Shown here piece by piece: positions 1-64,000 of a stretch of 64,000 nucleotides of DNA; position 1 is the first letter of the stretch; the number at the start of each line of letters is the position of its first letter. The position numbers were made by a program, and so were the translations under genes. Origin of the DNA: a virus (taxonomy: Duplodnaviria > Caudoviricetes); IMG/VR virus record IMGVR_UViG_3300046167_000724, one strand, 5' to 3'. The notes beneath the pieces are model-generated. The model was not told where the DNA came from. It worked only from the letters and a program-made list of their open reading frames with translations, and made no database searches.

Positions 1-2
1 AT

Positions 3-1085
3 AATGTTAGGGGTATTGCTAAAATACCTGGTATGTATACCGATGAATGTAAATCATATGGTGAGGGTTCTTCAATTGATCATATAAAAGCGGTTGCAAC
101 TGATTTAAAATTAGGACTTGCAACAAATATAAGCGACACTAAAGATACAATGCGTAGATTTTGTGCATACCAAACTAAACTTGAAATGCTTTCGAATACT
201 GTATTACATTCGTATTTAGATGATAACTCATTTCAAACATATTCGATTGACCCGTATTATTACATTAATTTTGTTGACATTCAAAAAATAATGAATGCAC
301 CTGAAGATATTGAAATACACGAATACATTACTAATAAAATGTTTCACGAAAGAGGGACAGACCCTACAACTGGTGCTGGTGAAGTTGAATCACAATTAAT
401 ACTTACGAATCATCATTTGGCTAGTGGTGGTAACACTAGTATTGAAAGATATAATCTTATTAATAATTCTACTAAAATAGCTTTAGAGAATGGTTATAAA
501 AGAAAGATGCAATATTTTGATTATGACGGAAGTGTTGGCAAAGACCTTATTGAATTTGATGTTGAATCATTAGTTGGTGATAATATTAAAGATCATGAAG
601 AAGCTTTGAAGGGTCGTAGAAATTCTGAAGTTGACGAATACAATACTCATATAAAACAAAAATATGTTGGTATTCAAAGCGATAGTGTTCATGATAATTA
701 TAAATTTGCTGCAATTAATAACATTCAAAATTTAATAGAGTTGGACAAGATGTATTTAGAAGTTCATCTTGAGGGTATGAATCCAGCTTTATATCGTTAT
801 ATGAAAGTTCCTGTAAATATTTTTAATTATGGTGAAGTGAACGGTGATGTTACTGAAAGTATTAACAAAGAAAAGCGAGAAGGTGATTTTGATGTTAAAG
901 CCGATGATACTAAAAATGAAAATGACGTTAATGAAAATGATATCTCATCATTTACACTAGATGAATTCTTATCAGCACATTATATTATACTTGGTATAAA
1001 ATATTTGTATGACGCTGAATTGGGTTATTCACAGACTCTTAAATTAGGGCGTAGGGAATGGCCGGCGAGATTAAACAATATTTGA
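3..1085 (+). CDS. Baseplate hub-like protein (T4 gp27 / P2 gpD-type), 5'-truncated by the window edge
   Basis: Frame is open from base 3, upstream of the ORF-track ATG at 33. C-terminal 'HYIILGIKYLYD..YSQTLKLGRR' pattern and position two genes before a gp5-like spike fit a hub protein. Confidence 0.5.
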   Translation, partial: NVRGIAKIPGMYTDECKSYGEGSSIDHIKAVATDLKLGLATNISDTKDTMRRFCAYQTKLEMLSNTVLHSYLDDNSFQTYSIDPYYYINFVDIQKIMNAPEDIEIHEYITNKMFHERGTDPTTGAGEVESQLILTNHHLASGGNTSIERYNLINNSTKIALENGYKRKMQYFDYDGSVGKDLIEFDVESLVGDNIKDHEEALKGRRNSEVDEYNTHIKQKYVGIQSDSVHDNYKFAAINNIQNLIELDKMYLEVHLEGMNPALYRYMKVPVNIFNYGEVNGDVTESINKEKREGDFDVKADDTKNENDVNENDISSFTLDEFLSAHYIILGIKYLYDAELGYSQTLKLGRREWPARLNNI

Positions 1086-1091
1086 TATATA
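1084..1091 (+). promoter_or_regulatory. Putative late promoter GATATATA (overlaps a T4-type TATAAATA at 1088-1095)
   Basis: Motif recurs at gene boundaries upstream of structural genes; lies 4 nt before ATG 1096. Confidence 0.55.
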
Positions 1092-1095
1092 AATA

Positions 1096-2253
1096 ATGGC
1101 AGATAATACTAGATATAATTTTACTAAAGGGATGTTAAGAACATCCGCTAAAAACCCATATCAAGACCCTACGTTTTTAACGTTTACTTTAAAGTTTGAT
1201 ATGCTAAGCCCTTTATTTAATAAAGATGTTGCGGTTAAATCTTTACGTGAACAATATAAGGAAGAAACTAAAGCAACTCAGCTAGAAAAGTTTATTAGTA
1301 CACTAACATTAATTAATAAAGAAATGCCATGGTATTTTAAATCAATTAGTGGTATAGATGCTGCTTTTGATATTGATATGTTAGAACCATATTTGGGCGG
1401 TGACGATAAAAAACTAGAAATAGAATGTAATGAATCTATTAATCTTGCAATTACAGGTTTGATGGATTTGTATAGAGAAGCTGTTTATAACCTAGACGGT
1501 TGGACACAAGTTCTTCCAGAAAATTATAAAAGATTCAATATGTATGTTATTGTTTCTGAAGTTAGAAATATACAAACAGTTAAAAATAATAAGAGTGGTA
1601 AAGAAGTTAATATAAACGATGAAATCACAGCTGATTCAAAACCAATGTTTATGTTTAAATATAAATCTTGTAAATTTGATATTACGTCTGGTAAAGAAAC
1701 TTTCTCATCATTAAGTTCAGCAGAGCCATCAAGCCCACAACCTAAAATTAGAATAAAATACGAATCTATTAAAAAGTTTAATGCTACTTATTTAAATGGT
1801 ATATCTGACATAACATTAGATGGCAGTCCAGGTGTTGGTACTGAAGATAAAAAGCCAACATTTAGCGAAAGGGGTTTAAGTGCACTTGATGATGCGCTAC
1901 AAACTGTAAGTGATGGTATTACAAATTTTAATCCTATTAATGAACTGACAAGGCCAAATAATGTATATGGTTCAATATTTGATCAAGCTTTTCAAAGGGC
2001 CGTTGGTGAAGTAGATGATATTGCAGGTGGTATTAGCAGAATACCTAATAATTTATTTAAGGACGGTTTAAGTGCTGCGGAAAATGAAGTACAAAGTTTA
2101 ATTAAAAGTGCTAAAGCAAATATATTTGGTATTGAACCAGGTTCAACTTTAGGTGCCGCTTTGAAACAGGGCTCGATCAATTCTATATTTCCAGATATTC
2201 AACAAATTAGTTTATTTAAAAATAAAAATAATTTAGGCAACATTAATAAATAA
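1096..2253 (+). CDS. Putative tail-tube-fold baseplate/tube junction protein (gp48/gp54/gp19-like)
   Basis: 385 aa; beta-rich N-terminal half (LEIECNES..., RFNMYVIVSEVR, FMFKYKSCKFD) resembles tube-fold proteins; sits between hub and spike genes. Confidence 0.35.
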   Translation: MADNTRYNFTKGMLRTSAKNPYQDPTFLTFTLKFDMLSPLFNKDVAVKSLREQYKEETKATQLEKFISTLTLINKEMPWYFKSISGIDAAFDIDMLEPYLGGDDKKLEIECNESINLAITGLMDLYREAVYNLDGWTQVLPENYKRFNMYVIVSEVRNIQTVKNNKSGKEVNINDEITADSKPMFMFKYKSCKFDITSGKETFSSLSSAEPSSPQPKIRIKYESIKKFNATYLNGISDITLDGSPGVGTEDKKPTFSERGLSALDDALQTVSDGITNFNPINELTRPNNVYGSIFDQAFQRAVGEVDDIAGGISRIPNNLFKDGLSAAENEVQSLIKSAKANIFGIEPGSTLGAALKQGSINSIFPDIQQISLFKNKNNLGNINK

Positions 2254-2921
2254 TGGAACGTAAGGAACTTTTTAAAGATAATTTAAGGGATTCCCATTGG
2301 TTAGGTGAAGTTGTAGATGTACAAGACCCGAATGGTAAAGGTAGATGTAGAATTAAAGTTTATGGCAAATTTGATTTACTTGAAACTGAAGATATACCTT
2401 GGGCTACTCCTGCTAATAATCAAATCACTGGTTCAATGTCAGTACCAAATGTTGGTGACGTTGTAGCAATCTATTTTGATAATGGCGACGTGTATACTCC
2501 TGTTTATAAAAACTCACCAAGAATTGATAGTACTTTTAAAGCTGACGTATTAGACGTTACGGGTACACCAGAGCTAACGACTTCATTAGTTTATGATACT
2601 ACTAAGGGTGTTAAGATTTACCATACACAAGAAGATGGTTTAATTATATCAACGGGTGATGGTGTTGAAGCTGACCCTGCAATTAGGGTTAGTAATGATG
2701 GCAAAATTTATTTATATGCTAATGATATTTTTATTGCTAGTTCATTTGGAGACGAATCAGAACCTGCGGTAAAGGGGCAAACACTTACAGACTTGTTAAG
2801 TGATATGCTTAATGTTATTAAAGAACATACACACGTCAATGCAGGACCTGTAAATCCATTAAATGTAATTGACCTGGCGCTTATGCAACAAACAATTGAT
2901 TCAATTAAACAAGAGTCTTAA
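2253..2921 (+). CDS. gp5: Baseplate central spike, gp5/Vgr OB-fold protein with HxH metal-binding apex
   Basis: 'WLGEVVDVQDPNGKGRCRIKVYG...IPWA...VPNVGDVVAIYFDNGD' is the gp5 N-terminal OB-fold signature; C-terminal 'EHTH' as in P2 gpV-type spikes; no lysozyme domain. Confidence 0.85.
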   Translation: MERKELFKDNLRDSHWLGEVVDVQDPNGKGRCRIKVYGKFDLLETEDIPWATPANNQITGSMSVPNVGDVVAIYFDNGDVYTPVYKNSPRIDSTFKADVLDVTGTPELTTSLVYDTTKGVKIYHTQEDGLIISTGDGVEADPAIRVSNDGKIYLYANDIFIASSFGDESEPAVKGQTLTDLLSDMLNVIKEHTHVNAGPVNPLNVIDLALMQQTIDSIKQES

Positions 2922-2930
2922 TAATTTATT

Positions 2931-4244
2931 ATGGAAAAGTTTGGAATAGAAAAAGAGTTAGATGGTATCAAGGTAAGCCTTGAGTCATTTGTTAATTTAG
3001 GGATATTAATACCTGCAATACCAGATTATGAAACTATTGTTGAGATTTATACTAATGAAGTTGTTGGTTTTAAATCAATAATGGTTGAATTAACTGATAA
3101 GTATAAAGAGAAGTATGGTGACGCATGGTCAGAAAAAGAGTCTGAAATTAAAGAGTTAATTGCTGCTGAAAAGAAAAAGACTATTGATTACTATATGAAT
3201 GAAGGTCGTCAATTTTTAGAAGGTCTACATAAAACATTAATTGAAGCTTTTAAAAAATTATTAAAAAAAATTAAAGAAGTTGCAACTGATGTTGTTAAAA
3301 AAGTAACTGAAGCGGTAATGCCCACTACAATTGGAATCGGTGCACCTAACCCATTAAGTATAATATTAAAATTATTTATAGCTATTACTGAAATTAAAAG
3401 ACAATTAGATGTTATAGCATTATTAGGTATTAAGCTTATTGATGTATTTAAGCAAATTGGTATTTTAGATTTAGTAGAAACTATGACTGGTAGTATTGTG
3501 GATTTCAAAAAAAGTATTGATGCTAAGAAGGCAGCGGCTGTAGCTACTGGATCAAAAATAAAAGAAATAGGTACCGGGTTAAACCCAGCAGAACTTAAAA
3601 ATAAACTTGATTGGACTAAAACCATAGACATGTCAACGCCGCTTGGTCAACAAATTACTGCGGTGAAGTCATTAGTAAACACAGTCAAAAGTTCTTCAGA
3701 TGTTGTTGAAAGTAACAACAAGGCTATTGCAAAATCTGAAGCTAAACTTAAAAAGAAACAACAAGCTATATTTAGTGCAAAATACTACGCGGACCAAAAA
3801 ATATTTACAATACCATGGCCGGCTGGTGGTACTGAAAAGCCTGGTAGTGCTGTAATGGAAATTGCAACTAAACGATATGATATTGCATTTACAGATTTCC
3901 CATTAAATGCGGTGCAGATATTACGATTAATTAATAAATCAAATGATATTGAAGTTATTAATGGTCAAGATAGTGATCGTGCATGGCGTGAATTAATTAT
4001 TGATTTTAATAATTATATGAATGGTTATAAAGAATGGGCTAAAACAGCCCGTGAATTTGAAGAAGATGAAAATGGTACAGTAATTTTAGTGTCGGGTAGT
4101 AAGGATAGTGAAAATACCGGGGGCGGTGAACCAGGTAATACTGGTAAAGGCCGTGCTCCTAGTAGTAATAACAAGGGTGGCGTTGGTACTGCTAATGATG
4201 GGAGTGGTGTTAAAACACCTGAGGAAGGTGATAATCCTAAATAA
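2931..4244 (+). CDS. Hypothetical protein (helical/coiled-coil, low-complexity G/N/S-rich C-terminus)
   Basis: 437-aa ORF with codon usage like its neighbours, directly after the spike gene. Confidence 0.6.
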   Translation: MEKFGIEKELDGIKVSLESFVNLGILIPAIPDYETIVEIYTNEVVGFKSIMVELTDKYKEKYGDAWSEKESEIKELIAAEKKKTIDYYMNEGRQFLEGLHKTLIEAFKKLLKKIKEVATDVVKKVTEAVMPTTIGIGAPNPLSIILKLFIAITEIKRQLDVIALLGIKLIDVFKQIGILDLVETMTGSIVDFKKSIDAKKAAAVATGSKIKEIGTGLNPAELKNKLDWTKTIDMSTPLGQQITAVKSLVNTVKSSSDVVESNNKAIAKSEAKLKKKQQAIFSAKYYADQKIFTIPWPAGGTEKPGSAVMEIATKRYDIAFTDFPLNAVQILRLINKSNDIEVINGQDSDRAWRELIIDFNNYMNGYKEWAKTAREFEEDENGTVILVSGSKDSENTGGGEPGNTGKGRAPSSNNKGGVGTANDGSGVKTPEEGDNPK

Positions 4245-4314
4245 ATTTAGTTAAAAAGAGGCCCAAAAAAATGGGTTATATAATGTATATTATTCACTTT
4301 CTAACTAAATAAAA

Positions 4315-5643
4315 ATGGAAAACAAAAAAAGAGAACGAATTGGTGCTAAAAAGGTAACCATCGCTCAAACAGAAGACGTACAATCTGTAGAAAATGTACA
4401 AGAAGAAGTAACGGTTAACGAAGATACACGTGGTGGTTTTATGCATGACGACTATGTTCTACCAAACGGCGAATTCGATTGGGACGGTTACGAGCATGCA
4501 TTCAGCCACAAGTTAAGACCTAATTACAAGGTTAAAACTGCAAGTCACAAACATATTGTTTATTCACAAGATGTTGAAGCACAAAATTATTACAACATGA
4601 TCGAATCAACTTCATTTGAAATTGATATGATTACATCACTGGTAGTAGACTCTTATCTTGAGGGTACATTACATTCAATGTCTACTAAATGGGCGACTGT
4701 TAATGTTAACTACCGTGAGATGCTTTACATTGACCTTGATAAAGAAGATGCTGATATCATTAAAGATTACAGACCTGGTGATTCAGTCACTGTAAAGGTA
4801 CTTAGTGATAAAACAGCAGCTCGTGAATATGCAACAGCTTCTATAACTGAAGGCGCTAGACAAGCAATCTTTAATGAGCTTAGACAGGCTACTGAAGATG
4901 GTAGTACTGCATTTATGGGTACTGTTAAATCTATGATTCCAGGTGGTGGTTATATCGTTAAGGTTCAAGGTATTGAATGTTTCATGCCGGGTTCACTTGC
5001 TGGTATTAATAAACTAGCTGATTTTGAATCAATTATTGGTAATGATATGTATGTTGTACCAGATTCATTCTCTGCAAATCGTGGAACTATTGTAGTGTCT
5101 CACAGAGCTTATTTACAAGCTATGATTCCAACGAGTATTGCAAAAATAGAAGAAGACTTTGATGCGGTACATAATGGGTTTGTAACTGGTACTGCTAAGT
5201 TTGGTGTGTTCTGTGAATTTGAAGGTTGTCTAACGGGTATGATTCACGTTAATGATCTAAGTCCAGAATGGGCTGCTAAGCATAAAGGTGGAGATATTAA
5301 CCCAGGCGATGCAATTGACTTTAAAGTTAAAGAGGTTGTTTCTAATAAAAAGATTATCTTAACTCAAGTTGAAAAACAAGAAGTTAAAGAAGATTTATCA
5401 TGGGAAGAGTTTACTAAAGACTTGCAAATTCCTAGTGTGGTTGAAGGTAAAATCCGTTCTGTAAAAGATTATGGTGTGTTTGTTGGACTACATGGTAGTG
5501 TAACTGGTATGGCACATGTGTCTGGATTTGAAAAAGGTATTTCATTAACTGAACGTTTTTCAAAAGGTGATGAGGTTGCTGTTGAGATTACAAAAATCGA
5601 TAACGACACTAAGAAAGTATTTTTAAAGGTGGTTGGAGCTTAG
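4315..5643 (+). CDS. rpsA: Phage-encoded ribosomal protein S1 homologue (four S1 domains plus N-terminal extension)
   Basis: Tandem S1 repeats: 'GTVKSMIPGGGYIVKVQGIECFMPGS...IVVSHRAY', 'GFVTGTAKFGVFCEF...GMIHVNDLS', 'EGKIRSVKDYGVFVGL...GMAHVS...KGDEVAVEITKID', plus a degenerate first domain. Confidence 0.85.
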   Translation: MENKKRERIGAKKVTIAQTEDVQSVENVQEEVTVNEDTRGGFMHDDYVLPNGEFDWDGYEHAFSHKLRPNYKVKTASHKHIVYSQDVEAQNYYNMIESTSFEIDMITSLVVDSYLEGTLHSMSTKWATVNVNYREMLYIDLDKEDADIIKDYRPGDSVTVKVLSDKTAAREYATASITEGARQAIFNELRQATEDGSTAFMGTVKSMIPGGGYIVKVQGIECFMPGSLAGINKLADFESIIGNDMYVVPDSFSANRGTIVVSHRAYLQAMIPTSIAKIEEDFDAVHNGFVTGTAKFGVFCEFEGCLTGMIHVNDLSPEWAAKHKGGDINPGDAIDFKVKEVVSNKKIILTQVEKQEVKEDLSWEEFTKDLQIPSVVEGKIRSVKDYGVFVGLHGSVTGMAHVSGFEKGISLTERFSKGDEVAVEITKIDNDTKKVFLKVVGA

Positions 5644-5670
5644 GTTCCAACCAACCTAAAATATATGGTG

Positions 5671-5678
5671 GATATATA
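5671..5678 (+). promoter_or_regulatory. Putative late promoter GATATATA
   Basis: Intergenic copy of the recurring motif, 23 nt before ATG 5702. Confidence 0.55.
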
Positions 5679-5701
5679 TTGAAACAAGATATGATCCTCC
5701 G

Positions 5702-7006
5702 ATGTTAAATCAACAAAATAAAGATGTATTATTAAACTCACAAATTGGGTTTGAGTTTGAATTCTATTCAAATACATCTGTAGAAGAGACTGCTAAATCG
5801 GTTGGGCAACTATTGGGTCGTAAGATTCAAGTAGAAACAAAAGCCCATTCCGATTTTCAGCCTTCTGATAAGGTCTTTAAAATGGAACCTGATATGTCAG
5901 GTGGTGCTGGTCTAATTGAATTAGTTACTGGACCCCTACCGTATACGGATGCTAGGCTTATTGCTATTAAAATGCTTAAGTGGATTGACGAAAATGGTTC
6001 AACAAATGACCGTTGTGGATTGCACTTAAATATCTCATTCCAAAATGGAACTTACGGTAAATACTTTATTACTCATATGAATACACTTAAGTTTGTATTA
6101 GAGTTTAAGGAAGACCAAGTATATAAATATTTCCCACAAAGAGAGGATTTAGTTTATGCTAAATCAATTAAGTACATCTTACCAAAGAATGGCTTATTTC
6201 ATTTTGATGAAAGGTCTGTTAATAAATCTCAATTTAATTATCCCAATACTAAATACTATGGTGTTAACTTCTTAAAGCAGGAGATGGGTTATTTAGAATT
6301 TAGATACCTTGGCGGTAAAGATTACCAAAAGCGTACTAATGATATTTTGCATTTAATGGATGGTTGGATTACACAATTACATAAAATTTGTAGTGAACCT
6401 GGGCTTAATGAGCTGAATAGATTAGAGTTAAGAAGAATTATGCGTGAGATGGGTCCTGTAATAAGCCTGTATCGCGACCACAGGAACTTTAAAAAGTTTC
6501 AAGACATAACCTTTACATTTGACCTAAGCGAGGATGGTGGCAATCGAGGTGAGACTATTGACATGTATTGGGATCAAATAAAAGATAGAGTTATTAAACT
6601 CATTTCCGAAGGTGGTTTAGTTAAGGGTCATATCAACTACGATACTGATAGGTCTAAGGTTCAAATTAAAGATGGTGTATTTAAAGGTGCACATGATTTA
6701 GAACATTACGAAATGGTTAACTGTGAAATTGCGGGCGAAGTTAGGTACAGTGATCTTTATAACTGCAAAATTAAAGGGTCTGACCTTGAAGGTTGTAACT
6801 TATATCAAGGTACTAAATTAACTGATTCAAAAATTAAATCATCATACGTACACCAAAGCTGTGAGGCAAAAGATTCATATGTGTTTGGTAGAGATGGTGT
6901 ATTTAAGGGTAAAATGATAGGTGGTATTTTTAGAGAAGGTAATTATTCTGAAAGCACTGCTAAATTTGATGGTACTGAAATTGTACAGTCAACAAAAATA
7001 AAATAA
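5702..7006 (+). CDS. Putative amidoligase (COOH-NH2 ligase type 2) with C-terminal beta-helix-like repeats
   Basis: Motifs 'IGFEFEF', 'EPDMSG...IELVTGP', 'CGLHLNISF', 'KYYGVNF', 'LEFRYLGG'; C-terminus of short beta-repeats (NCEIAG, NCKIKGS, DSKIKSS). Confidence 0.75.
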   Translation: MLNQQNKDVLLNSQIGFEFEFYSNTSVEETAKSVGQLLGRKIQVETKAHSDFQPSDKVFKMEPDMSGGAGLIELVTGPLPYTDARLIAIKMLKWIDENGSTNDRCGLHLNISFQNGTYGKYFITHMNTLKFVLEFKEDQVYKYFPQREDLVYAKSIKYILPKNGLFHFDERSVNKSQFNYPNTKYYGVNFLKQEMGYLEFRYLGGKDYQKRTNDILHLMDGWITQLHKICSEPGLNELNRLELRRIMREMGPVISLYRDHRNFKKFQDITFTFDLSEDGGNRGETIDMYWDQIKDRVIKLISEGGLVKGHINYDTDRSKVQIKDGVFKGAHDLEHYEMVNCEIAGEVRYSDLYNCKIKGSDLEGCNLYQGTKLTDSKIKSSYVHQSCEAKDSYVFGRDGVFKGKMIGGIFREGNYSESTAKFDGTEIVQSTKIK

Positions 7007-7010
7007 TAAA

Positions 7011-7868
7011 ATGAGTGATATTTTTACAGGTAATCTTGATGATCTAACAACACCACCGGAATATGACATAAATTGTTGGAACGACTTTATAAACGAAATC
7101 GGATCACATGTTACGGGTGCTTGTATGATTCCAATGAATCTACCACAGTCGGAGGTTATCAATATTATTAAAAGAGCAAAAAAATGGTTTTATAAAAACT
7201 ATGAATACTCTGTAGTTGAAAACTTTTTATACATTCCAAATGAAGTATTTAGTACTGAACAATTTAAAAAAAGGAGAGCTTTAACTTTACCCGATGGTAA
7301 AATTACTTTACCAGGTGGTGCCGTAGTGTCAACTGACGGCGGTGAAGTATTCTCAGTATACGGTGTATTTGAAGCTGGTGCTGGTGGATTTGGTACTTCA
7401 ATTACTTTTCAAGAGGGTGATTTTGATATGGAAAGAATGTTGTACGGTCAAATGTCCACGGGCGGCTCACAAGTTGCTAAGGGTATGGAAAACCTACAGT
7501 ATTACGTTGTTAATCAAAGTGCTTTAGAATTAACTAAACAAATTTTAGATAATCCTATTTCATTTCACTACTCTCAATTAACACATGAAATTAAATTTAC
7601 TGGACAAACACCTAGAAAAGATGTGTTCTTAGAAATATATGAAACTATTCCAGACTGTGCTTTATTTAATGATGAGATATTCTTTAGATATGTTGCGGCG
7701 AAGGTAATGATTTCACTAGGACAAAAATTAGCAATATTTGGTTATAACCTACCAGGTGACGTTACGATTAATGCTGACATTATTCAAGGTATGGGTACTG
7801 ATGAATTAGATAAAGTTATTGAAGAAATTAAATCAGACGAAGGTACTGATTGGATGATGCATTCATAA
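7011..7868 (+). CDS. gp13: Neck protein, T4 gp13-like
   Basis: 'IIKRAKKWFYKNY' and the C-terminal 'RYVAAKVMISLGQKLAIFGYNLPGDVTINADII...DELDKVIEEI' match gp13-family motifs. Confidence 0.7.
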   Translation: MSDIFTGNLDDLTTPPEYDINCWNDFINEIGSHVTGACMIPMNLPQSEVINIIKRAKKWFYKNYEYSVVENFLYIPNEVFSTEQFKKRRALTLPDGKITLPGGAVVSTDGGEVFSVYGVFEAGAGGFGTSITFQEGDFDMERMLYGQMSTGGSQVAKGMENLQYYVVNQSALELTKQILDNPISFHYSQLTHEIKFTGQTPRKDVFLEIYETIPDCALFNDEIFFRYVAAKVMISLGQKLAIFGYNLPGDVTINADIIQGMGTDELDKVIEEIKSDEGTDWMMHS

Positions 7869-7872
7869 GTTA

Positions 7873-7880
7873 GATATATA
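7873..7880 (+). promoter_or_regulatory. Putative late promoter GATATATA
   Basis: Intergenic; 8 nt before ATG 7889. Confidence 0.55.
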
Positions 7881-7888
7881 ATATTACT

Positions 7889-8245
7889 ATGGATTTTTAC
7901 GTTAAAGCACCGGGTGACCCAAATTATGACCCATATAAGATACATTCTGAGAGTGAAGTTGCTCAGTTGATAGGTCAAATTGAAACAACATTATTCACAA
8001 ATAGAGGTGATGTGTTAGGTGACCCTAATTTTGGTGTTAGTTTAGAAGACTTAGTGTATTCACTGGGTTATACTGAAGAGCAAATCCAAAAGATTATATA
8101 CGACCAGTTTGATGCATACATCCCATTGGCACAAAAATATGATGTTAAAATTACAGTAGCCTTTTATAAAGGAGACGTTAGAGACATCGCACAAATTGAC
8201 ATTACAATTGATTCTAAATATCAAGTTGGTGTTTACATAAATTAA
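7889..8245 (+). CDS. gp25: Baseplate wedge/sheath-initiator, gp25-like
   Basis: 118 aa; 'TLFTNRGDVLGDPNFGVSLEDLVY' is the gp25 signature; immediately before a gp6-like gene. Confidence 0.8.
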   Translation: MDFYVKAPGDPNYDPYKIHSESEVAQLIGQIETTLFTNRGDVLGDPNFGVSLEDLVYSLGYTEEQIQKIIYDQFDAYIPLAQKYDVKITVAFYKGDVRDIAQIDITIDSKYQVGVYIN

Positions 8246-8256
8246 GGAACCTAATA

Positions 8257-10086
8257 ATGGCTGAATTTAAATTTTTACAAGCTGCTAGAATTAAAGCGTC
8301 GCAAATCAAAATTGATGCGCAGAAATACATTAGTAGAGTTTATGGTAGGGCTGGTAATTTATTTACGGCTGCTTCGCCATTTGCACAAATCATTCAAGTA
8401 ATGTCGGAACTTACTGAAATGATTTTCTATTATGTTGAAGATGCTACAGTTGAGCAAAACATAATGACCGCACAACAGCCTGAATCAATTTATGGTTTAG
8501 CAAGACTTACGGGTCATGACCCTTCAAGAGGTCTTTCGGCTATTGGTGAAATTGAAGTAAGATGGAAACCAGGTGCTCAAAATGAGATTGCGGGTAGTGC
8601 ACTTTATATAAATGCAAATAGTCAAATCCGTTCAGACTTGAATGGACTTCCTTATTTATTACGTACATCTAATGACATTATAACATTAAGCTCTTCTGAT
8701 TTTAACTATATTAAAATTCCAATTATACAAGGTACTTTAGAGTCACAAACGCTTACTGGAACTGGAGAAGCTTTTCAGACTTTTAATATTCAAACTGGTG
8801 GTACAACAGCACATGATGAAATTACAGTAGCCGTAAATGGTGAAGCTTGGACTAAATACGATTCATTATATGATATGAACGGTAACACTAAAGGAGTGGT
8901 TGTTAAAACTGGTATTCTTGGTGGTATTGATTTATTCTTTGGTAATGGTAATTTTGGAATGATACCAGGTAATGGTACTATCATTACTGTTGATTATATT
9001 AAGAATAAGGGTGCGGCTGGTAACTTGGGTGAATCTAAAGATGTTACTTTTAGTTTTGTTGATAAAGGATTTGATGGTCAGTCAAACGAATATAACCTTA
9101 ATGATTTTATTGAAATTAAAGTTACTTCATCTCCAAAGTTAGGTGCAAATCAAGAAAGTATTGAGTTTACTAGAATGATAGCACCATTACAATCTAAATC
9201 ATTTGTGTTAGCAACACCTGATAATTACTTACACTTCATGTCTAAGTTTAACATGTTCTCACACATTGAAGCTTATAATACATCTGAAGACCAATACTTA
9301 GATGATGATAACGTTATTTATATGTTCTTATTACCAGATGTTTCTAAAAAATTATCGTCGGCTGAAGATTACTTTTCAGTTTCACCTGAAGAATTTATAT
9401 TCTCTCAAGATGAATTAAATGCATTTAAAACAGCTATTGAAAACTCAGGTCAACAAATGGTAACTTCTGAAGTTTCTTTTGTTGAGCCAAAGCAAAGACT
9501 TTATTCAATGAATATTTCAGTTAGACATTTTGAAGGTTTTGACGAAGTACAATTAATGAATAATATTAGAGCAAAGATATCTGAATATCTTCTTAAGATT
9601 ACAAGAAGAGATAGACTACCTAAATCTGATATTGTTGCAATCATAGAAAACATTGATGGTATCGATTCCGTGAACGTGCAGTTCCTATCAAAGTCTCAAG
9701 AGGATGCTCTTAGAGATGGGTCATACACAGTTACACAGACTACCATCACCCCACAAACCCCAGTACTTGAGGACATTGGTAACGGTAAAAACCGTATGAT
9801 GTTCTTTAAGAAAACGGTCACATCTAAAACGGTTACATTTGATAAAGCTGATGGAATACCTGTCGATGTTAGAGAACAGGTTACAGGTCTTGATGCATAT
9901 GGTGATATTATTTTAGGCAAAGAAGAAATGGCTTTATTTAGAGGAGGTTGGTCTGACAGAACTGGTGGTATCGTTGCAGATGAACCAAAAATTGGTCAAA
10001 TGGCGTCTTTATCAGTTGCATTCTCACCACCTGTACCTAGAACTGTTTATACTAAATTACAAGCAGCAAACAGAAAAGCAATATAA
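8257..10086 (+). CDS. gp6: Baseplate wedge subunit, gp6/baseplate-J-like
   Basis: 609 aa; 'AQQPESIYGLARLTGH', 'IDLFFGNGNFGMIP', 'LGANQESIEFTRMIAP...LATPDNY' are gp6-family motifs. Confidence 0.8.
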   Translation: MAEFKFLQAARIKASQIKIDAQKYISRVYGRAGNLFTAASPFAQIIQVMSELTEMIFYYVEDATVEQNIMTAQQPESIYGLARLTGHDPSRGLSAIGEIEVRWKPGAQNEIAGSALYINANSQIRSDLNGLPYLLRTSNDIITLSSSDFNYIKIPIIQGTLESQTLTGTGEAFQTFNIQTGGTTAHDEITVAVNGEAWTKYDSLYDMNGNTKGVVVKTGILGGIDLFFGNGNFGMIPGNGTIITVDYIKNKGAAGNLGESKDVTFSFVDKGFDGQSNEYNLNDFIEIKVTSSPKLGANQESIEFTRMIAPLQSKSFVLATPDNYLHFMSKFNMFSHIEAYNTSEDQYLDDDNVIYMFLLPDVSKKLSSAEDYFSVSPEEFIFSQDELNAFKTAIENSGQQMVTSEVSFVEPKQRLYSMNISVRHFEGFDEVQLMNNIRAKISEYLLKITRRDRLPKSDIVAIIENIDGIDSVNVQFLSKSQEDALRDGSYTVTQTTITPQTPVLEDIGNGKNRMMFFKKTVTSKTVTFDKADGIPVDVREQVTGLDAYGDIILGKEEMALFRGGWSDRTGGIVADEPKIGQMASLSVAFSPPVPRTVYTKLQAANRKAI

Positions 10087-10355
10087 TGGGTTTATTTGAC
10101 GGTTTATATAAGTATAAAATACAAAAGAAATATGATTTAGTAAAGTCGATGAACGACAAAAAACTAAATCAAGGGCGTGATTATTCAACTGATTTGTTGA
10201 AGAATTCATTATCTAAACATATTCAAAGAAACTCAACACTGAATACGTTTATTGAATTTATACAAGATGCATTTGTTGAAAATGTAAAAACGGTTTCTAA
10301 ACTTAAAGTATGGAAAGCGTTTAGTGTTGATAAGGATAACTGGAGAATTAAATAA
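10086..10355 (+). CDS. Hypothetical protein in the baseplate operon
   Basis: 89 aa; overlaps its neighbours by single bases (TAATG junctions). Confidence 0.6.
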   Translation: MGLFDGLYKYKIQKKYDLVKSMNDKKLNQGRDYSTDLLKNSLSKHIQRNSTLNTFIEFIQDAFVENVKTVSKLKVWKAFSVDKDNWRIK

Positions 10356-13027
10356 TGAAATACGCAGGTCTTAGATTTTTTAATGGTAACAAGTCGGAGA
10401 TTCAATTAGATTACGATGTAACTAATGAAATCTACACAGGGTCACTTCACTTAGATGAGGTGTCTACTGGTTTATATGAGACTGCTACAATCTTTTTATT
10501 AGAAGAAGCTATTAATCAATATGGTGCACCTATAATGGTTAAGCCTATTGCTAATACTGTAGGTTCTATGTTTAAGGTTGAATTTGTTAAAGACGATATG
10601 TCTTCAAATGATATCAATTTACTTAGTGCTTCAATGGAAGCTGACGGTGAAATTTATGTTAGTAAAGAAGATAATCTTTTATTGGACCTTGAATCTAATG
10701 CTGTAATTACATCAACAACTGATGGTATTCACACGGTTACAGGTGCCGCTTCTAAAGAGGCCGTTCAATTTACTATAGCATTACACTCTGATGTAGATGC
10801 AGGTCATTACAGGTACCTTAAAATATACGATGTAGCTAATAATCATGTAGTTGCAAATATTTATGTATACGGTGAGACGGTTGGTGAAGATGAAAGACTT
10901 GGTGTATTACTTTCTAACTTAGGTGCAACACTTTCTAGTAAAGACCAAAGCATTTTTAAAGAGCATGATATCAATGAGGTTGGTACTGATTGGAAACTTA
11001 TGAATAGAAAGCGTAAAGAGCTTTTACTTGAGTTGTCTAATATCAAACCATTCATTGGAACTTATAAAGCAATTATTAATGCAATTAAATTCTTTGGTTA
11101 TAACAATATTACTATTAAAGAATATTGGTTAATGATTGATGATCGTTCACCCATGTTTGGTAAAATGAAAGCTATTGAGGTACCAAGTTCTAAAAAAGGA
11201 TTTGTAAGTAAAAGAGCTAATGTTGCATTACCTTCATCTTCATATAAGAAAACATCTAGGTTTGGTTTATACTATAAGTTAAATACACCAACTGGTACAT
11301 TTGACGAATGGGACGAACCCGAGACTGAAGAAGTATTTGATTTTACACCTGAGGATGTCTTAATTAAATTATATGGCCTTAAGAATAAATTACAAAAAGA
11401 GTACTTACCACTACACGCTAGAATTGTTGATATTATTGGAGAGGGTGATTTCTTCTCTTCTTACAATACAAACTTTTGGAACAATCAAAATCCAATTACG
11501 GAAATTGTAGCAGGTATAGATGCTTCTATTAAAATTGAACAGGATAATCTTTTTATCGAAGATTTAACTAAAGTTTCAGATTTATTTACAGGACCATCAC
11601 AAGACTTTTCTACTTTATCAATTGCTGATAAAGAGACATTATATAATGAGGTAACTGCGTTCTATGAAGATTATTATAATTCTGATAGAAGTACGTTTTC
11701 ATCTGACAATACTGATGTTGTTATTGGTGCACCCGTTCAATTAGAATGTACATCATTCCTTGAAACTTGGGACGATGCTACATTTACTTGGGACGACGCA
11801 GGTACATCTATTAATTGGTTAAACTGGTGGAAGCAAAACATTTATGAACTTAAATGGTACATTACAGGTCCACGTAACTATTCACAGACAATTATAGGTG
11901 ATGTTGATGACTATAGAAAGATTGTAGTTGCATTACCTTATAGTGGAACATACAGTGTTGTGTTTGAGCAAATTGATTTATTTAATAATGTAATGACTGT
12001 TCGCGAACTTGATTCAATTGAAGTTAAAATGAAATCAGTTGAAGTATACGGCGTGTATAGATGGAAAGATCAAAACACATATAACTGGGGTAAATCAAAC
12101 TTTAAATGGGCAAATGCAGGTGGTGATTGGAATTTCCCACAACAAAACGAAGATACAGTTGAAGACGAAATTGCATCACTATACTTATCACTTGATAGGG
12201 CTAATTATTTACATGATGATTCTAAAGGTATAAACTTTTCAATGGTTAGAAGATTTAAAGATACTACAACGTCTACTGGTTTTAATGAAACTACAGGTCC
12301 TTATTTTTGGAGAAACTTAAAAGACCACACTTGGAATGATGGTAAGCACACGTGGTGGGACGCTACAGTTGTAGGTGCCGATCAAAGTGCATCATTTAAA
12401 ATATTAAAAGCTAGAGGTGGTGCAACATTAAACATTGTACATTTTGATTACAATACAAATACTGAATTGACGGGTCAACATATCATGCAACAAGTGATTA
12501 ATGACCCATTAGATTTACAATCTTGGATTGATGTCGCGGCTAATTTAAATAACTCAACAGACCCTGTAATTAGTAAGTTTAATTACAACCCTATATTTGT
12601 AGATATAAATAATAATGGTATTGAAGATGAATGTCATGGTATTTTAGCCGTCGGTAAAGGTTATTCATATACATATGATTTTAAAACTGTTGGATTTTTA
12701 AATCCAACGGATGGTATTATTGATGGTGAATTACATTATATGCCTAATAATCCAACATATAACGATTTAAGAATTGCCGTTGACCATGTTGATATTGAAT
12801 TGTTAACACATATGACATTTTCAGCTGATAAGTCTAGAATGCCAGGTAAGTTATCTTATAATTGGAAACTTACAAACAACAGCCAAAATGGCGACGATAT
12901 ATACTACAATAGTAAGTGGTTAACATACCTCTTTAATATAAAGGGTGATTACACTCTTGAGCTTGAGGTCCAAGATGTTAACGGTAATACTAATAAGATA
13001 ACTAAAAACGCTTTAACAATTAAATAA
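10355..13027 (+). CDS. Large baseplate wedge protein (gp7/P2 gpI-like motif, PKD/Ig-like repeats)
   Basis: 'IKPFIGTYKAIINAIKFFGY' resembles the gpI/gp7 wedge motif; two 'Y..GxYSV.(F/L)E..D..(N/G)N' PKD-like ends; follows gp6. Confidence 0.5.
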   Translation: MKYAGLRFFNGNKSEIQLDYDVTNEIYTGSLHLDEVSTGLYETATIFLLEEAINQYGAPIMVKPIANTVGSMFKVEFVKDDMSSNDINLLSASMEADGEIYVSKEDNLLLDLESNAVITSTTDGIHTVTGAASKEAVQFTIALHSDVDAGHYRYLKIYDVANNHVVANIYVYGETVGEDERLGVLLSNLGATLSSKDQSIFKEHDINEVGTDWKLMNRKRKELLLELSNIKPFIGTYKAIINAIKFFGYNNITIKEYWLMIDDRSPMFGKMKAIEVPSSKKGFVSKRANVALPSSSYKKTSRFGLYYKLNTPTGTFDEWDEPETEEVFDFTPEDVLIKLYGLKNKLQKEYLPLHARIVDIIGEGDFFSSYNTNFWNNQNPITEIVAGIDASIKIEQDNLFIEDLTKVSDLFTGPSQDFSTLSIADKETLYNEVTAFYEDYYNSDRSTFSSDNTDVVIGAPVQLECTSFLETWDDATFTWDDAGTSINWLNWWKQNIYELKWYITGPRNYSQTIIGDVDDYRKIVVALPYSGTYSVVFEQIDLFNNVMTVRELDSIEVKMKSVEVYGVYRWKDQNTYNWGKSNFKWANAGGDWNFPQQNEDTVEDEIASLYLSLDRANYLHDDSKGINFSMVRRFKDTTTSTGFNETTGPYFWRNLKDHTWNDGKHTWWDATVVGADQSASFKILKARGGATLNIVHFDYNTNTELTGQHIMQQVINDPLDLQSWIDVAANLNNSTDPVISKFNYNPIFVDINNNGIEDECHGILAVGKGYSYTYDFKTVGFLNPTDGIIDGELHYMPNNPTYNDLRIAVDHVDIELLTHMTFSADKSRMPGKLSYNWKLTNNSQNGDDIYYNSKWLTYLFNIKGDYTLELEVQDVNGNTNKITKNALTIK

Positions 13028-13038
13028 AAACATAAAAA

Positions 13039-13566
13039 ATGGCAACCATTACAACAATTCAAGGTACGGACAGCCTTTCTGCTTCTAGACAAACACTTAA
13101 TGACAACTTTTCAGCTATTGCAACTGATCTGAATGACATTGATGCTTTATTAAGTATTAACAATAGTACACTAGATGTAACGTCTGCGACTATTGCTTCT
13201 GCAACTATTGGTGGTAGTACTATTGCAACAACCGGTAATATTTTTGTAGCTAATTCTCAATTTGATGGCAAAGTAACGCTTAACGGCGGTATTGTGTATG
13301 ATACTGAAACGGTACTTACACTTCCTAGTGCCCTTGGATGGAATTCTACAACATATATGGTACAAGCTGCTAATGCTACTTTAAGCGCGGCAACTGATGG
13401 TCAAGAGATTACGCTAATTGCTGATTTTGCTGGAACTGTTACCGTAGATGCTACTATGGTTGCGGGTGCATCATCTATTGATCTTGCACAGTACGGTACA
13501 CTAACACTTAGATATGTAGGGACTAGCTGGTATATTATCGGTTCATTCCTAGCGACTATTGCATAA
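13039..13566 (+). CDS. Putative small virion fibre/baseplate protein
   Basis: 175 aa, A/T-rich; begins 'MATITTIQGTDSLSASRQTLNDNF' and ends 'LTLRYVGTSWYIIG', typical fibre-type termini. Confidence 0.45.
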   Translation: MATITTIQGTDSLSASRQTLNDNFSAIATDLNDIDALLSINNSTLDVTSATIASATIGGSTIATTGNIFVANSQFDGKVTLNGGIVYDTETVLTLPSALGWNSTTYMVQAANATLSAATDGQEITLIADFAGTVTVDATMVAGASSIDLAQYGTLTLRYVGTSWYIIGSFLATIA

Positions 13567-13586
13567 TAAAAAGATTTAAAGATTAA

Positions 13587-15470
13587 ATGGCAACACCATT
13601 AGTAAGAACTGTTCAAGAGCAGGGTGGTACAATGTACACCTTTGCGTCAGCTGCTAGAGATTTAACTAGAGCACAGGGAGACCCAGACTTAAAGTTTGAG
13701 TTTTCTCATTATGCCCTATTAGACCTACCAGAAGTAAATTTAAGTGCAACAAGTAATTCTTTCAAGTGGGACAGGCTATATGAGGGTGCCGCACCATGGA
13801 CTCCAAGTATTGATGATAATCAAAACTGGGCAACCGCGTTTCAAAATTATGCGCTTAACCTAGAAGAAATCATTAGAAATGATGATGACTTTGATCCTGT
13901 AATTTATCAAAGTGATGCCGAAAGACTTTTCTTTAAATTTCTATCAACAGTTGATGTTTTAAGAACTAGAACAGCAACATCTACTGAAGCTGTTTCATCT
14001 ATCGGTAGATATACTGAACTAGATAACACAGCGGGTACTGGTGCTGATTATGAAAAAGTAATTAAATATGTTGGTACTGTTGATGTTATCAATGATAAAA
14101 ATTACTCGGCAAACACATATCAAGAGGTATTTGTAAATGTACCTTCATCTGTTGGTTATACGCCAACCGTATTATTAAAAGAAGATACTTACAATACAAC
14201 TAGTTTAACATTAACACCGGGTGGTACGATTGAAGGTAGATCAACACACCCTACTGGTTTAAGTATTGCATCACTACATGATATTGATGGTGTTAATCCA
14301 GTATATGATATTAATACAAATACAGCACCTGCGGTTGGTATTGATTTTGATGAAGCAAACTACTATGCTGTAAATATTGACTCATCAATTAATACATTAC
14401 ACGACCTTTCACAAAAAGGTGGTAACTTTAAGTTTAACGCGGTACTTGTTTACTATGATTTATATTCACAGTCAAATCCAGGTAACAGAGCTACAAACTT
14501 ATATGGTGTTCTTTTATTAGACAACTTTACTGATGGTAATATTAGAGAGCTTATTAAGTATAAGCCAAACGCAATTACTGGTTTAAATGGTAATGCATTC
14601 TCTTTAAAGCTAAACCTTAAATACAATACGTCTCTTGATAATGTTGGTGTTGAAAATACAATCAATGACTTTACAACATTCTCAATGGATCTTTTCTTTG
14701 ATACAACTACTGTATTAGAGAATGCTACAAAACTATTACTACAAGCAAATTCAAGATATGACGGTATTGCTAATAGGTTAGATGTCATGGAGAACATGAT
14801 TCTATCTTCTGAGGATGCTCAAGAAATGTCTAACACGATAGCGGACCTTGAAACACAAATACAAAATGCATCTTTAAATTATGCTGATGAAGCTTCACTG
14901 CTTGATATGATTACTGATATCAATAGAAGACTTAACAGTATTATTAATGGTACTATACCAACAGAAGTTCAATACAATACAAACGTTATCTTTGATGGTG
15001 TGGGTACTAAAGTTGATAAATCAACGCCTAATAAAATCAAAATCAATAACGACGTTCAGGGTTACAGATTATTAAACATGCTTGAATGGAATAATGTTAA
15101 TTTAGAATCAGGTAATAAACTAGTTGAATATGATGCATCTAATGCTTCAGCAACTGGCATTTACGTTAGACTTAAAGCATTTGAAAATATGGTAAGAGTA
15201 CCATTATCAAATGGGGTGTCTAATAATAATATAAATATATACATAGATGATAGTACGACATCATGGAAAGACGGTCAATCACTTAAGTTGGTTTTTGATA
15301 ATACTCTAGACATGAACGACTATAACATCGTTTTTTATACAAACAAAAACAATGGGTGGGAGCAGATTAAGCAAGTTGCTAATACTGAACTAAGAGGTGG
15401 TAAACCTTACATTGAGCTTGTGTGTACAAACCAAGTAACATTAACGTTCGTAGCAGACGTATTAAGATAA
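13587..15470 (+). CDS. Hypothetical structural protein
   Basis: 627 aa, in the structural operon; central coiled-coil segment. Confidence 0.5.
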   Translation: MATPLVRTVQEQGGTMYTFASAARDLTRAQGDPDLKFEFSHYALLDLPEVNLSATSNSFKWDRLYEGAAPWTPSIDDNQNWATAFQNYALNLEEIIRNDDDFDPVIYQSDAERLFFKFLSTVDVLRTRTATSTEAVSSIGRYTELDNTAGTGADYEKVIKYVGTVDVINDKNYSANTYQEVFVNVPSSVGYTPTVLLKEDTYNTTSLTLTPGGTIEGRSTHPTGLSIASLHDIDGVNPVYDINTNTAPAVGIDFDEANYYAVNIDSSINTLHDLSQKGGNFKFNAVLVYYDLYSQSNPGNRATNLYGVLLLDNFTDGNIRELIKYKPNAITGLNGNAFSLKLNLKYNTSLDNVGVENTINDFTTFSMDLFFDTTTVLENATKLLLQANSRYDGIANRLDVMENMILSSEDAQEMSNTIADLETQIQNASLNYADEASLLDMITDINRRLNSIINGTIPTEVQYNTNVIFDGVGTKVDKSTPNKIKINNDVQGYRLLNMLEWNNVNLESGNKLVEYDASNASATGIYVRLKAFENMVRVPLSNGVSNNNINIYIDDSTTSWKDGQSLKLVFDNTLDMNDYNIVFYTNKNNGWEQIKQVANTELRGGKPYIELVCTNQVTLTFVADVLR

Positions 15471-15471
15471 G

Positions 15472-18400
15472 ATGGCAAATAATAGTATATCACAAATTAT
15501 CAGACAGTTTCTGGAAATGAACCAGAACTCTATAGAAAACTTTGAAAAGATTTCTGAGGCAATAACAACTGATAAAAAGACGGTTTCATTAGACCTATTT
15601 GACGAGCAAGGTAACCTTAAGACGGTTCAAGTGCCTGCGTTTGGTTATTTGAAAAGAGAGATTGAAAGACTAGATACAAACTTCAAGTCTTTATCTGGAC
15701 TTTCGTCGGGTGATGCTACTGTTAAAATGCCAGATGGTACATTTAGACAAATTACTAAATCTAAATTAAAGACACCGGCAAAGTCTGTAACTTCAATTTC
15801 AGCGCCGACTACTTTTGTTACTAAGACAAATAACTTTTTTGAATCATTCCTAAACCCACTACTTCAAGTTCAACTTGATGTAAACGGTCAAGTACCGACT
15901 AATACTGAAAAGATTAAATTAGCAAGGTATATCATTGATTCTAATGATGCTAACTCCGTGGACTGGTTCGATACTAATATTAAAGGTACGGACACGTTAG
16001 AGGTTAATCAAATGCTTTCTGACTTTGCCACAAACAACATTAGATATATTGTTGATGAAGAAGTTATTGATGCTCCGGTTAGGTCATCACAATACAATGG
16101 CGGGTTTGACGTTTCTAAAATTAGAACAACTCAAAGAAATATTACAGTTGATGGTGTTACTCAAACTAAAACAATAAAACTTTATACGGTTAATACTTTT
16201 AGTTATAACGATGCTGAAAAAACAATGACTGAAACAGAGTCATTAAAAGTAGGTGATGAAGTATTAGTTAACTCTGGTAACAACTCAACTAAATATAGAG
16301 TCGTTTCTTTAAATGCAGATACACTTGAGGTTGAGCTACTTCTATTAGAGGGTTATGAATCTGTAAAGGTTGGCCTTAATCAATTAAAGATATACAAGGG
16401 TAAAGAAGCATATGATGCGATTGATATTGCTGTAGGCTTTGACGAAAGAATGGTTGCATTCATTAAGCCGGTTGATGCTGAATCAAACCTAGAAGCTGAA
16501 CAATGGTCACCAGGTACTGCTTTTTATACAAATGATTTAATCATTACTAAAGAAGATGGTGAAGTTCAAACTTTAGCTAATTTCTATAAAGATGAGGTTG
16601 CTGACTTTGGTCAAATGATTAAAGCACTTAAAGAAGATTCAATACCACCTTCAACATTAGGTGTTACACCAGATGCACCAACTCTAGAGCCAAGTAATTT
16701 CAAAGTAGCACAGGTTAATACACACCTTACTGAAAGTGAAACATTCAATAAAATCAAATCACTTAATGCTAATAAGGTTTCAGCAGAAAGTTCAATTAAA
16801 AGATTTGATGAAGATATTACATCTAAAAAAGCGGCGATTGCTACTAAAAAATATTCGTCGGCTGTAGAAAAAGATAGAGATAGTAATGAGCTTATAAACT
16901 TAATTAATCAAAGAACTGCAGAATCAAATCTGTATACTTCTATGGTTAGTGAGATTAAGACTATTGCTGAAACAACAAATATAAGTAACATTGCGCCTAA
17001 ATATAGGGTAAGAGGTTTCTGGAAGATTCCTGATGCTAAATTAGCTGCAGATACTTTACCACAAAAAATTGTTCAATTTAAAGTTCAATACAGGTACTTA
17101 TCAACTGATGGTACACCTGCTAAATCTGAACAAATAGAATTAGGCACTGATGGTGTTACAGGTTCATTCTCAAATTGGACTGAAGTTGACGGTAAGGTAA
17201 GAAAAAGATCAAAAGACCCAGTAACTGGTAAATACTTTTGGGAAGCTGAAAATGTTGAAAACAGCCAAGAGATTAATATTAATCAACTTAACATACCTAT
17301 TCAAGCTGGTGAAACTGTTGAGTTTAGAGTTAAATCTATTTCTGAGGCTGGTTGGCCATCAAATCCATTAGAATCAGAATGGTCTGAAATTGTAAGGGTA
17401 CCATTCCCTAATGGTTTAGTGTCAACTAATTCAATCGTTAACTTAGTTGATTCAAATACATCTGAGATTGCTAAAGTTAAACTTATGGAGGAATTACAAA
17501 GTGTTGGTATATACAAACACGTAAATGATTCTTTTTCAGTTGGCGACAAATATTTTGCACACACGGCCGCTAGTATAACATCTGGTTTTGTAACTGATGA
17601 ACAAGTACCTATTTCTATTTATGATAAGCTTCTTGCAATGCAATTAGAGATTGATACGTTAAAAGCTAAAATTGAAGCAACACTGGGTGAACTAGTTGTA
17701 AAACTTCAAAAAGAAGATGGCACAACTGAAACACTTCAAAATAATACGGTTAAGTCAATCTTCGCAGGATTCTATACTGATGAAGTTTCAAACCTAGATG
17801 TTAAGAAAGGTCATATTGTAACTAAAACTTTTAAACTAATACTTGAAAATTCTAAAGCAACGCCACTAGAGCTTGTGTCTAGGATTAGCGGTGATAGAAA
17901 TAAAGTAGCATACAACTCATCAGATAGTACAAATAACGGTTTTGGTGTTGCACCAAATGCTACGGCAGATACTTTTGTTGCGGGTGATTCATATTATAAA
18001 ATTAATGGTAAATATGATTTAGTACCTACATTATATCAAAATACAACATCTGCGGATTTAACACAAACATATTTTAATGAAGCACCGTACCAATCTGGCC
18101 AACTAAGAGGTCAGTATGCGTATTCTAGATTTAAAAACATTGCTAATGATGCTGAATTATATGTAACTAATGATATTAATACGTCCGACAATTCTGGTAA
18201 TTTATTATGGGAATATTCAGTTCCATCATTAAGCGAGTACAGCGGTATTGGTGTTGATGCATCTGGTTACATATTTAAGGGTACTTGGAGTAATCCGTCA
18301 GCTAATGTGTATACACCTGAAGCTGGTAATATTGTTGGTTTTAATACCGCCGGTATTGATTATAACAGTAGTGTGCTTTTACATATTGAACATCCTGAAT

Positions 18401-18873
18401 TAAATAAAAATAATAATGTTTATTCAGATGTTAAATCAACAATAGCGCATGCTAAAACATTAAATGTTAACGGTCAACAAACTGCATATTATTATGATGC
18501 AACATTAGATAGAACTGTTAAAATGGCCTTTGAACCAAATGACCAGTATTTATTAGGTGGTAATTCATGTGGTGCTTACTTATTTATGTCACCGTTATCG
18601 ATTGACCAATTAAAGGTTGATGCTGATAATACATCCGGTAAATATATTATTGGTATGGGCGGTGGCAATGGTGTTTCTATTGATATTAGCTTCCAGTATA
18701 GAATGACAGATTATTCTGGTAGCGCCGTTTCAGGTGTTGGTTATATAGGTGGAAATAAAGATGGTTTATACAGTAACTTAACTTATTCCAAAAGAATTGG
18801 TATTGATCTATTTGACAGTTATGATAATCAATTTTCAATTGACTTAGAAGTCTTTGCGAAGTATAAGCCTTAA
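15472..18873 (+). CDS. Large hypothetical structural protein (coiled-coil and FN3-like segments)
   Basis: 1133 aa; 'VEFRVKSISEAGWPSNPLESEWSE' is FN3-like; contiguous with structural genes. Confidence 0.5.
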   Translation: MANNSISQIIRQFLEMNQNSIENFEKISEAITTDKKTVSLDLFDEQGNLKTVQVPAFGYLKREIERLDTNFKSLSGLSSGDATVKMPDGTFRQITKSKLKTPAKSVTSISAPTTFVTKTNNFFESFLNPLLQVQLDVNGQVPTNTEKIKLARYIIDSNDANSVDWFDTNIKGTDTLEVNQMLSDFATNNIRYIVDEEVIDAPVRSSQYNGGFDVSKIRTTQRNITVDGVTQTKTIKLYTVNTFSYNDAEKTMTETESLKVGDEVLVNSGNNSTKYRVVSLNADTLEVELLLLEGYESVKVGLNQLKIYKGKEAYDAIDIAVGFDERMVAFIKPVDAESNLEAEQWSPGTAFYTNDLIITKEDGEVQTLANFYKDEVADFGQMIKALKEDSIPPSTLGVTPDAPTLEPSNFKVAQVNTHLTESETFNKIKSLNANKVSAESSIKRFDEDITSKKAAIATKKYSSAVEKDRDSNELINLINQRTAESNLYTSMVSEIKTIAETTNISNIAPKYRVRGFWKIPDAKLAADTLPQKIVQFKVQYRYLSTDGTPAKSEQIELGTDGVTGSFSNWTEVDGKVRKRSKDPVTGKYFWEAENVENSQEININQLNIPIQAGETVEFRVKSISEAGWPSNPLESEWSEIVRVPFPNGLVSTNSIVNLVDSNTSEIAKVKLMEELQSVGIYKHVNDSFSVGDKYFAHTAASITSGFVTDEQVPISIYDKLLAMQLEIDTLKAKIEATLGELVVKLQKEDGTTETLQNNTVKSIFAGFYTDEVSNLDVKKGHIVTKTFKLILENSKATPLELVSRISGDRNKVAYNSSDSTNNGFGVAPNATADTFVAGDSYYKINGKYDLVPTLYQNTTSADLTQTYFNEAPYQSGQLRGQYAYSRFKNIANDAELYVTNDINTSDNSGNLLWEYSVPSLSEYSGIGVDASGYIFKGTWSNPSANVYTPEAGNIVGFNTAGIDYNSSVLLHIEHPELNKNNNVYSDVKSTIAHAKTLNVNGQQTAYYYDATLDRTVKMAFEPNDQYLLGGNSCGAYLFMSPLSIDQLKVDADNTSGKYIIGMGGGNGVSIDISFQYRMTDYSGSAVSGVGYIGGNKDGLYSNLTYSKRIGIDLFDSYDNQFSIDLEVFAKYKP

Positions 18874-18882
18874 ATTATTCTA

Positions 18883-18890
18883 GATATATA
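18883..18890 (+). promoter_or_regulatory. Putative late promoter GATATATA (a TATAAATA follows at 18902-18909)
   Basis: Intergenic, upstream of ATG 18922. Confidence 0.55.
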
Positions 18891-18921
18891 AGTCAAGTAC
18901 TTATAAATATATCATAGATTA

Positions 18922-21900
18922 ATGGCTACAATCAACTTTGATGCTAATAAAAATTCTATTGAGGGTAAGAGTCAGGTAATATTAAGAACCAATCCAGCTC
19001 TTTCTTCAAATGTTAAACTCGTCGTTGACTCGTCGGGTGACATTTTTTTAGATAGCTTTAGCGCTAATAAAACTCTTAGTAACCAAAAGTACAAGAGATA
19101 TTCTATTGACCCAAGTGGACATTATGCATATGACCTTGCGGCGTATTATAAAAACACACCATTAGAACTTGTATATGAACCTCTTAGGAGAGATTCAGAC
19201 ACTTCAGTATATAAACTATACAATAAGCAATACGAAGAACAATATAACTATGGTGCTCGCCTAAATAGCTCTAATATCTATAGTGAGAACATTAGATTTA
19301 TGGCACCGCTTAAAATCGATAAAGTACTTCCAGAATATTTTGTAATCTATAGAATTGAAGAACCTGTTTCTGATAGTGTATTAACCGATGAATTAAGTAA
19401 TATAAATACTAGGTTAGTTGATATGTTGTCTAATGCTACTATTGTCAAAACATTTGACCTTAGACCTAAAAGCAAAATAGGACAGTATTTAAATACATTC
19501 GCAAACAACACTGAAAAACCAATAGCACCATTAACATTTTCTTTTGAAAAGAATGAAAAGACGTTATGGAATGGTATTGATTTAGTTAAAGGTGGTTTCG
19601 CATCTAAGGGTGAATATGTTTCAGATAATTTTATTAAAACAGATAACCTTGAAATATTAAACAATCAATTTATAACAGACGGCTTTAAAAGAAATTCACT
19701 TGTTAGTGCAGATGTTATTAATCTGGAATTTTTATTTGAAGATTTTGATAACGCATATGATGTAAACAGATATATTGGAATTTATGTTAATGAACATGAA
19801 GAGGGTTCGTTTAAGCATACTGATTATAGAAAAGATGTACTCTACTTTGATAATTCAACTGTAGAAACTAATTTTGATTTAACTGGAACGTCACTAACAG
19901 CTATTAATATGTTGCCGTATGATGAATTAGATTTACCTATTTTACAATGGGTTAAATTTAATAATGGTTTTGGTCACGTTAAGAATCTTAAATCAACTGA
20001 CGGTGTTGTAAGTGGCCAATTTAATGTCGCTGCATTTAATGTAAATTCAACCGACAAGTTTATTAAGAAAAATGATACTTTAAATATATCAGGTATCATT
20101 GATGATAATCGAGACTTTATAAAATTATCAGTTGTTGAAAGACCAGATTCTTCAGAACATATTATATTAGCGGCTACTAACGAAGTTAAAGCTAGTGGTA
20201 ATATTGAGTTATTTAAAATATATGCGGATTCAGCGTTGCCCGCTGGTACACATGATGGTTTAAAATATTCAAACAACGGTTCACTTGAACAAATTACATT
20301 TGCACTTAGAAATGCAATGAATAGTATTTTAGATTCTGAATTTAAAATAAGTTTAGATAAAACTAACATTATTATAAGTAATTATATTTCTGGCAATCGT
20401 GTTGGGAATGCATTTTTAGCTATCAAAAATGATGGTGTTACAGTACCCACATATTTAAATATTGAAACTAGCTTATTAAATCCAGATATTGATTTAACAT
20501 TTATAAGCCCAAGTTTTGATACTGATTATACAATACATGGTATGGTTGGTGGCTCTGCAATTGGAAATTCTTTATTAATAGAGTTTGAAGAGATTGGTGA
20601 TTTAAGTGGTGATACTTATATTAAATCAGGTAATACTTTTGCAAAGGTTATTGAAGTAGTTGCGGACCCTGTATTTGATAATAAATATAGAGTTTGTGTT
20701 GATAAATCAATTGACGCAATAAATGTACAAGATTCTAGTTTAAGTTTATGGATAGAGAACAAGGTTGCGTTTGGTAAGTTTGAAGCTTTTGATTTTGTTG
20801 ATTTTGATTTTGATTTCTTTTCAACAATGCATTCAAAACTTAAAGAACTGCAATATGAAGATGTAGACTCGGGCGTAAATACCGATTATGTTGATAATCT
20901 TAATGACTTCAATACTCCATCGTTTAATTTCTTTAAAGGTCTTGAAAATATCAAACAGGAAGTTACAATAACATCTTCTGGTGTATCTAAAATTTATTCT
21001 GAATATGATAGACTACAAGAAAACTATATAAAAGAATTAGCACTAACTTCTAGAATTATACCTACTATAAATAAGTGGAGATATTTAGATGGTGTAAACG
21101 TTAGAGAAAATCCATATATGCTTTCAATGAGTGAAGCTTTTGGTAAAACTAATTTTGCACCTAATATAAAGATTGATGGCGCTAATGCAGACGCTATGAC
21201 ACATGAGTGGTACTATATTTATGGACACCCTAATTATTATGATGCAACTGATCCTTTACAAAAATCAAACGCTTTAGATTTTATAAAAAGTAATTATTCG
21301 TATTTACAACCAGAGTTAAGCATTGAATTAGATGCTTCAAAATTAATGGATATTAATAATGATTGGTTTAATAGTTTATTTGTATATGATGGTTTTGATA
21401 TTGCGGGTGTTGGTTTTGCGCCAGCTGTAATAACTAAAAAATATACTACCTTTGTAAAGGGTTCTGTTAATGCGCCTGCTGAAACTATGTTTAGAGGTCT
21501 TAAGGTTAAAGCCTTTGCAAGAAAAGAGTTTACAGAACTTAATCCTAAAAACTTAATTAACACAGCTGAGTTTAACGACTATAAGTTTAGCGCTGTCTTA
21601 AATTATAAAGCTAATCAAAGTGTAGATGACTCAACTATTAAAGTTATTCAAAATAAAGAATTTAAAACTATTACAATTTATATTGAAGTTTTAACAACCG
21701 AACAAAATGCACTTTTTGTTAATAGAAAATTATTATATCATTTAAAAAGCTTTTCTGATAGTTCTGGTGATTTATCGGATACTAAAATAAATGGTTATTT
21801 AGATTTTAGTGTTCAATTAGATAATGATCCAAAAACCATAAACGTAACGGGTGTTGGTGTTGATTTTATAAAAGACATTCAAATAAACGAAGACGGTGGT

Positions 21901-23361
21901 TATAATGTTATTAAATTTGATTACGCCGGTGAAACTTGGGTATTACCAGTTATAAGTGTTGAAAATTCATCTAGATTAACTGTAATTGCAGTTGATGGAC
22001 AACCTGGTAAAATAGAAAATGAAAACAAAACAAGTTTACTTGCAATTACACAAGAGCCATCAACTTTTGGTATAGATAAAGATTTTACATATATCGGTGG
22101 TGGTTATAATCTTGCTAAGGCGACATTTGAATCTGTATCGACTAAATCTATAGTTGATTTATTAAATTTAAATGATACTGAAAAAGTTGAATATATTACA
22201 GTAGAAACTGATGGTACTATTAATAATAATAGATTTATCTTAAATATTGAAGATGGTCATTATGTTAAAAAGCAATCTAAATTAACCGTATCATCTGACC
22301 CTAATAAGCCTGAAACATTTAAGGTTAGTGCTGGAAAAGTTGGATATGTTGTTAATGAACGTGATATACCATATACTACTGAACTTATTAGAATGTCTGG
22401 TGATTATACAACACTAACTAGAAATGTTATATCTTTTACAGATGTGTACAGACCTTATAAAACAACACAAGAGGTTATAGACACTATTAGTGAAGAAAGA
22501 GAAAAGTTACTTTATGATAGATACAATAGAATGGGTATTGTATTTGGTTCTGCACAGTATGAGGGTCATGATAAATGGGGTGTAATTGAAAACTTAAATT
22601 ACCATAAAATTAATCCTGAAAAGGCAGACGGTATTCTTAAACTATCAAATAGTACAACGCCGCCGGTATACAGACTTATTAGTGAAATAGCTATTGATAA
22701 AAGAGACGTTAATGTATTCAGGTCTTCATGGGAAGATGAATACTATATTAAGAATGGTATTCAAAATCAAAACATTAATGTATACGGTACTCTTTCAGCG
22801 TATGAAGAAAGTGCATTTCTTGCGTCAACATTAAATCTACCTAAAAACCAATATGAAATTACTTCATATCCTAATACTAAATTAGCTACAGGTTTATCAG
22901 ATATGAAAGCTATTAAAAGTACGGGTACTTATAATGGTGATGTTGTTTTATTTGAAGACAATGATAACGTGTATATAGATTTATACTTAGGTAACAGACT
23001 TACAAATGTTTTAATCGATGACAACGCCGGTGCATATATTAAAAAATATGTATTAGCATCAAATTCATATGGTGACAAAACGACGCTTGATGATGATATT
23101 AAAAAGTATATTGAAGTTAATATGCTCAAGTTGTTAAATATAAATGAGGTTAGATTATTTAATACACCGTCTAAGCAAATATTAAGTAGTGAGGTTGCTT
23201 CAATTAATAATTTAAATGATATTTTAGATTCTAGATTTGTAGAAGACACTTCATTTAGATTAGAGTATGACGTGAAAAATCCATTGAATATAAAAGTAAT
23301 ATATAATAAGAGGCCTGGTTTCAAACATCAGTTCTATATCTATACAAAAATAAACAGCTAA
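18922..23361 (+). CDS. Very large hypothetical structural protein
   Basis: 1479-aa uninterrupted ORF in the structural block; no recognisable catalytic motif. Confidence 0.5.
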   Translation: MATINFDANKNSIEGKSQVILRTNPALSSNVKLVVDSSGDIFLDSFSANKTLSNQKYKRYSIDPSGHYAYDLAAYYKNTPLELVYEPLRRDSDTSVYKLYNKQYEEQYNYGARLNSSNIYSENIRFMAPLKIDKVLPEYFVIYRIEEPVSDSVLTDELSNINTRLVDMLSNATIVKTFDLRPKSKIGQYLNTFANNTEKPIAPLTFSFEKNEKTLWNGIDLVKGGFASKGEYVSDNFIKTDNLEILNNQFITDGFKRNSLVSADVINLEFLFEDFDNAYDVNRYIGIYVNEHEEGSFKHTDYRKDVLYFDNSTVETNFDLTGTSLTAINMLPYDELDLPILQWVKFNNGFGHVKNLKSTDGVVSGQFNVAAFNVNSTDKFIKKNDTLNISGIIDDNRDFIKLSVVERPDSSEHIILAATNEVKASGNIELFKIYADSALPAGTHDGLKYSNNGSLEQITFALRNAMNSILDSEFKISLDKTNIIISNYISGNRVGNAFLAIKNDGVTVPTYLNIETSLLNPDIDLTFISPSFDTDYTIHGMVGGSAIGNSLLIEFEEIGDLSGDTYIKSGNTFAKVIEVVADPVFDNKYRVCVDKSIDAINVQDSSLSLWIENKVAFGKFEAFDFVDFDFDFFSTMHSKLKELQYEDVDSGVNTDYVDNLNDFNTPSFNFFKGLENIKQEVTITSSGVSKIYSEYDRLQENYIKELALTSRIIPTINKWRYLDGVNVRENPYMLSMSEAFGKTNFAPNIKIDGANADAMTHEWYYIYGHPNYYDATDPLQKSNALDFIKSNYSYLQPELSIELDASKLMDINNDWFNSLFVYDGFDIAGVGFAPAVITKKYTTFVKGSVNAPAETMFRGLKVKAFARKEFTELNPKNLINTAEFNDYKFSAVLNYKANQSVDDSTIKVIQNKEFKTITIYIEVLTTEQNALFVNRKLLYHLKSFSDSSGDLSDTKINGYLDFSVQLDNDPKTINVTGVGVDFIKDIQINEDGGYNVIKFDYAGETWVLPVISVENSSRLTVIAVDGQPGKIENENKTSLLAITQEPSTFGIDKDFTYIGGGYNLAKATFESVSTKSIVDLLNLNDTEKVEYITVETDGTINNNRFILNIEDGHYVKKQSKLTVSSDPNKPETFKVSAGKVGYVVNERDIPYTTELIRMSGDYTTLTRNVISFTDVYRPYKTTQEVIDTISEEREKLLYDRYNRMGIVFGSAQYEGHDKWGVIENLNYHKINPEKADGILKLSNSTTPPVYRLISEIAIDKRDVNVFRSSWEDEYYIKNGIQNQNINVYGTLSAYEESAFLASTLNLPKNQYEITSYPNTKLATGLSDMKAIKSTGTYNGDVVLFEDNDNVYIDLYLGNRLTNVLIDDNAGAYIKKYVLASNSYGDKTTLDDDIKKYIEVNMLKLLNINEVRLFNTPSKQILSSEVASINNLNDILDSRFVEDTSFRLEYDVKNPLNIKVIYNKRPGFKHQFYIYTKINS

Positions 23362-23367
23362 CATAAG

Positions 23368-24594
23368 ATGGCTATTAACATTAAAGAAATACTTTCAACT
23401 GATTCATCTAGTCAGGTGAATGAAAAGATTAATTACAATTTTGATCAAGTTGTTGCAAATGGTGGAGGTCCTGTAGGATCTATAGGGGCACAAGGTGCTT
23501 CAGGTGCTATTGGTTCAACTGGAGCGCAGGGTGCACAAGGCCCAGCTGGACCGCAAGGTCCAATAGGACTTTCAACAGATTATTTTGTACAGGTTGGTGC
23601 TTCACCTAATAATTTTACACTCACGCCTAATGTTTCAACGCCAGGTACTGCTACTACTTTAGTTTTAGGAGAAACTAATTCAGCATCACTAACTGGATAT
23701 TTAGATTCTGTTTTAAATATTAAATCAACACCTGCAATAGCTAGACAACTTAGACTAAGTACACAAACGTCATCTGAATATATCGATATAAATTATTCTG
23801 AAATTTCAGGTACTAGAGAACTTCAATTTGCTACAAATACGATTGGTTCACCATTATCTATTGATTATAAATTTAATGGTAATAGAATTATATTAAATAA
23901 TTCAAACAACGAAGTTATTTTATCTAGTGGTACTTCTCAATTTAATTCAAACCTTGAAATTAATTCTGGTTTGAAAATTACATCGGGTACACCTGGTACT
24001 GGTAAGGTGTTAACATCATCAGATGGAAATGGTACAGCTACATGGGCACCTGCTTTTGAGGTGCCGCTTGGTACAATAGTAATGATACCTTCATTTATTT
24101 ACAACGCATATACAGGCACACCACCCTTTAATATAACATATACATATGTTGAATGGGATCCCACTTTGGGCTTTCCGGGCATGCCTACATATCGTGGTAG
24201 GGGTAAAAATGCATGGGCTGGTTGGTATTATTGTAATGGTAAAACTTGGAGCGGCGGCGGTGTTTCTTACACGGTTCCTGATATGGAGGATAGACTTCCA
24301 TTAGGTTTTTCAAAGAACGGTCTAGATTCTCCGGCTTCTAAAGATTTAAATAGTGGTCAATATGGCGCTAATAGTGTTGCCGATTTAACATCCGTACAAA
24401 CTGCAGACGATCATACACATACTTTACCAGGTACTAATTATGCTATTCAAAGTGGTACTGGTGCTAATGTTTCATACTTAAATCCCTTATCAACAAATAC
24501 TGGGGGTGCTAAAACTGTAGATCTGTCGCCACAGACAACAACGGTTGGTTATATGATTTATTTAGGAGCTACTAATTTAACATATCCATCTTAA
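23368..24594 (+). CDS. Tail fibre with collagen-like repeat and tail-collar domain
   Basis: 11 Gly-X-Y triplets (23467-23565); collar motif 'VPLGTIVM...GWYYCNG....VPDMEDRLPLG'. Confidence 0.7.
   Translation: MAINIKEILSTDSSSQVNEKINYNFDQVVANGGGPVGSIGAQGASGAIGSTGAQGAQGPAGPQGPIGLSTDYFVQVGASPNNFTLTPNVSTPGTATTLVLGETNSASLTGYLDSVLNIKSTPAIARQLRLSTQTSSEYIDINYSEISGTRELQFATNTIGSPLSIDYKFNGNRIILNNSNNEVILSSGTSQFNSNLEINSGLKITSGTPGTGKVLTSSDGNGTATWAPAFEVPLGTIVMIPSFIYNAYTGTPPFNITYTYVEWDPTLGFPGMPTYRGRGKNAWAGWYYCNGKTWSGGGVSYTVPDMEDRLPLGFSKNGLDSPASKDLNSGQYGANSVADLTSVQTADDHTHTLPGTNYAIQSGTGANVSYLNPLSTNTGGAKTVDLSPQTTTVGYMIYLGATNLTYPS
23467..23565 (+). repeat. Collagen-like (Gly-X-Y)11 coding repeat
   Basis: GPV GSI GAQ GAS GAI GST GAQ GAQ GPA GPQ GPI. 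Confidence 0.9.
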
Positions 24595-25355
24595 TGATTA
24601 ATATTAATATAAATAAAGACTGGATACCCTTTATAGTAATAGCTGTTTTAGCTTTTGTACTATTGGGTCAGTGTTCTAAGGTTTCTTCTCTTAAAGAAGA
24701 TGTAAAAATTCTTGAGGTAGATGTTCAAAATGCTAAGGCAAATTATGAAGCATCGCAAGATACCGTAGAACTATATATTAATAATAATGGTTATTTAGAA
24801 GCTGAGATTAAGACTTACGCTGCAAGTAATGAAGAATTATCAGGTGATTATTCAAAACTAATAAGCAAATATAAAAAGTCTTTAGATTTAAATAAAGACC
24901 TTAAAGGTGTTAATGCTTTATTATCTGCACAGTTAGCTAATAAAGATAGTTTACTTATTTACAGTGACATTAAGGCTGATTCAACTTTTACATTTATAGA
25001 TTCAGCAAATTATGGTGATGACAACACTAGAATTGTAAAAATTGACGGTAAAATTAATGACGGTCAGGTTCAAGGTAACCTTACAATAAAACAAACAATA
25101 ACTCTAATGGCAGTACTTGAAAATAATGATGGTGTTAATAGCATGAGACTTAGTACAAAGTACCCTTTTGATAATATGAATATTCAAGGAATAGACCTTA
25201 TCAATAATGAGTTGAATATATACAAAAAGAAAAGTAGATGGAATGTTAACGTTGGTGTTGGCTACGGTCTATATCCCACGGCTGGTGGTACGCTTAACGC
25301 AAATCCATTTATTGGAGTAGTATTGGGTTATTCACCAAAGTGGTTACAATTTTAA
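24594..25355 (+). CDS. Membrane-anchored coiled-coil protein, possible spanin-like
   Basis: N-terminal hydrophobic segment ending in Cys (FIVIAVLAFVLLGQC), coiled coil, and an amphipathic beta-hairpin C-terminus ending in Phe. Confidence 0.45.
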   Translation: MINININKDWIPFIVIAVLAFVLLGQCSKVSSLKEDVKILEVDVQNAKANYEASQDTVELYINNNGYLEAEIKTYAASNEELSGDYSKLISKYKKSLDLNKDLKGVNALLSAQLANKDSLLIYSDIKADSTFTFIDSANYGDDNTRIVKIDGKINDGQVQGNLTIKQTITLMAVLENNDGVNSMRLSTKYPFDNMNIQGIDLINNELNIYKKKSRWNVNVGVGYGLYPTAGGTLNANPFIGVVLGYSPKWLQF

Positions 25356-25371
25356 TAAAGGAAACTAATAG

Positions 25372-27540
25372 ATGGCACAATCGTCAAAATATGCAAGATT
25401 AGACCAAGACGTTTTACTAGAGTTTATCTATCATGATCAAACTGTAGCAACGCTACCTAATTATCAAATTGAAATTGATGATAATGGGTCACATCCACTT
25501 GCTTTAAATACAACTGCGAGTGCGTCTGACAGTAGACATCTTATTCATGAATTAGGTGCAGCTGTAGTTAATTTTGATGTAACTGAAAGTGGTGCTTATG
25601 TTTTAATTGAAAACTTTGCCGCAAGAACTTTAACACTTGCAAACGGTAAGACTTATAAATTTAATGTTTCAGCGCTTACAACACCTGGTGACTTTATTAT
25701 TAAAGATGCTACAGGAAATCAACTAGGTACATTAGTTTCTACAACATATACAATAACACCAACTACAAACGGTCAATATACTTATGAGTATTCTGATTTA
25801 ATCGGTGGTAAAATAACTGTTCAAAATACAGCTAATCCTTTATATGCTACTGCAGATGAAGAAACGGGTAATGATATTAAGACGGGTGCTGGGTCACCTG
25901 GTAGATATCAAGCTGTTTTAATTGACGCTGAACAAGGTTCAAAATATGCACTTTTAGATTCAACTAATAATTACATTGATAATAAAGTAGATTGGACGGG
26001 TTCAACTTCAACAACAATTGATCAAGCAGATGCTGCTGATATTTCATTAGGTACTATAACTTACGATACTGTTAGATTACATTTAAAATCTGGTTACGAT
26101 TTTTCATCTAGAGGTTATGATGGCTTCTTATTTCAAGTTGCAGCTTCTAGAGTTTCTGGAGTTAAAAACTATTTAACATCAATAGTATACTTAAATACTT
26201 CATCATTTGAAATACAAAACTCAAAGCCTTTTATTTTAGGTGAGACGATGTATTCGAAATTTATTGAGATTAAAGTTCCAGCACTTGCTAATATGGATCC
26301 AGACTTTGATAACTGGTTCTTTGGTACAGGTTCAGATGCTGTAAATCCTTTGTCAAATTATGAAGTTTCATTTAAACTAATTAGTGATACGCAAGTTGAT
26401 TCAGGGTTTGAATATATTAATACGGCAGAAGAAGTTCAGATTACAGTTCCACGTGAGGATGAATATCAAGATATCGCAGCTGTTATTGAAGAGGCACCTG
26501 ATGGTGACTTCTTTAATCTATTTGCAACTAAAGATGGTTCAATAGTTTCCTTCGATACTTATATAACAAATAGACTACAAACATCAAGTGATGATATTAC
26601 AGTATTTTATGACATTGTTGTCTATGAACAAATTCAAACGTTCTTTAATAAGTCTTATGAAATGTCAATGTCAAAAAATAGTAATTTTGACCAAGCAATT
26701 CCATTTAGACCAGTCATTACAAATTCAGCAACAGCAACTGCATACAATATTGACTTATCTATTAGAATATACAATGAGACCAATAATACTCAAATTGTTA
26801 AGAAGGCGTCATATACATCATACAATGTTGGAAAGTATGGTAAGCGTTTAAGAAATATTAATCTACCTGCAAGTAATCAAATACTTAAGGTTTATAATAC
26901 GTTACCTAATGTACTAGAGAATAATCAGATTATTCAAAACATGTCAACACTTCCAAATAACCAAACTAGATTTGTACCTTCATTTATTGAAAGAACAAAT
27001 ATTGTTACAGGTTCAACTAGTGTAACTATTGTTGATAATGAAGCTGTTGATAATTCTGAAATAACGTTCTTTGCAGATGGTGAAAGCAGTTTAACACTAT
27101 CACCATTTGATAATTATCTTAAATTTAAGATTGCCAAAAAAGATGGTGATGATTATTTAAACATTGGTTTAGAATCAGTTCAACGTGTATTATTAAACTT
27201 TGGTAATATTCAAATTGAAAACTCACTTAACTATGCTAACATTGAATTAGCTGAAGGTGAAATTATGTTTAGAATTGATGAAAGTGCAATGAATTCAATT
27301 GTAAAAGAAGATGACAGGGTTTATATGTTGTCTATTTATAACGGCACTGATAAAACGCTTATACACCATGGTACATATGATATCATAGGTAATAATACTA
27401 TTAAGGTAATAAAAAGAATAGTAACTGAAATCGCAGATAATAGTATAACTACAGTGGTTGAAAATAAGCAAGCAACTGGAAGTTCTAGATCTAATTTAAA
27501 AAGTGGTTTAGGTAGAGTAAATACTGTTGGACCTAGATAA
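25372..27540 (+). CDS. Hypothetical structural protein
   Basis: 722 aa, beta-rich, contains a fibre/baseplate-type 'LTLANGKTYKFNV' motif. Confidence 0.5.
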   Translation: MAQSSKYARLDQDVLLEFIYHDQTVATLPNYQIEIDDNGSHPLALNTTASASDSRHLIHELGAAVVNFDVTESGAYVLIENFAARTLTLANGKTYKFNVSALTTPGDFIIKDATGNQLGTLVSTTYTITPTTNGQYTYEYSDLIGGKITVQNTANPLYATADEETGNDIKTGAGSPGRYQAVLIDAEQGSKYALLDSTNNYIDNKVDWTGSTSTTIDQADAADISLGTITYDTVRLHLKSGYDFSSRGYDGFLFQVAASRVSGVKNYLTSIVYLNTSSFEIQNSKPFILGETMYSKFIEIKVPALANMDPDFDNWFFGTGSDAVNPLSNYEVSFKLISDTQVDSGFEYINTAEEVQITVPREDEYQDIAAVIEEAPDGDFFNLFATKDGSIVSFDTYITNRLQTSSDDITVFYDIVVYEQIQTFFNKSYEMSMSKNSNFDQAIPFRPVITNSATATAYNIDLSIRIYNETNNTQIVKKASYTSYNVGKYGKRLRNINLPASNQILKVYNTLPNVLENNQIIQNMSTLPNNQTRFVPSFIERTNIVTGSTSVTIVDNEAVDNSEITFFADGESSLTLSPFDNYLKFKIAKKDGDDYLNIGLESVQRVLLNFGNIQIENSLNYANIELAEGEIMFRIDESAMNSIVKEDDRVYMLSIYNGTDKTLIHHGTYDIIGNNTIKVIKRIVTEIADNSITTVVENKQATGSSRSNLKSGLGRVNTVGPR

Positions 27541-27550
27541 TTAAATTGAT

Positions 27551-28102
27551 ATGATACTAAACAGTAGAAGTAATTTATTTAATTTTAAGTTTCCTAAGAA
27601 TTTTATACCTAAAGAGGTTGCTGACAAATATAGACCATACCTTAATAGAATGCCGGGTAACATTATTGAAGAACCTATAGATTTTATTAACTATACGATT
27701 CAAGGAATTAATATACCAGGTGTTTCTTTTACACCATCTGAACAAAATTTTAATGATGGTACAACTAAATTTACTAGAGGTTATATACCAATACAAAATT
27801 TAGTTAATAGAGAATTAACAATTAAAATGCAGTTACTCGATGGCTTTATAAATTATTGGATTTTAACAGACACTTTACTATATCATTATAATAAAGATAA
27901 TACTAAACCTTTTGTTGATGATTTAAAATTACAATTGTTAGATGCTGAGGGGATTCACGTAATGTCCGTTGTTTTTGAAAAACCAATTATGAATTCTATT
28001 TCAGAACTTGATTTAAACATGGCTGAAAACGTAGCAGACTTTTCAACAATTGATATTTCTTTCTTTTATAATAAGTTCAATCTGATAAATGAAATAGACT
28101 GA
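27551..28102 (+). CDS. Tail tube terminator/tube-fold protein (gp3-like)
   Basis: 'INYTIQGINIPGVSF', 'LTIKMQLLDGFINYW' and the terminal 'FSTIDISFFYNKF' resemble T4 gp3/gp19-fold proteins. Confidence 0.5.
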   Translation: MILNSRSNLFNFKFPKNFIPKEVADKYRPYLNRMPGNIIEEPIDFINYTIQGINIPGVSFTPSEQNFNDGTTKFTRGYIPIQNLVNRELTIKMQLLDGFINYWILTDTLLYHYNKDNTKPFVDDLKLQLLDAEGIHVMSVVFEKPIMNSISELDLNMAENVADFSTIDISFFYNKFNLINEID

Positions 28103-28108
28103 TATATA
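28101..28108 (+). promoter_or_regulatory. Putative late promoter GATATATA
   Basis: Overlaps the upstream stop codon; 4 nt before ATG 28113. Confidence 0.5.
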
Positions 28109-28112
28109 CAAT

Positions 28113-28481
28113 ATGAAAACATTTTTAACATACTTAGAAGAGCAAAATGTCACAGAGGCTGATATCAATGCTATTAACGAATCTTTAAATCAAGAGTGGA
28201 CACCAGAGCTTGAAGAAAGAATTGATGAAGCTGTTGATGCTTTTTTAATAGAGTATACAAATGCAGACGGTACTTACAATATTGATAAACTTAACAATGA
28301 AATTACTAATGAAGGATTATTAGGTTCTATTATTGGTGGTCTTACAGGTTTTGCTTTAGGAAAATCAGTTGGTAAAATTGTAGCTAAAGTACTGGGTATT
28401 GAAAAAGGTGTGTTCTATGATTTATTAACTTCTAGATTAGTAGGTGCTGCGTTGGGTGCTTCACTAGGTAAAAAACTTTAA
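28113..28481 (+). CDS. Putative internal head protein with CTS-like leader and C-terminal glycine zipper
   Basis: Starts 'MKTFLTYLEE'; INE/TNE sites; C-terminal GxxxG zippers (GSIIGGLTGFALG; GAALGASLG). Confidence 0.55.
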   Translation: MKTFLTYLEEQNVTEADINAINESLNQEWTPELEERIDEAVDAFLIEYTNADGTYNIDKLNNEITNEGLLGSIIGGLTGFALGKSVGKIVAKVLGIEKGVFYDLLTSRLVGAALGASLGKKL

Positions 28482-28482
28482 T

Positions 28483-29100
28483 TTGAATTTAATAGCAATC
28501 GATTATTCGATCAACTCACCAGGCATCTGTCTTTTAAAAGATGGACAGCCTTATTATATTTCTTATATTAAACCTAAATCTGGAACAAAGAAACAACAAG
28601 CTCTACAAGAGGAGATGAATCTTCTTAATGATGTTACTTTAGTAAATCAGCCCGAGCCTAATGTTGATAAGCAAGAAATGACTCGAGTCCTTAGACATCG
28701 TGCAATTGCTGAAGGTATATGTAATTTAATTGCAGAACACACAAATACAGATGAAGAGTATAAAATCTATTTTGAAGGTTCTTCTTACGGGACCTCAAGA
28801 TTCGGTACAAACTCACTTATTGATTTAGCTTCAGCATCTTCAATCTTGAAATCTTATTTGATTGATCGTTTTAATGTTACTGTACTTGAAGTTTATGCCC
28901 CTACAACAATAAAGAAACATGCTGGTAAAGGTAATATGAGTAAGATGCAAATGTGGGATGTTTACATAAATGATGAGTCTAATCGTGAGTCGGGTCTTTG
29001 GAACTTTTGTCAAGAATTCAAAGAAGATAAAAAGATTATGAAACCCTTAGATGACCTTGTTGATGCTTATTTTATCATGTCTTACGTAAGGTCACTTTAA
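28483..29100 (+). CDS. RuvC-like Holliday junction resolvase
   Basis: 'LIAIDYSINSPGICL', 'IYFEG', 'APTTIKKHAGKGNMSK', 'DDLVDAY' give the RuvC D/E/D catalytic pattern. The ORF track starts at TTG 28483. Confidence 0.75.
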   Translation: MNLIAIDYSINSPGICLLKDGQPYYISYIKPKSGTKKQQALQEEMNLLNDVTLVNQPEPNVDKQEMTRVLRHRAIAEGICNLIAEHTNTDEEYKIYFEGSSYGTSRFGTNSLIDLASASSILKSYLIDRFNVTVLEVYAPTTIKKHAGKGNMSKMQMWDVYINDESNRESGLWNFCQEFKEDKKIMKPLDDLVDAYFIMSYVRSL

Positions 29101-29209
29101 ATTGTATTTTACCCTCAGGCATAAAACCATAACTTATATGAAGGTATTGGGTGTTTTGTTTCATTTATGGTTAAAAATATTTAAAAATAATAAAGTAGTA
29201 TGTTATTAT

Positions 29210-29237
29210 GAAACAAAAACAAATAGTTTTATATAAT
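29210..29237 (+). promoter_or_regulatory. GAAAC-N17-TATAAT promoter
   Basis: gaaac(29210-14), 17 nt, tataat(29232-37); ATG at 29242. Confidence 0.65.
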
Positions 29238-29241
29238 ATGT

Positions 29242-29424
29242 ATGAAAAGAGAAGGACTAACACCAAGTCAATTAATGGAGCTAAGTAGAATTGTTGAATC
29301 AATGGTTAATCTTAATAAGATAACTAAAGAGGAGGGAAATCTATTTCTAGAAAAGGCAGGACTAACCGTACAATCAGATAATGAATGGATTGATACAGTT
29401 GGAACAGTTTATACTTTTCTATAA
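29242..29424 (+). CDS. Small hypothetical protein
   Basis: 60-aa ORF with its own promoter. Confidence 0.55.
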   Translation: MKREGLTPSQLMELSRIVESMVNLNKITKEEGNLFLEKAGLTVQSDNEWIDTVGTVYTFL

Positions 29425-29438
29425 GACAAACTATTTTT

Positions 29439-29466
29439 GAAACCTTTTTAAAGATAGGTATATAAT
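29439..29466 (+). promoter_or_regulatory. GAAAC-N17-TATAAT promoter
   Basis: gaaac(29439-43), 17 nt, tataat(29461-66); upstream of gp32. Confidence 0.7.
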
Positions 29467-29530
29467 AGAAGTTAATTAGGTAATTAACAGGATTTAAAGT
29501 TTAACAAATTAAAGAATTATTAAAGAAAAC

Positions 29531-30448
29531 ATGGCAGATTTTGACATTTTCAATTTGAGCGTCAACGACGTTGAAACTCACAAAGCAGCAGCATCAAACA
29601 CAAATGATGTAATCTACAAACCATCGGCAGATGATGGTAAAGATGGTACTTACAAAGCACTTATTCGCTTCGTACCAAACCCAGAGAACCCACGCAAATC
29701 ATTAGTACGTAAGTATGTACATTGGTTAACCGACCCTTCAGGTTCAGGTAGACTAATTGATTCTCCAACCTCAGTTGGTGAAGCGTGTCCTATTCAAGAC
29801 GCATTCTTCCGTCTACGTAAGTCTGATTCAGCAGTTGACCGTAAGATGAGTGATAAGCTTAAGCGTCGTGAGCAGTACTACTCTTTGATTAAAATTATCA
29901 AAGACCCTCAAAACCCTTCAATGGAAGGCCAGTACATGATTTTCAAATTTGGTTATAAAATCAAAGAGAAAATCGACGAAGAACTTTCACCAGCATTTGG
30001 TGACCCAACACAAGTGTTTGACTTGTTTGAGGGTAAAAACTTCGAGTTGATTATCACGCGTCAAGGTGAGTACAACAACTACGATAAATCAAAGTTCTCA
30101 GCTTCAACTTCAGCGGTTATGATTGGTGATTCACCAGCAGAGCGTACGCCTGATTCAATGCAAGCTATCAAAACTGAACTAGATACTGCACCTTCATTGT
30201 CAGTATACGAGTACAAACCATGGGACGACGCACAACGCGATTTTGTAAACCAGGTTTTAGGTCAGTACATCTCAAATCCAGGTCGCCCAATGGCTAAGGT
30301 TTCAACACCTGCACCAAAAGCGGCAGCTCCAGCGGCAACAACTGAATCATTTGATTTAGATAATGTTAACGCAACACCTAGTGGGAGTACGGAAACTGTA
30401 AGTAGTGATGATGACCTTGACTCATTCCTAGATGGCCTCGATATCTAA
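29531..30448 (+). CDS. gp32: Single-stranded DNA-binding protein, T4 gp32-like
   Basis: 'YKP..DGKDGTYKALIRFVP', 'CPI', 'FKFGYKIKEKI', 'VFDLFEGKNFEL...NYDKSKF' and acidic tail 'DDDLDSFLDGLDI'. Confidence 0.9.
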   Translation: MADFDIFNLSVNDVETHKAAASNTNDVIYKPSADDGKDGTYKALIRFVPNPENPRKSLVRKYVHWLTDPSGSGRLIDSPTSVGEACPIQDAFFRLRKSDSAVDRKMSDKLKRREQYYSLIKIIKDPQNPSMEGQYMIFKFGYKIKEKIDEELSPAFGDPTQVFDLFEGKNFELIITRQGEYNNYDKSKFSASTSAVMIGDSPAERTPDSMQAIKTELDTAPSLSVYEYKPWDDAQRDFVNQVLGQYISNPGRPMAKVSTPAPKAAAPAATTESFDLDNVNATPSGSTETVSSDDDLDSFLDGLDI

Positions 30449-31508
30449 TCTTACCGAGGAACTTAAGAGTAAAATTAAAAGCTTAGTAAAAGAGGTGGCT
30501 GTGCGTGAGCACGGTCACCCTTCTAAGCAAATGGTAAAAGATATGCCTGGTAGAATTACTTTGGCATGTCCTTATTGTGGTGATTCTACTAAAGATGTTC
30601 TAGCTAAAAGATGTAACCTTTATTGGGATACTCTTCAATTTCACTGTTACAATTGTAGTGAGCATGGTGACCTTAATAAATTATTAAGAGACCACGACTT
30701 ACGTTTACGTCACGGAGATGATTCAATTACTGTTATTGAATACATTAAAAACCGTAAGACTGAAGTAAAAGAGATTGAAACAATGAAGCACGGTATTTAT
30801 GTGAAAGCACATGAAGCCGCAATTTTAGTTGCAGATTTTAAAAAACATTTTGGTGCACAATCAATTGAAGTTGGTGATTTTGCCTGGTTCTATTTGAAGG
30901 GTCGGGCGCTTCACAATAAATCTGATGAATTTCTTTATTCGCCGTTTGGTCAGAATCTTTGGATTCTAAATAAAACACCTGATGGTAAAATAATGGGTTG
31001 TCAAAGTAGAAAGCTTGGTAAGTATAAATCAAGATACTTAACTTACGACATGGGTAAACTCTATGGTGAAATGAACCGCGAGTTCCCATTTGAAGGTGAT
31101 GAATTAATATCAGTTAATAAGATGTCAACACTCTTTAATATTATGAGAGTTGATATGACACGACCGGTAACTTTATTTGAAGGGCCACTTGATGCGATGT
31201 TTATGTCAAATTCAATGGCATTAGCAACAGCAGGTCGTTCAACTACAGAGCTTGATGAGATTCCGACCACCAGATACATGTTTGATAATGATGAGACTGG
31301 TAAAAAGAAGATGATTGAGAAATTAAAGAGGGGTAAATCTGTATTTATGTGGTCTAAATTCATGAAGGAAAATGGACTGAATATATATGTAGAGGACATA
31401 AAAGACTTGAATGATTTAGTTATGAAATGCTATGAACTTAAGTCTCCGGCCCTAAAAAATATAGGCAATTATTTTACAAACTCTAAATTAGATGCTTTGT
31501 ACATATGA
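30432..31508 (+). CDS. gp61: DNA primase, gp61-like
   Basis: Zn finger 'CPYCGDS...HCYNC'; TOPRIM 'LFEGPLDAMF' and 'FDNDETG'. Confidence 0.85.
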   Translation: MASISNLTEELKSKIKSLVKEVAVREHGHPSKQMVKDMPGRITLACPYCGDSTKDVLAKRCNLYWDTLQFHCYNCSEHGDLNKLLRDHDLRLRHGDDSITVIEYIKNRKTEVKEIETMKHGIYVKAHEAAILVADFKKHFGAQSIEVGDFAWFYLKGRALHNKSDEFLYSPFGQNLWILNKTPDGKIMGCQSRKLGKYKSRYLTYDMGKLYGEMNREFPFEGDELISVNKMSTLFNIMRVDMTRPVTLFEGPLDAMFMSNSMALATAGRSTTELDEIPTTRYMFDNDETGKKKMIEKLKRGKSVFMWSKFMKENGLNIYVEDIKDLNDLVMKCYELKSPALKNIGNYFTNSKLDALYI

Positions 31509-31717
31509 TTGATTTTGAACTAATGATTGAAGAAGAATTTGATGAATTTTACGAAGAAAGTAAAAGACATAAAAATTTAAAGATGCTTATAGAATTTGAA
31601 GGACTTGATACACAATATAATAGCAAGGAGTTTAAACTTGATAAGCCAAAAATGAAAAAGAAATTAACAGCTAATAAGTGGATTCCAAAATCCAACAATA
31701 AATCCCAATTGTTTTAA
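31505..31717 (+). CDS. Small hypothetical protein
   Basis: 70 aa; ATGA/TAATG overlaps with both neighbours. Confidence 0.55.
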   Translation: MIDFELMIEEEFDEFYEESKRHKNLKMLIEFEGLDTQYNSKEFKLDKPKMKKKLTANKWIPKSNNKSQLF

Positions 31718-32142
31718 TGTCAACTGAAAATAAAGTTATAAAGATAGATGCTTATTTAAACGAGCAACGCCAAGAGTGGACCCAAAAGATTCGTGAACTG
31801 GCTAAATGTTTTAAAGAGGTTGATATGTTGAATCAGGCAATGGTAGAGATTCCATCTTATAGACAGATTATTATTGAGCAGATTGCACAACTCAACATTA
31901 AGATTAAACAACAGGAGGGTAAGCTGTCAAAAACTTACAAAAACTCGTACATCAAGTATTTTGAGTACGATTATAAATTAACAGACAAACAAAAGGAATC
32001 ATTTTTAAAAGCTGACATGTCAGACGATAATATGATTTTGGGTTTGTTGACTACGCAGATGGATTTTTTGCGTGAATCGGTAAAGACTCTGGATAATATG
32101 AGCTGGGCCGTTCGTAATAAGCTACAATTACAGGGGCTGTAA
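31717..32142 (+). CDS. uvsY: Recombination mediator UvsY-like
   Basis: 141-aa helical protein ('YDYKLTDKQK...DFLRESVKTLDNMSWAVRN') directly upstream of UvsW, as in T4-like phages. Confidence 0.6.
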   Translation: MSTENKVIKIDAYLNEQRQEWTQKIRELAKCFKEVDMLNQAMVEIPSYRQIIIEQIAQLNIKIKQQEGKLSKTYKNSYIKYFEYDYKLTDKQKESFLKADMSDDNMILGLLTTQMDFLRESVKTLDNMSWAVRNKLQLQGL

Positions 32143-32168
32143 CGAGAATAAAAAAGTTTCATTTATGA

Positions 32169-33683
32169 ATGGAGCTAACGTTAACTGAAGATAATCAGTT
32201 TTTAAGAATCGATGTTGCCACTGAACTAGAATTAGAACAGTTAAACATTTCGCTTACAAGAAGAATAGACGCATGGCGGTTCAATCCTTTGGTTAAAAAA
32301 GGGATATGGGACGGCTATGTTTCTTATGTAAAAGATGATAAATGGATCCCTGCCGGTTTATGGCAGGAGATCACGAAAGTCTGTAAACAATATAAATTCG
32401 ATATAAAAATTCACGGTGTTACTAGACTTTTTGATAAGGATATTTCAGCGGAGGGTTTTGAAGAATGGGCTAATGAGTTTTTTGAGGGTCATCCTGATGG
32501 TATTAAACCAAGGGACTATCAAATTGAAGCGGCTTATAATATTTTAAAGTTTAGGAGGTCGCTTTCTGAATTAGCAACATCTGCTGGTAAAACACTTATT
32601 TCATTTTTAACGGTTGCTTACATGCTTGAAAAAGAGAAGGCTAAGAAGATTCTATTTATTGTACCTAACGTATCACTTGTTGTTCAGGCGTCTGAGGACT
32701 TTAGTGAATACAATCATGAAAATAGAGTTAAGATTCTTATTCAACAAATATATTCTGGTCAAAAGATTAAAGAAAACCGTAATATTGTTATTGGTACATA
32801 TCAATCACTTGTTAAAAAACCTAAAGAATTCTTTGATGATTTTGAAGCTGTAATTGTTGATGAGACACATAAAGCTAAATCAAATTCAATTAAAACAATC
32901 TTACAGAAGTGTAGACATGCTACATATAAATATGGGTTATCGGGTACAATACCTAAAGAAAATTCATTAGATAAGTTAACACTAATGTCACAGACTGGTC
33001 CTCTTATTACTGAGGTTAAAGCCGCATTCCTTCAAAAGGAGGGTCACATTGCTGGTTGTAATGTTAATATTATTGAAATGGATTACGCACCTGAATCAGC
33101 TAAAGAAGCCTTTATGGAATTAGCAACAAATAGGTATGAGTCAAAAGATGTTTTTCCATTAGAACAAAATTATGTTATTAACTCGCCGGGTAGATTAAAC
33201 TTTGTTACTAAAGTTATTTCAAGAATACCAAATAATTCATTGGTTCTATTTCACAGGATTGAACATGGTAAAAGACTTTATGAAGAATTAAGACAGCGTT
33301 CAAATAAGCGTGTGTATTATGTTGACGGCGGTACAAATACAGATATCCGTGAAGAGTATAAAGCAAAAATGGAAGCCGGTGATGAGGTTGTTATCGTTGC
33401 ATCATATGGTACTTTTTCAACCGGTATTTCTATTAAAAAAATACATAACATTTTCTTTACAGAATCCTTCAAGTCTGAAGTGATAATTAGACAGTCAATT
33501 GGTAGGGGTTTAAGGCAACATGAATCTAAAGATTCTGTTAATATAATAGACTTTGTTGATGACCTTCGATTTGATGAATGGCATAACTATCTATATAGGC
33601 ATGGTGTTGCTAGAAAGAAGATATACAAGCAAGAAAAGTTCAGTTATAAAGTCAAAAAAGTTAAATTTGAAGGAGATATATAA
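32169..33683 (+). CDS. uvsW: UvsW-like SF2 helicase
   Basis: 'PRDYQ', 'ATSAGKT', 'VIVDETH', 'GLSGT', 'ASYGTFSTGISI', 'QSIGRGLR'. Confidence 0.92.
   Translation: MELTLTEDNQFLRIDVATELELEQLNISLTRRIDAWRFNPLVKKGIWDGYVSYVKDDKWIPAGLWQEITKVCKQYKFDIKIHGVTRLFDKDISAEGFEEWANEFFEGHPDGIKPRDYQIEAAYNILKFRRSLSELATSAGKTLISFLTVAYMLEKEKAKKILFIVPNVSLVVQASEDFSEYNHENRVKILIQQIYSGQKIKENRNIVIGTYQSLVKKPKEFFDDFEAVIVDETHKAKSNSIKTILQKCRHATYKYGLSGTIPKENSLDKLTLMSQTGPLITEVKAAFLQKEGHIAGCNVNIIEMDYAPESAKEAFMELATNRYESKDVFPLEQNYVINSPGRLNFVTKVISRIPNNSLVLFHRIEHGKRLYEELRQRSNKRVYYVDGGTNTDIREEYKAKMEAGDEVVIVASYGTFSTGISIKKIHNIFFTESFKSEVIIRQSIGRGLRQHESKDSVNIIDFVDDLRFDEWHNYLYRHGVARKKIYKQEKFSYKVKKVKFEGDI
33675..33682 (+). promoter_or_regulatory. 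Putative late promoter GATATATA
   Basis: At the end of uvsW, upstream of the putative head-cargo cluster (ATG 33725). Confidence 0.5.
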
Positions 33684-33724
33684 CAATAAGATATAATACT
33701 ATCAAAATAAAACATTATAATATA

Positions 33725-36064
33725 ATGAAAAAGATTGAATCATTTAAAAGTTTTTCTCAATTACAAAATCAAATCAGAGAAGAGGCTAGATTAAAAGAAG
33801 TTGCATCTAAAAGAGACGCTACAGTTTCTGAGTTTAACGCTCTTTTACAAAAGTACAATGCGGCATCAGTTGCAGACTTAAACGAAGAAGATAGAGACGC
33901 ATTCATGGCTGAACTTACCAAAGAAGGTAATGCTTTCGGTGCAGCAAGAGCAGAGGCTATTGCAAAGGGTGAAGAAGAGTTTAAGGTTGGCGACGAAGAA
34001 ATGCCGGTTAAGAATGTAGATAAAGAAGACGAAGAAAACGCTGAAGAGTTTGTTAAAGAGTCAACTACAATTATTGAAGAAGGTACTAGAGGTCAATTCG
34101 GTAAAATCTATAAGAATGGCGAAATCGCTTCTGTATACACACACTATGATTCTTATCCTGAGAACATGATTCCACTTATTAAGAAGGGTTATAAAAAAGG
34201 CACTGATGTTGATGCAGTTCTTGGTAAAGGTGGTAATTCAGGTCTAGAAGTTTCTCCAGATAAAATGAAGTTTTATGGCGATGCGGATAGCATGACTCCA
34301 ATGAAAGGTAACATTAAAAATCTTAATAAGTATATTAAAGATGCTGACCGTAATGGTGGTGCAGAGTATATCTACTTATTTGACGAAAGAGATCAAAATT
34401 GGTACATGATTGACATATATGGTGATAAAGAATTAGTACCGGCATTTGAATCAGTAGTTACTGAAGGCAAGCACGACGAGATGCTAGATAAAGTTGCAGA
34501 TGCTGTAAAAAATGCATCAAACTTTATGAACGTTGGTATTGCACTTAAAGATGCAGGTATCAAGTACGATTTTTCAACAGGTATGATGCCAATCTATAGG
34601 TTGAAAAAATACCCTATTGCTATTGTAAATAAAAAGTATGTTGACGATGCAGATAGAGAAGTAGGTGACATTGCAATTGGTGTAATGGAATCACTTACTG
34701 AATCGCTAATCACTGAAGCACTAGAAGGTAGAAGCCAGAAAGAAGCGATGAAAGGTTATGCTGCAATTCATAAGTTTATGATGGCACACCCTGGATTTGC
34801 TAGCAAAACAGTTTCAGACCAAACAGTTGCTTGGACAATGAAAGAAGCTCTTAAGGCTGCACTTATAGACGCAAACTTCCATACAGAAGCTAAGTCAGTT
34901 GGTAAAGCTATTAACTTTGCAAACTTTCAAGCACCAACTGTTTTTGTAAACGAACTGGGCGGTATGCCAATCCAAATCAGTAAAAAAATGATGATGGATA
35001 AAGTATATGAGCTAGCTACAGAAATTACAAGAGGTGCAAAATATAATGGTTTTGCTATTATTGAAGCTGTTGCAATGTTCTTTGATGATTCATTCCCTAA
35101 GAATTCTTCTGCATCAAATCTAAGAGATGTACTTGCTAAATTTATGGGTGAAGCTGTAGAAGCTAATAATCTAGAGCAAAGAATTAATGAAGGTTCAGCG
35201 TTTAATTCGGCAAGACTAAAAGCTATTGCTGACGATAAAGATGAATTTGAATTTGATGGTAAAACTTATCCAGTAAAATCTGTTGATAAGGAAGATGAAG
35301 AACTTGCTGATGATTTAGTAGGTGAAGGTAATGCATTTAGCACTGCTAGGTTAAAGGCTATTGAAGCTGGTGAAAAGGAGTTTGAATTTGATGGTAAGAC
35401 TTATCCAGTAAAGTCAGTTGACAAAGAAGATGAAGAACTTGCTGATGATTTAGTAGGTGAAAGTAACAAAACCATAGATGCTAGCACATTTGGCGATGAC
35501 AAATTACGTTATGATGATCAATTTAGAGGTGCTACTGGTCTTGCTAAAACATTAGCAAGCGAATTAGGATTTGATCCAAAAAAGCCTTGGACTGAAGGTA
35601 TTGGTTTTGATGATATTGAAATGTATGCTATCGGTAAAAAAGAAGGAACTATTTCAAGAAACGCACTATCAGGTAAATATACGTATGCTGATCTTTTAGC
35701 AATGGCTAAAGATTTTTTAGGAATCAATGAATCAGAAGATAAAGAAGCTGCTGATGATGTAGTCGATGAGTCTAGATACGATGATATAAAACTTAAAGAA
35801 TTTGCAGAATTTATCAAAAAAGCTGAAGGTAAAAGAGTTATGCTAACAACAACTGAATTTGATGGTACATCTAAGGTTGAGGGTAGGCTTCAAAAAAGTT
35901 CATCAGGTTATCATAAAATTGATTACATGAGCTTTGATTTTAAAGATGAAATGGATACTATCAAAAAGGGTGACGGCATGATTATGGGTGTTAGGGTTGG
36001 CGAATTCCTTAAGTACAATATCGGTGGTAAAAACGGTTCTCAATTTTTAATTGAAGTACTATAA
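33725..36064 (+). CDS. Acidic modular protein with three 45-aa repeats; putative protease-processed internal head polyprotein
   Basis: CTS-like start 'MKKIESFKSF'; modules bounded by IEE/VTE/ITE/INE; repeats at 33923, 35189 and 35324. Confidence 0.6.
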   Translation: MKKIESFKSFSQLQNQIREEARLKEVASKRDATVSEFNALLQKYNAASVADLNEEDRDAFMAELTKEGNAFGAARAEAIAKGEEEFKVGDEEMPVKNVDKEDEENAEEFVKESTTIIEEGTRGQFGKIYKNGEIASVYTHYDSYPENMIPLIKKGYKKGTDVDAVLGKGGNSGLEVSPDKMKFYGDADSMTPMKGNIKNLNKYIKDADRNGGAEYIYLFDERDQNWYMIDIYGDKELVPAFESVVTEGKHDEMLDKVADAVKNASNFMNVGIALKDAGIKYDFSTGMMPIYRLKKYPIAIVNKKYVDDADREVGDIAIGVMESLTESLITEALEGRSQKEAMKGYAAIHKFMMAHPGFASKTVSDQTVAWTMKEALKAALIDANFHTEAKSVGKAINFANFQAPTVFVNELGGMPIQISKKMMMDKVYELATEITRGAKYNGFAIIEAVAMFFDDSFPKNSSASNLRDVLAKFMGEAVEANNLEQRINEGSAFNSARLKAIADDKDEFEFDGKTYPVKSVDKEDEELADDLVGEGNAFSTARLKAIEAGEKEFEFDGKTYPVKSVDKEDEELADDLVGESNKTIDASTFGDDKLRYDDQFRGATGLAKTLASELGFDPKKPWTEGIGFDDIEMYAIGKKEGTISRNALSGKYTYADLLAMAKDFLGINESEDKEAADDVVDESRYDDIKLKEFAEFIKKAEGKRVMLTTTEFDGTSKVEGRLQKSSSGYHKIDYMSFDFKDEMDTIKKGDGMIMGVRVGEFLKYNIGGKNGSQFLIEVL
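35189..35458 (+). repeat. Tandem 135-bp (45-codon) repeat; a diverged third copy lies at 33923-34057
   Basis: EGSAFNSARLKAIADDKDEFEFDGKTYPVKSVDKEDEELADDLVG / EGNAFSTARLKAIEAGEKEFEFDGKTYPVKSVDKEDEELADDLVG. Confidence 0.95.
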
Positions 36065-36126
36065 AAAAGTTTAAAAAAGTTTGACATATATTTTTTTATG
36101 TCATTCTTTTTTTGTATATTAGAAGT

Positions 36127-36432
36127 ATGAAAAGGGTAAAACTATTCGAAAGCTTTATTAACGAGGCAGGAATCTTTAGAACTTACAATGAGCTTGTTGG
36201 TTATGAATACAAGAAGTTTGTAGATGCTTTTAAGAAGCTCCACCCTGATAATATAGTTACATATGATAAAAAGAATGATGTTGATTATGGTCACCGTAAA
36301 GGCTCCACAGAAGCACTTTGGAAATACTTTCATGATGAAGGTAGAATTCACCACTCTGAAAAAGACAGAGACGTACTTGGTCTAATCAATGCATTTGACA
36401 TGGTTAAAAGAAACCACCCTTGGTCAAAATAA
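36127..36432 (+). CDS. Small protein with CTS-like leader (MKRVKLFESFINE-A)
   Basis: ATG 36127 preferred over the ORF-track start at 36112; the leader ends in INE. Confidence 0.7.
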   Translation: MKRVKLFESFINEAGIFRTYNELVGYEYKKFVDAFKKLHPDNIVTYDKKNDVDYGHRKGSTEALWKYFHDEGRIHHSEKDRDVLGLINAFDMVKRNHPWSK

Positions 36433-36442
36433 AACAAACATT
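36402..36442 (+). repeat. 41-bp direct repeat, copy 1 (end of the upstream gene plus intergenic/start region)
   Basis: ggttaaaagaaaccacccttggtcaaaataaaacaaacatt, identical at 36747-36787. Confidence 0.95.
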
Positions 36443-36445
36443 CAA

Positions 36446-36721
36446 ATGAAAAATATAAAATTATTTAACGAGTTTGCTGAACCAACAACTGACGAGTCTA
36501 TTATAAATTCACAAATTGAAGAGAAAAAAGCAGACGGTACAATCTCTGACGATGAGGATGAGAGAAGAGCTGAATTACTTAAAAGAGTAAAAGAGCAAAT
36601 GGAAGAACTTTTAGCTTCAGCAGAATTCGATGCTAACGATATTGGCGGTTCTTTTAGAGCACCTGGTATTATGGCTAAAATCAGAAAAGAACTAGAAGGT
36701 CAAATTAAAAAGTTTAGATAA
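36446..36721 (+). CDS. Small protein with CTS-like leader (MKNIKLFNEFAE)
   Basis: ATG 36446 preferred over the ORF-track start at 36389; 91 aa; contains IEE. Confidence 0.7.
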   Translation: MKNIKLFNEFAEPTTDESIINSQIEEKKADGTISDDEDERRAELLKRVKEQMEELLASAEFDANDIGGSFRAPGIMAKIRKELEGQIKKFR

Positions 36722-36722
36722 T

Positions 36723-36752
36723 ATGAAGCTTCTTGTTTCTTTTAACGGTTAA
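36723..36752 (+). pseudogene. Relic 5' end of the ligase-fold gene (MKLLVSFNG-stop)
   Basis: aatatgaagcttcttgtttcttttaacg closely matches aatatgaacaagctacttatttcttttaacg at the start of the 37431 gene. Confidence 0.6.
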
Positions 36753-36787
36753 AAGAAACCACCCTTGGTCAAAATAAAACAAACATT
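36747..36787 (+). repeat. 41-bp direct repeat, copy 2
   Basis: Identical to 36402-36442; both copies are followed by (c/t)aaatgaaaaa, which contains the next start codon. Confidence 0.95.
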
Positions 36788-36790
36788 TAA

Positions 36791-37429
36791 ATGAAAAAAG
36801 TAAGATTATACGAAAGCTTCCACGGTATTGATGAAGCTTCAAGAGGTACAATTCACAAAGCAGTAAAAGCTGGTGATTATCCCGTAACTATTGTTGTTAT
36901 TGAAAACGGTAAAGTAGTACACCAAGAAATTGTAGATACACCACAAGCTGTACCCGCATCATTTAACGTTCTTCAGAAAGAATACCCAAAAGCAAAGCTT
37001 CATGTTGAGGACAAAGGCGGTCAAACACTTTTTGTAGAAGGTATTGAATCAGCAATTACAGAGTTTGTAAATGAATCAGACGTAATGAACTCGTATTATT
37101 TTACTAGTCCTAGTGAATTTGGTCAATTTTCATCAGAGGCCCCGGCTAAAGGTGAAACTAAATATTTAGTAATGGCTAATAATAAAGCAGACTTTAATGG
37201 TCAAACTATTAAATTAGAAGGTGGTATTAGAATGGGATCTGCGACTAGCCAAAAGGTTATAGGTGTTTATGGTGATGAGCAGTCTGCAAAAGACGCCTAT
37301 GAAGCTGCAATGAAAAAACCAGAAGGAACTATGGTTTCTTTCACAATGGGAACAGTTGTTGGCGAAACTAAATTTAGATCTCAATATACTGAAATCGAAG
37401 GGTATTTAGCAAAAGTTAAATTAAAATAA
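36791..37429 (+). CDS. Protein with CTS-like leader (MKKVRLYESFHGIDE-A), two modules
   Basis: 212 aa; internal 'ITEFVNE-S' junction. Confidence 0.7.
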   Translation: MKKVRLYESFHGIDEASRGTIHKAVKAGDYPVTIVVIENGKVVHQEIVDTPQAVPASFNVLQKEYPKAKLHVEDKGGQTLFVEGIESAITEFVNESDVMNSYYFTSPSEFGQFSSEAPAKGETKYLVMANNKADFNGQTIKLEGGIRMGSATSQKVIGVYGDEQSAKDAYEAAMKKPEGTMVSFTMGTVVGETKFRSQYTEIEGYLAKVKLK

Positions 37430-37430
37430 T

Positions 37431-38723
37431 ATGAACAAGCTACTTATTTCTTTTAACGAGTTTCTTTTAGAGAAGGCTTATAACTCTTATGATTCAGATC
37501 TAATCCTTGAAGGTGGTGCAGCTGGTCACATGATGCACCCGTTCGATGATAAAGCACTAACGTTTGATGACTTTAGAAAGTTTATCACAGCGGGTCTCCA
37601 AGGTGAAATGACTTTTGATGAAGAGCCAACAGAAAAGACTGACGGCCAAAACGTGTTTGCCACGGTTAAAGATGGTAAAGTAATGTTTGCTAGAAACAAG
37701 GGTCAAATGCAAAACCCTATTGACCTAGCAGGTATTACTCAAATGTTTGCCGACCATCCATCTGAGTTGGTTAGAGACACATTTACATTCGCAGCTCAAG
37801 ACTTAGCGTCAACACTTACAAAGCTGTCAGCTAATGACCAAATTAAGTACTTTAACGACGGTAAGAACTTCATGAACATGGAGCTTATCTATTCAAAAAA
37901 CCCTAACGTTATTAATTACGACAGAGATGTTATTCAATTCCACGGTATCAAAGAGACTGATGGTGAAGGTAATATTATTGGTGATATGGGTGCAAGATCG
38001 GCTAAAGATATTGCTAAGCTACTTGATGCTGTAAATGCAAAAACAGGTAAAGTGTTCAACATTATTCCACCTCAAGTACTTAAGCTTCGTAAAGATGTAG
38101 ACTTTGATGACAGGTTGCCGTACTTTATGAAAAAGATTGATGCGCTTCAAACACAATATAAATTAGCCGGTCATGATGAGGTTTCAAGATACCATGAAAT
38201 GTGGTGGAGAGACGAGATTGAAAAGTCTTTTGGTGACCTATCACAAGATATTAAAGAAGGCTTATTATTAAGATGGGCATATGACGATAAGAAAACTCTT
38301 AACATGAGACAGGTTGCTAAGCAGATTACACCAGAACAAATGGAGTTTCTTAGAAAATACGACAAGGTAGACGTTAAGAAAAAGTACAAAGAAAACATTA
38401 GACCGTTCGAAGACTTGTTCTTAGAGTTTGGTTCAATTGTACTTAAGAACGCTTCGAACTTTGTTGCAGCGTCACCAGATGCCGAAATGCAAAGACTACA
38501 TAATGAAATTAGAACAGAAGCCGCTAAGATTAAAAAAGGTGGTTCAGTAGACCAGATTATTAAGGTTGAAGCTGAGCTGGCAAGGTTAGATAGAATTGGT
38601 GGTATTGAGTCAATTATTCCAACTGAAGGCTTAGTGTTCAAATATAATGGTAAAATATATAAGTTAACGGGTACTTTTGCAGCGATTAATCAGCTGTTAG
38701 GTATTATTAAATACGGTAGATAA
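37431..38723 (+). CDS. ATP-dependent ligase/capping-enzyme-fold nucleotidyltransferase (RNA ligase-like) with CTS-like leader
   Basis: Motif I EKTDG, Ia ARNKG, III MNMELIY, IIIa IQFHGI, IV EGLVF, V YKLTG; leader 'MNKLLISFNEFLLE...ILE-GG'. Confidence 0.65.
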   Translation: MNKLLISFNEFLLEKAYNSYDSDLILEGGAAGHMMHPFDDKALTFDDFRKFITAGLQGEMTFDEEPTEKTDGQNVFATVKDGKVMFARNKGQMQNPIDLAGITQMFADHPSELVRDTFTFAAQDLASTLTKLSANDQIKYFNDGKNFMNMELIYSKNPNVINYDRDVIQFHGIKETDGEGNIIGDMGARSAKDIAKLLDAVNAKTGKVFNIIPPQVLKLRKDVDFDDRLPYFMKKIDALQTQYKLAGHDEVSRYHEMWWRDEIEKSFGDLSQDIKEGLLLRWAYDDKKTLNMRQVAKQITPEQMEFLRKYDKVDVKKKYKENIRPFEDLFLEFGSIVLKNASNFVAASPDAEMQRLHNEIRTEAAKIKKGGSVDQIIKVEAELARLDRIGGIESIIPTEGLVFKYNGKIYKLTGTFAAINQLLGIIKYGR

Positions 38724-38729
38724 ACTAAT

Positions 38730-40568
38730 ATGGCACTTCAAAAGCTAAGAGATTATTTTAAAGAAACACCAAGAGAACAGTTTATGCAACTATTAAACCA
38801 AAAGGTTCATGTTGTAGAAAAACTAGCGGCTTCAGCATTTCATGTAAAGTCTGGTGATTTAAAAAATAATTATTATAAATCAGGACAAACTCAACCTATT
38901 GATATTATTGATAGAACGATTGTAGGTTTTTACGAACCTGCAATTTTGCATTTTAAAGGTTTGTCTAATGAAATTAAAGAAGAGATGCCAAAAGATTGGA
39001 AGTTTGGTTTTGATTATTTAATTGATGGTGAAACACCTAACTTTGAATATTCGCTACTTCCAAAAAACAATTTAGTACTTACACATATTCAAGTGCTAAA
39101 TCCACTAACAGAAAATGTTAAGAAAGTCATTAGAGATACTCAAGTACTTAATAAGTGGGCTGATAAACTAGAGGTTCAAAGACCCCCAGTTGTATTTGAA
39201 GGTCAATTAAGATTTGATCAGAAAGAATCTTTAATTAAACTTCTTGAAATGACAGACCGTGAATTTACAACAACATATGAGTCTCGTTCATTTACAAAAG
39301 ATTTATTTAACATATTTGATACAAACGTTAGAAACTCAACACTTCAAGAAGGTTTAGATACCGATATTGACGGTCTTATAATTTCTTTTGTAGATGGTAA
39401 AAAAATGACGCCATTTAAAATTGAAGATTTTAGAAGAGTTAATGAATCAAATACAGAAAGAAAGTCATCCGATATTTACCAGATTACAATTGTTGATTTA
39501 ATTGAGTATTTATCAAATTATGATTTTAAAAAGCATAGTTTAATTAAAGAGAAAAAAGACCGTAGATTTTTAGAGCTTATGTCTGAAGTATTTAATTCTT
39601 ATATTAAAGAACACGCTACTAAATTTATTGGGGTTAACTTTGAAACCGCTGATTTTGCAAAAAAAGATGCGTTTAAGTTAAACACTGAATTTATTGAAAA
39701 TCAACAAACTCTTAAACTTATCGATAATAAAATTTTAAGTGAACTTTTTAAAATTACATTAAGCTCATTTAGAAGAGAAAGAACAAAAACTACAGATATT
39801 TTGTCTGAAGATATGGTTAATCAAATGAATGAGATTGTTAAATCTATTGACGACCACGTATCTGCAAAAATAGAAGAAGGTGATGTGTTAGATTTTAATA
39901 CTTATAAAAAGATGGATACAATTAATTCATCAATGAATGAAGCCCTTAAAGTAGATTATCCAGAACAAGGCAATAAACTTGTTAATATGTTTGTTGGTAG
40001 ATTCCAACCATTTACATTAGGTCATGCTAAAGTTGTTAAAGCAATTCACCAACAAAACGGTTATCCAGTTGTAATCTTATTAGTTAAGTCTAAGACGAAA
40101 AAGAAAGAAGATGCTTTCAAACGTCCTTATGATGAAGACACTCAATTAGATATGCTTAACAAACTTAAGAGAGAACTTCCAATTGAAGACGTATTTATTA
40201 TACCGACGGGTGGTATTGATACAATGTTTAATGCAATGAGACCCAAGTACGAGCCGGTTTTATGGGGTACGGGTTCTGATAGAATGAAAACATATGGCTT
40301 CCAGGTTAATAATGATCAATATAGAGAAGACTTAGGAGTTAGAGATGATTTTAAACTTTTTGAAATTCCAAGAACTGGTAAAAACATTTCAGCTACTCAA
40401 GTTAGGAATGCTATGTTAGACGGTGACGTGAAGCTATTTAAAAAATTAACGCCAAGGGGTATTCATGGAATGTATGACGAATTAAAGTCAAGACTTGAAG
40501 CTTCTATGGCAGTTGCTGAGAATGTTGAAACTATTTTAACATTTGAACAATTTATTTCTAATATATAA
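38730..40568 (+). CDS. Divergent ligase-fold domain fused to a HIGH-superfamily (NMNAT/cytidyltransferase-like) nucleotidyltransferase
   Basis: C-terminal 'FVGRFQPFTLGH', 'GSDR', 'ISATQVR'; N-terminal 'EKLAA', 'PPVVFEG', 'DGLII', 'FKIED'; ends in CTS-like 'ILTFEQFISNI'. Confidence 0.7.
   Translation: MALQKLRDYFKETPREQFMQLLNQKVHVVEKLAASAFHVKSGDLKNNYYKSGQTQPIDIIDRTIVGFYEPAILHFKGLSNEIKEEMPKDWKFGFDYLIDGETPNFEYSLLPKNNLVLTHIQVLNPLTENVKKVIRDTQVLNKWADKLEVQRPPVVFEGQLRFDQKESLIKLLEMTDREFTTTYESRSFTKDLFNIFDTNVRNSTLQEGLDTDIDGLIISFVDGKKMTPFKIEDFRRVNESNTERKSSDIYQITIVDLIEYLSNYDFKKHSLIKEKKDRRFLELMSEVFNSYIKEHATKFIGVNFETADFAKKDAFKLNTEFIENQQTLKLIDNKILSELFKITLSSFRRERTKTTDILSEDMVNQMNEIVKSIDDHVSAKIEEGDVLDFNTYKKMDTINSSMNEALKVDYPEQGNKLVNMFVGRFQPFTLGHAKVVKAIHQQNGYPVVILLVKSKTKKKEDAFKRPYDEDTQLDMLNKLKRELPIEDVFIIPTGGIDTMFNAMRPKYEPVLWGTGSDRMKTYGFQVNNDQYREDLGVRDDFKLFEIPRTGKNISATQVRNAMLDGDVKLFKKLTPRGIHGMYDELKSRLEASMAVAENVETILTFEQFISNI
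40560..40567 (+). promoter_or_regulatory. Putative late promoter variant AATATATA
   Basis: At the gene boundary upstream of ATG 40589. Confidence 0.4.
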
Positions 40569-40588
40569 TAAAATACAATTATAGTAAG

Positions 40589-43114
40589 ATGTTTGAATCT
40601 TTTAACAATTTTATAAATAACAGCATGCCTTTAAACGAAGGTATGTTTTCATTTAAAACTTTAGGTGATAATAAAGCAATTAGCGCAATGTCAGGTGCTG
40701 ATATTTACATGTTTGACGATAAAGGAAACAAATGGCATGAAGAAGACTATGAAGGTTACGGCCTCTTTGGTGGTAAAGACTTTTTTGAGTTAATGGCTGA
40801 AATGAATGGTGAAACAGGTAGAGATGCAGGTATTGACCTTTATTTCGGTAATGATAAAAAAGTTTTGTACCCGGCATTAACAAGAGACAAAAATTTTAAC
40901 TGGAAAAGACACAAGTTTACTACTAAAATAAAGTCAGACCCTAAGCAAGGTGCTTTCTCTGAATCAGTGATTAATGAGGCTAAATCAATCGCTAAGATTC
41001 AAAAAGAATGGGCTAAAGTTACAGCTATGATGAAAGATACAGTCGCATCATATAAAGAAGCTGAAGGTAAAGACAAAGAAGATTTATTAGACCAGCTTAA
41101 AGTTTTAACAATTTCTAAAAAGAAACTTGAGGTTGAATTAGATGATGCAGTCGGTATTAAAGACATGGACGTTGAACTAGCAGAATCTTCAGTTATTACA
41201 GAGTCACTTAAACCACGTGATATTAAAGTGGGTAGAGGATTTAAAATCGGCGATGACATTTTTAAAATTATTGAAATTAAAAAAGACAAACGTTTTGGTG
41301 ATATCGCAAATACAGAACGTATTGACCATATATCCGGTAAAAAATACACTTATAGAGATACGGTTAAAGACCTTGTAGATTTCTTTAATGAGGAGGGTGC
41401 GGTTGCAGAAGGTATGGAATTTACTATTACTGATGTAATTAATGAGTCATTAAACAAAAGACACGTTACACTAAAAAGAAAATATACTGAAAATTATCCA
41501 GCGATTACTGCAGGTAAATCAGCAAGAATCAGAAATAAAATGCTTGAGGCGATTGCTGACGGTAAAATTACACAAGAAGAATTCGACACTATCTTAAAAG
41601 AAATGTCAATAGATACTAAGAGATGGTCAAAAAGAAATACAAAATATTTTAACGTATCAGAAGACGGTGTGTCACTTTCTAAGTTTGGTAGAAGAATCCT
41701 TAATCAAATTACAATTAATGAAGCAGAGTCTATGATTAATGAAAAAAGAGAGAACTGGATTGTTTATACGGGCGAAGTTCAAAAGAAATTTTATTCAGAA
41801 CACACAGGTAGAAAGTCTGCTGAAAAAATGGTAAATATGGCTATGAGAGTTTTGAATCAAGTAGGTATGATGCCAAAAAGTTTGTGGGAAAAAGAAGAAG
41901 AAGAAGGTTTTGTTGTAGAAGACACTGTATTCATATATGAATCATTTAAAGTTTTTGAAGCTAATAGTGTTAACGAATCAGCGTTTGTAGTATGGTATGA
42001 AGATAAAGAGGGCAAGCACATTTTAGGCACGTTCCATAATAAGAGAGCTGCTGACAAGTACAAGAAAGAAGAAGAAGACGAGGTGCTTAACACTGTAGGT
42101 GTTGAAAGCATTGGTACTATGTCTAGGAAGATGTGGGATAAAAACGAAGCACCTTACATCAAAGAGTCAATTGACCTTAACGAAGCATTTGCTTCTTCTA
42201 AGCTGAGAAACCTTTTAACAATGAGAGGTGCTGATGGTAGCGCTATTAAAAATTTAGCTAGAGCTTTTTACGGTTTAACTAAATACAAATTAGACGAACT
42301 GCCAGATGCTGCATTAAGAGATGTTGACCCTAAAACAGCATACAAGTCGTATCAAAAAGATAATGAATTTGCGGTATTCTATATTGTAGATAATGAAAAA
42401 GGAAACCCATATGGTGATAGAGGCTGGGGTCGTAAAATTGAACCAGGTATTATCGCAATCACAAGAGGTAAAGAATTCTTAGGTGCAACACACGATACTA
42501 AAAAAACACCTTCAACACTTACGACAGCTGCATTAGACAGCGCTGTTGGTGGTGATAAAAGATATTCAGGTTACGGTGCTACAGGCATTTACAATGTAAA
42601 GAGAGCTGCTGAGCTTGCAGATAGAGCTATCGTTGTATGGCTAAATAACGACGCATTCAAATCAACTGATAAGATTGAGCAAAGAGCAGACGCTAAAGCA
42701 GGTGCAATCGCGTTCACGTCAGATAAAGAATTTAAGGCAACTAACATGGCTAGATATAAAGAAATTTTAGCATCAAACGCAGCAAAGCTTCCACTAGACA
42801 AAATAGTTGAATCAGCTATCGAAGAGCTAACTAAGCAAATTGCACAAGCACTTAAAGACAATAACGCCAGCAAATATGATGGTATCCTTATCGGCACGAG
42901 CCCTAGAGGTCGTGAAGTAACTATTAAGGATGCTGGTCAGCACATGTCAAATATCCTTGACGATTACTCAAGATATTCATCTTACATGAAAAATTCAGAT
43001 GAAGAAAGAGCTAGCGGTTACTCTTCAGGTTTCTACGAAAAAGAAGCAAAGAATTACGCTAAGAGAGTAACTGACGGAGCTAAGAAAATTAAAAAGATGG
43101 ATTACGCTTGGTAA
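40589..43114 (+). CDS. Multi-module protein; putative protease-processed internal head polyprotein
   Basis: Leader 'MFESFNNFINNSMPLNE-G'; modules separated by INE, ITE, VAE, VVE, VNE and LNE sites. Confidence 0.6.
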   Translation: MFESFNNFINNSMPLNEGMFSFKTLGDNKAISAMSGADIYMFDDKGNKWHEEDYEGYGLFGGKDFFELMAEMNGETGRDAGIDLYFGNDKKVLYPALTRDKNFNWKRHKFTTKIKSDPKQGAFSESVINEAKSIAKIQKEWAKVTAMMKDTVASYKEAEGKDKEDLLDQLKVLTISKKKLEVELDDAVGIKDMDVELAESSVITESLKPRDIKVGRGFKIGDDIFKIIEIKKDKRFGDIANTERIDHISGKKYTYRDTVKDLVDFFNEEGAVAEGMEFTITDVINESLNKRHVTLKRKYTENYPAITAGKSARIRNKMLEAIADGKITQEEFDTILKEMSIDTKRWSKRNTKYFNVSEDGVSLSKFGRRILNQITINEAESMINEKRENWIVYTGEVQKKFYSEHTGRKSAEKMVNMAMRVLNQVGMMPKSLWEKEEEEGFVVEDTVFIYESFKVFEANSVNESAFVVWYEDKEGKHILGTFHNKRAADKYKKEEEDEVLNTVGVESIGTMSRKMWDKNEAPYIKESIDLNEAFASSKLRNLLTMRGADGSAIKNLARAFYGLTKYKLDELPDAALRDVDPKTAYKSYQKDNEFAVFYIVDNEKGNPYGDRGWGRKIEPGIIAITRGKEFLGATHDTKKTPSTLTTAALDSAVGGDKRYSGYGATGIYNVKRAAELADRAIVVWLNNDAFKSTDKIEQRADAKAGAIAFTSDKEFKATNMARYKEILASNAAKLPLDKIVESAIEELTKQIAQALKDNNASKYDGILIGTSPRGREVTIKDAGQHMSNILDDYSRYSSYMKNSDEERASGYSSGFYEKEAKNYAKRVTDGAKKIKKMDYAW

Positions 43115-43126
43115 TCAAATTTAATT

Positions 43127-43813
43127 ATGCCATCACAAAGTAAATCACAACAAAGACTAATGGGAGTAGCATACGCAGTTAAATCTGGTGATATGCAACT
43201 TTCTGATGTAGATGCTTCTTATAAAGATAAGGTTAAAGAGCTTGTTGATAGCATGTCTCTTAAAGACCTTAAAGACTTTGCTGAGACGGATCACAGTGGT
43301 TTACCAGAAGAAGTAACTGAGGGTGTTATGAAAATTGACTTACGTAAAATTTTAACTAGGCTTTCAGGCGCTATTGGCTATAAGCATGACCCTAAGATGC
43401 GTCAAGAATTATTATCAGCATTTGAAGAAGACCTTAAAGAAATTATGGCTAAACACAATTATATTGTTGAATATGAAACAATCGAAGAAGATTTATCAGC
43501 TACTACACCAGGTAATCTCGGTGGTATGGGTGATGTTTCTCTACCCAATGGAGATGCCGTCGGTTCAGGCGATGTCCCAGCAGGTTCTGGTAAAGCTAAA
43601 AAGAAAAAGAAGCTTAAAAACATTGAAGATTTTTTACAAGAACAAGAACAATTAAAATCATTTAAACCTGAACAGGGTAAAGGTGAAGCACTTGGTGAAG
43701 GTGAATATGAAAACGGTTCTGCAGTTTCTCCAGAACAAGAAATGGAACAACGTGCTAACGCACATAGAGTTGCAAAAAATGTAATAACATTTGACGCATT
43801 TTCAAAAAGATAA
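43127..43813 (+). CDS. DUF3008-like N-terminal domain protein with acidic, E-site-rich tail
   Basis: 'PSQSKSQQRLMGVAYAVKSG...SMSLKDLKDFAETDHSGLP' matches my recollection of DUF3008; ends 'VITFDAFSKR'. Confidence 0.55.
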   Translation: MPSQSKSQQRLMGVAYAVKSGDMQLSDVDASYKDKVKELVDSMSLKDLKDFAETDHSGLPEEVTEGVMKIDLRKILTRLSGAIGYKHDPKMRQELLSAFEEDLKEIMAKHNYIVEYETIEEDLSATTPGNLGGMGDVSLPNGDAVGSGDVPAGSGKAKKKKKLKNIEDFLQEQEQLKSFKPEQGKGEALGEGEYENGSAVSPEQEMEQRANAHRVAKNVITFDAFSKR

Positions 43814-43861
43814 TTTAAGTATCATTGAATTGAACTCCTCCACCGGTAGTCCCGGTGGACC

Positions 43862-43894
43862 AAAGGTCTAGAGCAATCTAGGCCTTTTCTTTTT
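43862..43894 (+). terminator. Rho-independent terminator closing the head-cargo cluster
   Basis: aaaggtctaga-GCAA-tctaggccttt followed by a T-rich run. Confidence 0.85.
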
Positions 43895-43922
43895 GAAACA
43901 AATACCATTAAGTGCATATAAA
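43895..43922 (+). promoter_or_regulatory. GAAAC-N17-TATAAA promoter
   Basis: Immediately after the terminator; heads the thyA/dUTPase/pol-N operon. Confidence 0.6.
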
Positions 43923-43926
43923 ATAT

Positions 43927-44172
43927 ATGAACTTCGAGATAAATCCAAACAAGCATTATTTAAAAGCACTTTTTGTTATAGAGTCTTGTACGAGTACAGC
44001 ACACTTAGATGTTGCTGAACGTTGTATTGAACTTTATAATTCAAGAGAACTTCAGTTTGTTAAGTTTTTTGATAAGTCTATGATTAAACCTATAGTTATG
44101 CATACTGGTCACTATGACCACAAAACCGCAGTTTGGATATTAAGAAAGAAATTAAGCAATAAGAAATTGTAA
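43927..44172 (+). CDS. Small hypothetical protein
   Basis: ATG 43927 preferred, because the ORF-track start at 43912 lies inside the promoter. Confidence 0.5.
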   Translation: MNFEINPNKHYLKALFVIESCTSTAHLDVAERCIELYNSRELQFVKFFDKSMIKPIVMHTGHYDHKTAVWILRKKLSNKKL

Positions 44173-44173
44173 T

Positions 44174-44347
44174 ATGACAGAAGAGGACCAAGTTATTGAA
44201 GTGTTAATGCAAGCATCTGAATATGGTATTAGAGAAGAGGTGATTCAATATTCAAGACATCTTAGAGAAATTAATATTAGATTAAATCGCATAGACGCAT
44301 ACGAAATGGCAATGCGACATATTTTAGAAGTTACTGGAGATGAATAA
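44174..44347 (+). CDS. Small hypothetical protein (57 aa, not in the ORF track)
   Basis: MTEEDQVIEVLMQASEYGIREEVIQYSRHLREINIRLNRIDAYEMAMRHILEVTGDE; overlaps the thyA start. Confidence 0.6.
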   Translation: MTEEDQVIEVLMQASEYGIREEVIQYSRHLREINIRLNRIDAYEMAMRHILEVTGDE

Positions 44348-45296
44348 ATTAGATCAAGATTATCAACAACTTCTTTTAGACATTATGACAAATGGTGTGG
44401 AAAAAGAAGACAGAACCGGCACCGGCACAATTTCAGTATTCGGTCGGCAGATTCGCCACAATATGCAAGATGGCTTTCCACTTCTTACAACCAAACGAAT
44501 GGCAATCAATTCTATTATGACCGAGTTGAAATGGTTCTTAAAAGGGGATACCAACATTAAGTATTTGGTGGAGAATGGTTGTAACATCTGGAATGGTGAT
44601 GCTTACAAGCAATATGTAGATATAGAATGCAACCCACCACACGATCATTCATTATCCCAAAAGGAATTCATTGATCGTATTAAGACTGATAATTTATTCG
44701 CTGCAAAGTGGGGTGAATTAGGTCCTATCTATGGTCAACAATGGAGACATTGGACCGTCAGTGAAGATACTTCATATGATGACGAATATGTTTGGGTTGA
44801 TCAAATCCAATATCTTATTCAACAATTAAAAGAGAATCCGGATTCTCGCAGATTAATGGTTTCTGCATGGAATGTTGGAGAGTTAGACCAAATGACTTTA
44901 CCACCATGTCATTATGGTTTCCAAGTTTATACAAGACCTTCAACAAGAGAAGAGAAGATTGTAAACCCTGGTAAATACCGCGTAGTATCTTTAATGTGGA
45001 ACCAGCGTTCAGTCGATACGTTCTTAGGTCTACCATTTAACATTGCATCTTACGGAATGCTTTTAGAGCTGATCGCTAAAGAATGTGATATGATTCCTGG
45101 GGAATTAATTGGTAACTTAGGAGATGTACATCTTTATAAGAATCATATTAAACAGGCGAATACACAATGTAGTCGTCAATCTTATAACTTACCAAAACTT
45201 ACTAAGTTAAAGGGTAGTTTACTTAAAGGCGAATTTGAGCATAGTATAGAGTATTATGAATGTTGGCCAAAAATTGAAGCACCTATAAGTAATTAA
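44340..45296 (+). CDS. thyA: Thymidylate synthase
   Basis: 'DRTGTGT', 'ELKWFLKG', 'LGPIYGQQWR', 'LPPCH', 'QRSVDTFLGLPFNIASY', 'GDVHLYKNH'. Confidence 0.97.
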   Translation: MNKLDQDYQQLLLDIMTNGVEKEDRTGTGTISVFGRQIRHNMQDGFPLLTTKRMAINSIMTELKWFLKGDTNIKYLVENGCNIWNGDAYKQYVDIECNPPHDHSLSQKEFIDRIKTDNLFAAKWGELGPIYGQQWRHWTVSEDTSYDDEYVWVDQIQYLIQQLKENPDSRRLMVSAWNVGELDQMTLPPCHYGFQVYTRPSTREEKIVNPGKYRVVSLMWNQRSVDTFLGLPFNIASYGMLLELIAKECDMIPGELIGNLGDVHLYKNHIKQANTQCSRQSYNLPKLTKLKGSLLKGEFEHSIEYYECWPKIEAPISN

Positions 45297-45297
45297 T

Positions 45298-45504
45298 ATG
45301 AGTTGGTTTAATTATATAGGAATATACTTAATTATCGGTACCATTTTAATGGCTATTTTAGATATTACATTTAATAGAGTTAAATCCATGTTAGACGATG
45401 AATTTAAAGAAGGGTATACAAATTTAGAAAGAGTTTATGTTATAATAGTGTGGCCTATATTTTTATACAATTTAATTAAAGAGATTTTAAAAGTAAACAA
45501 ATAA
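45298..45504 (+). CDS. Small membrane protein
   Basis: 68 aa with two hydrophobic segments. Confidence 0.55.
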   Translation: MSWFNYIGIYLIIGTILMAILDITFNRVKSMLDDEFKEGYTNLERVYVIIVWPIFLYNLIKEILKVNK

Positions 45505-45525
45505 ATATAAATTCATATAATAATC

Positions 45526-45903
45526 ATGGATGTAAATTTTAAACTTATTTTACCAGGAGCACAGTCTGATATTTCAGCTGATAAAATCAACTGGGTTACT
45601 TGGAAAACAGACGGCGGTGGTGGATTTTCTTCATCACACGATGGACCCGATATTGGACGTTGTTTAATACTGGACCTAGAAGTTATGCCATTGGCAGTTC
45701 TTTTAGAGCTTTCTAAAAACAACTTTGAAAACCTAGATGGTTTATTACAAAAATCAGCGTATGCTTATTTGAGTATGCCAATAATTTCTATGGAAGAAGT
45801 TACTCGAGAAAATATTAAATTTACAACACAAGAGGGAGAATTCGAATTATTAATCAATGCAAATCCAATCTTAAGGACACGTACACCATTCAGTTACACA
45901 TAA
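45526..45903 (+). CDS. Hypothetical protein
   Basis: 125-aa ORF in an operon context. Confidence 0.55.
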   Translation: MDVNFKLILPGAQSDISADKINWVTWKTDGGGGFSSSHDGPDIGRCLILDLEVMPLAVLLELSKNNFENLDGLLQKSAYAYLSMPIISMEEVTRENIKFTTQEGEFELLINANPILRTRTPFSYT

Positions 45904-45904
45904 T

Positions 45905-46372
45905 ATGGCAAATATAGATAATCAATGTAAAGACCTAGAAGTAACAGACTTCTATGGCGAATCAAAAACGCATTTGGCAGACATCATGTCTCATCAAAAA
46001 GAAATGCAAGAAAAAACTTATGGTGTTAACTTTGAAAACATGACAATTCGCGAAGTCATGAATTTCTGGCACATGAACACACACGCAGTCATTGATGAAA
46101 TTCACGAGATGACAGATGCATTGGGTGGTATCAATGATGGTTCCGGTAATGCAGTTTGGAAGCCTTGGAAGAAAGACCACACTATATATGATACTATGAA
46201 GGTTTCTGATTTATCAGAAGGTGACCTTAAGGAGTTGTATATGGAATGGGTTGATATCCTACACTTCTTTATGAACTACGCTGCGTCAATCGGACTCGAT
46301 GCACAAACGGCATATAATTACTACTTTGCAAAAGCTGAAGAGAATAAGAACCGTCAAAAGCGTGGATACTAA
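45905..46372 (+). CDS. Dimeric all-alpha dUTPase/dCTPase (MazG-like, gp56-type)
   Basis: 'DEIHEMTDAL', 'WKPWK', 'ELYMEWVDILHF', 'KAEENKNRQKRGY'. Confidence 0.85.
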   Translation: MANIDNQCKDLEVTDFYGESKTHLADIMSHQKEMQEKTYGVNFENMTIREVMNFWHMNTHAVIDEIHEMTDALGGINDGSGNAVWKPWKKDHTIYDTMKVSDLSEGDLKELYMEWVDILHFFMNYAASIGLDAQTAYNYYFAKAEENKNRQKRGY

Positions 46373-47775
46373 TGCTATTAGATGTAGAGCAAAAAGATAA
46401 AGAAATTATCGTTTCATATTACGATACAGAAGGTCAAGTAAAGTTTCGTCGTTATCCGATTGAGCAATACAAAAACTGGTATATTACAGATGAAAACGAT
46501 AGATATAAACACGATTCTTTAAGAAACTGGGACGGTCGCCCCGTTAAAGAAGGTAGAGCTAGGCAGTACAGTAAATTTTCATTGATTTCATTTTTAGATA
46601 ATTTACCGGATAATGATAAGAAGATTATCTTTGAACCTACAATGCCAAAAACATACTTTGTCGATATTGAAACTGAGATTGTTGATGGTTTCCCAAAACC
46701 AGAAGAAGCTAAAACTAGAATCTTATCATTTTCAATTATCACACCAGAACGTAAAGCGATTGTACTGGGTTTAGAAGATATGGCACCTGATAAAATTCAG
46801 AAGATTCAAGACGATACAAACAATTACTTTAAGACTCTTGATTCTGATTGGACTTTTGATTACCGTAAGTTTGATTCTGAATATGATATGGTTTTTACAT
46901 TTATCAATAGGTTTTTGCCTAAGTTTCCGATGATGACAGGTTGGAACTTTATTAATTATGACTGGCAGTATATTGTAAACCGTTGTAAGCGTCTTCAGAT
47001 TGATATTACAGCAGCTGCAAAAACTAAAGCTCTTGACCGTGTAGATTCACGGCCGTTGCATATGGGTATTCTTGATTACATGCAATTGTATGACAAATAC
47101 GACCGTAGTGTTAAAGTAAAGGAGTCTAACGCACTCGACTATGTATCTGGACAAGTACTTAACTTGAATAAGATAAAGTATACAGGTGGCTTACAAGACT
47201 TGTATGAACAAGATTTTGTTAAGTATATTTACTACAATGTTGTCGATTCAGTTTTAGTTTATTATATTGATCAAAAGCTAAAGTCAATGGAAGTTCTTTT
47301 GACCCTAGCATCTATCACAAAAATGCCATTATATAAAGCTGCATCACCAGTATCAGTTACCGAAGCTTTGATTGCACGTAAGCTTGCTGAAGAAAACAAA
47401 TGCGTTGCAACTGAAAAGAAAGAGGACAGCTTTAAAGATGGTAAGTACGCTGGTGCTTATGTGAAACAGCCTAAAGTTGGGTATTATCAAGGTGTAAGTG
47501 CATTTGACTTTGCATCACTATATCCATCTATTATGCGTCAGTTTAATATTTCACCAGATGCATATAAAGATATTATTCCAGTATCACAGATACCTGAACG
47601 CCGTAAAAACAAAGATGAAATTGTTTGTGCAAATGGTGTTGTTTATGATAAAAAAGATTCTATCTTAAAGCAAATCTTAACCGACCTTTACGGACAACGT
47701 AAAGATTACAAGAAGACGTCTTATGAGTATTACTCAAAGGCAAAAGAGATCAAGGACAGATTAGCTAAATTATAA
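46372..47775 (+). CDS. gp43: Family-B DNA polymerase, N-terminal subunit (3'-5' exonuclease plus palm motif A)
   Basis: Exo 'VDIETE', 'GWNFINYDWQY', 'YNVVDS'; motif A 'AFDFASLYPSIM'; ends in the first fingers helix without motifs B or C. Confidence 0.9.
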   Translation: MLLDVEQKDKEIIVSYYDTEGQVKFRRYPIEQYKNWYITDENDRYKHDSLRNWDGRPVKEGRARQYSKFSLISFLDNLPDNDKKIIFEPTMPKTYFVDIETEIVDGFPKPEEAKTRILSFSIITPERKAIVLGLEDMAPDKIQKIQDDTNNYFKTLDSDWTFDYRKFDSEYDMVFTFINRFLPKFPMMTGWNFINYDWQYIVNRCKRLQIDITAAAKTKALDRVDSRPLHMGILDYMQLYDKYDRSVKVKESNALDYVSGQVLNLNKIKYTGGLQDLYEQDFVKYIYYNVVDSVLVYYIDQKLKSMEVLLTLASITKMPLYKAASPVSVTEALIARKLAEENKCVATEKKEDSFKDGKYAGAYVKQPKVGYYQGVSAFDFASLYPSIMRQFNISPDAYKDIIPVSQIPERRKNKDEIVCANGVVYDKKDSILKQILTDLYGQRKDYKKTSYEYYSKAKEIKDRLAKL

Positions 47776-47821
47776 TATATCACTATAATTGCTAATAATC
47801 AAGTACCCTGTTTGTTTAATA

Positions 47822-47829
47822 AATATATA
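47822..47829 (+). promoter_or_regulatory. Putative late-type promoter AATATATA upstream of nrdB
   Basis: Intergenic; followed by a 5'-leader hairpin at 47837-47872. Confidence 0.35.
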
Positions 47830-47912
47830 ATAAAAGCAAACGGGTCTAGGGGTAATATCCTTGACCCGTTTGTCGTCTAAGGACTTTTTATAAAAAAAAT
47901 AGAATTTTAAGA

Positions 47913-48917
47913 ATGTCAAAATTATTTGAAGAAAGAATAGAATACAAACCGTTTGAATATCCGGTTTATTATAATGAAGGTTGGTTAAAACAAGCACAAG
48001 CTTTTTGGTTACATACAGAAATCTCAATGCAGGGTGATGTTAAGGATTGGAATGAGAATCTATCTCCAGAAGAGAAGAATCTAGTCGGTAACATCCTCCT
48101 GGGATTTGCACAAACAGAATGTGCGGTTTCAGATTACTGGACAACAATGGTTACTAAGTGGTTCCCTAAGCATGAGATTAAGCAAATGGCTATGATGTTC
48201 GGTTCACAAGAAACAATTCACGCTACAGCGTATTCTTATCTTAACGAGACACTAGGTCTTGAAGATTTTTCAGGTTTCTTACACGAACCATCAATGGCAG
48301 ACCGCTTTGAATTCCTTATGAATACAGAAGCTGATTGGACATTTGAAGATTTAGTTGAAAACCCAAGAGCTAGAAAGCAAGTTGCAAGATCATTGGCAAT
48401 CTTTTCAGCATTTGCAGAAGGTGTTGCGCTTTATTCTTCATTTGCAGTTCTTTACTCATTCCAAATGAGAGATAAGCTAAAAGGCATTGGTCAACAAATG
48501 AAGTGGTCAGTAAGAGATGAGTCATTGCATTCTAAAATGGGTTGCCAGTTATTTAATCATATGACTGCAGAATATCCTGAGCTTCTTGATGAAGTTAAAT
48601 CTGATGTTATTGAAGCCGCAAGATTAATGGTTGATATGGAAATGAGTTATATTGATAAAATCTTTGAGCAAGGCGATCTTGAAAATCTTAAAGCGGACGA
48701 CTTAAAAGAGTTTATCAAAAAAAGAGCAAATGAAAAGCTAGCTGAATTAAACATTGACCCGGTTTTTATGTATAATGAAGATAAAGCAGGTGAGTTAGAT
48801 TGGTTCTATCATTTAACAGGCGGACACACTCATACTGATTTCTTTGCAGTTAGACCTACTGATTATTCAAAAGCAGGTGAGGATGAAAACTGGGATGAAG
48901 ATGATTTATTTGATTAA
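47913..48917 (+). CDS. nrdB: Class I ribonucleotide reductase beta subunit
   Basis: 'FWLHTE', 'FAQTE', 'QETIHATAY', 'FAEGVALYSSF', 'RDESLH'. Confidence 0.95.
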   Translation: MSKLFEERIEYKPFEYPVYYNEGWLKQAQAFWLHTEISMQGDVKDWNENLSPEEKNLVGNILLGFAQTECAVSDYWTTMVTKWFPKHEIKQMAMMFGSQETIHATAYSYLNETLGLEDFSGFLHEPSMADRFEFLMNTEADWTFEDLVENPRARKQVARSLAIFSAFAEGVALYSSFAVLYSFQMRDKLKGIGQQMKWSVRDESLHSKMGCQLFNHMTAEYPELLDEVKSDVIEAARLMVDMEMSYIDKIFEQGDLENLKADDLKEFIKKRANEKLAELNIDPVFMYNEDKAGELDWFYHLTGGHTHTDFFAVRPTDYSKAGEDENWDEDDLFD

Positions 48918-48926
48918 TAAAATAAT

Positions 48927-50732
48927 ATGAAAGATACTATAAATTACGGCGCAGAATTTGGTTGGGAACTTGGTGTTGATTTCCCCGTATGGGCAAACAC
49001 CGAAATATACGTTAAGACGGTTTCAAAAGGTTACCTAATTGACGATGAAACACCAAAAGATGCTTATTGGAGAGTGGCAACAGCAATTGCGAAAAGACTT
49101 CAAAAGCCTGAGATGGCTAGTAAGTTTTATGATTACATTTGGAGAGGTTGGTTAAATCTTGCTACTCCAGTGTTCTCAAATACAGGTACTGAAAGAGGTT
49201 TACCAATCTCGTGTTTTGGTATTGATGTCGCTGATTCTATCTACGATATCGGTAACAAGAACTTAGAGCTAATGCTTTTAGCGAAGCATGGTGGTGGCGT
49301 TGGTATTGGTGTAAACCAAATTAGACCAGCTGGTGCAAATATAAAAGGTAATGGTACATCTGATGGTGTAGTTCCGTTTATTAAGATTTATGATTCAACA
49401 ATCCTTGCGACAAATCAAGGGTCTGTTCGTAGAGGCGCCGCTTCTGTAAATATAGATATTGAGCATGCTGATTTCTGGGAATGGTTAGAGATTCGCGAGC
49501 CTAAGGGTGATGTGAACCGTCAATCATTAAACGTACATCAATGTGTTGTAGTTTCAGATGGTTTTATGCAAAAGCTAGAAGCTGGCGATAAAGAATCACG
49601 TAAAAGATGGGCAGCAGTTCTTAGAAAGCGTCGTTCAACTGGTGAGCCTTACATTATGTTTAAGGGTAATGTTAATAGAGCAAATCCAGACGCATACAAG
49701 AACAATGGTCTTAAAGTTTATATGACAAATATTTGTTCTGAGATTGCGTTGCACACTGATGAAAATCATTCATTTGTTTGTTGTCTATCTTCAGTTAACT
49801 TACAGAAGTATGACGAATGGAAAAATACTGACCTTATTTATACTGCAACATGGTTCCTTGATGGTGTTTTAGAAGAATTTCTTGCAAGAGCAAAATACAT
49901 GAGAGGTTTTGAAAATTCAGTACGTTCTGCAGAAAAAGGTAGAGCACTTGGTTTGGGTGTACTTGGATGGCACACATATTTACAAGAGCGTAATATTCCT
50001 TTTGATTCTATAGGTGCTCAGTTTGAAACTCGTAAGATCTTTTCTCAAATCAAGATTGAATCTGAAAGAGCTTCTAGAGATATGGCACAAGAATATGGTG
50101 AACCACTTTGGTGTGTTGGTACTGGAATGCGCAACACTCACTTAAGAGCTATTGCACCGACCGTATCAAACTCAAAGTTATCAGGTAATGTATCACCAGG
50201 TATTGAACCTTGGGCTGCTAACGTGTTTACTGAACAAACATCAAAGGGTACCTTTATTAGAAAGAACCCAACCCTTGAAAAATTCTTAAACGCAACAAAG
50301 CTAAATACAAAAGATATTTGGAATAAAATTCTTATTGATGGTGGTTCAGTTCAAGATGTTAAAGAATTTGAAGGTTGGTATGGGAAACACGCAACAGTTG
50401 GTGAATACATTAACCAAAAAAAGTACGACAAATTATCTAAATTAGAGAAAGATGAATGGACACCAATCAAAGAAGTGTTTTTAACTTTCAAAGAACTAAA
50501 CCAAATGGAATTAGTTAAGCAAGCTGGTGTCCGTCAACAATATATTGACCAGGCGGCATCACTAAACTTAGCGTTTCCAACAGAAGCTACTCCAAAGTTT
50601 ATTAACCAAGTACACATGGAGGCATACAAACAAGGTGTAAAGACTCTCTATTACATGAGAACTGAATCGGTCCTTAGAGGTGATATTGCAACTAGAGCAA
50701 CAGATCCGGACTGTCTTTCATGTGATGGATAA
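48927..50732 (+). CDS. nrdA: Class I ribonucleotide reductase alpha subunit (no ATP cone evident)
   Basis: 'PISCF', 'NQGSVRRGA', 'TNICSEI', 'CCLSSVN', 'IAPTVSNS', 'KTLYY', C-terminal 'CLSCDG'. Confidence 0.95.
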   Translation: MKDTINYGAEFGWELGVDFPVWANTEIYVKTVSKGYLIDDETPKDAYWRVATAIAKRLQKPEMASKFYDYIWRGWLNLATPVFSNTGTERGLPISCFGIDVADSIYDIGNKNLELMLLAKHGGGVGIGVNQIRPAGANIKGNGTSDGVVPFIKIYDSTILATNQGSVRRGAASVNIDIEHADFWEWLEIREPKGDVNRQSLNVHQCVVVSDGFMQKLEAGDKESRKRWAAVLRKRRSTGEPYIMFKGNVNRANPDAYKNNGLKVYMTNICSEIALHTDENHSFVCCLSSVNLQKYDEWKNTDLIYTATWFLDGVLEEFLARAKYMRGFENSVRSAEKGRALGLGVLGWHTYLQERNIPFDSIGAQFETRKIFSQIKIESERASRDMAQEYGEPLWCVGTGMRNTHLRAIAPTVSNSKLSGNVSPGIEPWAANVFTEQTSKGTFIRKNPTLEKFLNATKLNTKDIWNKILIDGGSVQDVKEFEGWYGKHATVGEYINQKKYDKLSKLEKDEWTPIKEVFLTFKELNQMELVKQAGVRQQYIDQAASLNLAFPTEATPKFINQVHMEAYKQGVKTLYYMRTESVLRGDIATRATDPDCLSCDG

Positions 50733-50738
50733 ACGTCT

Positions 50739-50816
50739 GTGTGGTTTGAAGACCACACCTTAGGACCGTTCTTAGTGAACGGATTAGAAGCCAGGGGTTC
50801 GCTACTTCCTGGCTTC
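50739..50816 (+). other. Three consecutive RNA hairpins in the nrdA 3' region
   Basis: gtgtggt/accacac (50739-58), ccgttc/gaacgg (50766-82), gaagccagg/cctggcttc (50787-816). Confidence 0.7.
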
Positions 50817-50825
50817 GCTCTTTAT

Positions 50826-50853
50826 GAAACAATCCTAATTTAATTTATATAAT
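50826..50853 (+). promoter_or_regulatory. GAAAC-N17-TATAAT promoter
   Basis: gaaac 50826-30, tataat 50848-53. Confidence 0.7.
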
Positions 50854-50888
50854 AAACGTATTGTCGCACTAAAAATATACAATACATT

Positions 50889-51218
50889 ATGGAAACACTT
50901 TATTTCATTTTAGGTATGCTTTCAGTGGTAACTTTAGTTGCTGTTGTGAGTGTGTTTAAGATTAAAAGAGAAATGTCAGAAATGGTCGAGGACCGTTTAG
51001 ATGGCGCAGTAAACCACCTTTCAAACTATATCGAAAAGATTGAAAGAAACATTGATAGCGTTGAACAAGAAATTGTAAACGCTGAAGAACGTTTATCTAA
51101 TTACGTTGATAAATTAGACGAGGGAATGACAAAATATGTTGATTCTCGCATAGATAAAATGGCAGACGGTATGTCAAAACATATCGCTGAAATTAATAGT
51201 CGGATAGCCGGTAAATAA
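50889..51218 (+). CDS. Small bitopic membrane protein with coiled coil, in a monocistronic unit
   Basis: N-terminal TM segment 'LYFILGMLSVVTLVAVVSVF', then heptad-rich helix; has its own promoter and terminator. Confidence 0.7.
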   Translation: METLYFILGMLSVVTLVAVVSVFKIKREMSEMVEDRLDGAVNHLSNYIEKIERNIDSVEQEIVNAEERLSNYVDKLDEGMTKYVDSRIDKMADGMSKHIAEINSRIAGK

Positions 51219-51237
51219 AAACAAAGCGACAATACAG

Positions 51238-51260
51238 AGAGGACTTCGGTCCTCTTTTTT
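51238..51260 (+). terminator. Rho-independent terminator with cUUCGg tetraloop
   Basis: agaggac-ttcg-gtcctct followed by a T run. Confidence 0.92.
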
Positions 51261-51266
51261 ATTATT

Positions 51267-51294
51267 GAAACATTCCCACATTAATCCATATAAT
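51267..51294 (+). promoter_or_regulatory. GAAAC-N17-TATAAT promoter
   Basis: gaaac 51267-71, tataat 51289-94; heads the clamp and pol-C genes. Confidence 0.7.
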
Positions 51295-51321
51295 AGTTAT
51301 ACAATTTTAAAAAAATAATAA

Positions 51322-52071
51322 ATGAAACTTCAAATTAACCGTATTGACCAGAATAGTTTGGTTGAGTTTGTTAACAAACTTAAAACAATCGACACGTTCT
51401 TGTACTTCAAATTACGTAATGGTAAAGTAACATCCGCTGTTTACTTACCACAAAGAGATGCAGTGAAATTGCACACAGCTCCAATTTCAGATTTGTTTTC
51501 AATCTCAGAAGCTTTACCAGAAGGTAAAGAACTTAAAGTAGCTTTCTTTGATGCAACTAAAGTATTAGATGCAATTAAGATGTTCCAGTCTGACCAGATT
51601 CAGGGTGAGATGGAATTTCAAGAAAACGAAGAAGACTTTGTATGTACATCACTTAAACTGTACAATGAAGAACTTGAAATTACATTAGCGTGTTCAGACC
51701 CATCATTAGGTTTTAAAGACCTTACAGATGCACAGCTTGAAACTATTTTTGACCGTGAAGGTACAGACTTTGATTTTGTACTAGATACGTTTACATTAGG
51801 TAAAATCCGTTCACTATTCTCTCTTGACAAAGAAGAAACATTTTCAATCACTGCTTCAAACGAAGAAGTACGCGTTCAAGGTAAAACTTATAATTACCAA
51901 GCTAATCAAGCATTTAATGGTAAGGCTTCAGAGGCTACACTTTATAAGAAGTATCTTAACCTACTAGACCGTGAAGAATACAGTGTTTATGTTTCTCGCA
52001 ATAAAGTAGTTATGAAGTCTAATGACTCAGAGACACTACTAACAATTGCTACTTGTCAAACAGCGGGATAA
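51322..52071 (+). CDS. gp45: Putative sliding clamp, gp45-like
   Basis: 249 aa, two-domain beta/alpha pattern with central 'ACSDPSL'; translationally coupled to the polymerase C-terminal gene. Confidence 0.55.
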   Translation: MKLQINRIDQNSLVEFVNKLKTIDTFLYFKLRNGKVTSAVYLPQRDAVKLHTAPISDLFSISEALPEGKELKVAFFDATKVLDAIKMFQSDQIQGEMEFQENEEDFVCTSLKLYNEELEITLACSDPSLGFKDLTDAQLETIFDREGTDFDFVLDTFTLGKIRSLFSLDKEETFSITASNEEVRVQGKTYNYQANQAFNGKASEATLYKKYLNLLDREEYSVYVSRNKVVMKSNDSETLLTIATCQTAG

Positions 52072-53288
52072 TGACATTAGAAGAGTTACAGAACACCCCG
52101 GTCGACTCACTCGGTAAAGAAGATTTGCAACGCTTGGCAGCTCACTATGATCAGTTAGCTGCCAAGTTCACTGCATATGAGCAAGCGGTAAAAGTTACAC
52201 TAAACTCTATCTACGGTGCCTTTGGTAATAAGTGGTTTCACTTCTTCAATATTGATATTGCTGAATCAATCACGCTACAAAGTCAGAATGCAATTTTATA
52301 TTCTGAGCAAATTTTAAATAAGTATGTTCAGGAGTTTTGGCATAAGGATACACAAGTTCACGAAGAACTTGGTGTTACTAAAGTTAAAAGTCCATGTAAT
52401 GAACCGTCAGTTATTTATATTGACACAGATTCTTGTTATGTACAGTTTGATGAATTGTACAATACTGTTGTTTGGGAAGATGAAGCAAACAAACCAGACA
52501 TTGATACATTTATTTTAGCGCTATACGACAAGCGACTAAAGCTATACATAGAGAAATGTATGCAAAAGTATGCTGACGCAACTAACACAGATAACTTCCT
52601 TGTTTTTGAACTTGAATCAGTTGCATATGGTGGTATTTGGATGTCTAAGAAGAAATACATTCAAGATATTGCATGGGATGATAAACTTCCAACAACTGAA
52701 AGACATACACCATTAAGTAAAGTTAAGACAATTGGTTTTGATACCATTCAATCATCAACACCAACATTTGCTCGTAAAAAATTAGCAGAAGCCCTTAAGG
52801 TTTTATTTACAGAACCTTCTGGTCCAACAGCTGAAACACTTGAGAAGTTAGTTAAGTTTTTGAAAGAGTCTAAAAAAGAATTTAAGTTAGCACCACTTGA
52901 TGATATATCTTTTAACAGACGTACAAACAACTTAGAAAAATACATCATTGACGATACGGTTGAATTTCAGTTTGGTATGAAGTGTCCACCTAACGTAAAA
53001 GCTGCAGGTTATTACAACTTTACACTAAACAATAATTCAAAGTACAAATCAAAGTACAAGATGATTGGTAATGGTGAAAAGCTTAAGATTTATAACTCAA
53101 TTGATAAAAACGGTTTATGTGATATCTTCGCATACCTTCCAGGTTCACACCCTTATGAGATTGCACCGCCGGTTGATTACGAAACACAATTTGAGAAATG
53201 TATTATTGACCCATTGAATAGGGTATTAGTCGCAGTTGGTCTTCATACCATCAACCGTAACCTAATTTATTCAACATCTTTATTTTAG
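52071..53288 (+). CDS. gp43: Family-B DNA polymerase, C-terminal subunit (fingers/palm/thumb)
   Basis: Motif B 'KVTLNSIYG', motif C 'YIDTDS', 'KKKY'. ATG 52071 (TAATG overlap) preferred over the ORF-track start at 52053. Confidence 0.9.
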   Translation: MTLEELQNTPVDSLGKEDLQRLAAHYDQLAAKFTAYEQAVKVTLNSIYGAFGNKWFHFFNIDIAESITLQSQNAILYSEQILNKYVQEFWHKDTQVHEELGVTKVKSPCNEPSVIYIDTDSCYVQFDELYNTVVWEDEANKPDIDTFILALYDKRLKLYIEKCMQKYADATNTDNFLVFELESVAYGGIWMSKKKYIQDIAWDDKLPTTERHTPLSKVKTIGFDTIQSSTPTFARKKLAEALKVLFTEPSGPTAETLEKLVKFLKESKKEFKLAPLDDISFNRRTNNLEKYIIDDTVEFQFGMKCPPNVKAAGYYNFTLNNNSKYKSKYKMIGNGEKLKIYNSIDKNGLCDIFAYLPGSHPYEIAPPVDYETQFEKCIIDPLNRVLVAVGLHTINRNLIYSTSLF

Positions 53289-53316
53289 AAACAAACGCGT
53301 GATTATAACGTATAAT
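53288..53316 (+). promoter_or_regulatory. GAAAC-N18-TATAAT promoter (GAAAC-N16-CGTATA)
   Basis: gaaac 53288-92, tataat 53311-16. Confidence 0.65.
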
Positions 53317-53323
53317 AGTTATT

Positions 53324-53464
53324 ATGGAAAATAAAAACAACGCACTTGATATAGTGCAAGAGATTTTAGAATTACATGTACAATATCCAAACGACCAAGA
53401 GTTCGGTGGTGAAGTGCGTAAAATAATGTGGAATAAAATCCACGGTGAAAACGTAACATATTAA
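53324..53464 (+). CDS. Small hypothetical protein (46 aa, not in the ORF track)
   Basis: MENKNNALDIVQEILELHVQYPNDQEFGGEVRKIMWNKIHGENVTY, directly after a promoter. Confidence 0.55.
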   Translation: MENKNNALDIVQEILELHVQYPNDQEFGGEVRKIMWNKIHGENVTY

Positions 53465-53468
53465 TATT

Positions 53469-53663
53469 ATGAAAGATAATCTAACTGATAGAGAGAAATA
53501 TTACGTAGAACGCTATGACTTTATTAACACAGAGTTAGGTCGTCTACAAAATGATATGTTACATATTGAAGAAGCAACTGCTCGGTTGTTATCTGAACTA
53601 CAGTCACTAAGACAAAAAGAGCAAATAGAATTTAAAGAAACAGAAACAGATGGCAAAGACTAA
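53469..53663 (+). CDS. Small coiled-coil protein
   Basis: 64 aa; overlaps the uvsX start. Confidence 0.55.
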   Translation: MKDNLTDREKYYVERYDFINTELGRLQNDMLHIEEATARLLSELQSLRQKEQIEFKETETDGKD

Positions 53664-54774
53664 AAAACAATTTACGTTCAACGACTTAAATGCTGAACTA
53701 AGTAACTTAAATCCACTCGGTTCCGTGATGGAACAATCTACGTTTTCTGACGTTACAGAATGGATTGACACTGGTAATTACCACTTGAACGCTTGTGTAT
53801 CAGGTTCACTTTTTGGTGGTTGGCCAAATAACAGGTCTTGTTCAATTGCAGGTCCCTCAGGTACTGGTAAGACATTCCTTATTTTGAATTCAATTCGCGA
53901 GGCAATAAATATGGGGTACTCAATTGTATTTTACGATTCTGAAGCCGCTGTTGATAAAGACCTTATGATTAAGTTTGGTATTGATACGTCTAAAGTAAAC
54001 TACCAACCAGTAAATACAGTTCAAGATTTTCGGACGTCTATCACAACAATTACGGGTAGAATGCAAGAAGTTAAAAGATCTGGTGGTGAAGTGCCTAAGA
54101 TTATGATTATCTTAGATTCAGCTGGTAACTTAGCAACTGCAAAAGAAATTGATGATGCACGTTCAGGTTCAGAGAAATCAGATATGACACGTTCTAAAAT
54201 ATTGAAGTCAATCTTCCGTATCATTATGACACCAATGGCTGACCTTAAGATTCCATTCCTGTTTACAAACCACACATACCAAACACAAGACTTTATTTCA
54301 CGTCAAGTTGCGGGTGGTGGTACAGGTCCAGAATACGCAGCATCTATTTGTCTATTCTTAGGTAAAGCACAGTTGAAAGATTCAGCTGGTGATAAAGCAG
54401 GTATTATTGTTACGGCTAAGCCAAATAAAAATCGTTTTGCAAAACCACATCCAATCAAATTCCATTTACATTATACTGAGGGTATGAACAAGTATGTTGG
54501 TCTTGAGCAATATATTGATTGGGAAGATATAGGCATTACTAGAGGTACTATCGAAAAAGGTGTAAAAACACCCAAGTCAACTGCAAGAAATTGGATTTGT
54601 AAACACTTAGATGGAACTGTAAGCAATGCTGATTTCTTTAGTGAAAAAGTATTTACAAAAGAAATTCTTGAAAAGATTGAAGAAAAGATTAAACCGTTAT
54701 TTAATTACGGTACAAATCTAGGCATTGATTATGATTCAATTATAGACCTCGACACTGATGATCTTAACGATTAA
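53650..54774 (+). CDS. uvsX: RecA-like recombinase UvsX
   Basis: 'IDTGNYHLN', Walker A 'GPSGTGKT', 'YDSE', 'LDSAGNL', 'TNHTY', 'GGGTGPEYAAS'. Confidence 0.92.
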   Translation: MAKTKKQFTFNDLNAELSNLNPLGSVMEQSTFSDVTEWIDTGNYHLNACVSGSLFGGWPNNRSCSIAGPSGTGKTFLILNSIREAINMGYSIVFYDSEAAVDKDLMIKFGIDTSKVNYQPVNTVQDFRTSITTITGRMQEVKRSGGEVPKIMIILDSAGNLATAKEIDDARSGSEKSDMTRSKILKSIFRIIMTPMADLKIPFLFTNHTYQTQDFISRQVAGGGTGPEYAASICLFLGKAQLKDSAGDKAGIIVTAKPNKNRFAKPHPIKFHLHYTEGMNKYVGLEQYIDWEDIGITRGTIEKGVKTPKSTARNWICKHLDGTVSNADFFSEKVFTKEILEKIEEKIKPLFNYGTNLGIDYDSIIDLDTDDLND

Positions 54775-55063
54775 TGAAGACTCAACGCCTATAAAATACA
54801 TCTTAGGCATTGAGAAAGACTTACCTGGATATCCTGAACCAATGGACATATTGTACCATACAATAGAACTTGCGGTCAGGAATCCCAAAAGATATAAAGG
54901 AACCTTTACAAGACACCATTGTGTGACGTATTGGTTTAAAGATGTTGATGAATCTATTGTTGATGAATCAATAAACAAGTTAACACAATCAGGTCATGTA
55001 CTACAAACAAACACAGACCCTGGAAAAGAATCATATAAAGTAATTATAAATCCATTTGAATGA
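54758..55063 (+). CDS. Hypothetical protein
   Basis: 101 aa, overlapping both neighbours. Confidence 0.55.
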   Translation: MILTINEDSTPIKYILGIEKDLPGYPEPMDILYHTIELAVRNPKRYKGTFTRHHCVTYWFKDVDESIVDESINKLTQSGHVLQTNTDPGKESYKVIINPFE

Positions 55064-55632
55064 TAGCAGTATTTGACGATTTCCTAGACCAGGAAATGCT
55101 AAACGAAATTAAGAACGATTCAACGTTCTTCCAAGATCCAGGTGTGTATTATTATTGGGCTGGTCCATGGAACGACCAACCGACCAATACATTAAAAAAG
55201 AGACTTATTGAAAAGTTGTGGCTTACGGGTTCACCTCTTAGTTTTTCTTTTCAATTAGCCGGCTTTGAGTACTGGACTGGTATACAGACTGCAAACCCTG
55301 AGATTGGGCATAAAAATATATTAGGTCCACACTACGACAAAGATGAGGCTTTATTTAAAAAGACAGGTGAAATTGTTACACCATTTATTGGAACAGTTTA
55401 CTATCCTGGAATTGAAGAGTGGGAAGGTGGTGACTTAGCGGTTTATACTGATGGTGCTGATAAATCTCCTGAAATAGTTAAAGCAAAACCAAACCGTTTA
55501 ATTATATTTCAAGCCGGTCAACATGTACATGAGGTACTTCCAGTAACTAAAGGTACACGACATGCCATTGCAATTAATTTGTGGTCAAAAGAGCCGTATG
55601 CTTTAGAGGCTAATGAGTTAATCATTGAATAA
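55060..55632 (+). CDS. 2OG-Fe(II) dioxygenase (prolyl-hydroxylase-like)
   Basis: HxD 'PHYD', 'WEGGDL', 'PNRLIIF', distal His 'HEVLPV', 2OG-binding Arg 'GTRHAI'. Confidence 0.85.
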   Translation: MIAVFDDFLDQEMLNEIKNDSTFFQDPGVYYYWAGPWNDQPTNTLKKRLIEKLWLTGSPLSFSFQLAGFEYWTGIQTANPEIGHKNILGPHYDKDEALFKKTGEIVTPFIGTVYYPGIEEWEGGDLAVYTDGADKSPEIVKAKPNRLIIFQAGQHVHEVLPVTKGTRHAIAINLWSKEPYALEANELIIE

Positions 55633-55641
55633 ATGTCAATC

Positions 55642-55669
55642 GAAACATATACACAATAACGTGTATAAT
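55642..55669 (+). promoter_or_regulatory. GAAAC-N17-TATAAT promoter
   Basis: gaaac 55642-46, tataat 55664-69; upstream of gp41. Confidence 0.7.
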
Positions 55670-55687
55670 AGTTGTAAATAAAAAAAC

Positions 55688-57001
55688 ATGCAGTTTAACC
55701 AAGACTTCGAGAAAATATTCTTTAAACTATCTTTAAAGAAACCTAAATATTTAGAAAGCATTAAGACGGATTTCTATACGTCTGAAGAGATTGATATTTT
55801 ATCAAGACTTGCTTTTAAATTTTATGAAAAGTATCATGAAACCCCATCTAAGGAGCAGACTAAACTATTAGCTTCTCGTAGTAAATCTGCGAGCAAGATT
55901 AGTGAAGGTTTGATTGACATGATATTTGACGTTAGGCTTGAAGAGTATGATGACGAATGGTTAACTTCAACTGCAGAGTCTTGGATTAAGTGGCGTACTT
56001 TCGATATTTCTTTTATAGACACTGTAGAGTTTATTAAAACCACAGATGTTTCTCCAGAAACCGTTGAATCCATTATTCAAAAAGCAAGGGGTTTAATTAA
56101 CGATAGAAATAATATTACATTTAATTCGGACTTAGGTCTTGATTTCTTTGATCCTAATTCACATGACCAGAAGGAAACTGAAAAAGTTAGCTCAGGTTAT
56201 AACTTTATTGATTATGCTTTAGGTGGTGGATATGATAAAGGTGGTAATTTAGTTGTTTATGCTGGAGAGCAGAATATTGGTAAGTCTATATTCCTTGCAA
56301 ACGACGCAGCAACTGCTGTTAAGATGGGCCACAACACCGCGGTAGTTACTGCAGAGATGGCAGCTCATAAATTTGTTAAACGTTTAGGTTCAAACTTATT
56401 GACTATTCCAGTTAACGAATACCAAGAGAAAGCTAAGAACAAAGATATGATTAAGCGTAAGCTTGAATCAGTCGGTAACGGCTTTACACCACCCGGTCAA
56501 TTATTCGTAAAGCAATTCCCAACTTCACAGGCAACAGTACTTGATATTGAAGCTTATCTATTACAGGTAGAAGAAGAGAAAAAGCTAAAGATGGATGTTG
56601 TAGTTATTGATTACATTAACATTTTGGCAAACTATAGAAACCAGAATACGGAAAACACATATATGAAGATTAAGCAGATTGCTGAAGACCTTCGTGCTAT
56701 GGGTGTTCGTAATAACTGGTTGATTATTACAGCAACTCAGATTACCAGGTCTGGATACAATGCATCAGATATTTCAATGACAGATATTGCAGAATCTGCA
56801 GGTCTTTCACATACAGCTGATATTATGCTTGGTATTATTCAAGATGAATTAATGCATGCCGAACACGAATACTGGTTAAAGATTTTAAAAATTAGAGATG
56901 GTGAGGGTAAAGGTGTTAAATGCCGACTAACTATCAATTATAATTACATGAGACTAACTGAAACTGATGATATTTCAGGTTCAAATATACACGCACTATA
57001 A
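55688..57001 (+). CDS. gp41: Replicative DnaB-like helicase, gp41-like
   Basis: Walker A 'GEQNIGKS', 'VTAEMA', 'VVIDYINI', 'KQIAEDLRAM', 'TATQ', 'DIAESAGL', 'KIRDG'. Confidence 0.92.
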   Translation: MQFNQDFEKIFFKLSLKKPKYLESIKTDFYTSEEIDILSRLAFKFYEKYHETPSKEQTKLLASRSKSASKISEGLIDMIFDVRLEEYDDEWLTSTAESWIKWRTFDISFIDTVEFIKTTDVSPETVESIIQKARGLINDRNNITFNSDLGLDFFDPNSHDQKETEKVSSGYNFIDYALGGGYDKGGNLVVYAGEQNIGKSIFLANDAATAVKMGHNTAVVTAEMAAHKFVKRLGSNLLTIPVNEYQEKAKNKDMIKRKLESVGNGFTPPGQLFVKQFPTSQATVLDIEAYLLQVEEEKKLKMDVVVIDYINILANYRNQNTENTYMKIKQIAEDLRAMGVRNNWLIITATQITRSGYNASDISMTDIAESAGLSHTADIMLGIIQDELMHAEHEYWLKILKIRDGEGKGVKCRLTINYNYMRLTETDDISGSNIHAL

Positions 57002-57447
57002 TGGCTAGAACTAAAACAGATAAAATATTTGATAATAATTTTGAGAATACAGAGTTTGAATTAAACAGCAATGTTACATTCACTGTTAGTCCACAATATT
57101 TAGATGATAGAGACGAAGAGGTAAAAATCGAACAGATCGCCTTACAAGAAGATATACACCAACTTATTGAAAAAAGTAGATTTGCAGCTTTTAATAAGTT
57201 AGATGAATTTTCGCAAACTGAGAAATTAAAGAAAGATGACATTAACAATGTTTATGAATTTATTTTTGAAGAGCTGCATCGTAAATATAACCCAATCGAC
57301 ATCTTTAGTGAATTATCCGATTACTTTAATGTAAATCCAAATAAGTTTTACAGCTCGTTGGCAAATTCATTTAAAGAAAATCTTATCGAAGAATTAGATA
57401 AAAAAACAGGTATACTTAAGAGTAGAAACATAAACAGATTATTCTAA
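57001..57447 (+). CDS. Hypothetical protein
   Basis: 148 aa, coupled between gp41 and gp47. Confidence 0.6.
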   Translation: MARTKTDKIFDNNFENTEFELNSNVTFTVSPQYLDDRDEEVKIEQIALQEDIHQLIEKSRFAAFNKLDEFSQTEKLKKDDINNVYEFIFEELHRKYNPIDIFSELSDYFNVNPNKFYSSLANSFKENLIEELDKKTGILKSRNINRLF

Positions 57448-58562
57448 TGATTAGCCAAGAAGTAAAAGACCAACCCGTAAAAAGAGTTTGGATTCTTGGT
57501 GATATGCACTTAGGTATTCGTTCAAACTCTAATGAATGGTTAGAAATCCAAAAGGACTTCTATGAAAATCAATTTATCCCAACATTAAAAGAACATGTTA
57601 AAGAAGGTGATATTTTAGTACAAGTAGGTGATGCGTTTGATAATAGACAGTCAATTAACTTAAAGGTGCTTAGCTATGCCGTAGACCTATTCGAGCGATT
57701 GGGTCAGATTCTACCAACCCATATTATTTGTGGTAACCACGATATTTGGGCGAAGAAGTCTAATGAGATTACATCTATTGATTCGCTTAAGTGGATTCCA
57801 AACATTCAGATTTATAAAGAACCTAAGCTATTAAAATGGCACGACAAGAACATATTGATGATGCCATGGAGAAGGGACCCACAACACGAAGCGGAAACGC
57901 TTGCCGAATTCCCATCAACAGATATTGTATTTTGTCATTCAGAAGTTCGAGGCATTTCACTAAACAATAAAGTGAAGAACATGCATGGTTCAGATGCCAA
58001 TACTTTTTCAAAGTATACTGCGGTTTATTCAGGTCATATTCACTATCGTCAAACTAAAGGTGCTTTAAGAATGGTTGGAACGCCATATGAATTAACGCGT
58101 TCAGATTCTGGTAATACTAAAGGTTTTGATATGGTTGATTTAGAAACTATGGAAGAGACGTTTTTTGAGAATACAATATCTCCTAAGTTTGTTAAGTTTA
58201 ATCTTACAACCCTTTACAATGTTACACTGGGCGACTTTAAGCAACGCATCTCTAATAACTTTGTAGACCTATTTGTTCCAAGTAAAATTGCAACAAACGC
58301 GTCCTTAAGTGCTTTAATCAATAGGGTTCAACGTGTTGCTAGAAAAATTGAACCAAATATTTATCAAGAGCAAGATATTATTGATAAAGACCTTCATGAC
58401 ATGGAACAGATTGAGGGTGAATTTAAAAGCTATAATATTTTACATTTGTTTGATTCTTATGTTGATGCTTTATCACACGATAAAGAAATGAAACAAAAGA
58501 TTAAAGAAGAACTAAAAAATGTATACAATAAGGTTGTTAACAATTACGACGTAGACCAATGA
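57447..58562 (+). CDS. gp47: Recombination endonuclease gp47 (Mre11/SbcD-like)
   Basis: Phosphoesterase motifs 'GDMHLG', 'GDAFD', 'GNHD', 'HSE', 'SGHIH'. Confidence 0.92.
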   Translation: MISQEVKDQPVKRVWILGDMHLGIRSNSNEWLEIQKDFYENQFIPTLKEHVKEGDILVQVGDAFDNRQSINLKVLSYAVDLFERLGQILPTHIICGNHDIWAKKSNEITSIDSLKWIPNIQIYKEPKLLKWHDKNILMMPWRRDPQHEAETLAEFPSTDIVFCHSEVRGISLNNKVKNMHGSDANTFSKYTAVYSGHIHYRQTKGALRMVGTPYELTRSDSGNTKGFDMVDLETMEETFFENTISPKFVKFNLTTLYNVTLGDFKQRISNNFVDLFVPSKIATNASLSALINRVQRVARKIEPNIYQEQDIIDKDLHDMEQIEGEFKSYNILHLFDSYVDALSHDKEMKQKIKEELKNVYNKVVNNYDVDQ

Positions 58563-60232
58563 AAATAGTATCGATTGAATTTAAAAATATCGCATCTTAC
58601 GGAAACAAAAAGCAAAAGCTTGAGTTCCCAGAAGATTCAGCAGAATTATATTTAACTTTAGGTAAAAATGGCTACGGTAAAACAACCATTGCAAATGCTA
58701 TTGTATTTGGTTTATATGGTAAAGTTGAAGGTGTGAAACTTGGTGACTTACCTAATCGTATTAATAAAGAACTTTGGGTTAGAGTTAATGTGATTTGTGG
58801 TACAATGAATGTTGTTATCGAAAGAGGTTTAGCACCAAGCAAATTCAGCGTAACTATTAACGGCGTTGAATACGATAAGGCTGGTAAGAAATCTGTACAG
58901 GATTATTTAGAAGATGAAGTATATGGTATTCCCTATCATGTATTTAAGAACATTATCATTTTATCTATTAATGATTTCAAGTCTTTCTTGACAATGACAC
59001 CTACTGATAAAAAACAAATTATCGATAGAATGTTTGGTTTTTCAGTATTGAATGATATGCAGCGTGTTGTTAAAGAAGACCGTAAAGTTCTCAAGTCTGA
59101 CTTAGATAGTTTTGAATCTGAATTGACACAAATCAATGAGTCTATTATTCAAGTTAAAATGCAACTTAATAAGATGCAAGCTGAGAGTGCTGAAAAAGAT
59201 AAAGATAAGATTAAGCAGCTTAAAGACAAATTAGTTAAATTTAATGACAATAAGAACAAGCTTGAAGATGCACAACAAACTATTGTTAAGCACCTAGGCA
59301 AACTTGAAGATGATTTATCTACTAAGAATGTAAGCTATTCTAATTTAAATTATGAATTGCAAACACTTAAGAAAAAACTAGCACTTTACGAAAAGAACGC
59401 ATGTCCAACATGTGAGACACCATTAGATACTGAATTCCATACTGAAAAGAAAGATGCTTATAATGTAAAAGCTGAGGCTATTCCAGGTAAAATGGAAGTA
59501 TTAGAGTCTGAAGTTGGTGCTGTAAAGTCAAGTATTCAAGACGCTCGTACCAAGCAGTCGGCCATTCGTGATAAAGTATCAGCGTTGAAAACAAACATGC
59601 AGGTTATTAAGAATGAATTGATTAATATCCAAAAAGCATCAACGGACGCTGACCAGTTTGCACATCTTGAAAACTTAATCAGTCAATTCAAAACACAAGA
59701 AGATGATAAGACTTCTGAAAAGTCAACAGTCTCTAATGATTATTACTTCCTTGAAACTATTGAAGCTATTTTAGGTGAAGATGGTGTAAAGAACATGGCA
59801 GTTAAAACAATCCTACCGGGTTTGAATGCTAATATTGCTGCAATGATTAACACAATGCACTTACCGTTTCATATTAGATTTGATGATAAGTTTAATTGTA
59901 TTATTAATCACTTAGGTGAAGAAATCAATCCAATGACACTTTCAACAGGTGAGCGTAAAGCTGCGGACTTTATTATCATTATTGCTATCATCAAGATTCT
60001 TAAGTTAAGATTCCCACAATTAAATCTATTATTTTTAGATGAGTTACTTTCATCAGTTGATTCTGATGGTGTTTATAACATACTTAAGATTTTAGCTCAA
60101 GTGATTAAAGAGAATAAAATCAATACGTTTGTGATTAACCATTCAGTTTTACCTCACGAAATCTTTGATAAGAAAATACAGATTTATCGTGATAACGGTT
60201 TCTCTAAATTTGAAATTGAGACCATAGAATAG
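58559..60232 (+). CDS. gp46: Recombination ATPase gp46 (Rad50/SbcC-like)
   Basis: 'GKNGYGKTT', zinc hook 'CPTC', signature 'LSTGE', Walker B 'FLDE', 'INH'. Confidence 0.92.
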   Translation: MKIVSIEFKNIASYGNKKQKLEFPEDSAELYLTLGKNGYGKTTIANAIVFGLYGKVEGVKLGDLPNRINKELWVRVNVICGTMNVVIERGLAPSKFSVTINGVEYDKAGKKSVQDYLEDEVYGIPYHVFKNIIILSINDFKSFLTMTPTDKKQIIDRMFGFSVLNDMQRVVKEDRKVLKSDLDSFESELTQINESIIQVKMQLNKMQAESAEKDKDKIKQLKDKLVKFNDNKNKLEDAQQTIVKHLGKLEDDLSTKNVSYSNLNYELQTLKKKLALYEKNACPTCETPLDTEFHTEKKDAYNVKAEAIPGKMEVLESEVGAVKSSIQDARTKQSAIRDKVSALKTNMQVIKNELINIQKASTDADQFAHLENLISQFKTQEDDKTSEKSTVSNDYYFLETIEAILGEDGVKNMAVKTILPGLNANIAAMINTMHLPFHIRFDDKFNCIINHLGEEINPMTLSTGERKAADFIIIIAIIKILKLRFPQLNLLFLDELLSSVDSDGVYNILKILAQVIKENKINTFVINHSVLPHEIFDKKIQIYRDNGFSKFEIETIE

Positions 60233-60233
60233 A

Positions 60234-60241
60234 GATATATA
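60234..60241 (+). promoter_or_regulatory. Putative late promoter GATATATA
   Basis: Intergenic; 6 nt before ATG 60248. Confidence 0.55.
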
Positions 60242-60247
60242 CTATCT

Positions 60248-61036
60248 ATGGCAACGTACAACGTAAAATTTAACAAGGATGATAGTGTTATTAGACACGT
60301 CATTATAGGTCTCTTAGCAGATTTAAATAATAAGGTGTACTTTTACCGTCAACTTGATAATAATAAAAGAGTTGAGGTTGATGTACCTTTTTATTATGCA
60401 GTATCTGGCGATGAAGATTTCTTAAAGGATAACTTTTTATTCTTGACTAAAGATGGTTTAAGATGTGAACCTGACGGTGCTAAAGCTGATGGTAATTACG
60501 ATAGGGTTCCACGTGGTGTGGTAAACTTTACCGGTATGTCTATCGATTCTGCTAAATTAGTTAACAAGCGCATTAGAGGTTCATATACTAAGATGAATGA
60601 GAATGGTGCAATGGAAGGTTACAATGCTGAATTTGAAATGATTCCAGTTAACATTTCAGTTGATGTTGAAATTATCACATCATCACAGTTAGATAACTTT
60701 AAGATTGTTGAACGTATTATTAAAAGACTGTATAAATCAAATCAATATAATATAGAGGTTGGTGATTTGAATGAGGGTTCTTATAGACTTTCATCTTATT
60801 ATGCAATGCCTGAGGATTATACAGTAGAAAGACCTATTGAATTTTCATTTGATTCAAATGAAGGTTATAAGGTTACATTCTCATTAGAAATTAATTCATT
60901 CATTCCATCGTTTGAATGGGAAACTGAAATGCATGTTGGTAACAGGATGTTTGAAATCCACACACAGCCTACAAACACTAAGGAAGAGGATTTTAATAGA
61001 ACATCTGATGATAATCCAAAACGCATCGTAGACTAA
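60248..61036 (+). CDS. gp15: Tail sheath terminator/completion protein, gp15-like
   Basis: 'VIRHVIIGLLADLN', 'VDVPFYYA', 'IPVNISVDVEII', 'FSLEINSF' resemble gp15-family motifs. Confidence 0.55.
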   Translation: MATYNVKFNKDDSVIRHVIIGLLADLNNKVYFYRQLDNNKRVEVDVPFYYAVSGDEDFLKDNFLFLTKDGLRCEPDGAKADGNYDRVPRGVVNFTGMSIDSAKLVNKRIRGSYTKMNENGAMEGYNAEFEMIPVNISVDVEIITSSQLDNFKIVERIIKRLYKSNQYNIEVGDLNEGSYRLSSYYAMPEDYTVERPIEFSFDSNEGYKVTFSLEINSFIPSFEWETEMHVGNRMFEIHTQPTNTKEEDFNRTSDDNPKRIVD

Positions 61037-61044
61037 GATATATA
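61037..61044 (+). promoter_or_regulatory. Putative late promoter GATATATA
   Basis: Intergenic, upstream of ATG 61068. Confidence 0.55.
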
Positions 61045-61067
61045 AAAAAATAAAGAATATTATAACT

Positions 61068-61832
61068 ATGAATCTTTCACCAGTTAAAATTATTAACGAA
61101 AACGAAATTGAATTTTACCTACATGGTAAATCATTCACTGTAAACACTACTGAAAATACTGTAGTTGAAAACGAAACTATTTCAAAAGAACTTCACACAT
61201 TAGCATGGGCTGTTGAAAACTTCCAGTTCATTGAAGATAAAATTGTATGGCATAAAGGTATACACAAAATGTGGTACAATATTACTGAAGCGAAATTCTA
61301 TATGGGTAATACTGAAGTTTTAGATGAAGGTTTTGTTAACTTCATTATGGCTGCTGGTATTATTAGATACAATGAAAAGCCAGTTGCTGAAGCATTTGTA
61401 TATGCTGCAAATAATGCTGAATCATTTGTTAATTTAGACTTTGTTAAAACAGTTAATGAAAATGGTAACCTAATTGATGTTATGAAGTTTGGCGAAAACA
61501 TTTATATTTCTAGAATTAATGAAGCTGCTAAAATCTATAATTTCTTTAAGGCAAACACTGCAAATGCTGCAGTTGAGTATGTTAATGAAAAGACTAATGT
61601 AAACATCACTGAATTTGTTGCTGAATTAGTTGAAGGCGAATTAACTGAATATGTTGATGCACTTGATGAAATTGCAAAGAAGCAAGAAATCATTACATTC
61701 TTAAAAGATCAAAGAAACAGATTAGCTGAAGCTGATAAATCAATTGAAGAAATCAATGCAGCAGACGCACTTATTGAAAGTGAGATTGCTAAATTTGAAA
61801 CTGAAATTAAAGAATTAAAAGCTACGCTATAA
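61068..61832 (+). CDS. Hypothetical protein with C-terminal coiled coil (late-expressed)
   Basis: 254 aa, acidic, preceded by the late motif. Confidence 0.55.
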   Translation: MNLSPVKIINENEIEFYLHGKSFTVNTTENTVVENETISKELHTLAWAVENFQFIEDKIVWHKGIHKMWYNITEAKFYMGNTEVLDEGFVNFIMAAGIIRYNEKPVAEAFVYAANNAESFVNLDFVKTVNENGNLIDVMKFGENIYISRINEAAKIYNFFKANTANAAVEYVNEKTNVNITEFVAELVEGELTEYVDALDEIAKKQEIITFLKDQRNRLAEADKSIEEINAADALIESEIAKFETEIKELKATL

Positions 61833-62089
61833 TGCAATCTAAATTTATTAAAACATTTGAGCAATTTGTAATAAACGAAGAAGAAATCTCAAGATCAACT
61901 GGTTATGTACCGGGTTCTTTGAAAAAAGAATTTGAAAATTTACCAGCGGGTACTAAAGTATCTATTGACGCTTTGAATTATTCTCAATCTGCAAACGATG
62001 ACCTTGTTATTTGTTTTACCGACTCTAACGAAAATATGTTAAGAGTCCCTAAATCAAAACTAGTGCTGGAGGACGGCGAAGGCATTTAA
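61832..62089 (+). CDS. Small protein with CTS-like leader (MQSKFIKTFEQFVINE-E)
   Basis: 85 aa; shares the leader motif of the 33.7-43.8 kb cluster. Confidence 0.65.
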   Translation: MQSKFIKTFEQFVINEEEISRSTGYVPGSLKKEFENLPAGTKVSIDALNYSQSANDDLVICFTDSNENMLRVPKSKLVLEDGEGI

Positions 62090-62137
62090 TTTGCTCAAAT
62101 ATTATTAAAGTTCTTTAGGATTCTATTCCTTTGGATC

Positions 62138-62161
62138 AAGCCCGGTAACCCCGGGCTTTTT
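62138..62161 (+). terminator. Rho-independent terminator
   Basis: aagcccgg-taacc-ccgggctt followed by a T run. Confidence 0.85.
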
Positions 62162-62176
62162 ACTTGTGTCTCTTTT

Positions 62177-62205
62177 GAAACACTTAATGATAACTATCGT
62201 ATAAT
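62177..62205 (+). promoter_or_regulatory. TGAAAC-N16-CGTATAAT (GAAAC-N18-TATAAT) promoter of the gp55 operon
   Basis: gaaac 62177-81, tataat 62200-05. Confidence 0.7.
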
Positions 62206-62237
62206 AAGTAATAATATTAATAACAACTACACTAATC

Positions 62238-62612
62238 GTGGCTAGAAAAAAGAATTATTTAAATAACAAAGACCTTTACGCAGAGATTGTAAAGTCAAAA
62301 GAACAGGATAAGCTGACGCCGACTGCTGAAAAAATGCTTATACTATTGGCTGAAAACGCAATCCGTAAAATGTCATATGTTTATAATGATGATAGGCAAG
62401 ATTGTTTACAGTTTGCTATACTTGATCTTTTAAAGTACTGGCGTAACTTTAATCCAAAGTACCCTAACGCATTTGCATACTTTACGGAGATTGCGAAACG
62501 TGGCTACGCTAAAGGTTGGAATAAAATTCACCCGGTTAAATATAAAGATACAATGTCAATTGATAGAGCAGGTGCTAAACCAGGTGAAGAAGGTGGCTTG
62601 TTTTCTATATAA
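62238..62612 (+). CDS. gp55: Late-transcription sigma factor, gp55-like (GTG start)
   Basis: 'NYLNNKDL', 'DCLQFAILDLLKYWRNFNP..NAFAYFTEIAKRG' is the gp55 signature. Confidence 0.88.
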   Translation: MARKKNYLNNKDLYAEIVKSKEQDKLTPTAEKMLILLAENAIRKMSYVYNDDRQDCLQFAILDLLKYWRNFNPKYPNAFAYFTEIAKRGYAKGWNKIHPVKYKDTMSIDRAGAKPGEEGGLFSI

Positions 62613-63088
62613 TGTCAATCAAGAAGGTTCGCCCTACAAAAAAGTCTAAGTTTATACAAGGTTATTTTAAACCTAATAATCCTTCAAAATATGTAGGACC
62701 TGAACCTATTATATACAGGTCATCTTGGGAACGTAAGTTTATGATGTGGTGTGATAATAACGAGCTTGTTATTATGTGGTCATCTGAACCTGTTGAAATA
62801 CCGTATTGGTCAAAACTTCATAAAAAGCAACGTAAGTATTATCCTGACTTTTATATTAAAGTTAAAAAGCACGATGGCGAAATTGACCATATCCTTATAG
62901 AGATTAAGCCAGAGGCTCAAATCAAAAAACCAAAACCACCCACTAAAAATTCTAAAAAAGCTTTAGACAATTACAGATTTCTTGCAGAACAGTATGTAAT
63001 TAATAAGGATAAATATATTGCGGCACAACACTTTGCTAATGATAGAGGTTGGCGGTTTGCTGTAATGACAGAAAAGTCTCTTAAATAA
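62612..63088 (+). CDS. gp4: Head completion nuclease, gp4-like (TnsA-type PD-(D/E)xK)
   Basis: 'IIYRSSWERKFMMWCD', 'WSSEPVEIPY', 'YYPDFYIK', 'IEIKP', 'KYIAAQHFA'. Confidence 0.9.
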   Translation: MSIKKVRPTKKSKFIQGYFKPNNPSKYVGPEPIIYRSSWERKFMMWCDNNELVIMWSSEPVEIPYWSKLHKKQRKYYPDFYIKVKKHDGEIDHILIEIKPEAQIKKPKPPTKNSKKALDNYRFLAEQYVINKDKYIAAQHFANDRGWRFAVMTEKSLK

Positions 63089-63693
63089 TGGGTCAAATTA
63101 AAAAAGACATTCAAGCTTTAGTTTCAGAATTAGGTTCTAAATCAAATGCCATTAAGGAATCAACTAAATGGTATTCAACATCGTTGTCAGCTTTTAGAAA
63201 TAAAGAGGTTGTTAAGTACGGTGAGCGATTCAGACCTGGTAAGATTTATGTATTTAGGTATGATAACCCCATTACAGAAAATATAGAATGGTGGGATAGA
63301 AATCCAGTTGTTTTAGCCTTAGACCCACATAAAAGCAACGATGTCGGTATAAATCTAAACATGCTTCCACAAGATGTAAAAGAAACATTACTGGATGATT
63401 TACATATAAGATTAAATGGGCAGATAAAAACCAACAAAACAAGGTCGCCTAATAATGCATCGGGTCAAGGTCAATTAAACCTAACATATGCCGGTGCAAA
63501 ACGTTATTTAGACAAGTTTGGTTGTGGTTTTGCTATAAGACAATATAAACCAAACTTAAAAGCTAAACAAGCTGTGGTGTCTTATGAGAACTGGTCAAAG
63601 ATTGTACTTTGTGATTTTGCAGATTTTGAAGGTATTTCAAGAGGTGCGATAATGGCGATGTATAAAAAGTATTATAATAATAAGAATATATAA
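63088..63693 (+). CDS. gp2: DNA end-protector, gp2-like
   Basis: 'PGKIYVFRYD', 'WDRNPVVL', 'GINLNMLP', 'FAIRQY'. Confidence 0.75.
   Translation: MGQIKKDIQALVSELGSKSNAIKESTKWYSTSLSAFRNKEVVKYGERFRPGKIYVFRYDNPITENIEWWDRNPVVLALDPHKSNDVGINLNMLPQDVKETLLDDLHIRLNGQIKTNKTRSPNNASGQGQLNLTYAGAKRYLDKFGCGFAIRQYKPNLKAKQAVVSYENWSKIVLCDFADFEGISRGAIMAMYKKYYNNKNI
63685..63692 (+). promoter_or_regulatory. Putative late promoter variant AATATATA
   Basis: At the gene boundary upstream of ATG 63712. Confidence 0.4.
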
Positions 63694-63711
63694 ACAAATT
63701 AAAGCAATTAA

Positions 63712-64000
63712 ATGGCAGGTTTTGTAAATCCAAAAAATGGACCTCTTTCTTACGGTAAGAGACCATTTACTTTAAGTACGGCTCTTAAGAGTCTTTCGTC
63801 GTTTGGAATGTACTATGATGACATGGTACTTCGCCAATCACAGGCAATTGGCCCAGTAGAAGATGCATTAGGCTACGGTCAAATGAACATGATGGGTGTT
63901 GACAATGACGATATGTACAGTGCATTCGCATCGCTGTCAATGGCTGATACTAATATGCGTAAATCAATCCCTCTTTTTGATAGGGATTACGAATCTAAGA
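63712..64000 (+). CDS. 5' part of a gene running off the window, possibly the portal (gp20-like)
   Basis: Open frame MAGFVNPKNGPLSYGKRPFTLSTALKSLSSFGMYYDDMVLRQSQAIG... to the window end; the product is guessed from context only. Confidence 0.35.
   Translation, partial: MAGFVNPKNGPLSYGKRPFTLSTALKSLSSFGMYYDDMVLRQSQAIGPVEDALGYGQMNMMGVDNDDMYSAFASLSMADTNMRKSIPLFDRDYESK

Follow-up and report, generated by a model that had tools for sequence, protein, structure and literature searches.

Putative ribosomal protein S1 (rpS1) has been published for huge phages (Al-Shayeb et al. 2020, PMC7162821); the available text of that paper already draws a link between rpS1 and genomes poor in Shine-Dalgarno (SD) sites and already holds the idea of S1 replacement and redirected initiation, and no domain-level or anchor analysis of rpS1 was found in that text. 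A phage-encoded S1 as such is not new. The cultured jumbo cyanophage PhiMa05 has an annotated bS1 which, according to the accessible part of PMC13157829, groups with cellular ribosomal proteins of Vampirovibrio and lies beside other ribosomal protein genes. For Bacteroidota-infecting phages, expression of bS21 has been tied to late-stage replication (Chen et al. 2022, PMC9723584, available text). Bacteroidota initiate translation without pairing to an SD site; contacts of bS1 with mRNA are believed to matter particularly in this phylum and have been little studied (PMC7797042). Among the papers found, none reports a binding, expression-timing or translation experiment for any phage S1.

Here, a window of 64,000 nucleotides (the whole stretch of DNA that was analysed) from an uncultured marine T4-like jumbo phage was found to carry a gene for a bS1 homologue (P0001, 442 aa) on the + strand at positions 4315–5643, hereafter phage S1. 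Unlike PhiMa05 bS1 (PMC13157829, accessible part), phage S1 comes from an old family that is confined to viruses, and its gene lies within a structural block. The S1 of phage LR756500 (389 aa, 38% identity) and a Lak-C1 protein fall in the same viral group and carry a KxxSxExYxxELY helix; phage S1 differs from these huge-phage and Lak rpS1 proteins in its marine T4-like lineage and its long basic-tipped tail, and the Lak-C1 homologue has three OB domains only and an acidic C-terminus. Phage bS21 resembles phage S1 in being a small-subunit platform protein found in large phages of SD-less hosts, but it is a different ribosomal protein for which the available text of PMC9723584 gives in-situ expression evidence, whereas phage S1 is known here from sequence and models.

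The reading that we favour, and regard as fairly likely taken as a whole, is that phage S1 is a bS1 homologue that retains domains 1–4 without domains 5–6, is encoded by an independent late-type transcription unit in the structural block, and would dock through uS2 and recruit SD-less phage mRNAs, using an anchor of the Bacteroidota bS1 type (FDWxxYE, an amphipathic helix and OB1) supplemented by a phage-specific insert and a basic-tipped disordered tail.

Domain architecture and protein identity

The open reading frame at 4315–5643 had been called exactly in the first-pass annotation, made from the letters alone, which also counted four S1 domains in its product. Four OB/S1 domains were indeed found, and the AlphaFold2 model (pLDDT 88.6, pTM 0.67) consisted of four five-stranded barrels (residues 114–176, 200–262, 286–350, and 374–439), colinear with domains 1–4 of bacterial bS1. 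D1 (residues 111–178, 4645–4848, + strand) is degenerate, as is D1 of bS1, and its R134 aligns with E. coli K43; D2 (residues 196–265, 4900–5109, +) carries the bS1 domain 2 signature GGY...FMPGS; D3 (residues 283–352, 5161–5370, +) has the highest conservation and retains F296, F299, H311, K339, and K346; and D4 (residues 370–441, 5422–5637, +) is a canonical Pfam S1 domain. The Pfam S1 cut-off was passed by D3 and D4 only, which is expected because the first two domains of bS1 are degenerate. Across the family (n = 139), F299 is invariant, position 296 is F or Y in 127/139 members, H311 is kept in 114/139, and position 346 is K or R in 134/139, and this near-invariance of the canonical RNA-binding residues in D3 agrees with the earlier assignment of RNA binding to D3–D4. 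The reading frame ends 3 residues past D4, and phage S1 has four domains and lacks D5–D6, in place of the six domains typical of bS1 in Gram-negative bacteria and Bacteroidota. Some cellular S1 proteins, such as those known from Bacillota, likewise have four domains; the only short cellular S1 in our sample came from Clostridia (L003, 370 aa).

All top NCBIfam matches were rpsA models, colinear over residues 104–438, with scores far under the curated cut-offs (NF004952, 135.4 vs 524 bits; TIGR00717, 123 vs 577). A phmmer search aligned residues 179–437 with E. coli bS1 88–344 (D2–D4), and the family profile gave one continuous alignment with E. coli bS1 over residues 5–347 (E 2.6e-85), including the uS2-binding helix, and matched the N-terminal four domains in every sampled cellular bS1. 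The best Foldseek matches of the model were bS1 chains on 30S subunits. Matches to RNase R/II, PNPase, Tex, NusA, and GSP13/CvfD covered D4 only and were much weaker, and no catalytic or other signature domain was found in phage S1 using Pfam and NCBIfam. Clustering with RNases or Tex, which the earlier annotation had named as an outcome that would speak against a ribosomal protein, was looked for, as was clustering with PNPase, and phage S1 grouped with ribosomal bS1.

N-terminal region

The region before D1 had been described as an acidic extension of ~130 aa that is not S1-like. Its acidity stands (net charge −8 overall), its length is ~110 aa, and the description as not S1-like applies to residues 1–44 only, since residues 45–105 carry the bS1 N-terminal anchor elements. 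Residues 1–44 (4315–4446, +) form a disordered tail (pLDDT <50) with a basic tip, KKRERIGAKK (residues 4–13), followed by an acidic linker; residues 1–15 have a net charge of +4, and the K-R-x-R-[ILV] tip motif was present in 90/121 close relatives vs 0/114 Bacteroidales bS1.

The conserved, S1-related anchor module (residues 45–105, 4447–4629, +) consists, in order, of FDWDGYE (54–60), the phage-specific insert, an IVYS strand (81–84), and the helix AQNYYNMIE (88–96). The FDWxx(F/Y)E motif was found in 113/114 Bacteroidales bS1 vs 0/36 other long bS1, and that of phage S1 was aligned to a Bacteroidales bS1 by both BLASTP and hhalign. The helix, predicted in the AlphaFold2 model, aligns with the uS2-binding helix F5–S12 of E. 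coli bS1, and is diverged in phage S1 itself (VEAQNYYNMIE vs the family consensus PYAQELYDLY). Neither residues 40–200, searched against the PDB as a single sequence using phmmer, nor the N-module profile alone gave a significant match there; for the profile, this means that no solved bS1 chain matches the FDW-to-helix module.

Bacteroidales/Bacteroidota bS1 (e.g. the 597-aa L093; P0282–P0395) share with phage S1 the FDWxxYE motif, the helix and OB1, degenerate D1–D2, and canonical RNA-binding S1 domains in D3–D4, with D1–D4 colinear at 25% identity over residues 50–439. Phage S1 differs from them in having four domains rather than six, a 10–16-aa insert that separates the FDW motif from the helix, a disordered tail with the basic tip, and a gene placed in a virion block. 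With E. coli bS1 on the 30S subunit (PDB 6h4n, 6bu8, 9gut; anchor residues from D'Urso et al. 2023, PMC10123108), phage S1 shares the F5–S12 helix and the K43-type basic residue (R134; K or R in 110/139 family members), and it has an aromatic residue near the F79 position; in contrast, E. coli bS1 is without the FDW motif, has nothing before the helix, and has D5–D6, at an identity of ~25–30%.

Viral family and host

Relatives of phage S1 are encoded by at least 588 IMG/VR contigs, and its nearest ESM Atlas clusters are 90–100% viral. The phylogeny against host bS1 that had been suggested as a check was computed on D1–D4; it placed the viral family apart from all sampled cellular bS1, Bacteroidales included, on its own long branch, so that function could have drifted. 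Recent capture from a host was rejected, as S1 divergence tracks that of the neighbouring structural genes and the family sits on this branch. The nearest record (G001, 125 kb, 41% complete) carries a 98% identical copy of S1 and gave no match for bS21. A near-identical DNA search of window positions 1–12000 against GenBank phages returned no match, a genome-contig search that used phage S1 alone as query yielded no more than two distantly related S1 loci of bacteria and gave no host clue, and the cluster names of long relatives held almost no taxonomy. The host assignment draws on just three features: the scarcity of SD sites, the FDW motif, and the occurrence of relatives among Lak (Prevotella) phages. 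SD-like sites precede 3/54 genes in the window, and this near-absence fits a Bacteroidota host.

Gene neighbourhood and upstream region

The baseplate/neck setting claimed for the gene was recovered. A gp5-like baseplate hub OB-domain gene (2253–2921, +) lies upstream of S1, as in 73/82 related loci; an Amidoligase_2 gene (5702–7006, +) with its own GATATATA box at 5671–5678 lies directly downstream, as in 79/82; and a gp13/Ad2-like neck (head-tail adaptor) gene (7011–7868, +) and a gp6-like baseplate wedge gene (8257–10086) follow. Gene order is conserved in all 80 related IMG/VR loci and in the 462-kb phage LR756500, where it runs hub-S1-amidoligase-gp13. A virion gene block is an unpredicted place for a translation factor, and this counts against the reading that we favour.

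Between the upstream stop codon (4242–4244) and the S1 gene, a weak hairpin, CCCA-A6-TGGG (4261–4276, +), precedes a promoter-like box. The equivalent hairpins of relatives are stronger (e.g. ACCCTAT-A5-ATAGGGT in L011), and a terminator scan called no intrinsic terminator flanking the S1 gene, the 4261–4276 hairpin included. The late-type promoter-like box TTATATAAT (4276–4284, +), 31–39 nt before the ATG, is a variant of the lineage box (G/T)ATATATAA(T). An ATATATA/TATATAA box was found upstream of related S1 genes in 44/47 distinct regions, mostly 35–36 nt before the ATG, and the window has 9 copies of GATATATA, each on the + strand, of which 8 lie no more than 50 nt ahead of a gene start. 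The TATATAAT sequence noted in the first pass is present at 4277–4284; the timing of the gene, called unclear there, is less so, since by comparison with relatives TATATAAT is a variant of the late-type GATATATAA box, and the promoter-like box suggests late expression. The A/T-rich leader (4285–4314, +) has no SD site, and CACTT at 4295–4299 within it is conserved in relatives.

Short marine metatranscriptome contigs (three runs, two studies), 95–99% alike, cover parts of 4225–4591 and 4831–5871. These were not counted for expression or timing, because contigs from RNA libraries are no proof of transcription and one of them begins upstream of the box.

Throughout the lineage the gene has stayed in the baseplate-neck block and has had a late-type box, which would also suit a virion-associated protein. 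Such a protein could be an OB-repeat component of the baseplate or neck structure, or it could be cargo that enters with the DNA and acts at once on the ribosomes of the next cell, and the disordered N-terminal tail holds a conserved short motif with no role assigned. We consider this very unlikely, as the sequence is plainly that of bS1 and not a generic OB repeat, PHROGs gave no family for phage S1, structural ones included, and its N-terminus is without the capsid-targeting-like leader (MK..L/F.ESF type) common to the window's putative cargo proteins. A capsid-targeting tag was rejected, the N-terminus MENKKRERIGAKK being unlike the MK..(L/F).(E/N)(S/E)F leaders at 33725–43114.

Predicted docking to uS2

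Docking of phage S1 to uS2, also suggested in the first pass as a check, was modelled using a stand-in host uS2 (Flavobacterium johnsoniae) and a custom alignment. The complex passed its controls, scoring 0.68 where the highest of 3 controls scored 0.00, with an agreement between runs of at least 81% of contacts and partner pLDDT of at least 80; the score mark of this test is reached by 58/80 solved complexes and 2/110 mismatched pairs. As bS1-uS2 is a textbook, solved pair, this outcome may stem from resemblance to structures already known. The predicted interface comprises uS2 residues 7–45 and 204–208 and phage residues 64–99 and 126–138, with the anchor module (45–105) as its main part, R134 near uS2 residues 204–208, and the lowest-error contacts between the extra strand (80–84) and uS2 33–36. 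In the model these surfaces are equivalent to those of the E. coli bS1-uS2 interface, comprising, on uS2, the N-terminal region and the 204–208 loop. Both the uS2-binding helix and the K43 equivalent are kept, in line with the earlier suggestion that the D1–D2 part docks on the ribosome, and phage S1 most likely associates with the 30S subunit via uS2, as judged from the modelled complex.

An alternative in which phage S1 works off the ribosome, as an RNA chaperone, mRNA protector, or cofactor of a phage enzyme, would have its analogues in host S1 with T4 RegB, Q-beta replicase, and lambda Beta. It could draw on the RNA-binding residues retained in D3 and D4, on the adjoining amidoligase gene, and on the Q-beta replicase chains 4q7j and 4r71 among the phage S1 matches; phage enzymes use host bS1 via D1–D2 (PMC13157829, accessible part), and a role "on or off the ribosome" is left open in the available text of Al-Shayeb et al. 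(PMC7162821). Nevertheless, E. coli bS1 grips uS2 with exactly the elements that are conserved before D1, and the same part is predicted for them in phage S1; a pure RNA chaperone would have no need of them, and the window showed neither a RegB-like nor a replicase partner. An off-ribosome role is therefore judged unlikely.

The same anchor could instead serve a dominant-negative blocker that binds uS2 more tightly than host bS1 and fails host mRNAs, acting mainly in host shut-off. N-terminal fragments of E. coli S1 have been reported as translation inhibitors, which favours such a blocker, as do the missing D5–D6 and the low-error contacts of the extra strand with uS2. Late-type expression, as suggested by the promoter-like box, would however be an odd moment for shut-off, and the best-conserved part is the RNA-binding D3–D4, which argues for productive mRNA binding; we give the blocker a slim chance, below that of an off-ribosome role.

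A further reading goes beyond the one that we favour, and we put it forward tentatively, as improbable to about the same degree as an off-ribosome role. Here phage S1 would be a virus-specific, reinforced bS1, in which the Bacteroidota anchor, the insert adding a strand to uS2, and the tethered K-R-x-R-[ILV] tip together outcompete host bS1 and shift mRNA preference in the late phase. The tip, on its ~40-aa linker, could reach the 30S platform or the region of the 16S 3' tail, where Bacteroidota hide the anti-SD. In this arrangement the product of the adjoining amidoligase gene might be a working partner of phage S1.

Proposed role and implications

In the favoured reading, the docking of a four-domain bS1 through uS2, phage S1 would bind host 30S subunits at a site where host bS1 is held weakly and exchangeably, so that phage S1 could supplement or displace it. 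The RNA-binding face of D3–D4 would then recruit A/U-rich, SD-less phage late mRNAs. Replacement of host S1, competition with it, and altered mRNA choice are what this arrangement would predict, and phage S1 probably helps phage messages to be translated late in infection.

In this large, old family, a four-domain bS1 bearing the Bacteroidota anchor has persisted as long as the baseplate genes have, and it offers a natural minimal S1. Residues 45–441 provide a compact construct for uS2/30S binding and RNA selection, and the FDW motif may mark the host phylum for uncultured phages. The phage S1 family thus opens a way to study how initiation without SD sites can be biased.

Identity and fold of the phage S1 protein

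The open reading frame at 4315-5643 (+) is real and encodes 442 residues, and its start is backed by a full-length copy of 98% identity, present both in metagenome contigs and in the nearest virus record. The fold was modelled with confidence by AlphaFold2 from 139 relatives (mean pLDDT 88.6, pTM 0.67): four OB barrels lie at about residues 114-176, 200-262, 286-350, and 374-439, and ahead of them come a disordered stretch (1-43) and two short helices (56-63 and 89-96). This bears out the four S1 domains proposed in the first-pass annotation; the Pfam S1 domain scored above its cut-off in two stretches only. The top NCBIfam matches were all rpsA (30S ribosomal protein S1) models, colinear with residues 104-438 and with model positions corresponding to domains 1-4, every score lying far below the curated cut-offs. 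Residues 179-437 were aligned by phmmer with E. coli bS1 88-344 (D2-D4), and a profile of the family covered E. coli bS1 in one unbroken stretch (residues 5-347, E 2.6e-85). In every cellular bS1 sampled, cytidylate kinase fusions included, the best match of this profile was the N-terminal four-domain part. Structurally, the model was matched best by bS1 chains on 30S complexes, and the protein carries no further domain, be it of nuclease, PNPase, Tex or other type. Since the rpsA models, bS1 alignments and structural matches agree and no other domain is present, the protein falls with bS1 and not with the non-ribosomal S1 proteins, the outcome that had been named as speaking against the original reading.

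N-terminal anchor module

E. coli bS1 grips uS2 by an N-terminal helix (F5, F9, Q7, E10), by F79, and by K43, which lies in a loop of OB1 and enters a pocket of uS2 (PMC10123108). In the phage family, the consensus directly ahead of D1 is K(V/I)(Y/F)S-x-E-P-YAQELYDLY, and profile alignment placed family LYDLYEES over E. coli F5-AQLFEES; the same segment in the S1 protein, IVYSQDVEAQNYYNMIES, is somewhat diverged from the consensus. R134 is the counterpart of K43 (K or R in 110/139 family members), and an aromatic residue is often present near the F79 position. Upstream of the helix segment lies an FDWDGYE motif (residues 54-60), and through this motif and D1-D4, residues 50-439 were aligned with a 597-aa Bacteroidales S1 whose N-terminus begins ...PVENFDWDAFEKGE and which, unlike the phage protein, has six domains. 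The FDW motif was also paired with Bacteroidales bS1 by hhalign, and was present in 113 of the 114 Bacteroidales bS1 retrieved and in 0/36 other long bS1.

The region before D1 had been described as an acidic, non-S1-like extension of ~130 residues. It is acidic overall (net -8, with a basic tip of +4 at residues 1-15 and an acidic linker at 16-44), it is about 110 residues long, and residues 45-105 are conserved and structured. Because of the FDW motif alignment and the distribution of the motif among bS1, the extension is largely a bS1 anchor in the Bacteroidota style, into which the phage family has an insert added between motif and helix; this insert and the disordered tail are the truly phage-specific parts. 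The tip of the tail carries a basic K-R-x-R-[ILV] motif (4324-4353, residues 4-13), also found among close relatives P0002-P0121 (90/121 close relatives, 0/114 Bacteroidales bS1, 3/115 distant short relatives) and followed by a linker of 28-49 residues up to the FDW motif.

The 597-aa Bacteroidales S1 was found by tblastn in MT835643.1 ('UNVERIFIED: Bacteriophage sp.'; L093), which is a misfiled Bacteroidales chromosomal fragment carrying birA-like, tRNA deaminase, RNase Z and purT-like genes beside the six-domain rpsA. This S1 shares 100% identity with a cluster of 2701 sequences and 87-91% with NCBI entries named 30S ribosomal protein S1 from Bacteroidales, Parabacteroides and Muribaculaceae; the genes beside it are housekeeping genes. 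The rpsA of CAKLQH020000011.1 ('Acinetobacter phage MD-2021a') also looks like host chromosome and not phage S1, since its cmk-rpsA-himD-pyrF gene order is bacterial.

Modelled uS2 complex and probable RNA-binding face

Docking to uS2, a check proposed in the first-pass annotation, was modelled using Flavobacterium johnsoniae uS2 (Swiss-Prot RS2_FLAJ1) as a stand-in for the uS2 of the phage's own host, and phage residues 45-270 supplied as the family alignment. The complex scored 0.68, against 0.00 for the best of 3 controls, a mark reached by 58/80 solved complexes and 2/110 mismatched pairs, these counts being approximate here as our own alignment was used. Contacts agreed between runs by at least 81%, with a partner pLDDT of at least 80. 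The predicted interface comprised uS2 residues 7-45 and 204-208, and phage residues 64-67, 77-99 (strand and helix), 126-138 (OB1 loop with R134), and 166-172, with the lowest-error contacts between the IVYS strand (80-84) and uS2 33-36; the surfaces in contact correspond to those of E. coli bS1-uS2. The model supports binding, as a prediction and not a demonstration, and the pass may reflect likeness to known structures, since bS1-uS2 complexes have already been solved. Function away from the ribosome, as an RNA chaperone or enzyme cofactor, is considered rather unlikely.

D3 is the best-conserved part of the family, with T291, F299, and T307 invariant, F296 being F or Y in 127, H311 kept in 114, K339 in 126, and K346 being K or R in 134 of 139 members. 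From what is established for the S1 fold, these are the aromatic, histidine and basic positions that serve in RNA contact, and they are less strictly kept in D4. Conservation of this kind speaks for productive RNA binding being under selection; a dominant-negative block of host translation is judged decidedly unlikely.

Viral family and phylogeny

A word-indexed search returned more than 120 relatives (400-452 aa, E below 1e-108), all metagenomic, Tara included, and an exhaustive representative search gave 128 clusters at E <= 1e-30, mostly of 340-450 aa. At least 588 confirmed viral loci with S1 relatives were found by scanning IMG/VR, and the closest ESM Atlas clusters were 90-100% viral. 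In a D1-D4 FastTree, which is quick, unrooted, and long-branched and so gives separation and not a point of origin, a long branch (local support 100) separated all cellular bS1, among them nine Bacteroidales sequences, Acinetobacter, a Clostridia MAG and a Dehalococcoidia MAG, from 121/124 short forms, including those of the 462-kb phage LR756500 and of Lak-C1. Nesting of the phage family within Bacteroidales was not seen in this tree; the FDW motif points to Bacteroidota. The homologue in Prevotella phage Lak-C1 (L091:5950-7059, 369 aa) keeps an FNW..YE motif and a YAQELYDAY helix, and differs in having three OB domains only, followed by an acidic Ala/Glu-rich C-terminus.

Gene neighbourhood

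The S1 gene is preceded by a gp5-type baseplate hub OB protein gene (2253-2921) and a gene for a 437-aa protein of no assigned type (2931-4244), and followed by an Amidoligase_2 gene (5702-7006; 5671-7006 with its own GATATATA box), a gp13/Ad2-like neck gene (7011-7868), a gene for a 118-aa protein, and a gp6/J-like wedge gene (8257-10086), so that its claimed place in a baseplate-neck block is confirmed by annotated neighbours. The order hub ... S1 - amidoligase - gp13 - small gene - wedge was kept in all 80 IMG/VR loci, as far as contigs reach, and from hub to gp13 in LR756500; the hub-S1 interval alone varies in gene content. S1 identity (43-98% across related loci) runs in step with that of the structural neighbours. 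Given the kept order and this parallel divergence, recent capture was rejected, and the gene is, on comparative grounds, a long-standing core member of the structural block. That the product is a virion-associated protein is very improbable, a reading weakened by the absence from its N-terminus of the capsid-address-like leader common to the window's putative cargo genes.

In the hub-S1 slot, a counterpart of the 437-aa protein was seen in 10/82 loci (L010-L089), with a spacing of about 0.9-4.4 kb. The amidoligase gene lies directly 3' of S1 in 79/82 loci (L010-L090), LR756500 included, and the whole block is syntenic.

Promoter-like boxes and leaders

Nine copies of GATATATA were found in the window, all on the + strand, and for 8/9 a gene start, mostly that of a virion gene, follows within 50 nt; the count by itself is not significant, but where the copies sit is striking. 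Ahead of S1 stands TTATATAAT (4276-4284, +), a variant of the relatives' box, which is typically GATATATAA(T). An ATATATA/TATATAA box was present in 44/47 distinct upstream regions of related S1 genes, most often 35-36 nt before the ATG; behind it come a conserved CACYTT element and a leader rich in A. In form and placement the S1 box resembles the T4 late TATAAATA promoters, and we read it as the gene's own late-type promoter; timing, previously left unclear, would thus be late, as inferred from the box. Marine metatranscriptome contigs cover parts of the S1 gene; such contigs cannot prove transcription and were rejected as evidence of it.

The GATATATA boxes at 1084, 7873, 28101, 60234, and 61037 begin on the preceding stop codon or immediately behind it and end 5-10 nt before the next ATG; if these are promoters, the mRNAs would have very short or almost no leaders. 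A small hairpin (4261-4276) directly before the S1 box, also seen in several relatives (with a perfect 7-bp stem in locus L011, and in the L013 region), may serve the upstream gene as a terminator or for processing, despite having no T-run.

Host and proposed role

An SD-like motif was found in 3/54 window genes, with A/T plentiful and G scarce at positions -1 to -20. Such A/T-rich, SD-poor starts are the pattern described for Bacteroidota (PMC7797042), and the same correlation with SD-poor genomes was reported for huge phages with putative rpS1 by Al-Shayeb et al. (PMC7162821). The window DNA recurs in seawater metagenomes from many studies. The host is likely a marine member of Bacteroidota, and probably of Flavobacteriia within it.

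Phage-encoded S1 is a known kind of protein: S1-like proteins were reported in viral metagenomes before 2019, as noted in PMC6375957, which itself left S1 out as ambiguous, and also in huge phages (PMC7162821), and a bS1 is annotated in cyanophage PhiMa05 (PMC13157829). New here are a mapping made domain by domain, an analysis of the anchor with a model of the uS2 interface, a view of how large and how separate the viral family is, a gene position that does not vary within the structural block, the conservation of the late-type box, and the basic tip. The present case is well supported, and its function is proposed. The S1 protein probably helps to translate phage mRNAs by docking late on host uS2 and recruiting through D3-D4. 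Made late, it would dock at the site where host bS1, whose association with the ribosome is weak (PMC7797042), would sit weakly and exchangeably; D3-D4 would then bring in A/U-rich phage mRNAs that lack SD sites, with the phage protein acting beside the six-domain host bS1 or in its place, and the missing D5-D6 and added N-terminal parts may shift affinity or mRNA preference.

Follow-up and report, generated by a model that had tools for sequence, protein, structure and literature searches.

The closest described RNA ligases belong to the families Rnl1 (T4 Rnl1, fungal Trl1-LIG), Rnl2 (T4 Rnl2, trypanosome REL1) and Rnl5 (Naegleria NgrRnl / Deinococcus DraRnl). In the heal-and-seal systems, represented by T4 Pnk with Rnl1, bacterial Pnkp/Hen1 and the fungal ligase-kinase-CPD protein Trl1, a ligase is combined with partner enzymes. 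In cyanomyoviruses, the 'T4-GC 71' protein (DUF6267, PF19782) is encoded beside the 'cytidyltransferase', which is at present regarded as an auxiliary gene for the cell wall or for metabolism. Nucleotidyltransferases with the HIGH motif include archaeal NMNAT/NadM, PPAT and NadD (PF01467); to our knowledge, no HIGH nucleotidyltransferase is part of a described RNA repair pathway. None was assigned a role in RNA repair in the literature that we read. The T4 internal proteins IPI-III and Alt have a leader of about ten residues, in which two aromatic residues three apart are followed by an aliphatic-x-Glu and then by cleavage. The T4 CTS is MKTYQEFIAE (PMC8442874); its residues 4 and 7 are responsible for targeting, and residues 8 and 10 direct processing (PMC9026906). 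The motif of the T4 protease is L/I-x-E, and Alt is processed at the C-terminus as well (PMC9026906, PMC8442874).

The window studied here is a stretch of 64,000 nucleotides (IMG/VR record IMGVR_UViG_3300046167_000724) from an uncultured marine T4-like giant phage. Two ORFs separated by a 6-nt gap are further referred to as g1 and g2:

37431..38723, + strand: g1, 430 aa, predicted lysine-nucleotidyltransferase with the RNA-ligase fold, member of a large unannotated phage family
38730..40568, + strand: g2, 612 aa, Rnl2-fold module fused to a HIGH nucleotidyltransferase (ORF; 421 homologues, most with PF01467)

Both ORFs lie where the preliminary description had placed them, and every motif quoted there was found in the translations: EKTDG, ARNKG, MELIY, QFHGI, EGLVF and YKL in g1, and EKLAA, PPVVFEG, DGLII, FKIED, RFQPFTLGH and ISATQVR in g2. 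The two genes do co-occur in other phages, as had been expected of a joint module. The order of g1 followed by g2 is kept in 74 of the 75 IMG/VR loci with enough DNA downstream of g1, and the pair is also adjacent in the 462-kb phage LR756500 (32–34% identity). No tRNA genes and no kinase or phosphatase were found within the window. The window shows no enrichment of the T4 late promoter TATAAATA (16 seen vs 13.8 expected), which is absent upstream of both g1 and g2.

The domains of g1 were delineated as follows:

37512..38102, + strand: nucleotidyltransferase domain of g1, part 1, with GGxxGHxxHPFDD and motifs I (K69), Ia (R88), III (E151) and IIIa (F170-H171); conservation, structural alignment to ligase adenylyltransferase domains
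37635..37637, + strand: codon of K69, the lysine of g1 predicted to accept the nucleotidyl group (K is invariant in EKxDG)
38103..38600, + strand: all-helical insertion between motifs IIIa and IV, aa 225-390 (secondary structure of the model)
38601..38720, + strand: nucleotidyltransferase domain of g1, part 2, with motifs IV (E399-G400) and V (K408, K411); conservation, structural alignment

Judging by its motifs and structural model, g1 is a complete KxDG lysine-nucleotidyltransferase of the RNA-ligase fold with an inserted helical domain and predicted activity. All six covalent-nucleotidyltransferase motifs ascribed to it were found and are kept across 42 relatives (31–80% identity), in which K69, D71, G72, R88 and K411 never vary and the conservation of E68, N149, E151, F170, H171, E399 and G400 is 90% or more. 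The order of motifs Ia, III, IIIa, IV and V is the expected one. The conservation of the motifs is well above chance. Ligase alignments with the g1 model bypass the helical insertion, covering 188 residues within the model range 25–423. Rnl1, Rnl2 and Rnl5 have N- or C-terminal accessory domains; g1 has instead an internal helical domain of about 165 aa. It also differs from these families by the conserved GGxxGHxxHPFDD upstream of motif I, an element specific to the g1 family.

A ligase fold had been proposed for both proteins, and the structural matches of the g1 and g2 models to ligases agree with this. RNA ligases rank above DNA ligases for both g1 and g2, whereas capping enzymes, named in the same proposal, are absent from the structural matches. 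The sequence similarity of g1 and g2 to Rnl1, Rnl2 and Rnl5 is not significant. No Pfam match was obtained for g1, including RNA_ligase (PF09414) and RNA_lig_T4_1 (PF09511); PF09414 appeared below the threshold in 3 of the 42 relatives (E about 0.003). Sequence and profile searches of PDB with g1 found no ligase either. By sequence, g1 is not a member of Rnl1, Rnl2, Rnl3 or Rnl5. If this reading holds, it represents a very large, phage-specific and unannotated branch of RNA ligases, comprising 1840 clusters at 50% identity.

The part of g2 preceding the HIGH domain contains the following features:

38730..39434, + strand: g2 N-domain, aa 1-235, nucleotidyltransferase fold of the ligase type, motif I atypical, E30-K31-[IL]-x-A-S (Foldseek)
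38820..38822, + strand: codon of K31, which may be the catalytic lysine of this domain (K in 39/40 homologues, after the invariant E30)
39462..39935, + strand: g2 helical domain, aa 245-402, positioned like the C-terminal domain of Rnl2 (secondary structure; the Foldseek alignment spans full-length Rnl2)

According to Foldseek, residues 1–402 of the g2 model (pLDDT 82) are predicted to form the two-domain Rnl2 fold. The N-domain matches T4 Rnl2 (2hvr) with E 3.9e-8, 1s68 and Trl1 were matched too, and its structural matches in BFVD are RNA ligases of phages and giant viruses. The ligase fold proposed earlier stands. An Rnl2-type motif I and sequence similarity to ligases were not found: Pfam gives no ligase match for g2, a profile of residues 1–245 retrieves no ligase from PDB, and motif I, E30-K31-[IL]-x-A34-S35, lacks K-x-(D/H)-G in the position where ATP-dependent RNA ligases have KxDG or KxHG. 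E30, K50, S51, H119 and K230 are found in all 40 homologues, K31 and D95 in 39 and K224 in 38, while the motif IV acid D214 is kept in only 33. K31 is equated with K35 of Rnl2 by strand position only. Because the D/H-G of motif I is absent and the motif IV acid is incompletely kept, the N-domain may not be a ligase; the retention of K31, K224, K230 and D95 means that it may nevertheless be active. Calling this domain a diverged copy of g1 was an overstatement, since the fold is common to both but a sequence relationship is undetectable (no relation by BLASTP of g1 vs g2, nor by hhalign of g1 vs the g2 N-domain, probability 0.3). A complex prediction for g1 (28–430) with g2 (1–597) yielded ipSAE 0.00, which speaks neither for nor against a complex.

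The remaining domain of g2 is located next to its C-terminal linker:

39975..40517, + strand: HIGH/ISxTxxR nucleotidyltransferase domain of g2, aa 416-596

The preliminary description had recognized here an NMNAT/cytidyltransferase-like domain, and it proved to be an intact HIGH nucleotidyltransferase. Residues 420–560 match PF01467 with 35.5 bits (cut-off 21), and GRFQPFTLGH (HIGH) and ISATxVR are invariant in every g2 member having the domain. A score above the Pfam gathering cut-off, HIGH, ISxTxxR and a Rossmann-like fold are all found in residues 416–596, placing them in the HIGH superfamily. All equivalog cut-offs of archaeal NMNAT/NadM, PPAT and NadD lie far above the score of the domain. 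It also differs from these enzymes in being fused to a ligase-fold module, with no NadV partner seen in five partial relatives.

The HIGH domain is mobile, occurring in g2, as a gene of its own and in g1-type proteins. Of 149 diverse representatives, at least 56 have it in the same chain as the g1 module, and Pfam detects it in 33 of 70 N-terminal extensions of g1-type proteins; the g1-type protein of Microcystis phage Mel-JY01 is annotated as 'cytidylyltransferase like'. In loci with a short g2, a separate gene between g1 and g2N encodes the HIGH domain. The g2N profile matches none of the 149 g1-family representatives, therefore the long fusion proteins hide no g2N module. These fusions and adjacencies expose a recurrent link between the ligase fold and the HIGH nucleotidyltransferase, a persistent, widespread coupling for which no rationale is known.

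The g1 module has other partners as well. A single protein (P0328) combines HIGH, PolyA_pol (CCA-type) and g1 modules, and the gene of another (P0247, a P-loop kinase plus the g1 module) adjoins a CCA-adding enzyme gene on a T4-like contig. Of the 70 extensions of g1-type proteins, 5 contain a Zeta/AAA_33 kinase and one a 2H phosphoesterase. The CCA-adding enzyme, P-loop kinase and 2H phosphoesterase as partners indicate RNA or tRNA end repair, and through these fusions and neighbours the suggested link to RNA repair gains support. On the other hand, a classical Rnl1 and, close to it, a small P-loop kinase are encoded in at least one relative, and a CCA-adding enzyme in another, so that an additional RNA-repair set is not obviously needed. 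The g1 family resembles the heal-and-seal systems in combining a ligase with partner enzymes, and differs from them in that the commonest partner is a HIGH nucleotidyltransferase.

DUF6267 resembles g1 in several respects. It is phage-only, about 400 aa long, has KWDG as motif I, further GDL, and EGYV...IKF towards the C-terminus (motifs identified by eye), and its gene is located directly upstream of a HIGH nucleotidyltransferase gene. Comparison with g1 in the ESM Atlas gave TM 0.64/0.76 over 322 aa with a feature score of 0.97. The hhalign probability for DUF6267 vs the g1 family was 0.45, which is not significant, and PF19782 had no match in five relatives of the phage; the link between g1 and DUF6267 rests on the Atlas structure, these features and the motifs read by eye. 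If it is true, the coupling of ligase fold and HIGH enzyme reaches the cyanomyovirus 'cytidyltransferase' and suggests a function that can be tested for a gene common among marine phages.

Each protein has a short tag at one terminus, separated from the domains by a linker (a slash marks the putative cut):

37431..37472, + strand: g1 N-terminal leader, aa 1-14, MNKLLISFNEFLLE; T4 CTS-like tag closing with a putative L-x-E cut site
37473..37511, + strand: variable linker of g1, aa 15-27, ending in ILE/GG, where a second cut may be made; sequence variable among homologues
40518..40565, + strand: C-terminal linker of g2 with putative x-x-E cut sites (VAE/N, NVE/T), followed by the tag LTFEQFISNI

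The g1 leader contains F8-x-x-F11-L12-x-E14, and its aromatic-x-x-aromatic-aliphatic-x-Glu spacing is that of the T4 CTS; the g2 tag has F-x-x-F-I with cut sites upstream. About 120 close homologues of g1 keep the pattern [FY]-x-[EDQ]-F-[LIV]-x-E, while the remaining leader positions vary. In all full-length g2 homologues listed, including the 426-aa forms that have no HIGH domain, the tag [LM]TF[EDN]xF[IL] is conserved and always preceded by E-[SGNT] sites. The g1 leader and g2 residues 597–607 have pLDDT <50, and g1 residues 12–31 are low. In one locus (L099) every separate component, the stand-alone HIGH enzyme included, has its own tag. The T4-type prohead protease, Peptidase_S77 (PF03420), scores above the cut-off in 5/5 related IMG/VR records. 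At protein termini in the window, CTS-like motifs were found 10 times vs 1.04 expected, the significance of this enrichment being optimistic because the pattern was defined post hoc, after it had been seen. Among 141 diverse g1 relatives the tag is present in only 5, hence it is an add-on of this phage clade.

The T4 internal proteins and the g1/g2 cluster are alike in that unrelated proteins with only the tag in common are grouped. Compared to IPI-III and Alt, the cargo here would consist of RNA-ligase-fold and HIGH enzymes, and one tag is C-terminal. We know of no description of RNA-ligase-fold or HIGH enzymes as head cargo. For the C-terminal tag of g2, the C-terminal processing of T4 Alt is a precedent. 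The cytidylyltransferase of cyanophage S-SZBM1 (S-SZBM1_140) starts with MRFRQFIIE/A; two peptides of this tagged enzyme were detected by LC-MS in CsCl-purified virions, in which the neighbouring DUF6267 ligase-like protein went undetected (PMC9146016). Unlike g1, DUF6267 of S-SZBM1 has no CTS-like leader. Taken together, tag conservation, the T4 CTS spacing, the protease in all five relatives and the tagged S-SZBM1 enzyme agree with the earlier capsid-address reading of both terminal motifs: the tags of g1 and g2 are probably a cleavable capsid address like that of T4. If true, a C-terminal cleavable address would be useful for packaging proteins in engineered T4-type particles.

In the explanation that we prefer, with chances that we consider about even, three enzyme modules would be packed in the capsid and injected, and would repair RNA, mainly tRNA, as one functional set: the KxDG enzyme g1, the Rnl2-fold ligase-like N-part of g2 and its HIGH nucleotidyltransferase C-part. 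Both proteins would bind the prohead scaffolding core via their tags, be cut at [LIV]-x-E sites by a gp21-type protease, remain inside the filled head and enter the cell alongside the DNA. There, from the first moment of infection, they would heal and seal RNA breaks, especially those made in tRNA by anticodon nucleases of the host. In this set g1 would be the canonical sealing enzyme, and the HIGH domain may perform an accessory nucleotidyl transfer to a phosphate-bearing substrate, either an RNA end or NMN (giving NAD+). Heal-and-seal enzymes are expressed after infection, whereas g1 and g2 would arrive pre-made. If true, an RNA-repair-type head cargo extends the T4 internal-protein idea beyond inhibitors and an ADP-ribosyltransferase, with repair at time zero. 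A bolder version, to which we give about one chance in every four, is that marine T4-like phages have in common an undescribed pathway in which the HIGH enzyme carries out new nucleic-acid-end chemistry, such as the adenylylation of a phosphate end of RNA at the expense of ATP, together with unclassified RNA ligases (g1, DUF6267). With the whole kit packed and injected in this clade, tRNA-cleaving defences would be met before any phage gene expression.

The terminal peptides could instead serve for cytoplasmic docking or be a by-product of cassette shuffling, g1 and g2 being ordinary intracellular enzymes from a region for replication and nucleotide metabolism. The setting fits this explanation: the genes sit among replication genes, with a helicase on one side and a thymidylate synthase on the other, a 41–47 bp repeat and a relic g1 start in the block point to cassette recombination, and most g1 relatives are untagged. 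We still regard it as unlikely, given that the tag is conserved at the protein level while codons and non-motif positions vary, that it stands at the C-terminus of proteins whose N-terminus is fixed by the structure, with the cut site then N-terminal to the tag, and that its spacing is identical to that of the experimentally mapped T4 CTS; relatives possess the T4-type protease, and a homologous tagged enzyme occurs in S-SZBM1 virions. Somewhat less probable again is NAD+ supply, where the HIGH domain would be an NMN adenylyltransferase rebuilding NAD+ on entry, with the ligase modules secondary, and would counter NAD-depleting defences or feed 2'-phosphate removal or a NAD-dependent ligase. 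The NMNAT equivalogs score 28.3 bits vs a cut-off of 181.2 (TIGR01527) and 29.8 vs 127 (NF002243). W87 of M. thermoautotrophicum NMNAT, which we take to be the nicotinamide-stacking Trp, aligns with Arg in g2, a comparison that is only indicative given the low identity of the alignment. NadV (NAPRTase), KptA, NAD-dependent DNA ligase and PF09414 were not found in the five partial relatives (41–76% complete), which is weak evidence because these records are incomplete.

Two further explanations concern the substrate of the ligase-fold modules, and we consider both improbable. As proposed in the preliminary description, the HIGH enzyme might produce an activated NMP-X that a ligase-fold module transfers to RNA, DNA or protein in a cap-like or tagging reaction; in a variant of this, the g2 N-domain might be a non-catalytic adaptor. 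The unexplained persistence of the HIGH/ligase-fold coupling, the atypical motif I of g2 and the g1-specific element upstream of motif I are in its favour, but g1 has the full classical set of ligase motifs and its structural matches include no capping enzymes. Alternatively, the ligase-fold proteins might work on the injected phage genome, or as its replicative ligase, and seal nicks, join ends or adenylylate 5' ends of DNA. A conventional ATP-dependent DNA ligase (PF01068, E 4e-20) is encoded by G002, the most complete of the relatives, for which reason the possibility that g1 is the missing replicative DNA ligase was set aside. Both the ranking of RNA over DNA ligases for g1 and g2 and the association with the CCA-adding enzyme, which indicates tRNA, also argue against a DNA-end function.

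The two open reading frames of the preliminary description, g1 (37431–38723, 430 aa) and g2 (38730–40568, 612 aa), were recovered as described there. They are separated by 6 nt, every motif quoted for them was found, and the gene pair indeed carries terminal motifs resembling the T4 capsid targeting sequence (CTS). In the interpretation that we favour, two RNA-ligase-fold modules (g1 and the N-terminal part of g2, g2N) and a HIGH nucleotidyltransferase form a set that is addressed to the capsid and putatively acts on RNA ends after injection. Each ingredient has known counterparts (RNA ligases, HIGH enzymes, T4 internal-protein targeting); their combination is unusual and widely distributed.

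The window has the look of one strand of a T4-like myovirus, with a G+C content of about 33%. Its genes encode baseplate wedge, gp32-type SSB, primase, helicase, thymidylate synthase, ribonucleotide reductase (RNR) and a split family-B DNA polymerase. According to PHROG matches, the latter occupies two genes (46372–47775 and 52053–53288) with 4.3 kb between them, where the RNR genes reside. In a protein collection record, g1 is carried by a contig of 231,566 bp. Among recorded phages, the closest are uncultured huge ones (LR756500, with a helicase of 56% identity) and Lak megaphages.

No match to g1 was found in Pfam, PHROGs, NCBIfam or PDB sequences. Its family is very large: one search gave 1145 near-length relatives, and an exhaustive one yielded 1840 clusters at 50% identity. 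Among 42 relatives with 31–80% identity, K69, D71, G72, R88 and K411 are invariant, while E68, N149, E151, F170, H171, E399 and G400 are nearly invariant; these residues make up the full set of ligase motifs I, Ia, III, IIIa, IV and V. AlphaFold modelled the protein with high confidence (pLDDT 90, pTM 0.85), and the top 29 Foldseek matches are all polynucleotide ligases, with a weak best E-value of 3e-3. Residues 225–390, between motifs IIIa and IV, form an all-helical insertion skipped by the ligase alignment. The nearest shapes in the ESM Atlas (TM 0.84–0.89) are all phage proteins, several of them named cytidyltransferase-like or bearing PF01467; more distant neighbours bear DUF6267, RNA_ligase or RNA_lig_T4_1. 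Upstream of motif I, a strongly conserved GGxxGHxxHPFDD (residues 26–40, window 37506–37550) is preceded by [LI]-x-E, even when the g1 module is internal to proteins of 600–2000 aa. Possible roles of this element are binding of a metal or of the leaving group, or service as a protease site releasing the module from a polyprotein.

The ligase fold proposed for both proteins was also seen in the predicted structure of g2 (pLDDT 82). Over the initial 400 residues, Foldseek aligned it with full-length T4 Rnl2 (E-value 3.9e-8), the Rnl2 adenylyltransferase domain 1s68 and Trl1, and many phage and giant-virus RNA ligases were matched in BFVD. The relation of g2N to RNA ligases was not detected by sequence methods (Pfam, PDB profile search). 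Profile comparison shows no relation between g1 and g2N, so calling the latter a diverged copy of the fold goes further than the evidence. E30, K50, S51, H119 and K230 of g2N are invariant, K31 and D95 are retained in 39/40 sequences and K224 in 38/40; motif I has the form E-K-[IL]-x-A-S, while only 33/40 retain the acidic residue of motif IV. Judging by this conservation, the module is under selection and is a putative enzyme. Residues 416–596 of g2 are a genuine PF01467 domain, scoring 35.5 bits, and both signature motifs are invariant. It scores far below every NMNAT equivalog model, and the position that we take to be that of the nicotinamide-stacking Trp of NMNAT aligns with Arg; therefore it was not classed as NMNAT. 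We regard the ligase and HIGH folds of the modules as practically certain. Stand-alone g2N homologues (446–453 aa, E-value ~1e-57) lacking the HIGH domain, a g1 neighbour and the C-terminal tag occur in megaphages LR756501, LR756502 and LR756504 (loci L094–L096; 636–735 kb).

Co-occurrence of the two genes was assessed in 80 related IMG/VR loci, 75 of which had sufficient downstream DNA. In 74 of these 75, g2 directly follows g1, with the N-part of g2 diverged to 36–50% identity; in LR756500 the order is kept at 32–34% identity. The HIGH domain moves among its partners: in the window it is joined to g2N, and in loci with a short g2 it has a gene of its own, lying between those of g1 and g2N. 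Of 149 diverse representatives, at least 56 have it in one chain with the g1 module, and Pfam identifies it in 33 of 70 N-terminal extensions. Examples include a 915-aa protein of LR756508 that carries both the HIGH and the g1 module; the g1-type protein of Microcystis phage Mel-JY01 is annotated as cytidylyltransferase-like. Functional coupling of the three modules is thus very probable.

The g1 leader has the consensus M-K-x-L-x-[ST]-[FY]-x-[EDQ]-F-[LIV]-x-E-[KR] in approximately 120 homologues, the remaining positions being variable. The T4 CTS is MKTYQEFIAE (PMC8442874); its residues 4 and 7 are responsible for targeting, 8 and 10 for processing, and the prohead protease gp21 cleaves after L/I-x-E (PMC9026906). 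The spacing of F8..F11-L12-x-E14 in g1 is identical. The N-terminus of g2 is structurally fixed and invariant; the tag of this protein is at the other end, [LM]TF[EDN]xF[IL]xxx, with x-x-E|[SGNT] sites ahead of it (the bar marks the cut); C-terminal processing of T4 Alt provides a precedent (PMC9026906). The same C-terminal tag occurs in 426-aa g2 forms without the HIGH domain. Model confidence is low in both the g1 leader and g2 tag regions. In the window, the tag motif was observed at protein termini 10 times versus 1.04 expected, given a pattern defined post hoc. Most occurrences fall in the block 33725–43813, where the genes encoding F-x-x-F tag bearers are:

gene at 33725
gene at 36127
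gene at 36446
gene at 36791
37431–38723, g1
38730–40568, g2
gene at 40589
gene at 43127, C-terminal tag

Nearly all proteins of this 10-kb block are tagged at the start or the end. Outside it, a tag was seen in the small ORF 61832–62089 (MQSKFIKTFEQFVINE).

In the related locus L099, g1, a stand-alone HIGH enzyme (MKYIKLFETFINE|A, with cut site), a 293-aa protein, g2N and a downstream polyprotein each have their own tag. Peptidase_S77, the gp21-type protease, is present in 5/5 related records. The tag was found in only 5 of 141 diverse g1 relatives and is therefore a clade-specific add-on. Independent experimental support for the address reading comes from cyanophage S-SZBM1, whose cytidyltransferase has a CTS-like N-terminus, MRFRQFIIE|A: in LC-MS of CsCl-purified virions this protein was the sole enzyme detected, along with its downstream neighbour _139 (PMC9146016). 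The g1/g2 set is thus likely to be capsid cargo, which would enter the cell by injection. A tagged 337-residue frame in locus L089 (contig 17899–21375 of IMG/VR relative G005) has the CTS-like leader MKYIKLFEDFV and a small domain, which a VVE|S linker connects to a P-loop kinase with GGPGSGKS (AAA_33, E-value 3.7e-10); it is possibly a capsid-addressed polynucleotide kinase.

In cultured cyanomyoviruses, the cytidyltransferase gene immediately follows that of DUF6267 (PF19782), a protein absent from the S-SZBM1 virion list (PMC9146016). The conserved order, seen in S-SZBM1 (L103; OL473597, 78988–82670) and phage Syn1 (L101), is gp41, MazG, two genes of no assigned function, DUF6267 and cytidyltransferase. 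By eye, DUF6267 contains KWDG, GDL and EGYV..IKF, and it is similar to g1 in Atlas structure and features; hhalign found no significant resemblance to the g1 family. DUF6267 seems to belong to the ligase superfamily without having been recognised as such.

Once injected, the modules would act on RNA ends. Structural matches rank RNA ligases above DNA ligases, and a conventional DNA ligase is encoded by relative G002. The putative substrate suggested by further partners of the g1 module is RNA ends, those of tRNA above all. A 1205-aa protein combines HIGH, PolyA_pol (CCA-type) and g1 modules; a kinase–g1 fusion gene adjoins the gene of a complete CCA-adding enzyme on a contig with T4 portal; and the N-terminal extensions include Zeta/AAA_33 P-loop kinases (5/70) and a 2H phosphoesterase (1/70). 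Among the relatives there are also a classical Rnl1, close to a kinase gene, and a CCA-adding enzyme. None of these is clearly tagged, and the g1/g2 set would therefore be an extra rather than the sole repair system. NadV and KptA were not found in five partial relatives, and no described role of a HIGH enzyme in RNA repair was found in the literature consulted. On balance, we slightly favour RNA as the substrate. On the phage-like metagenome contig with family protein P0246 (L097), a small NUDIX gene lies within 200 nt after a stand-alone g1-type gene, and further on is a ribosomal protein S21 gene.

A repeat of ~47 bp (36400–36450 and 36745–36795), consisting of the end of gene 36127 and the leader region, precedes genes 36446 and 36791, respectively. 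After gene 36446, a relic of nine codons (MKLLVSFNG-stop, 36723–36752) is a copy of the g1 start. Together, the repeats and the relic look like a cassette inserted via recombination between the repeats.
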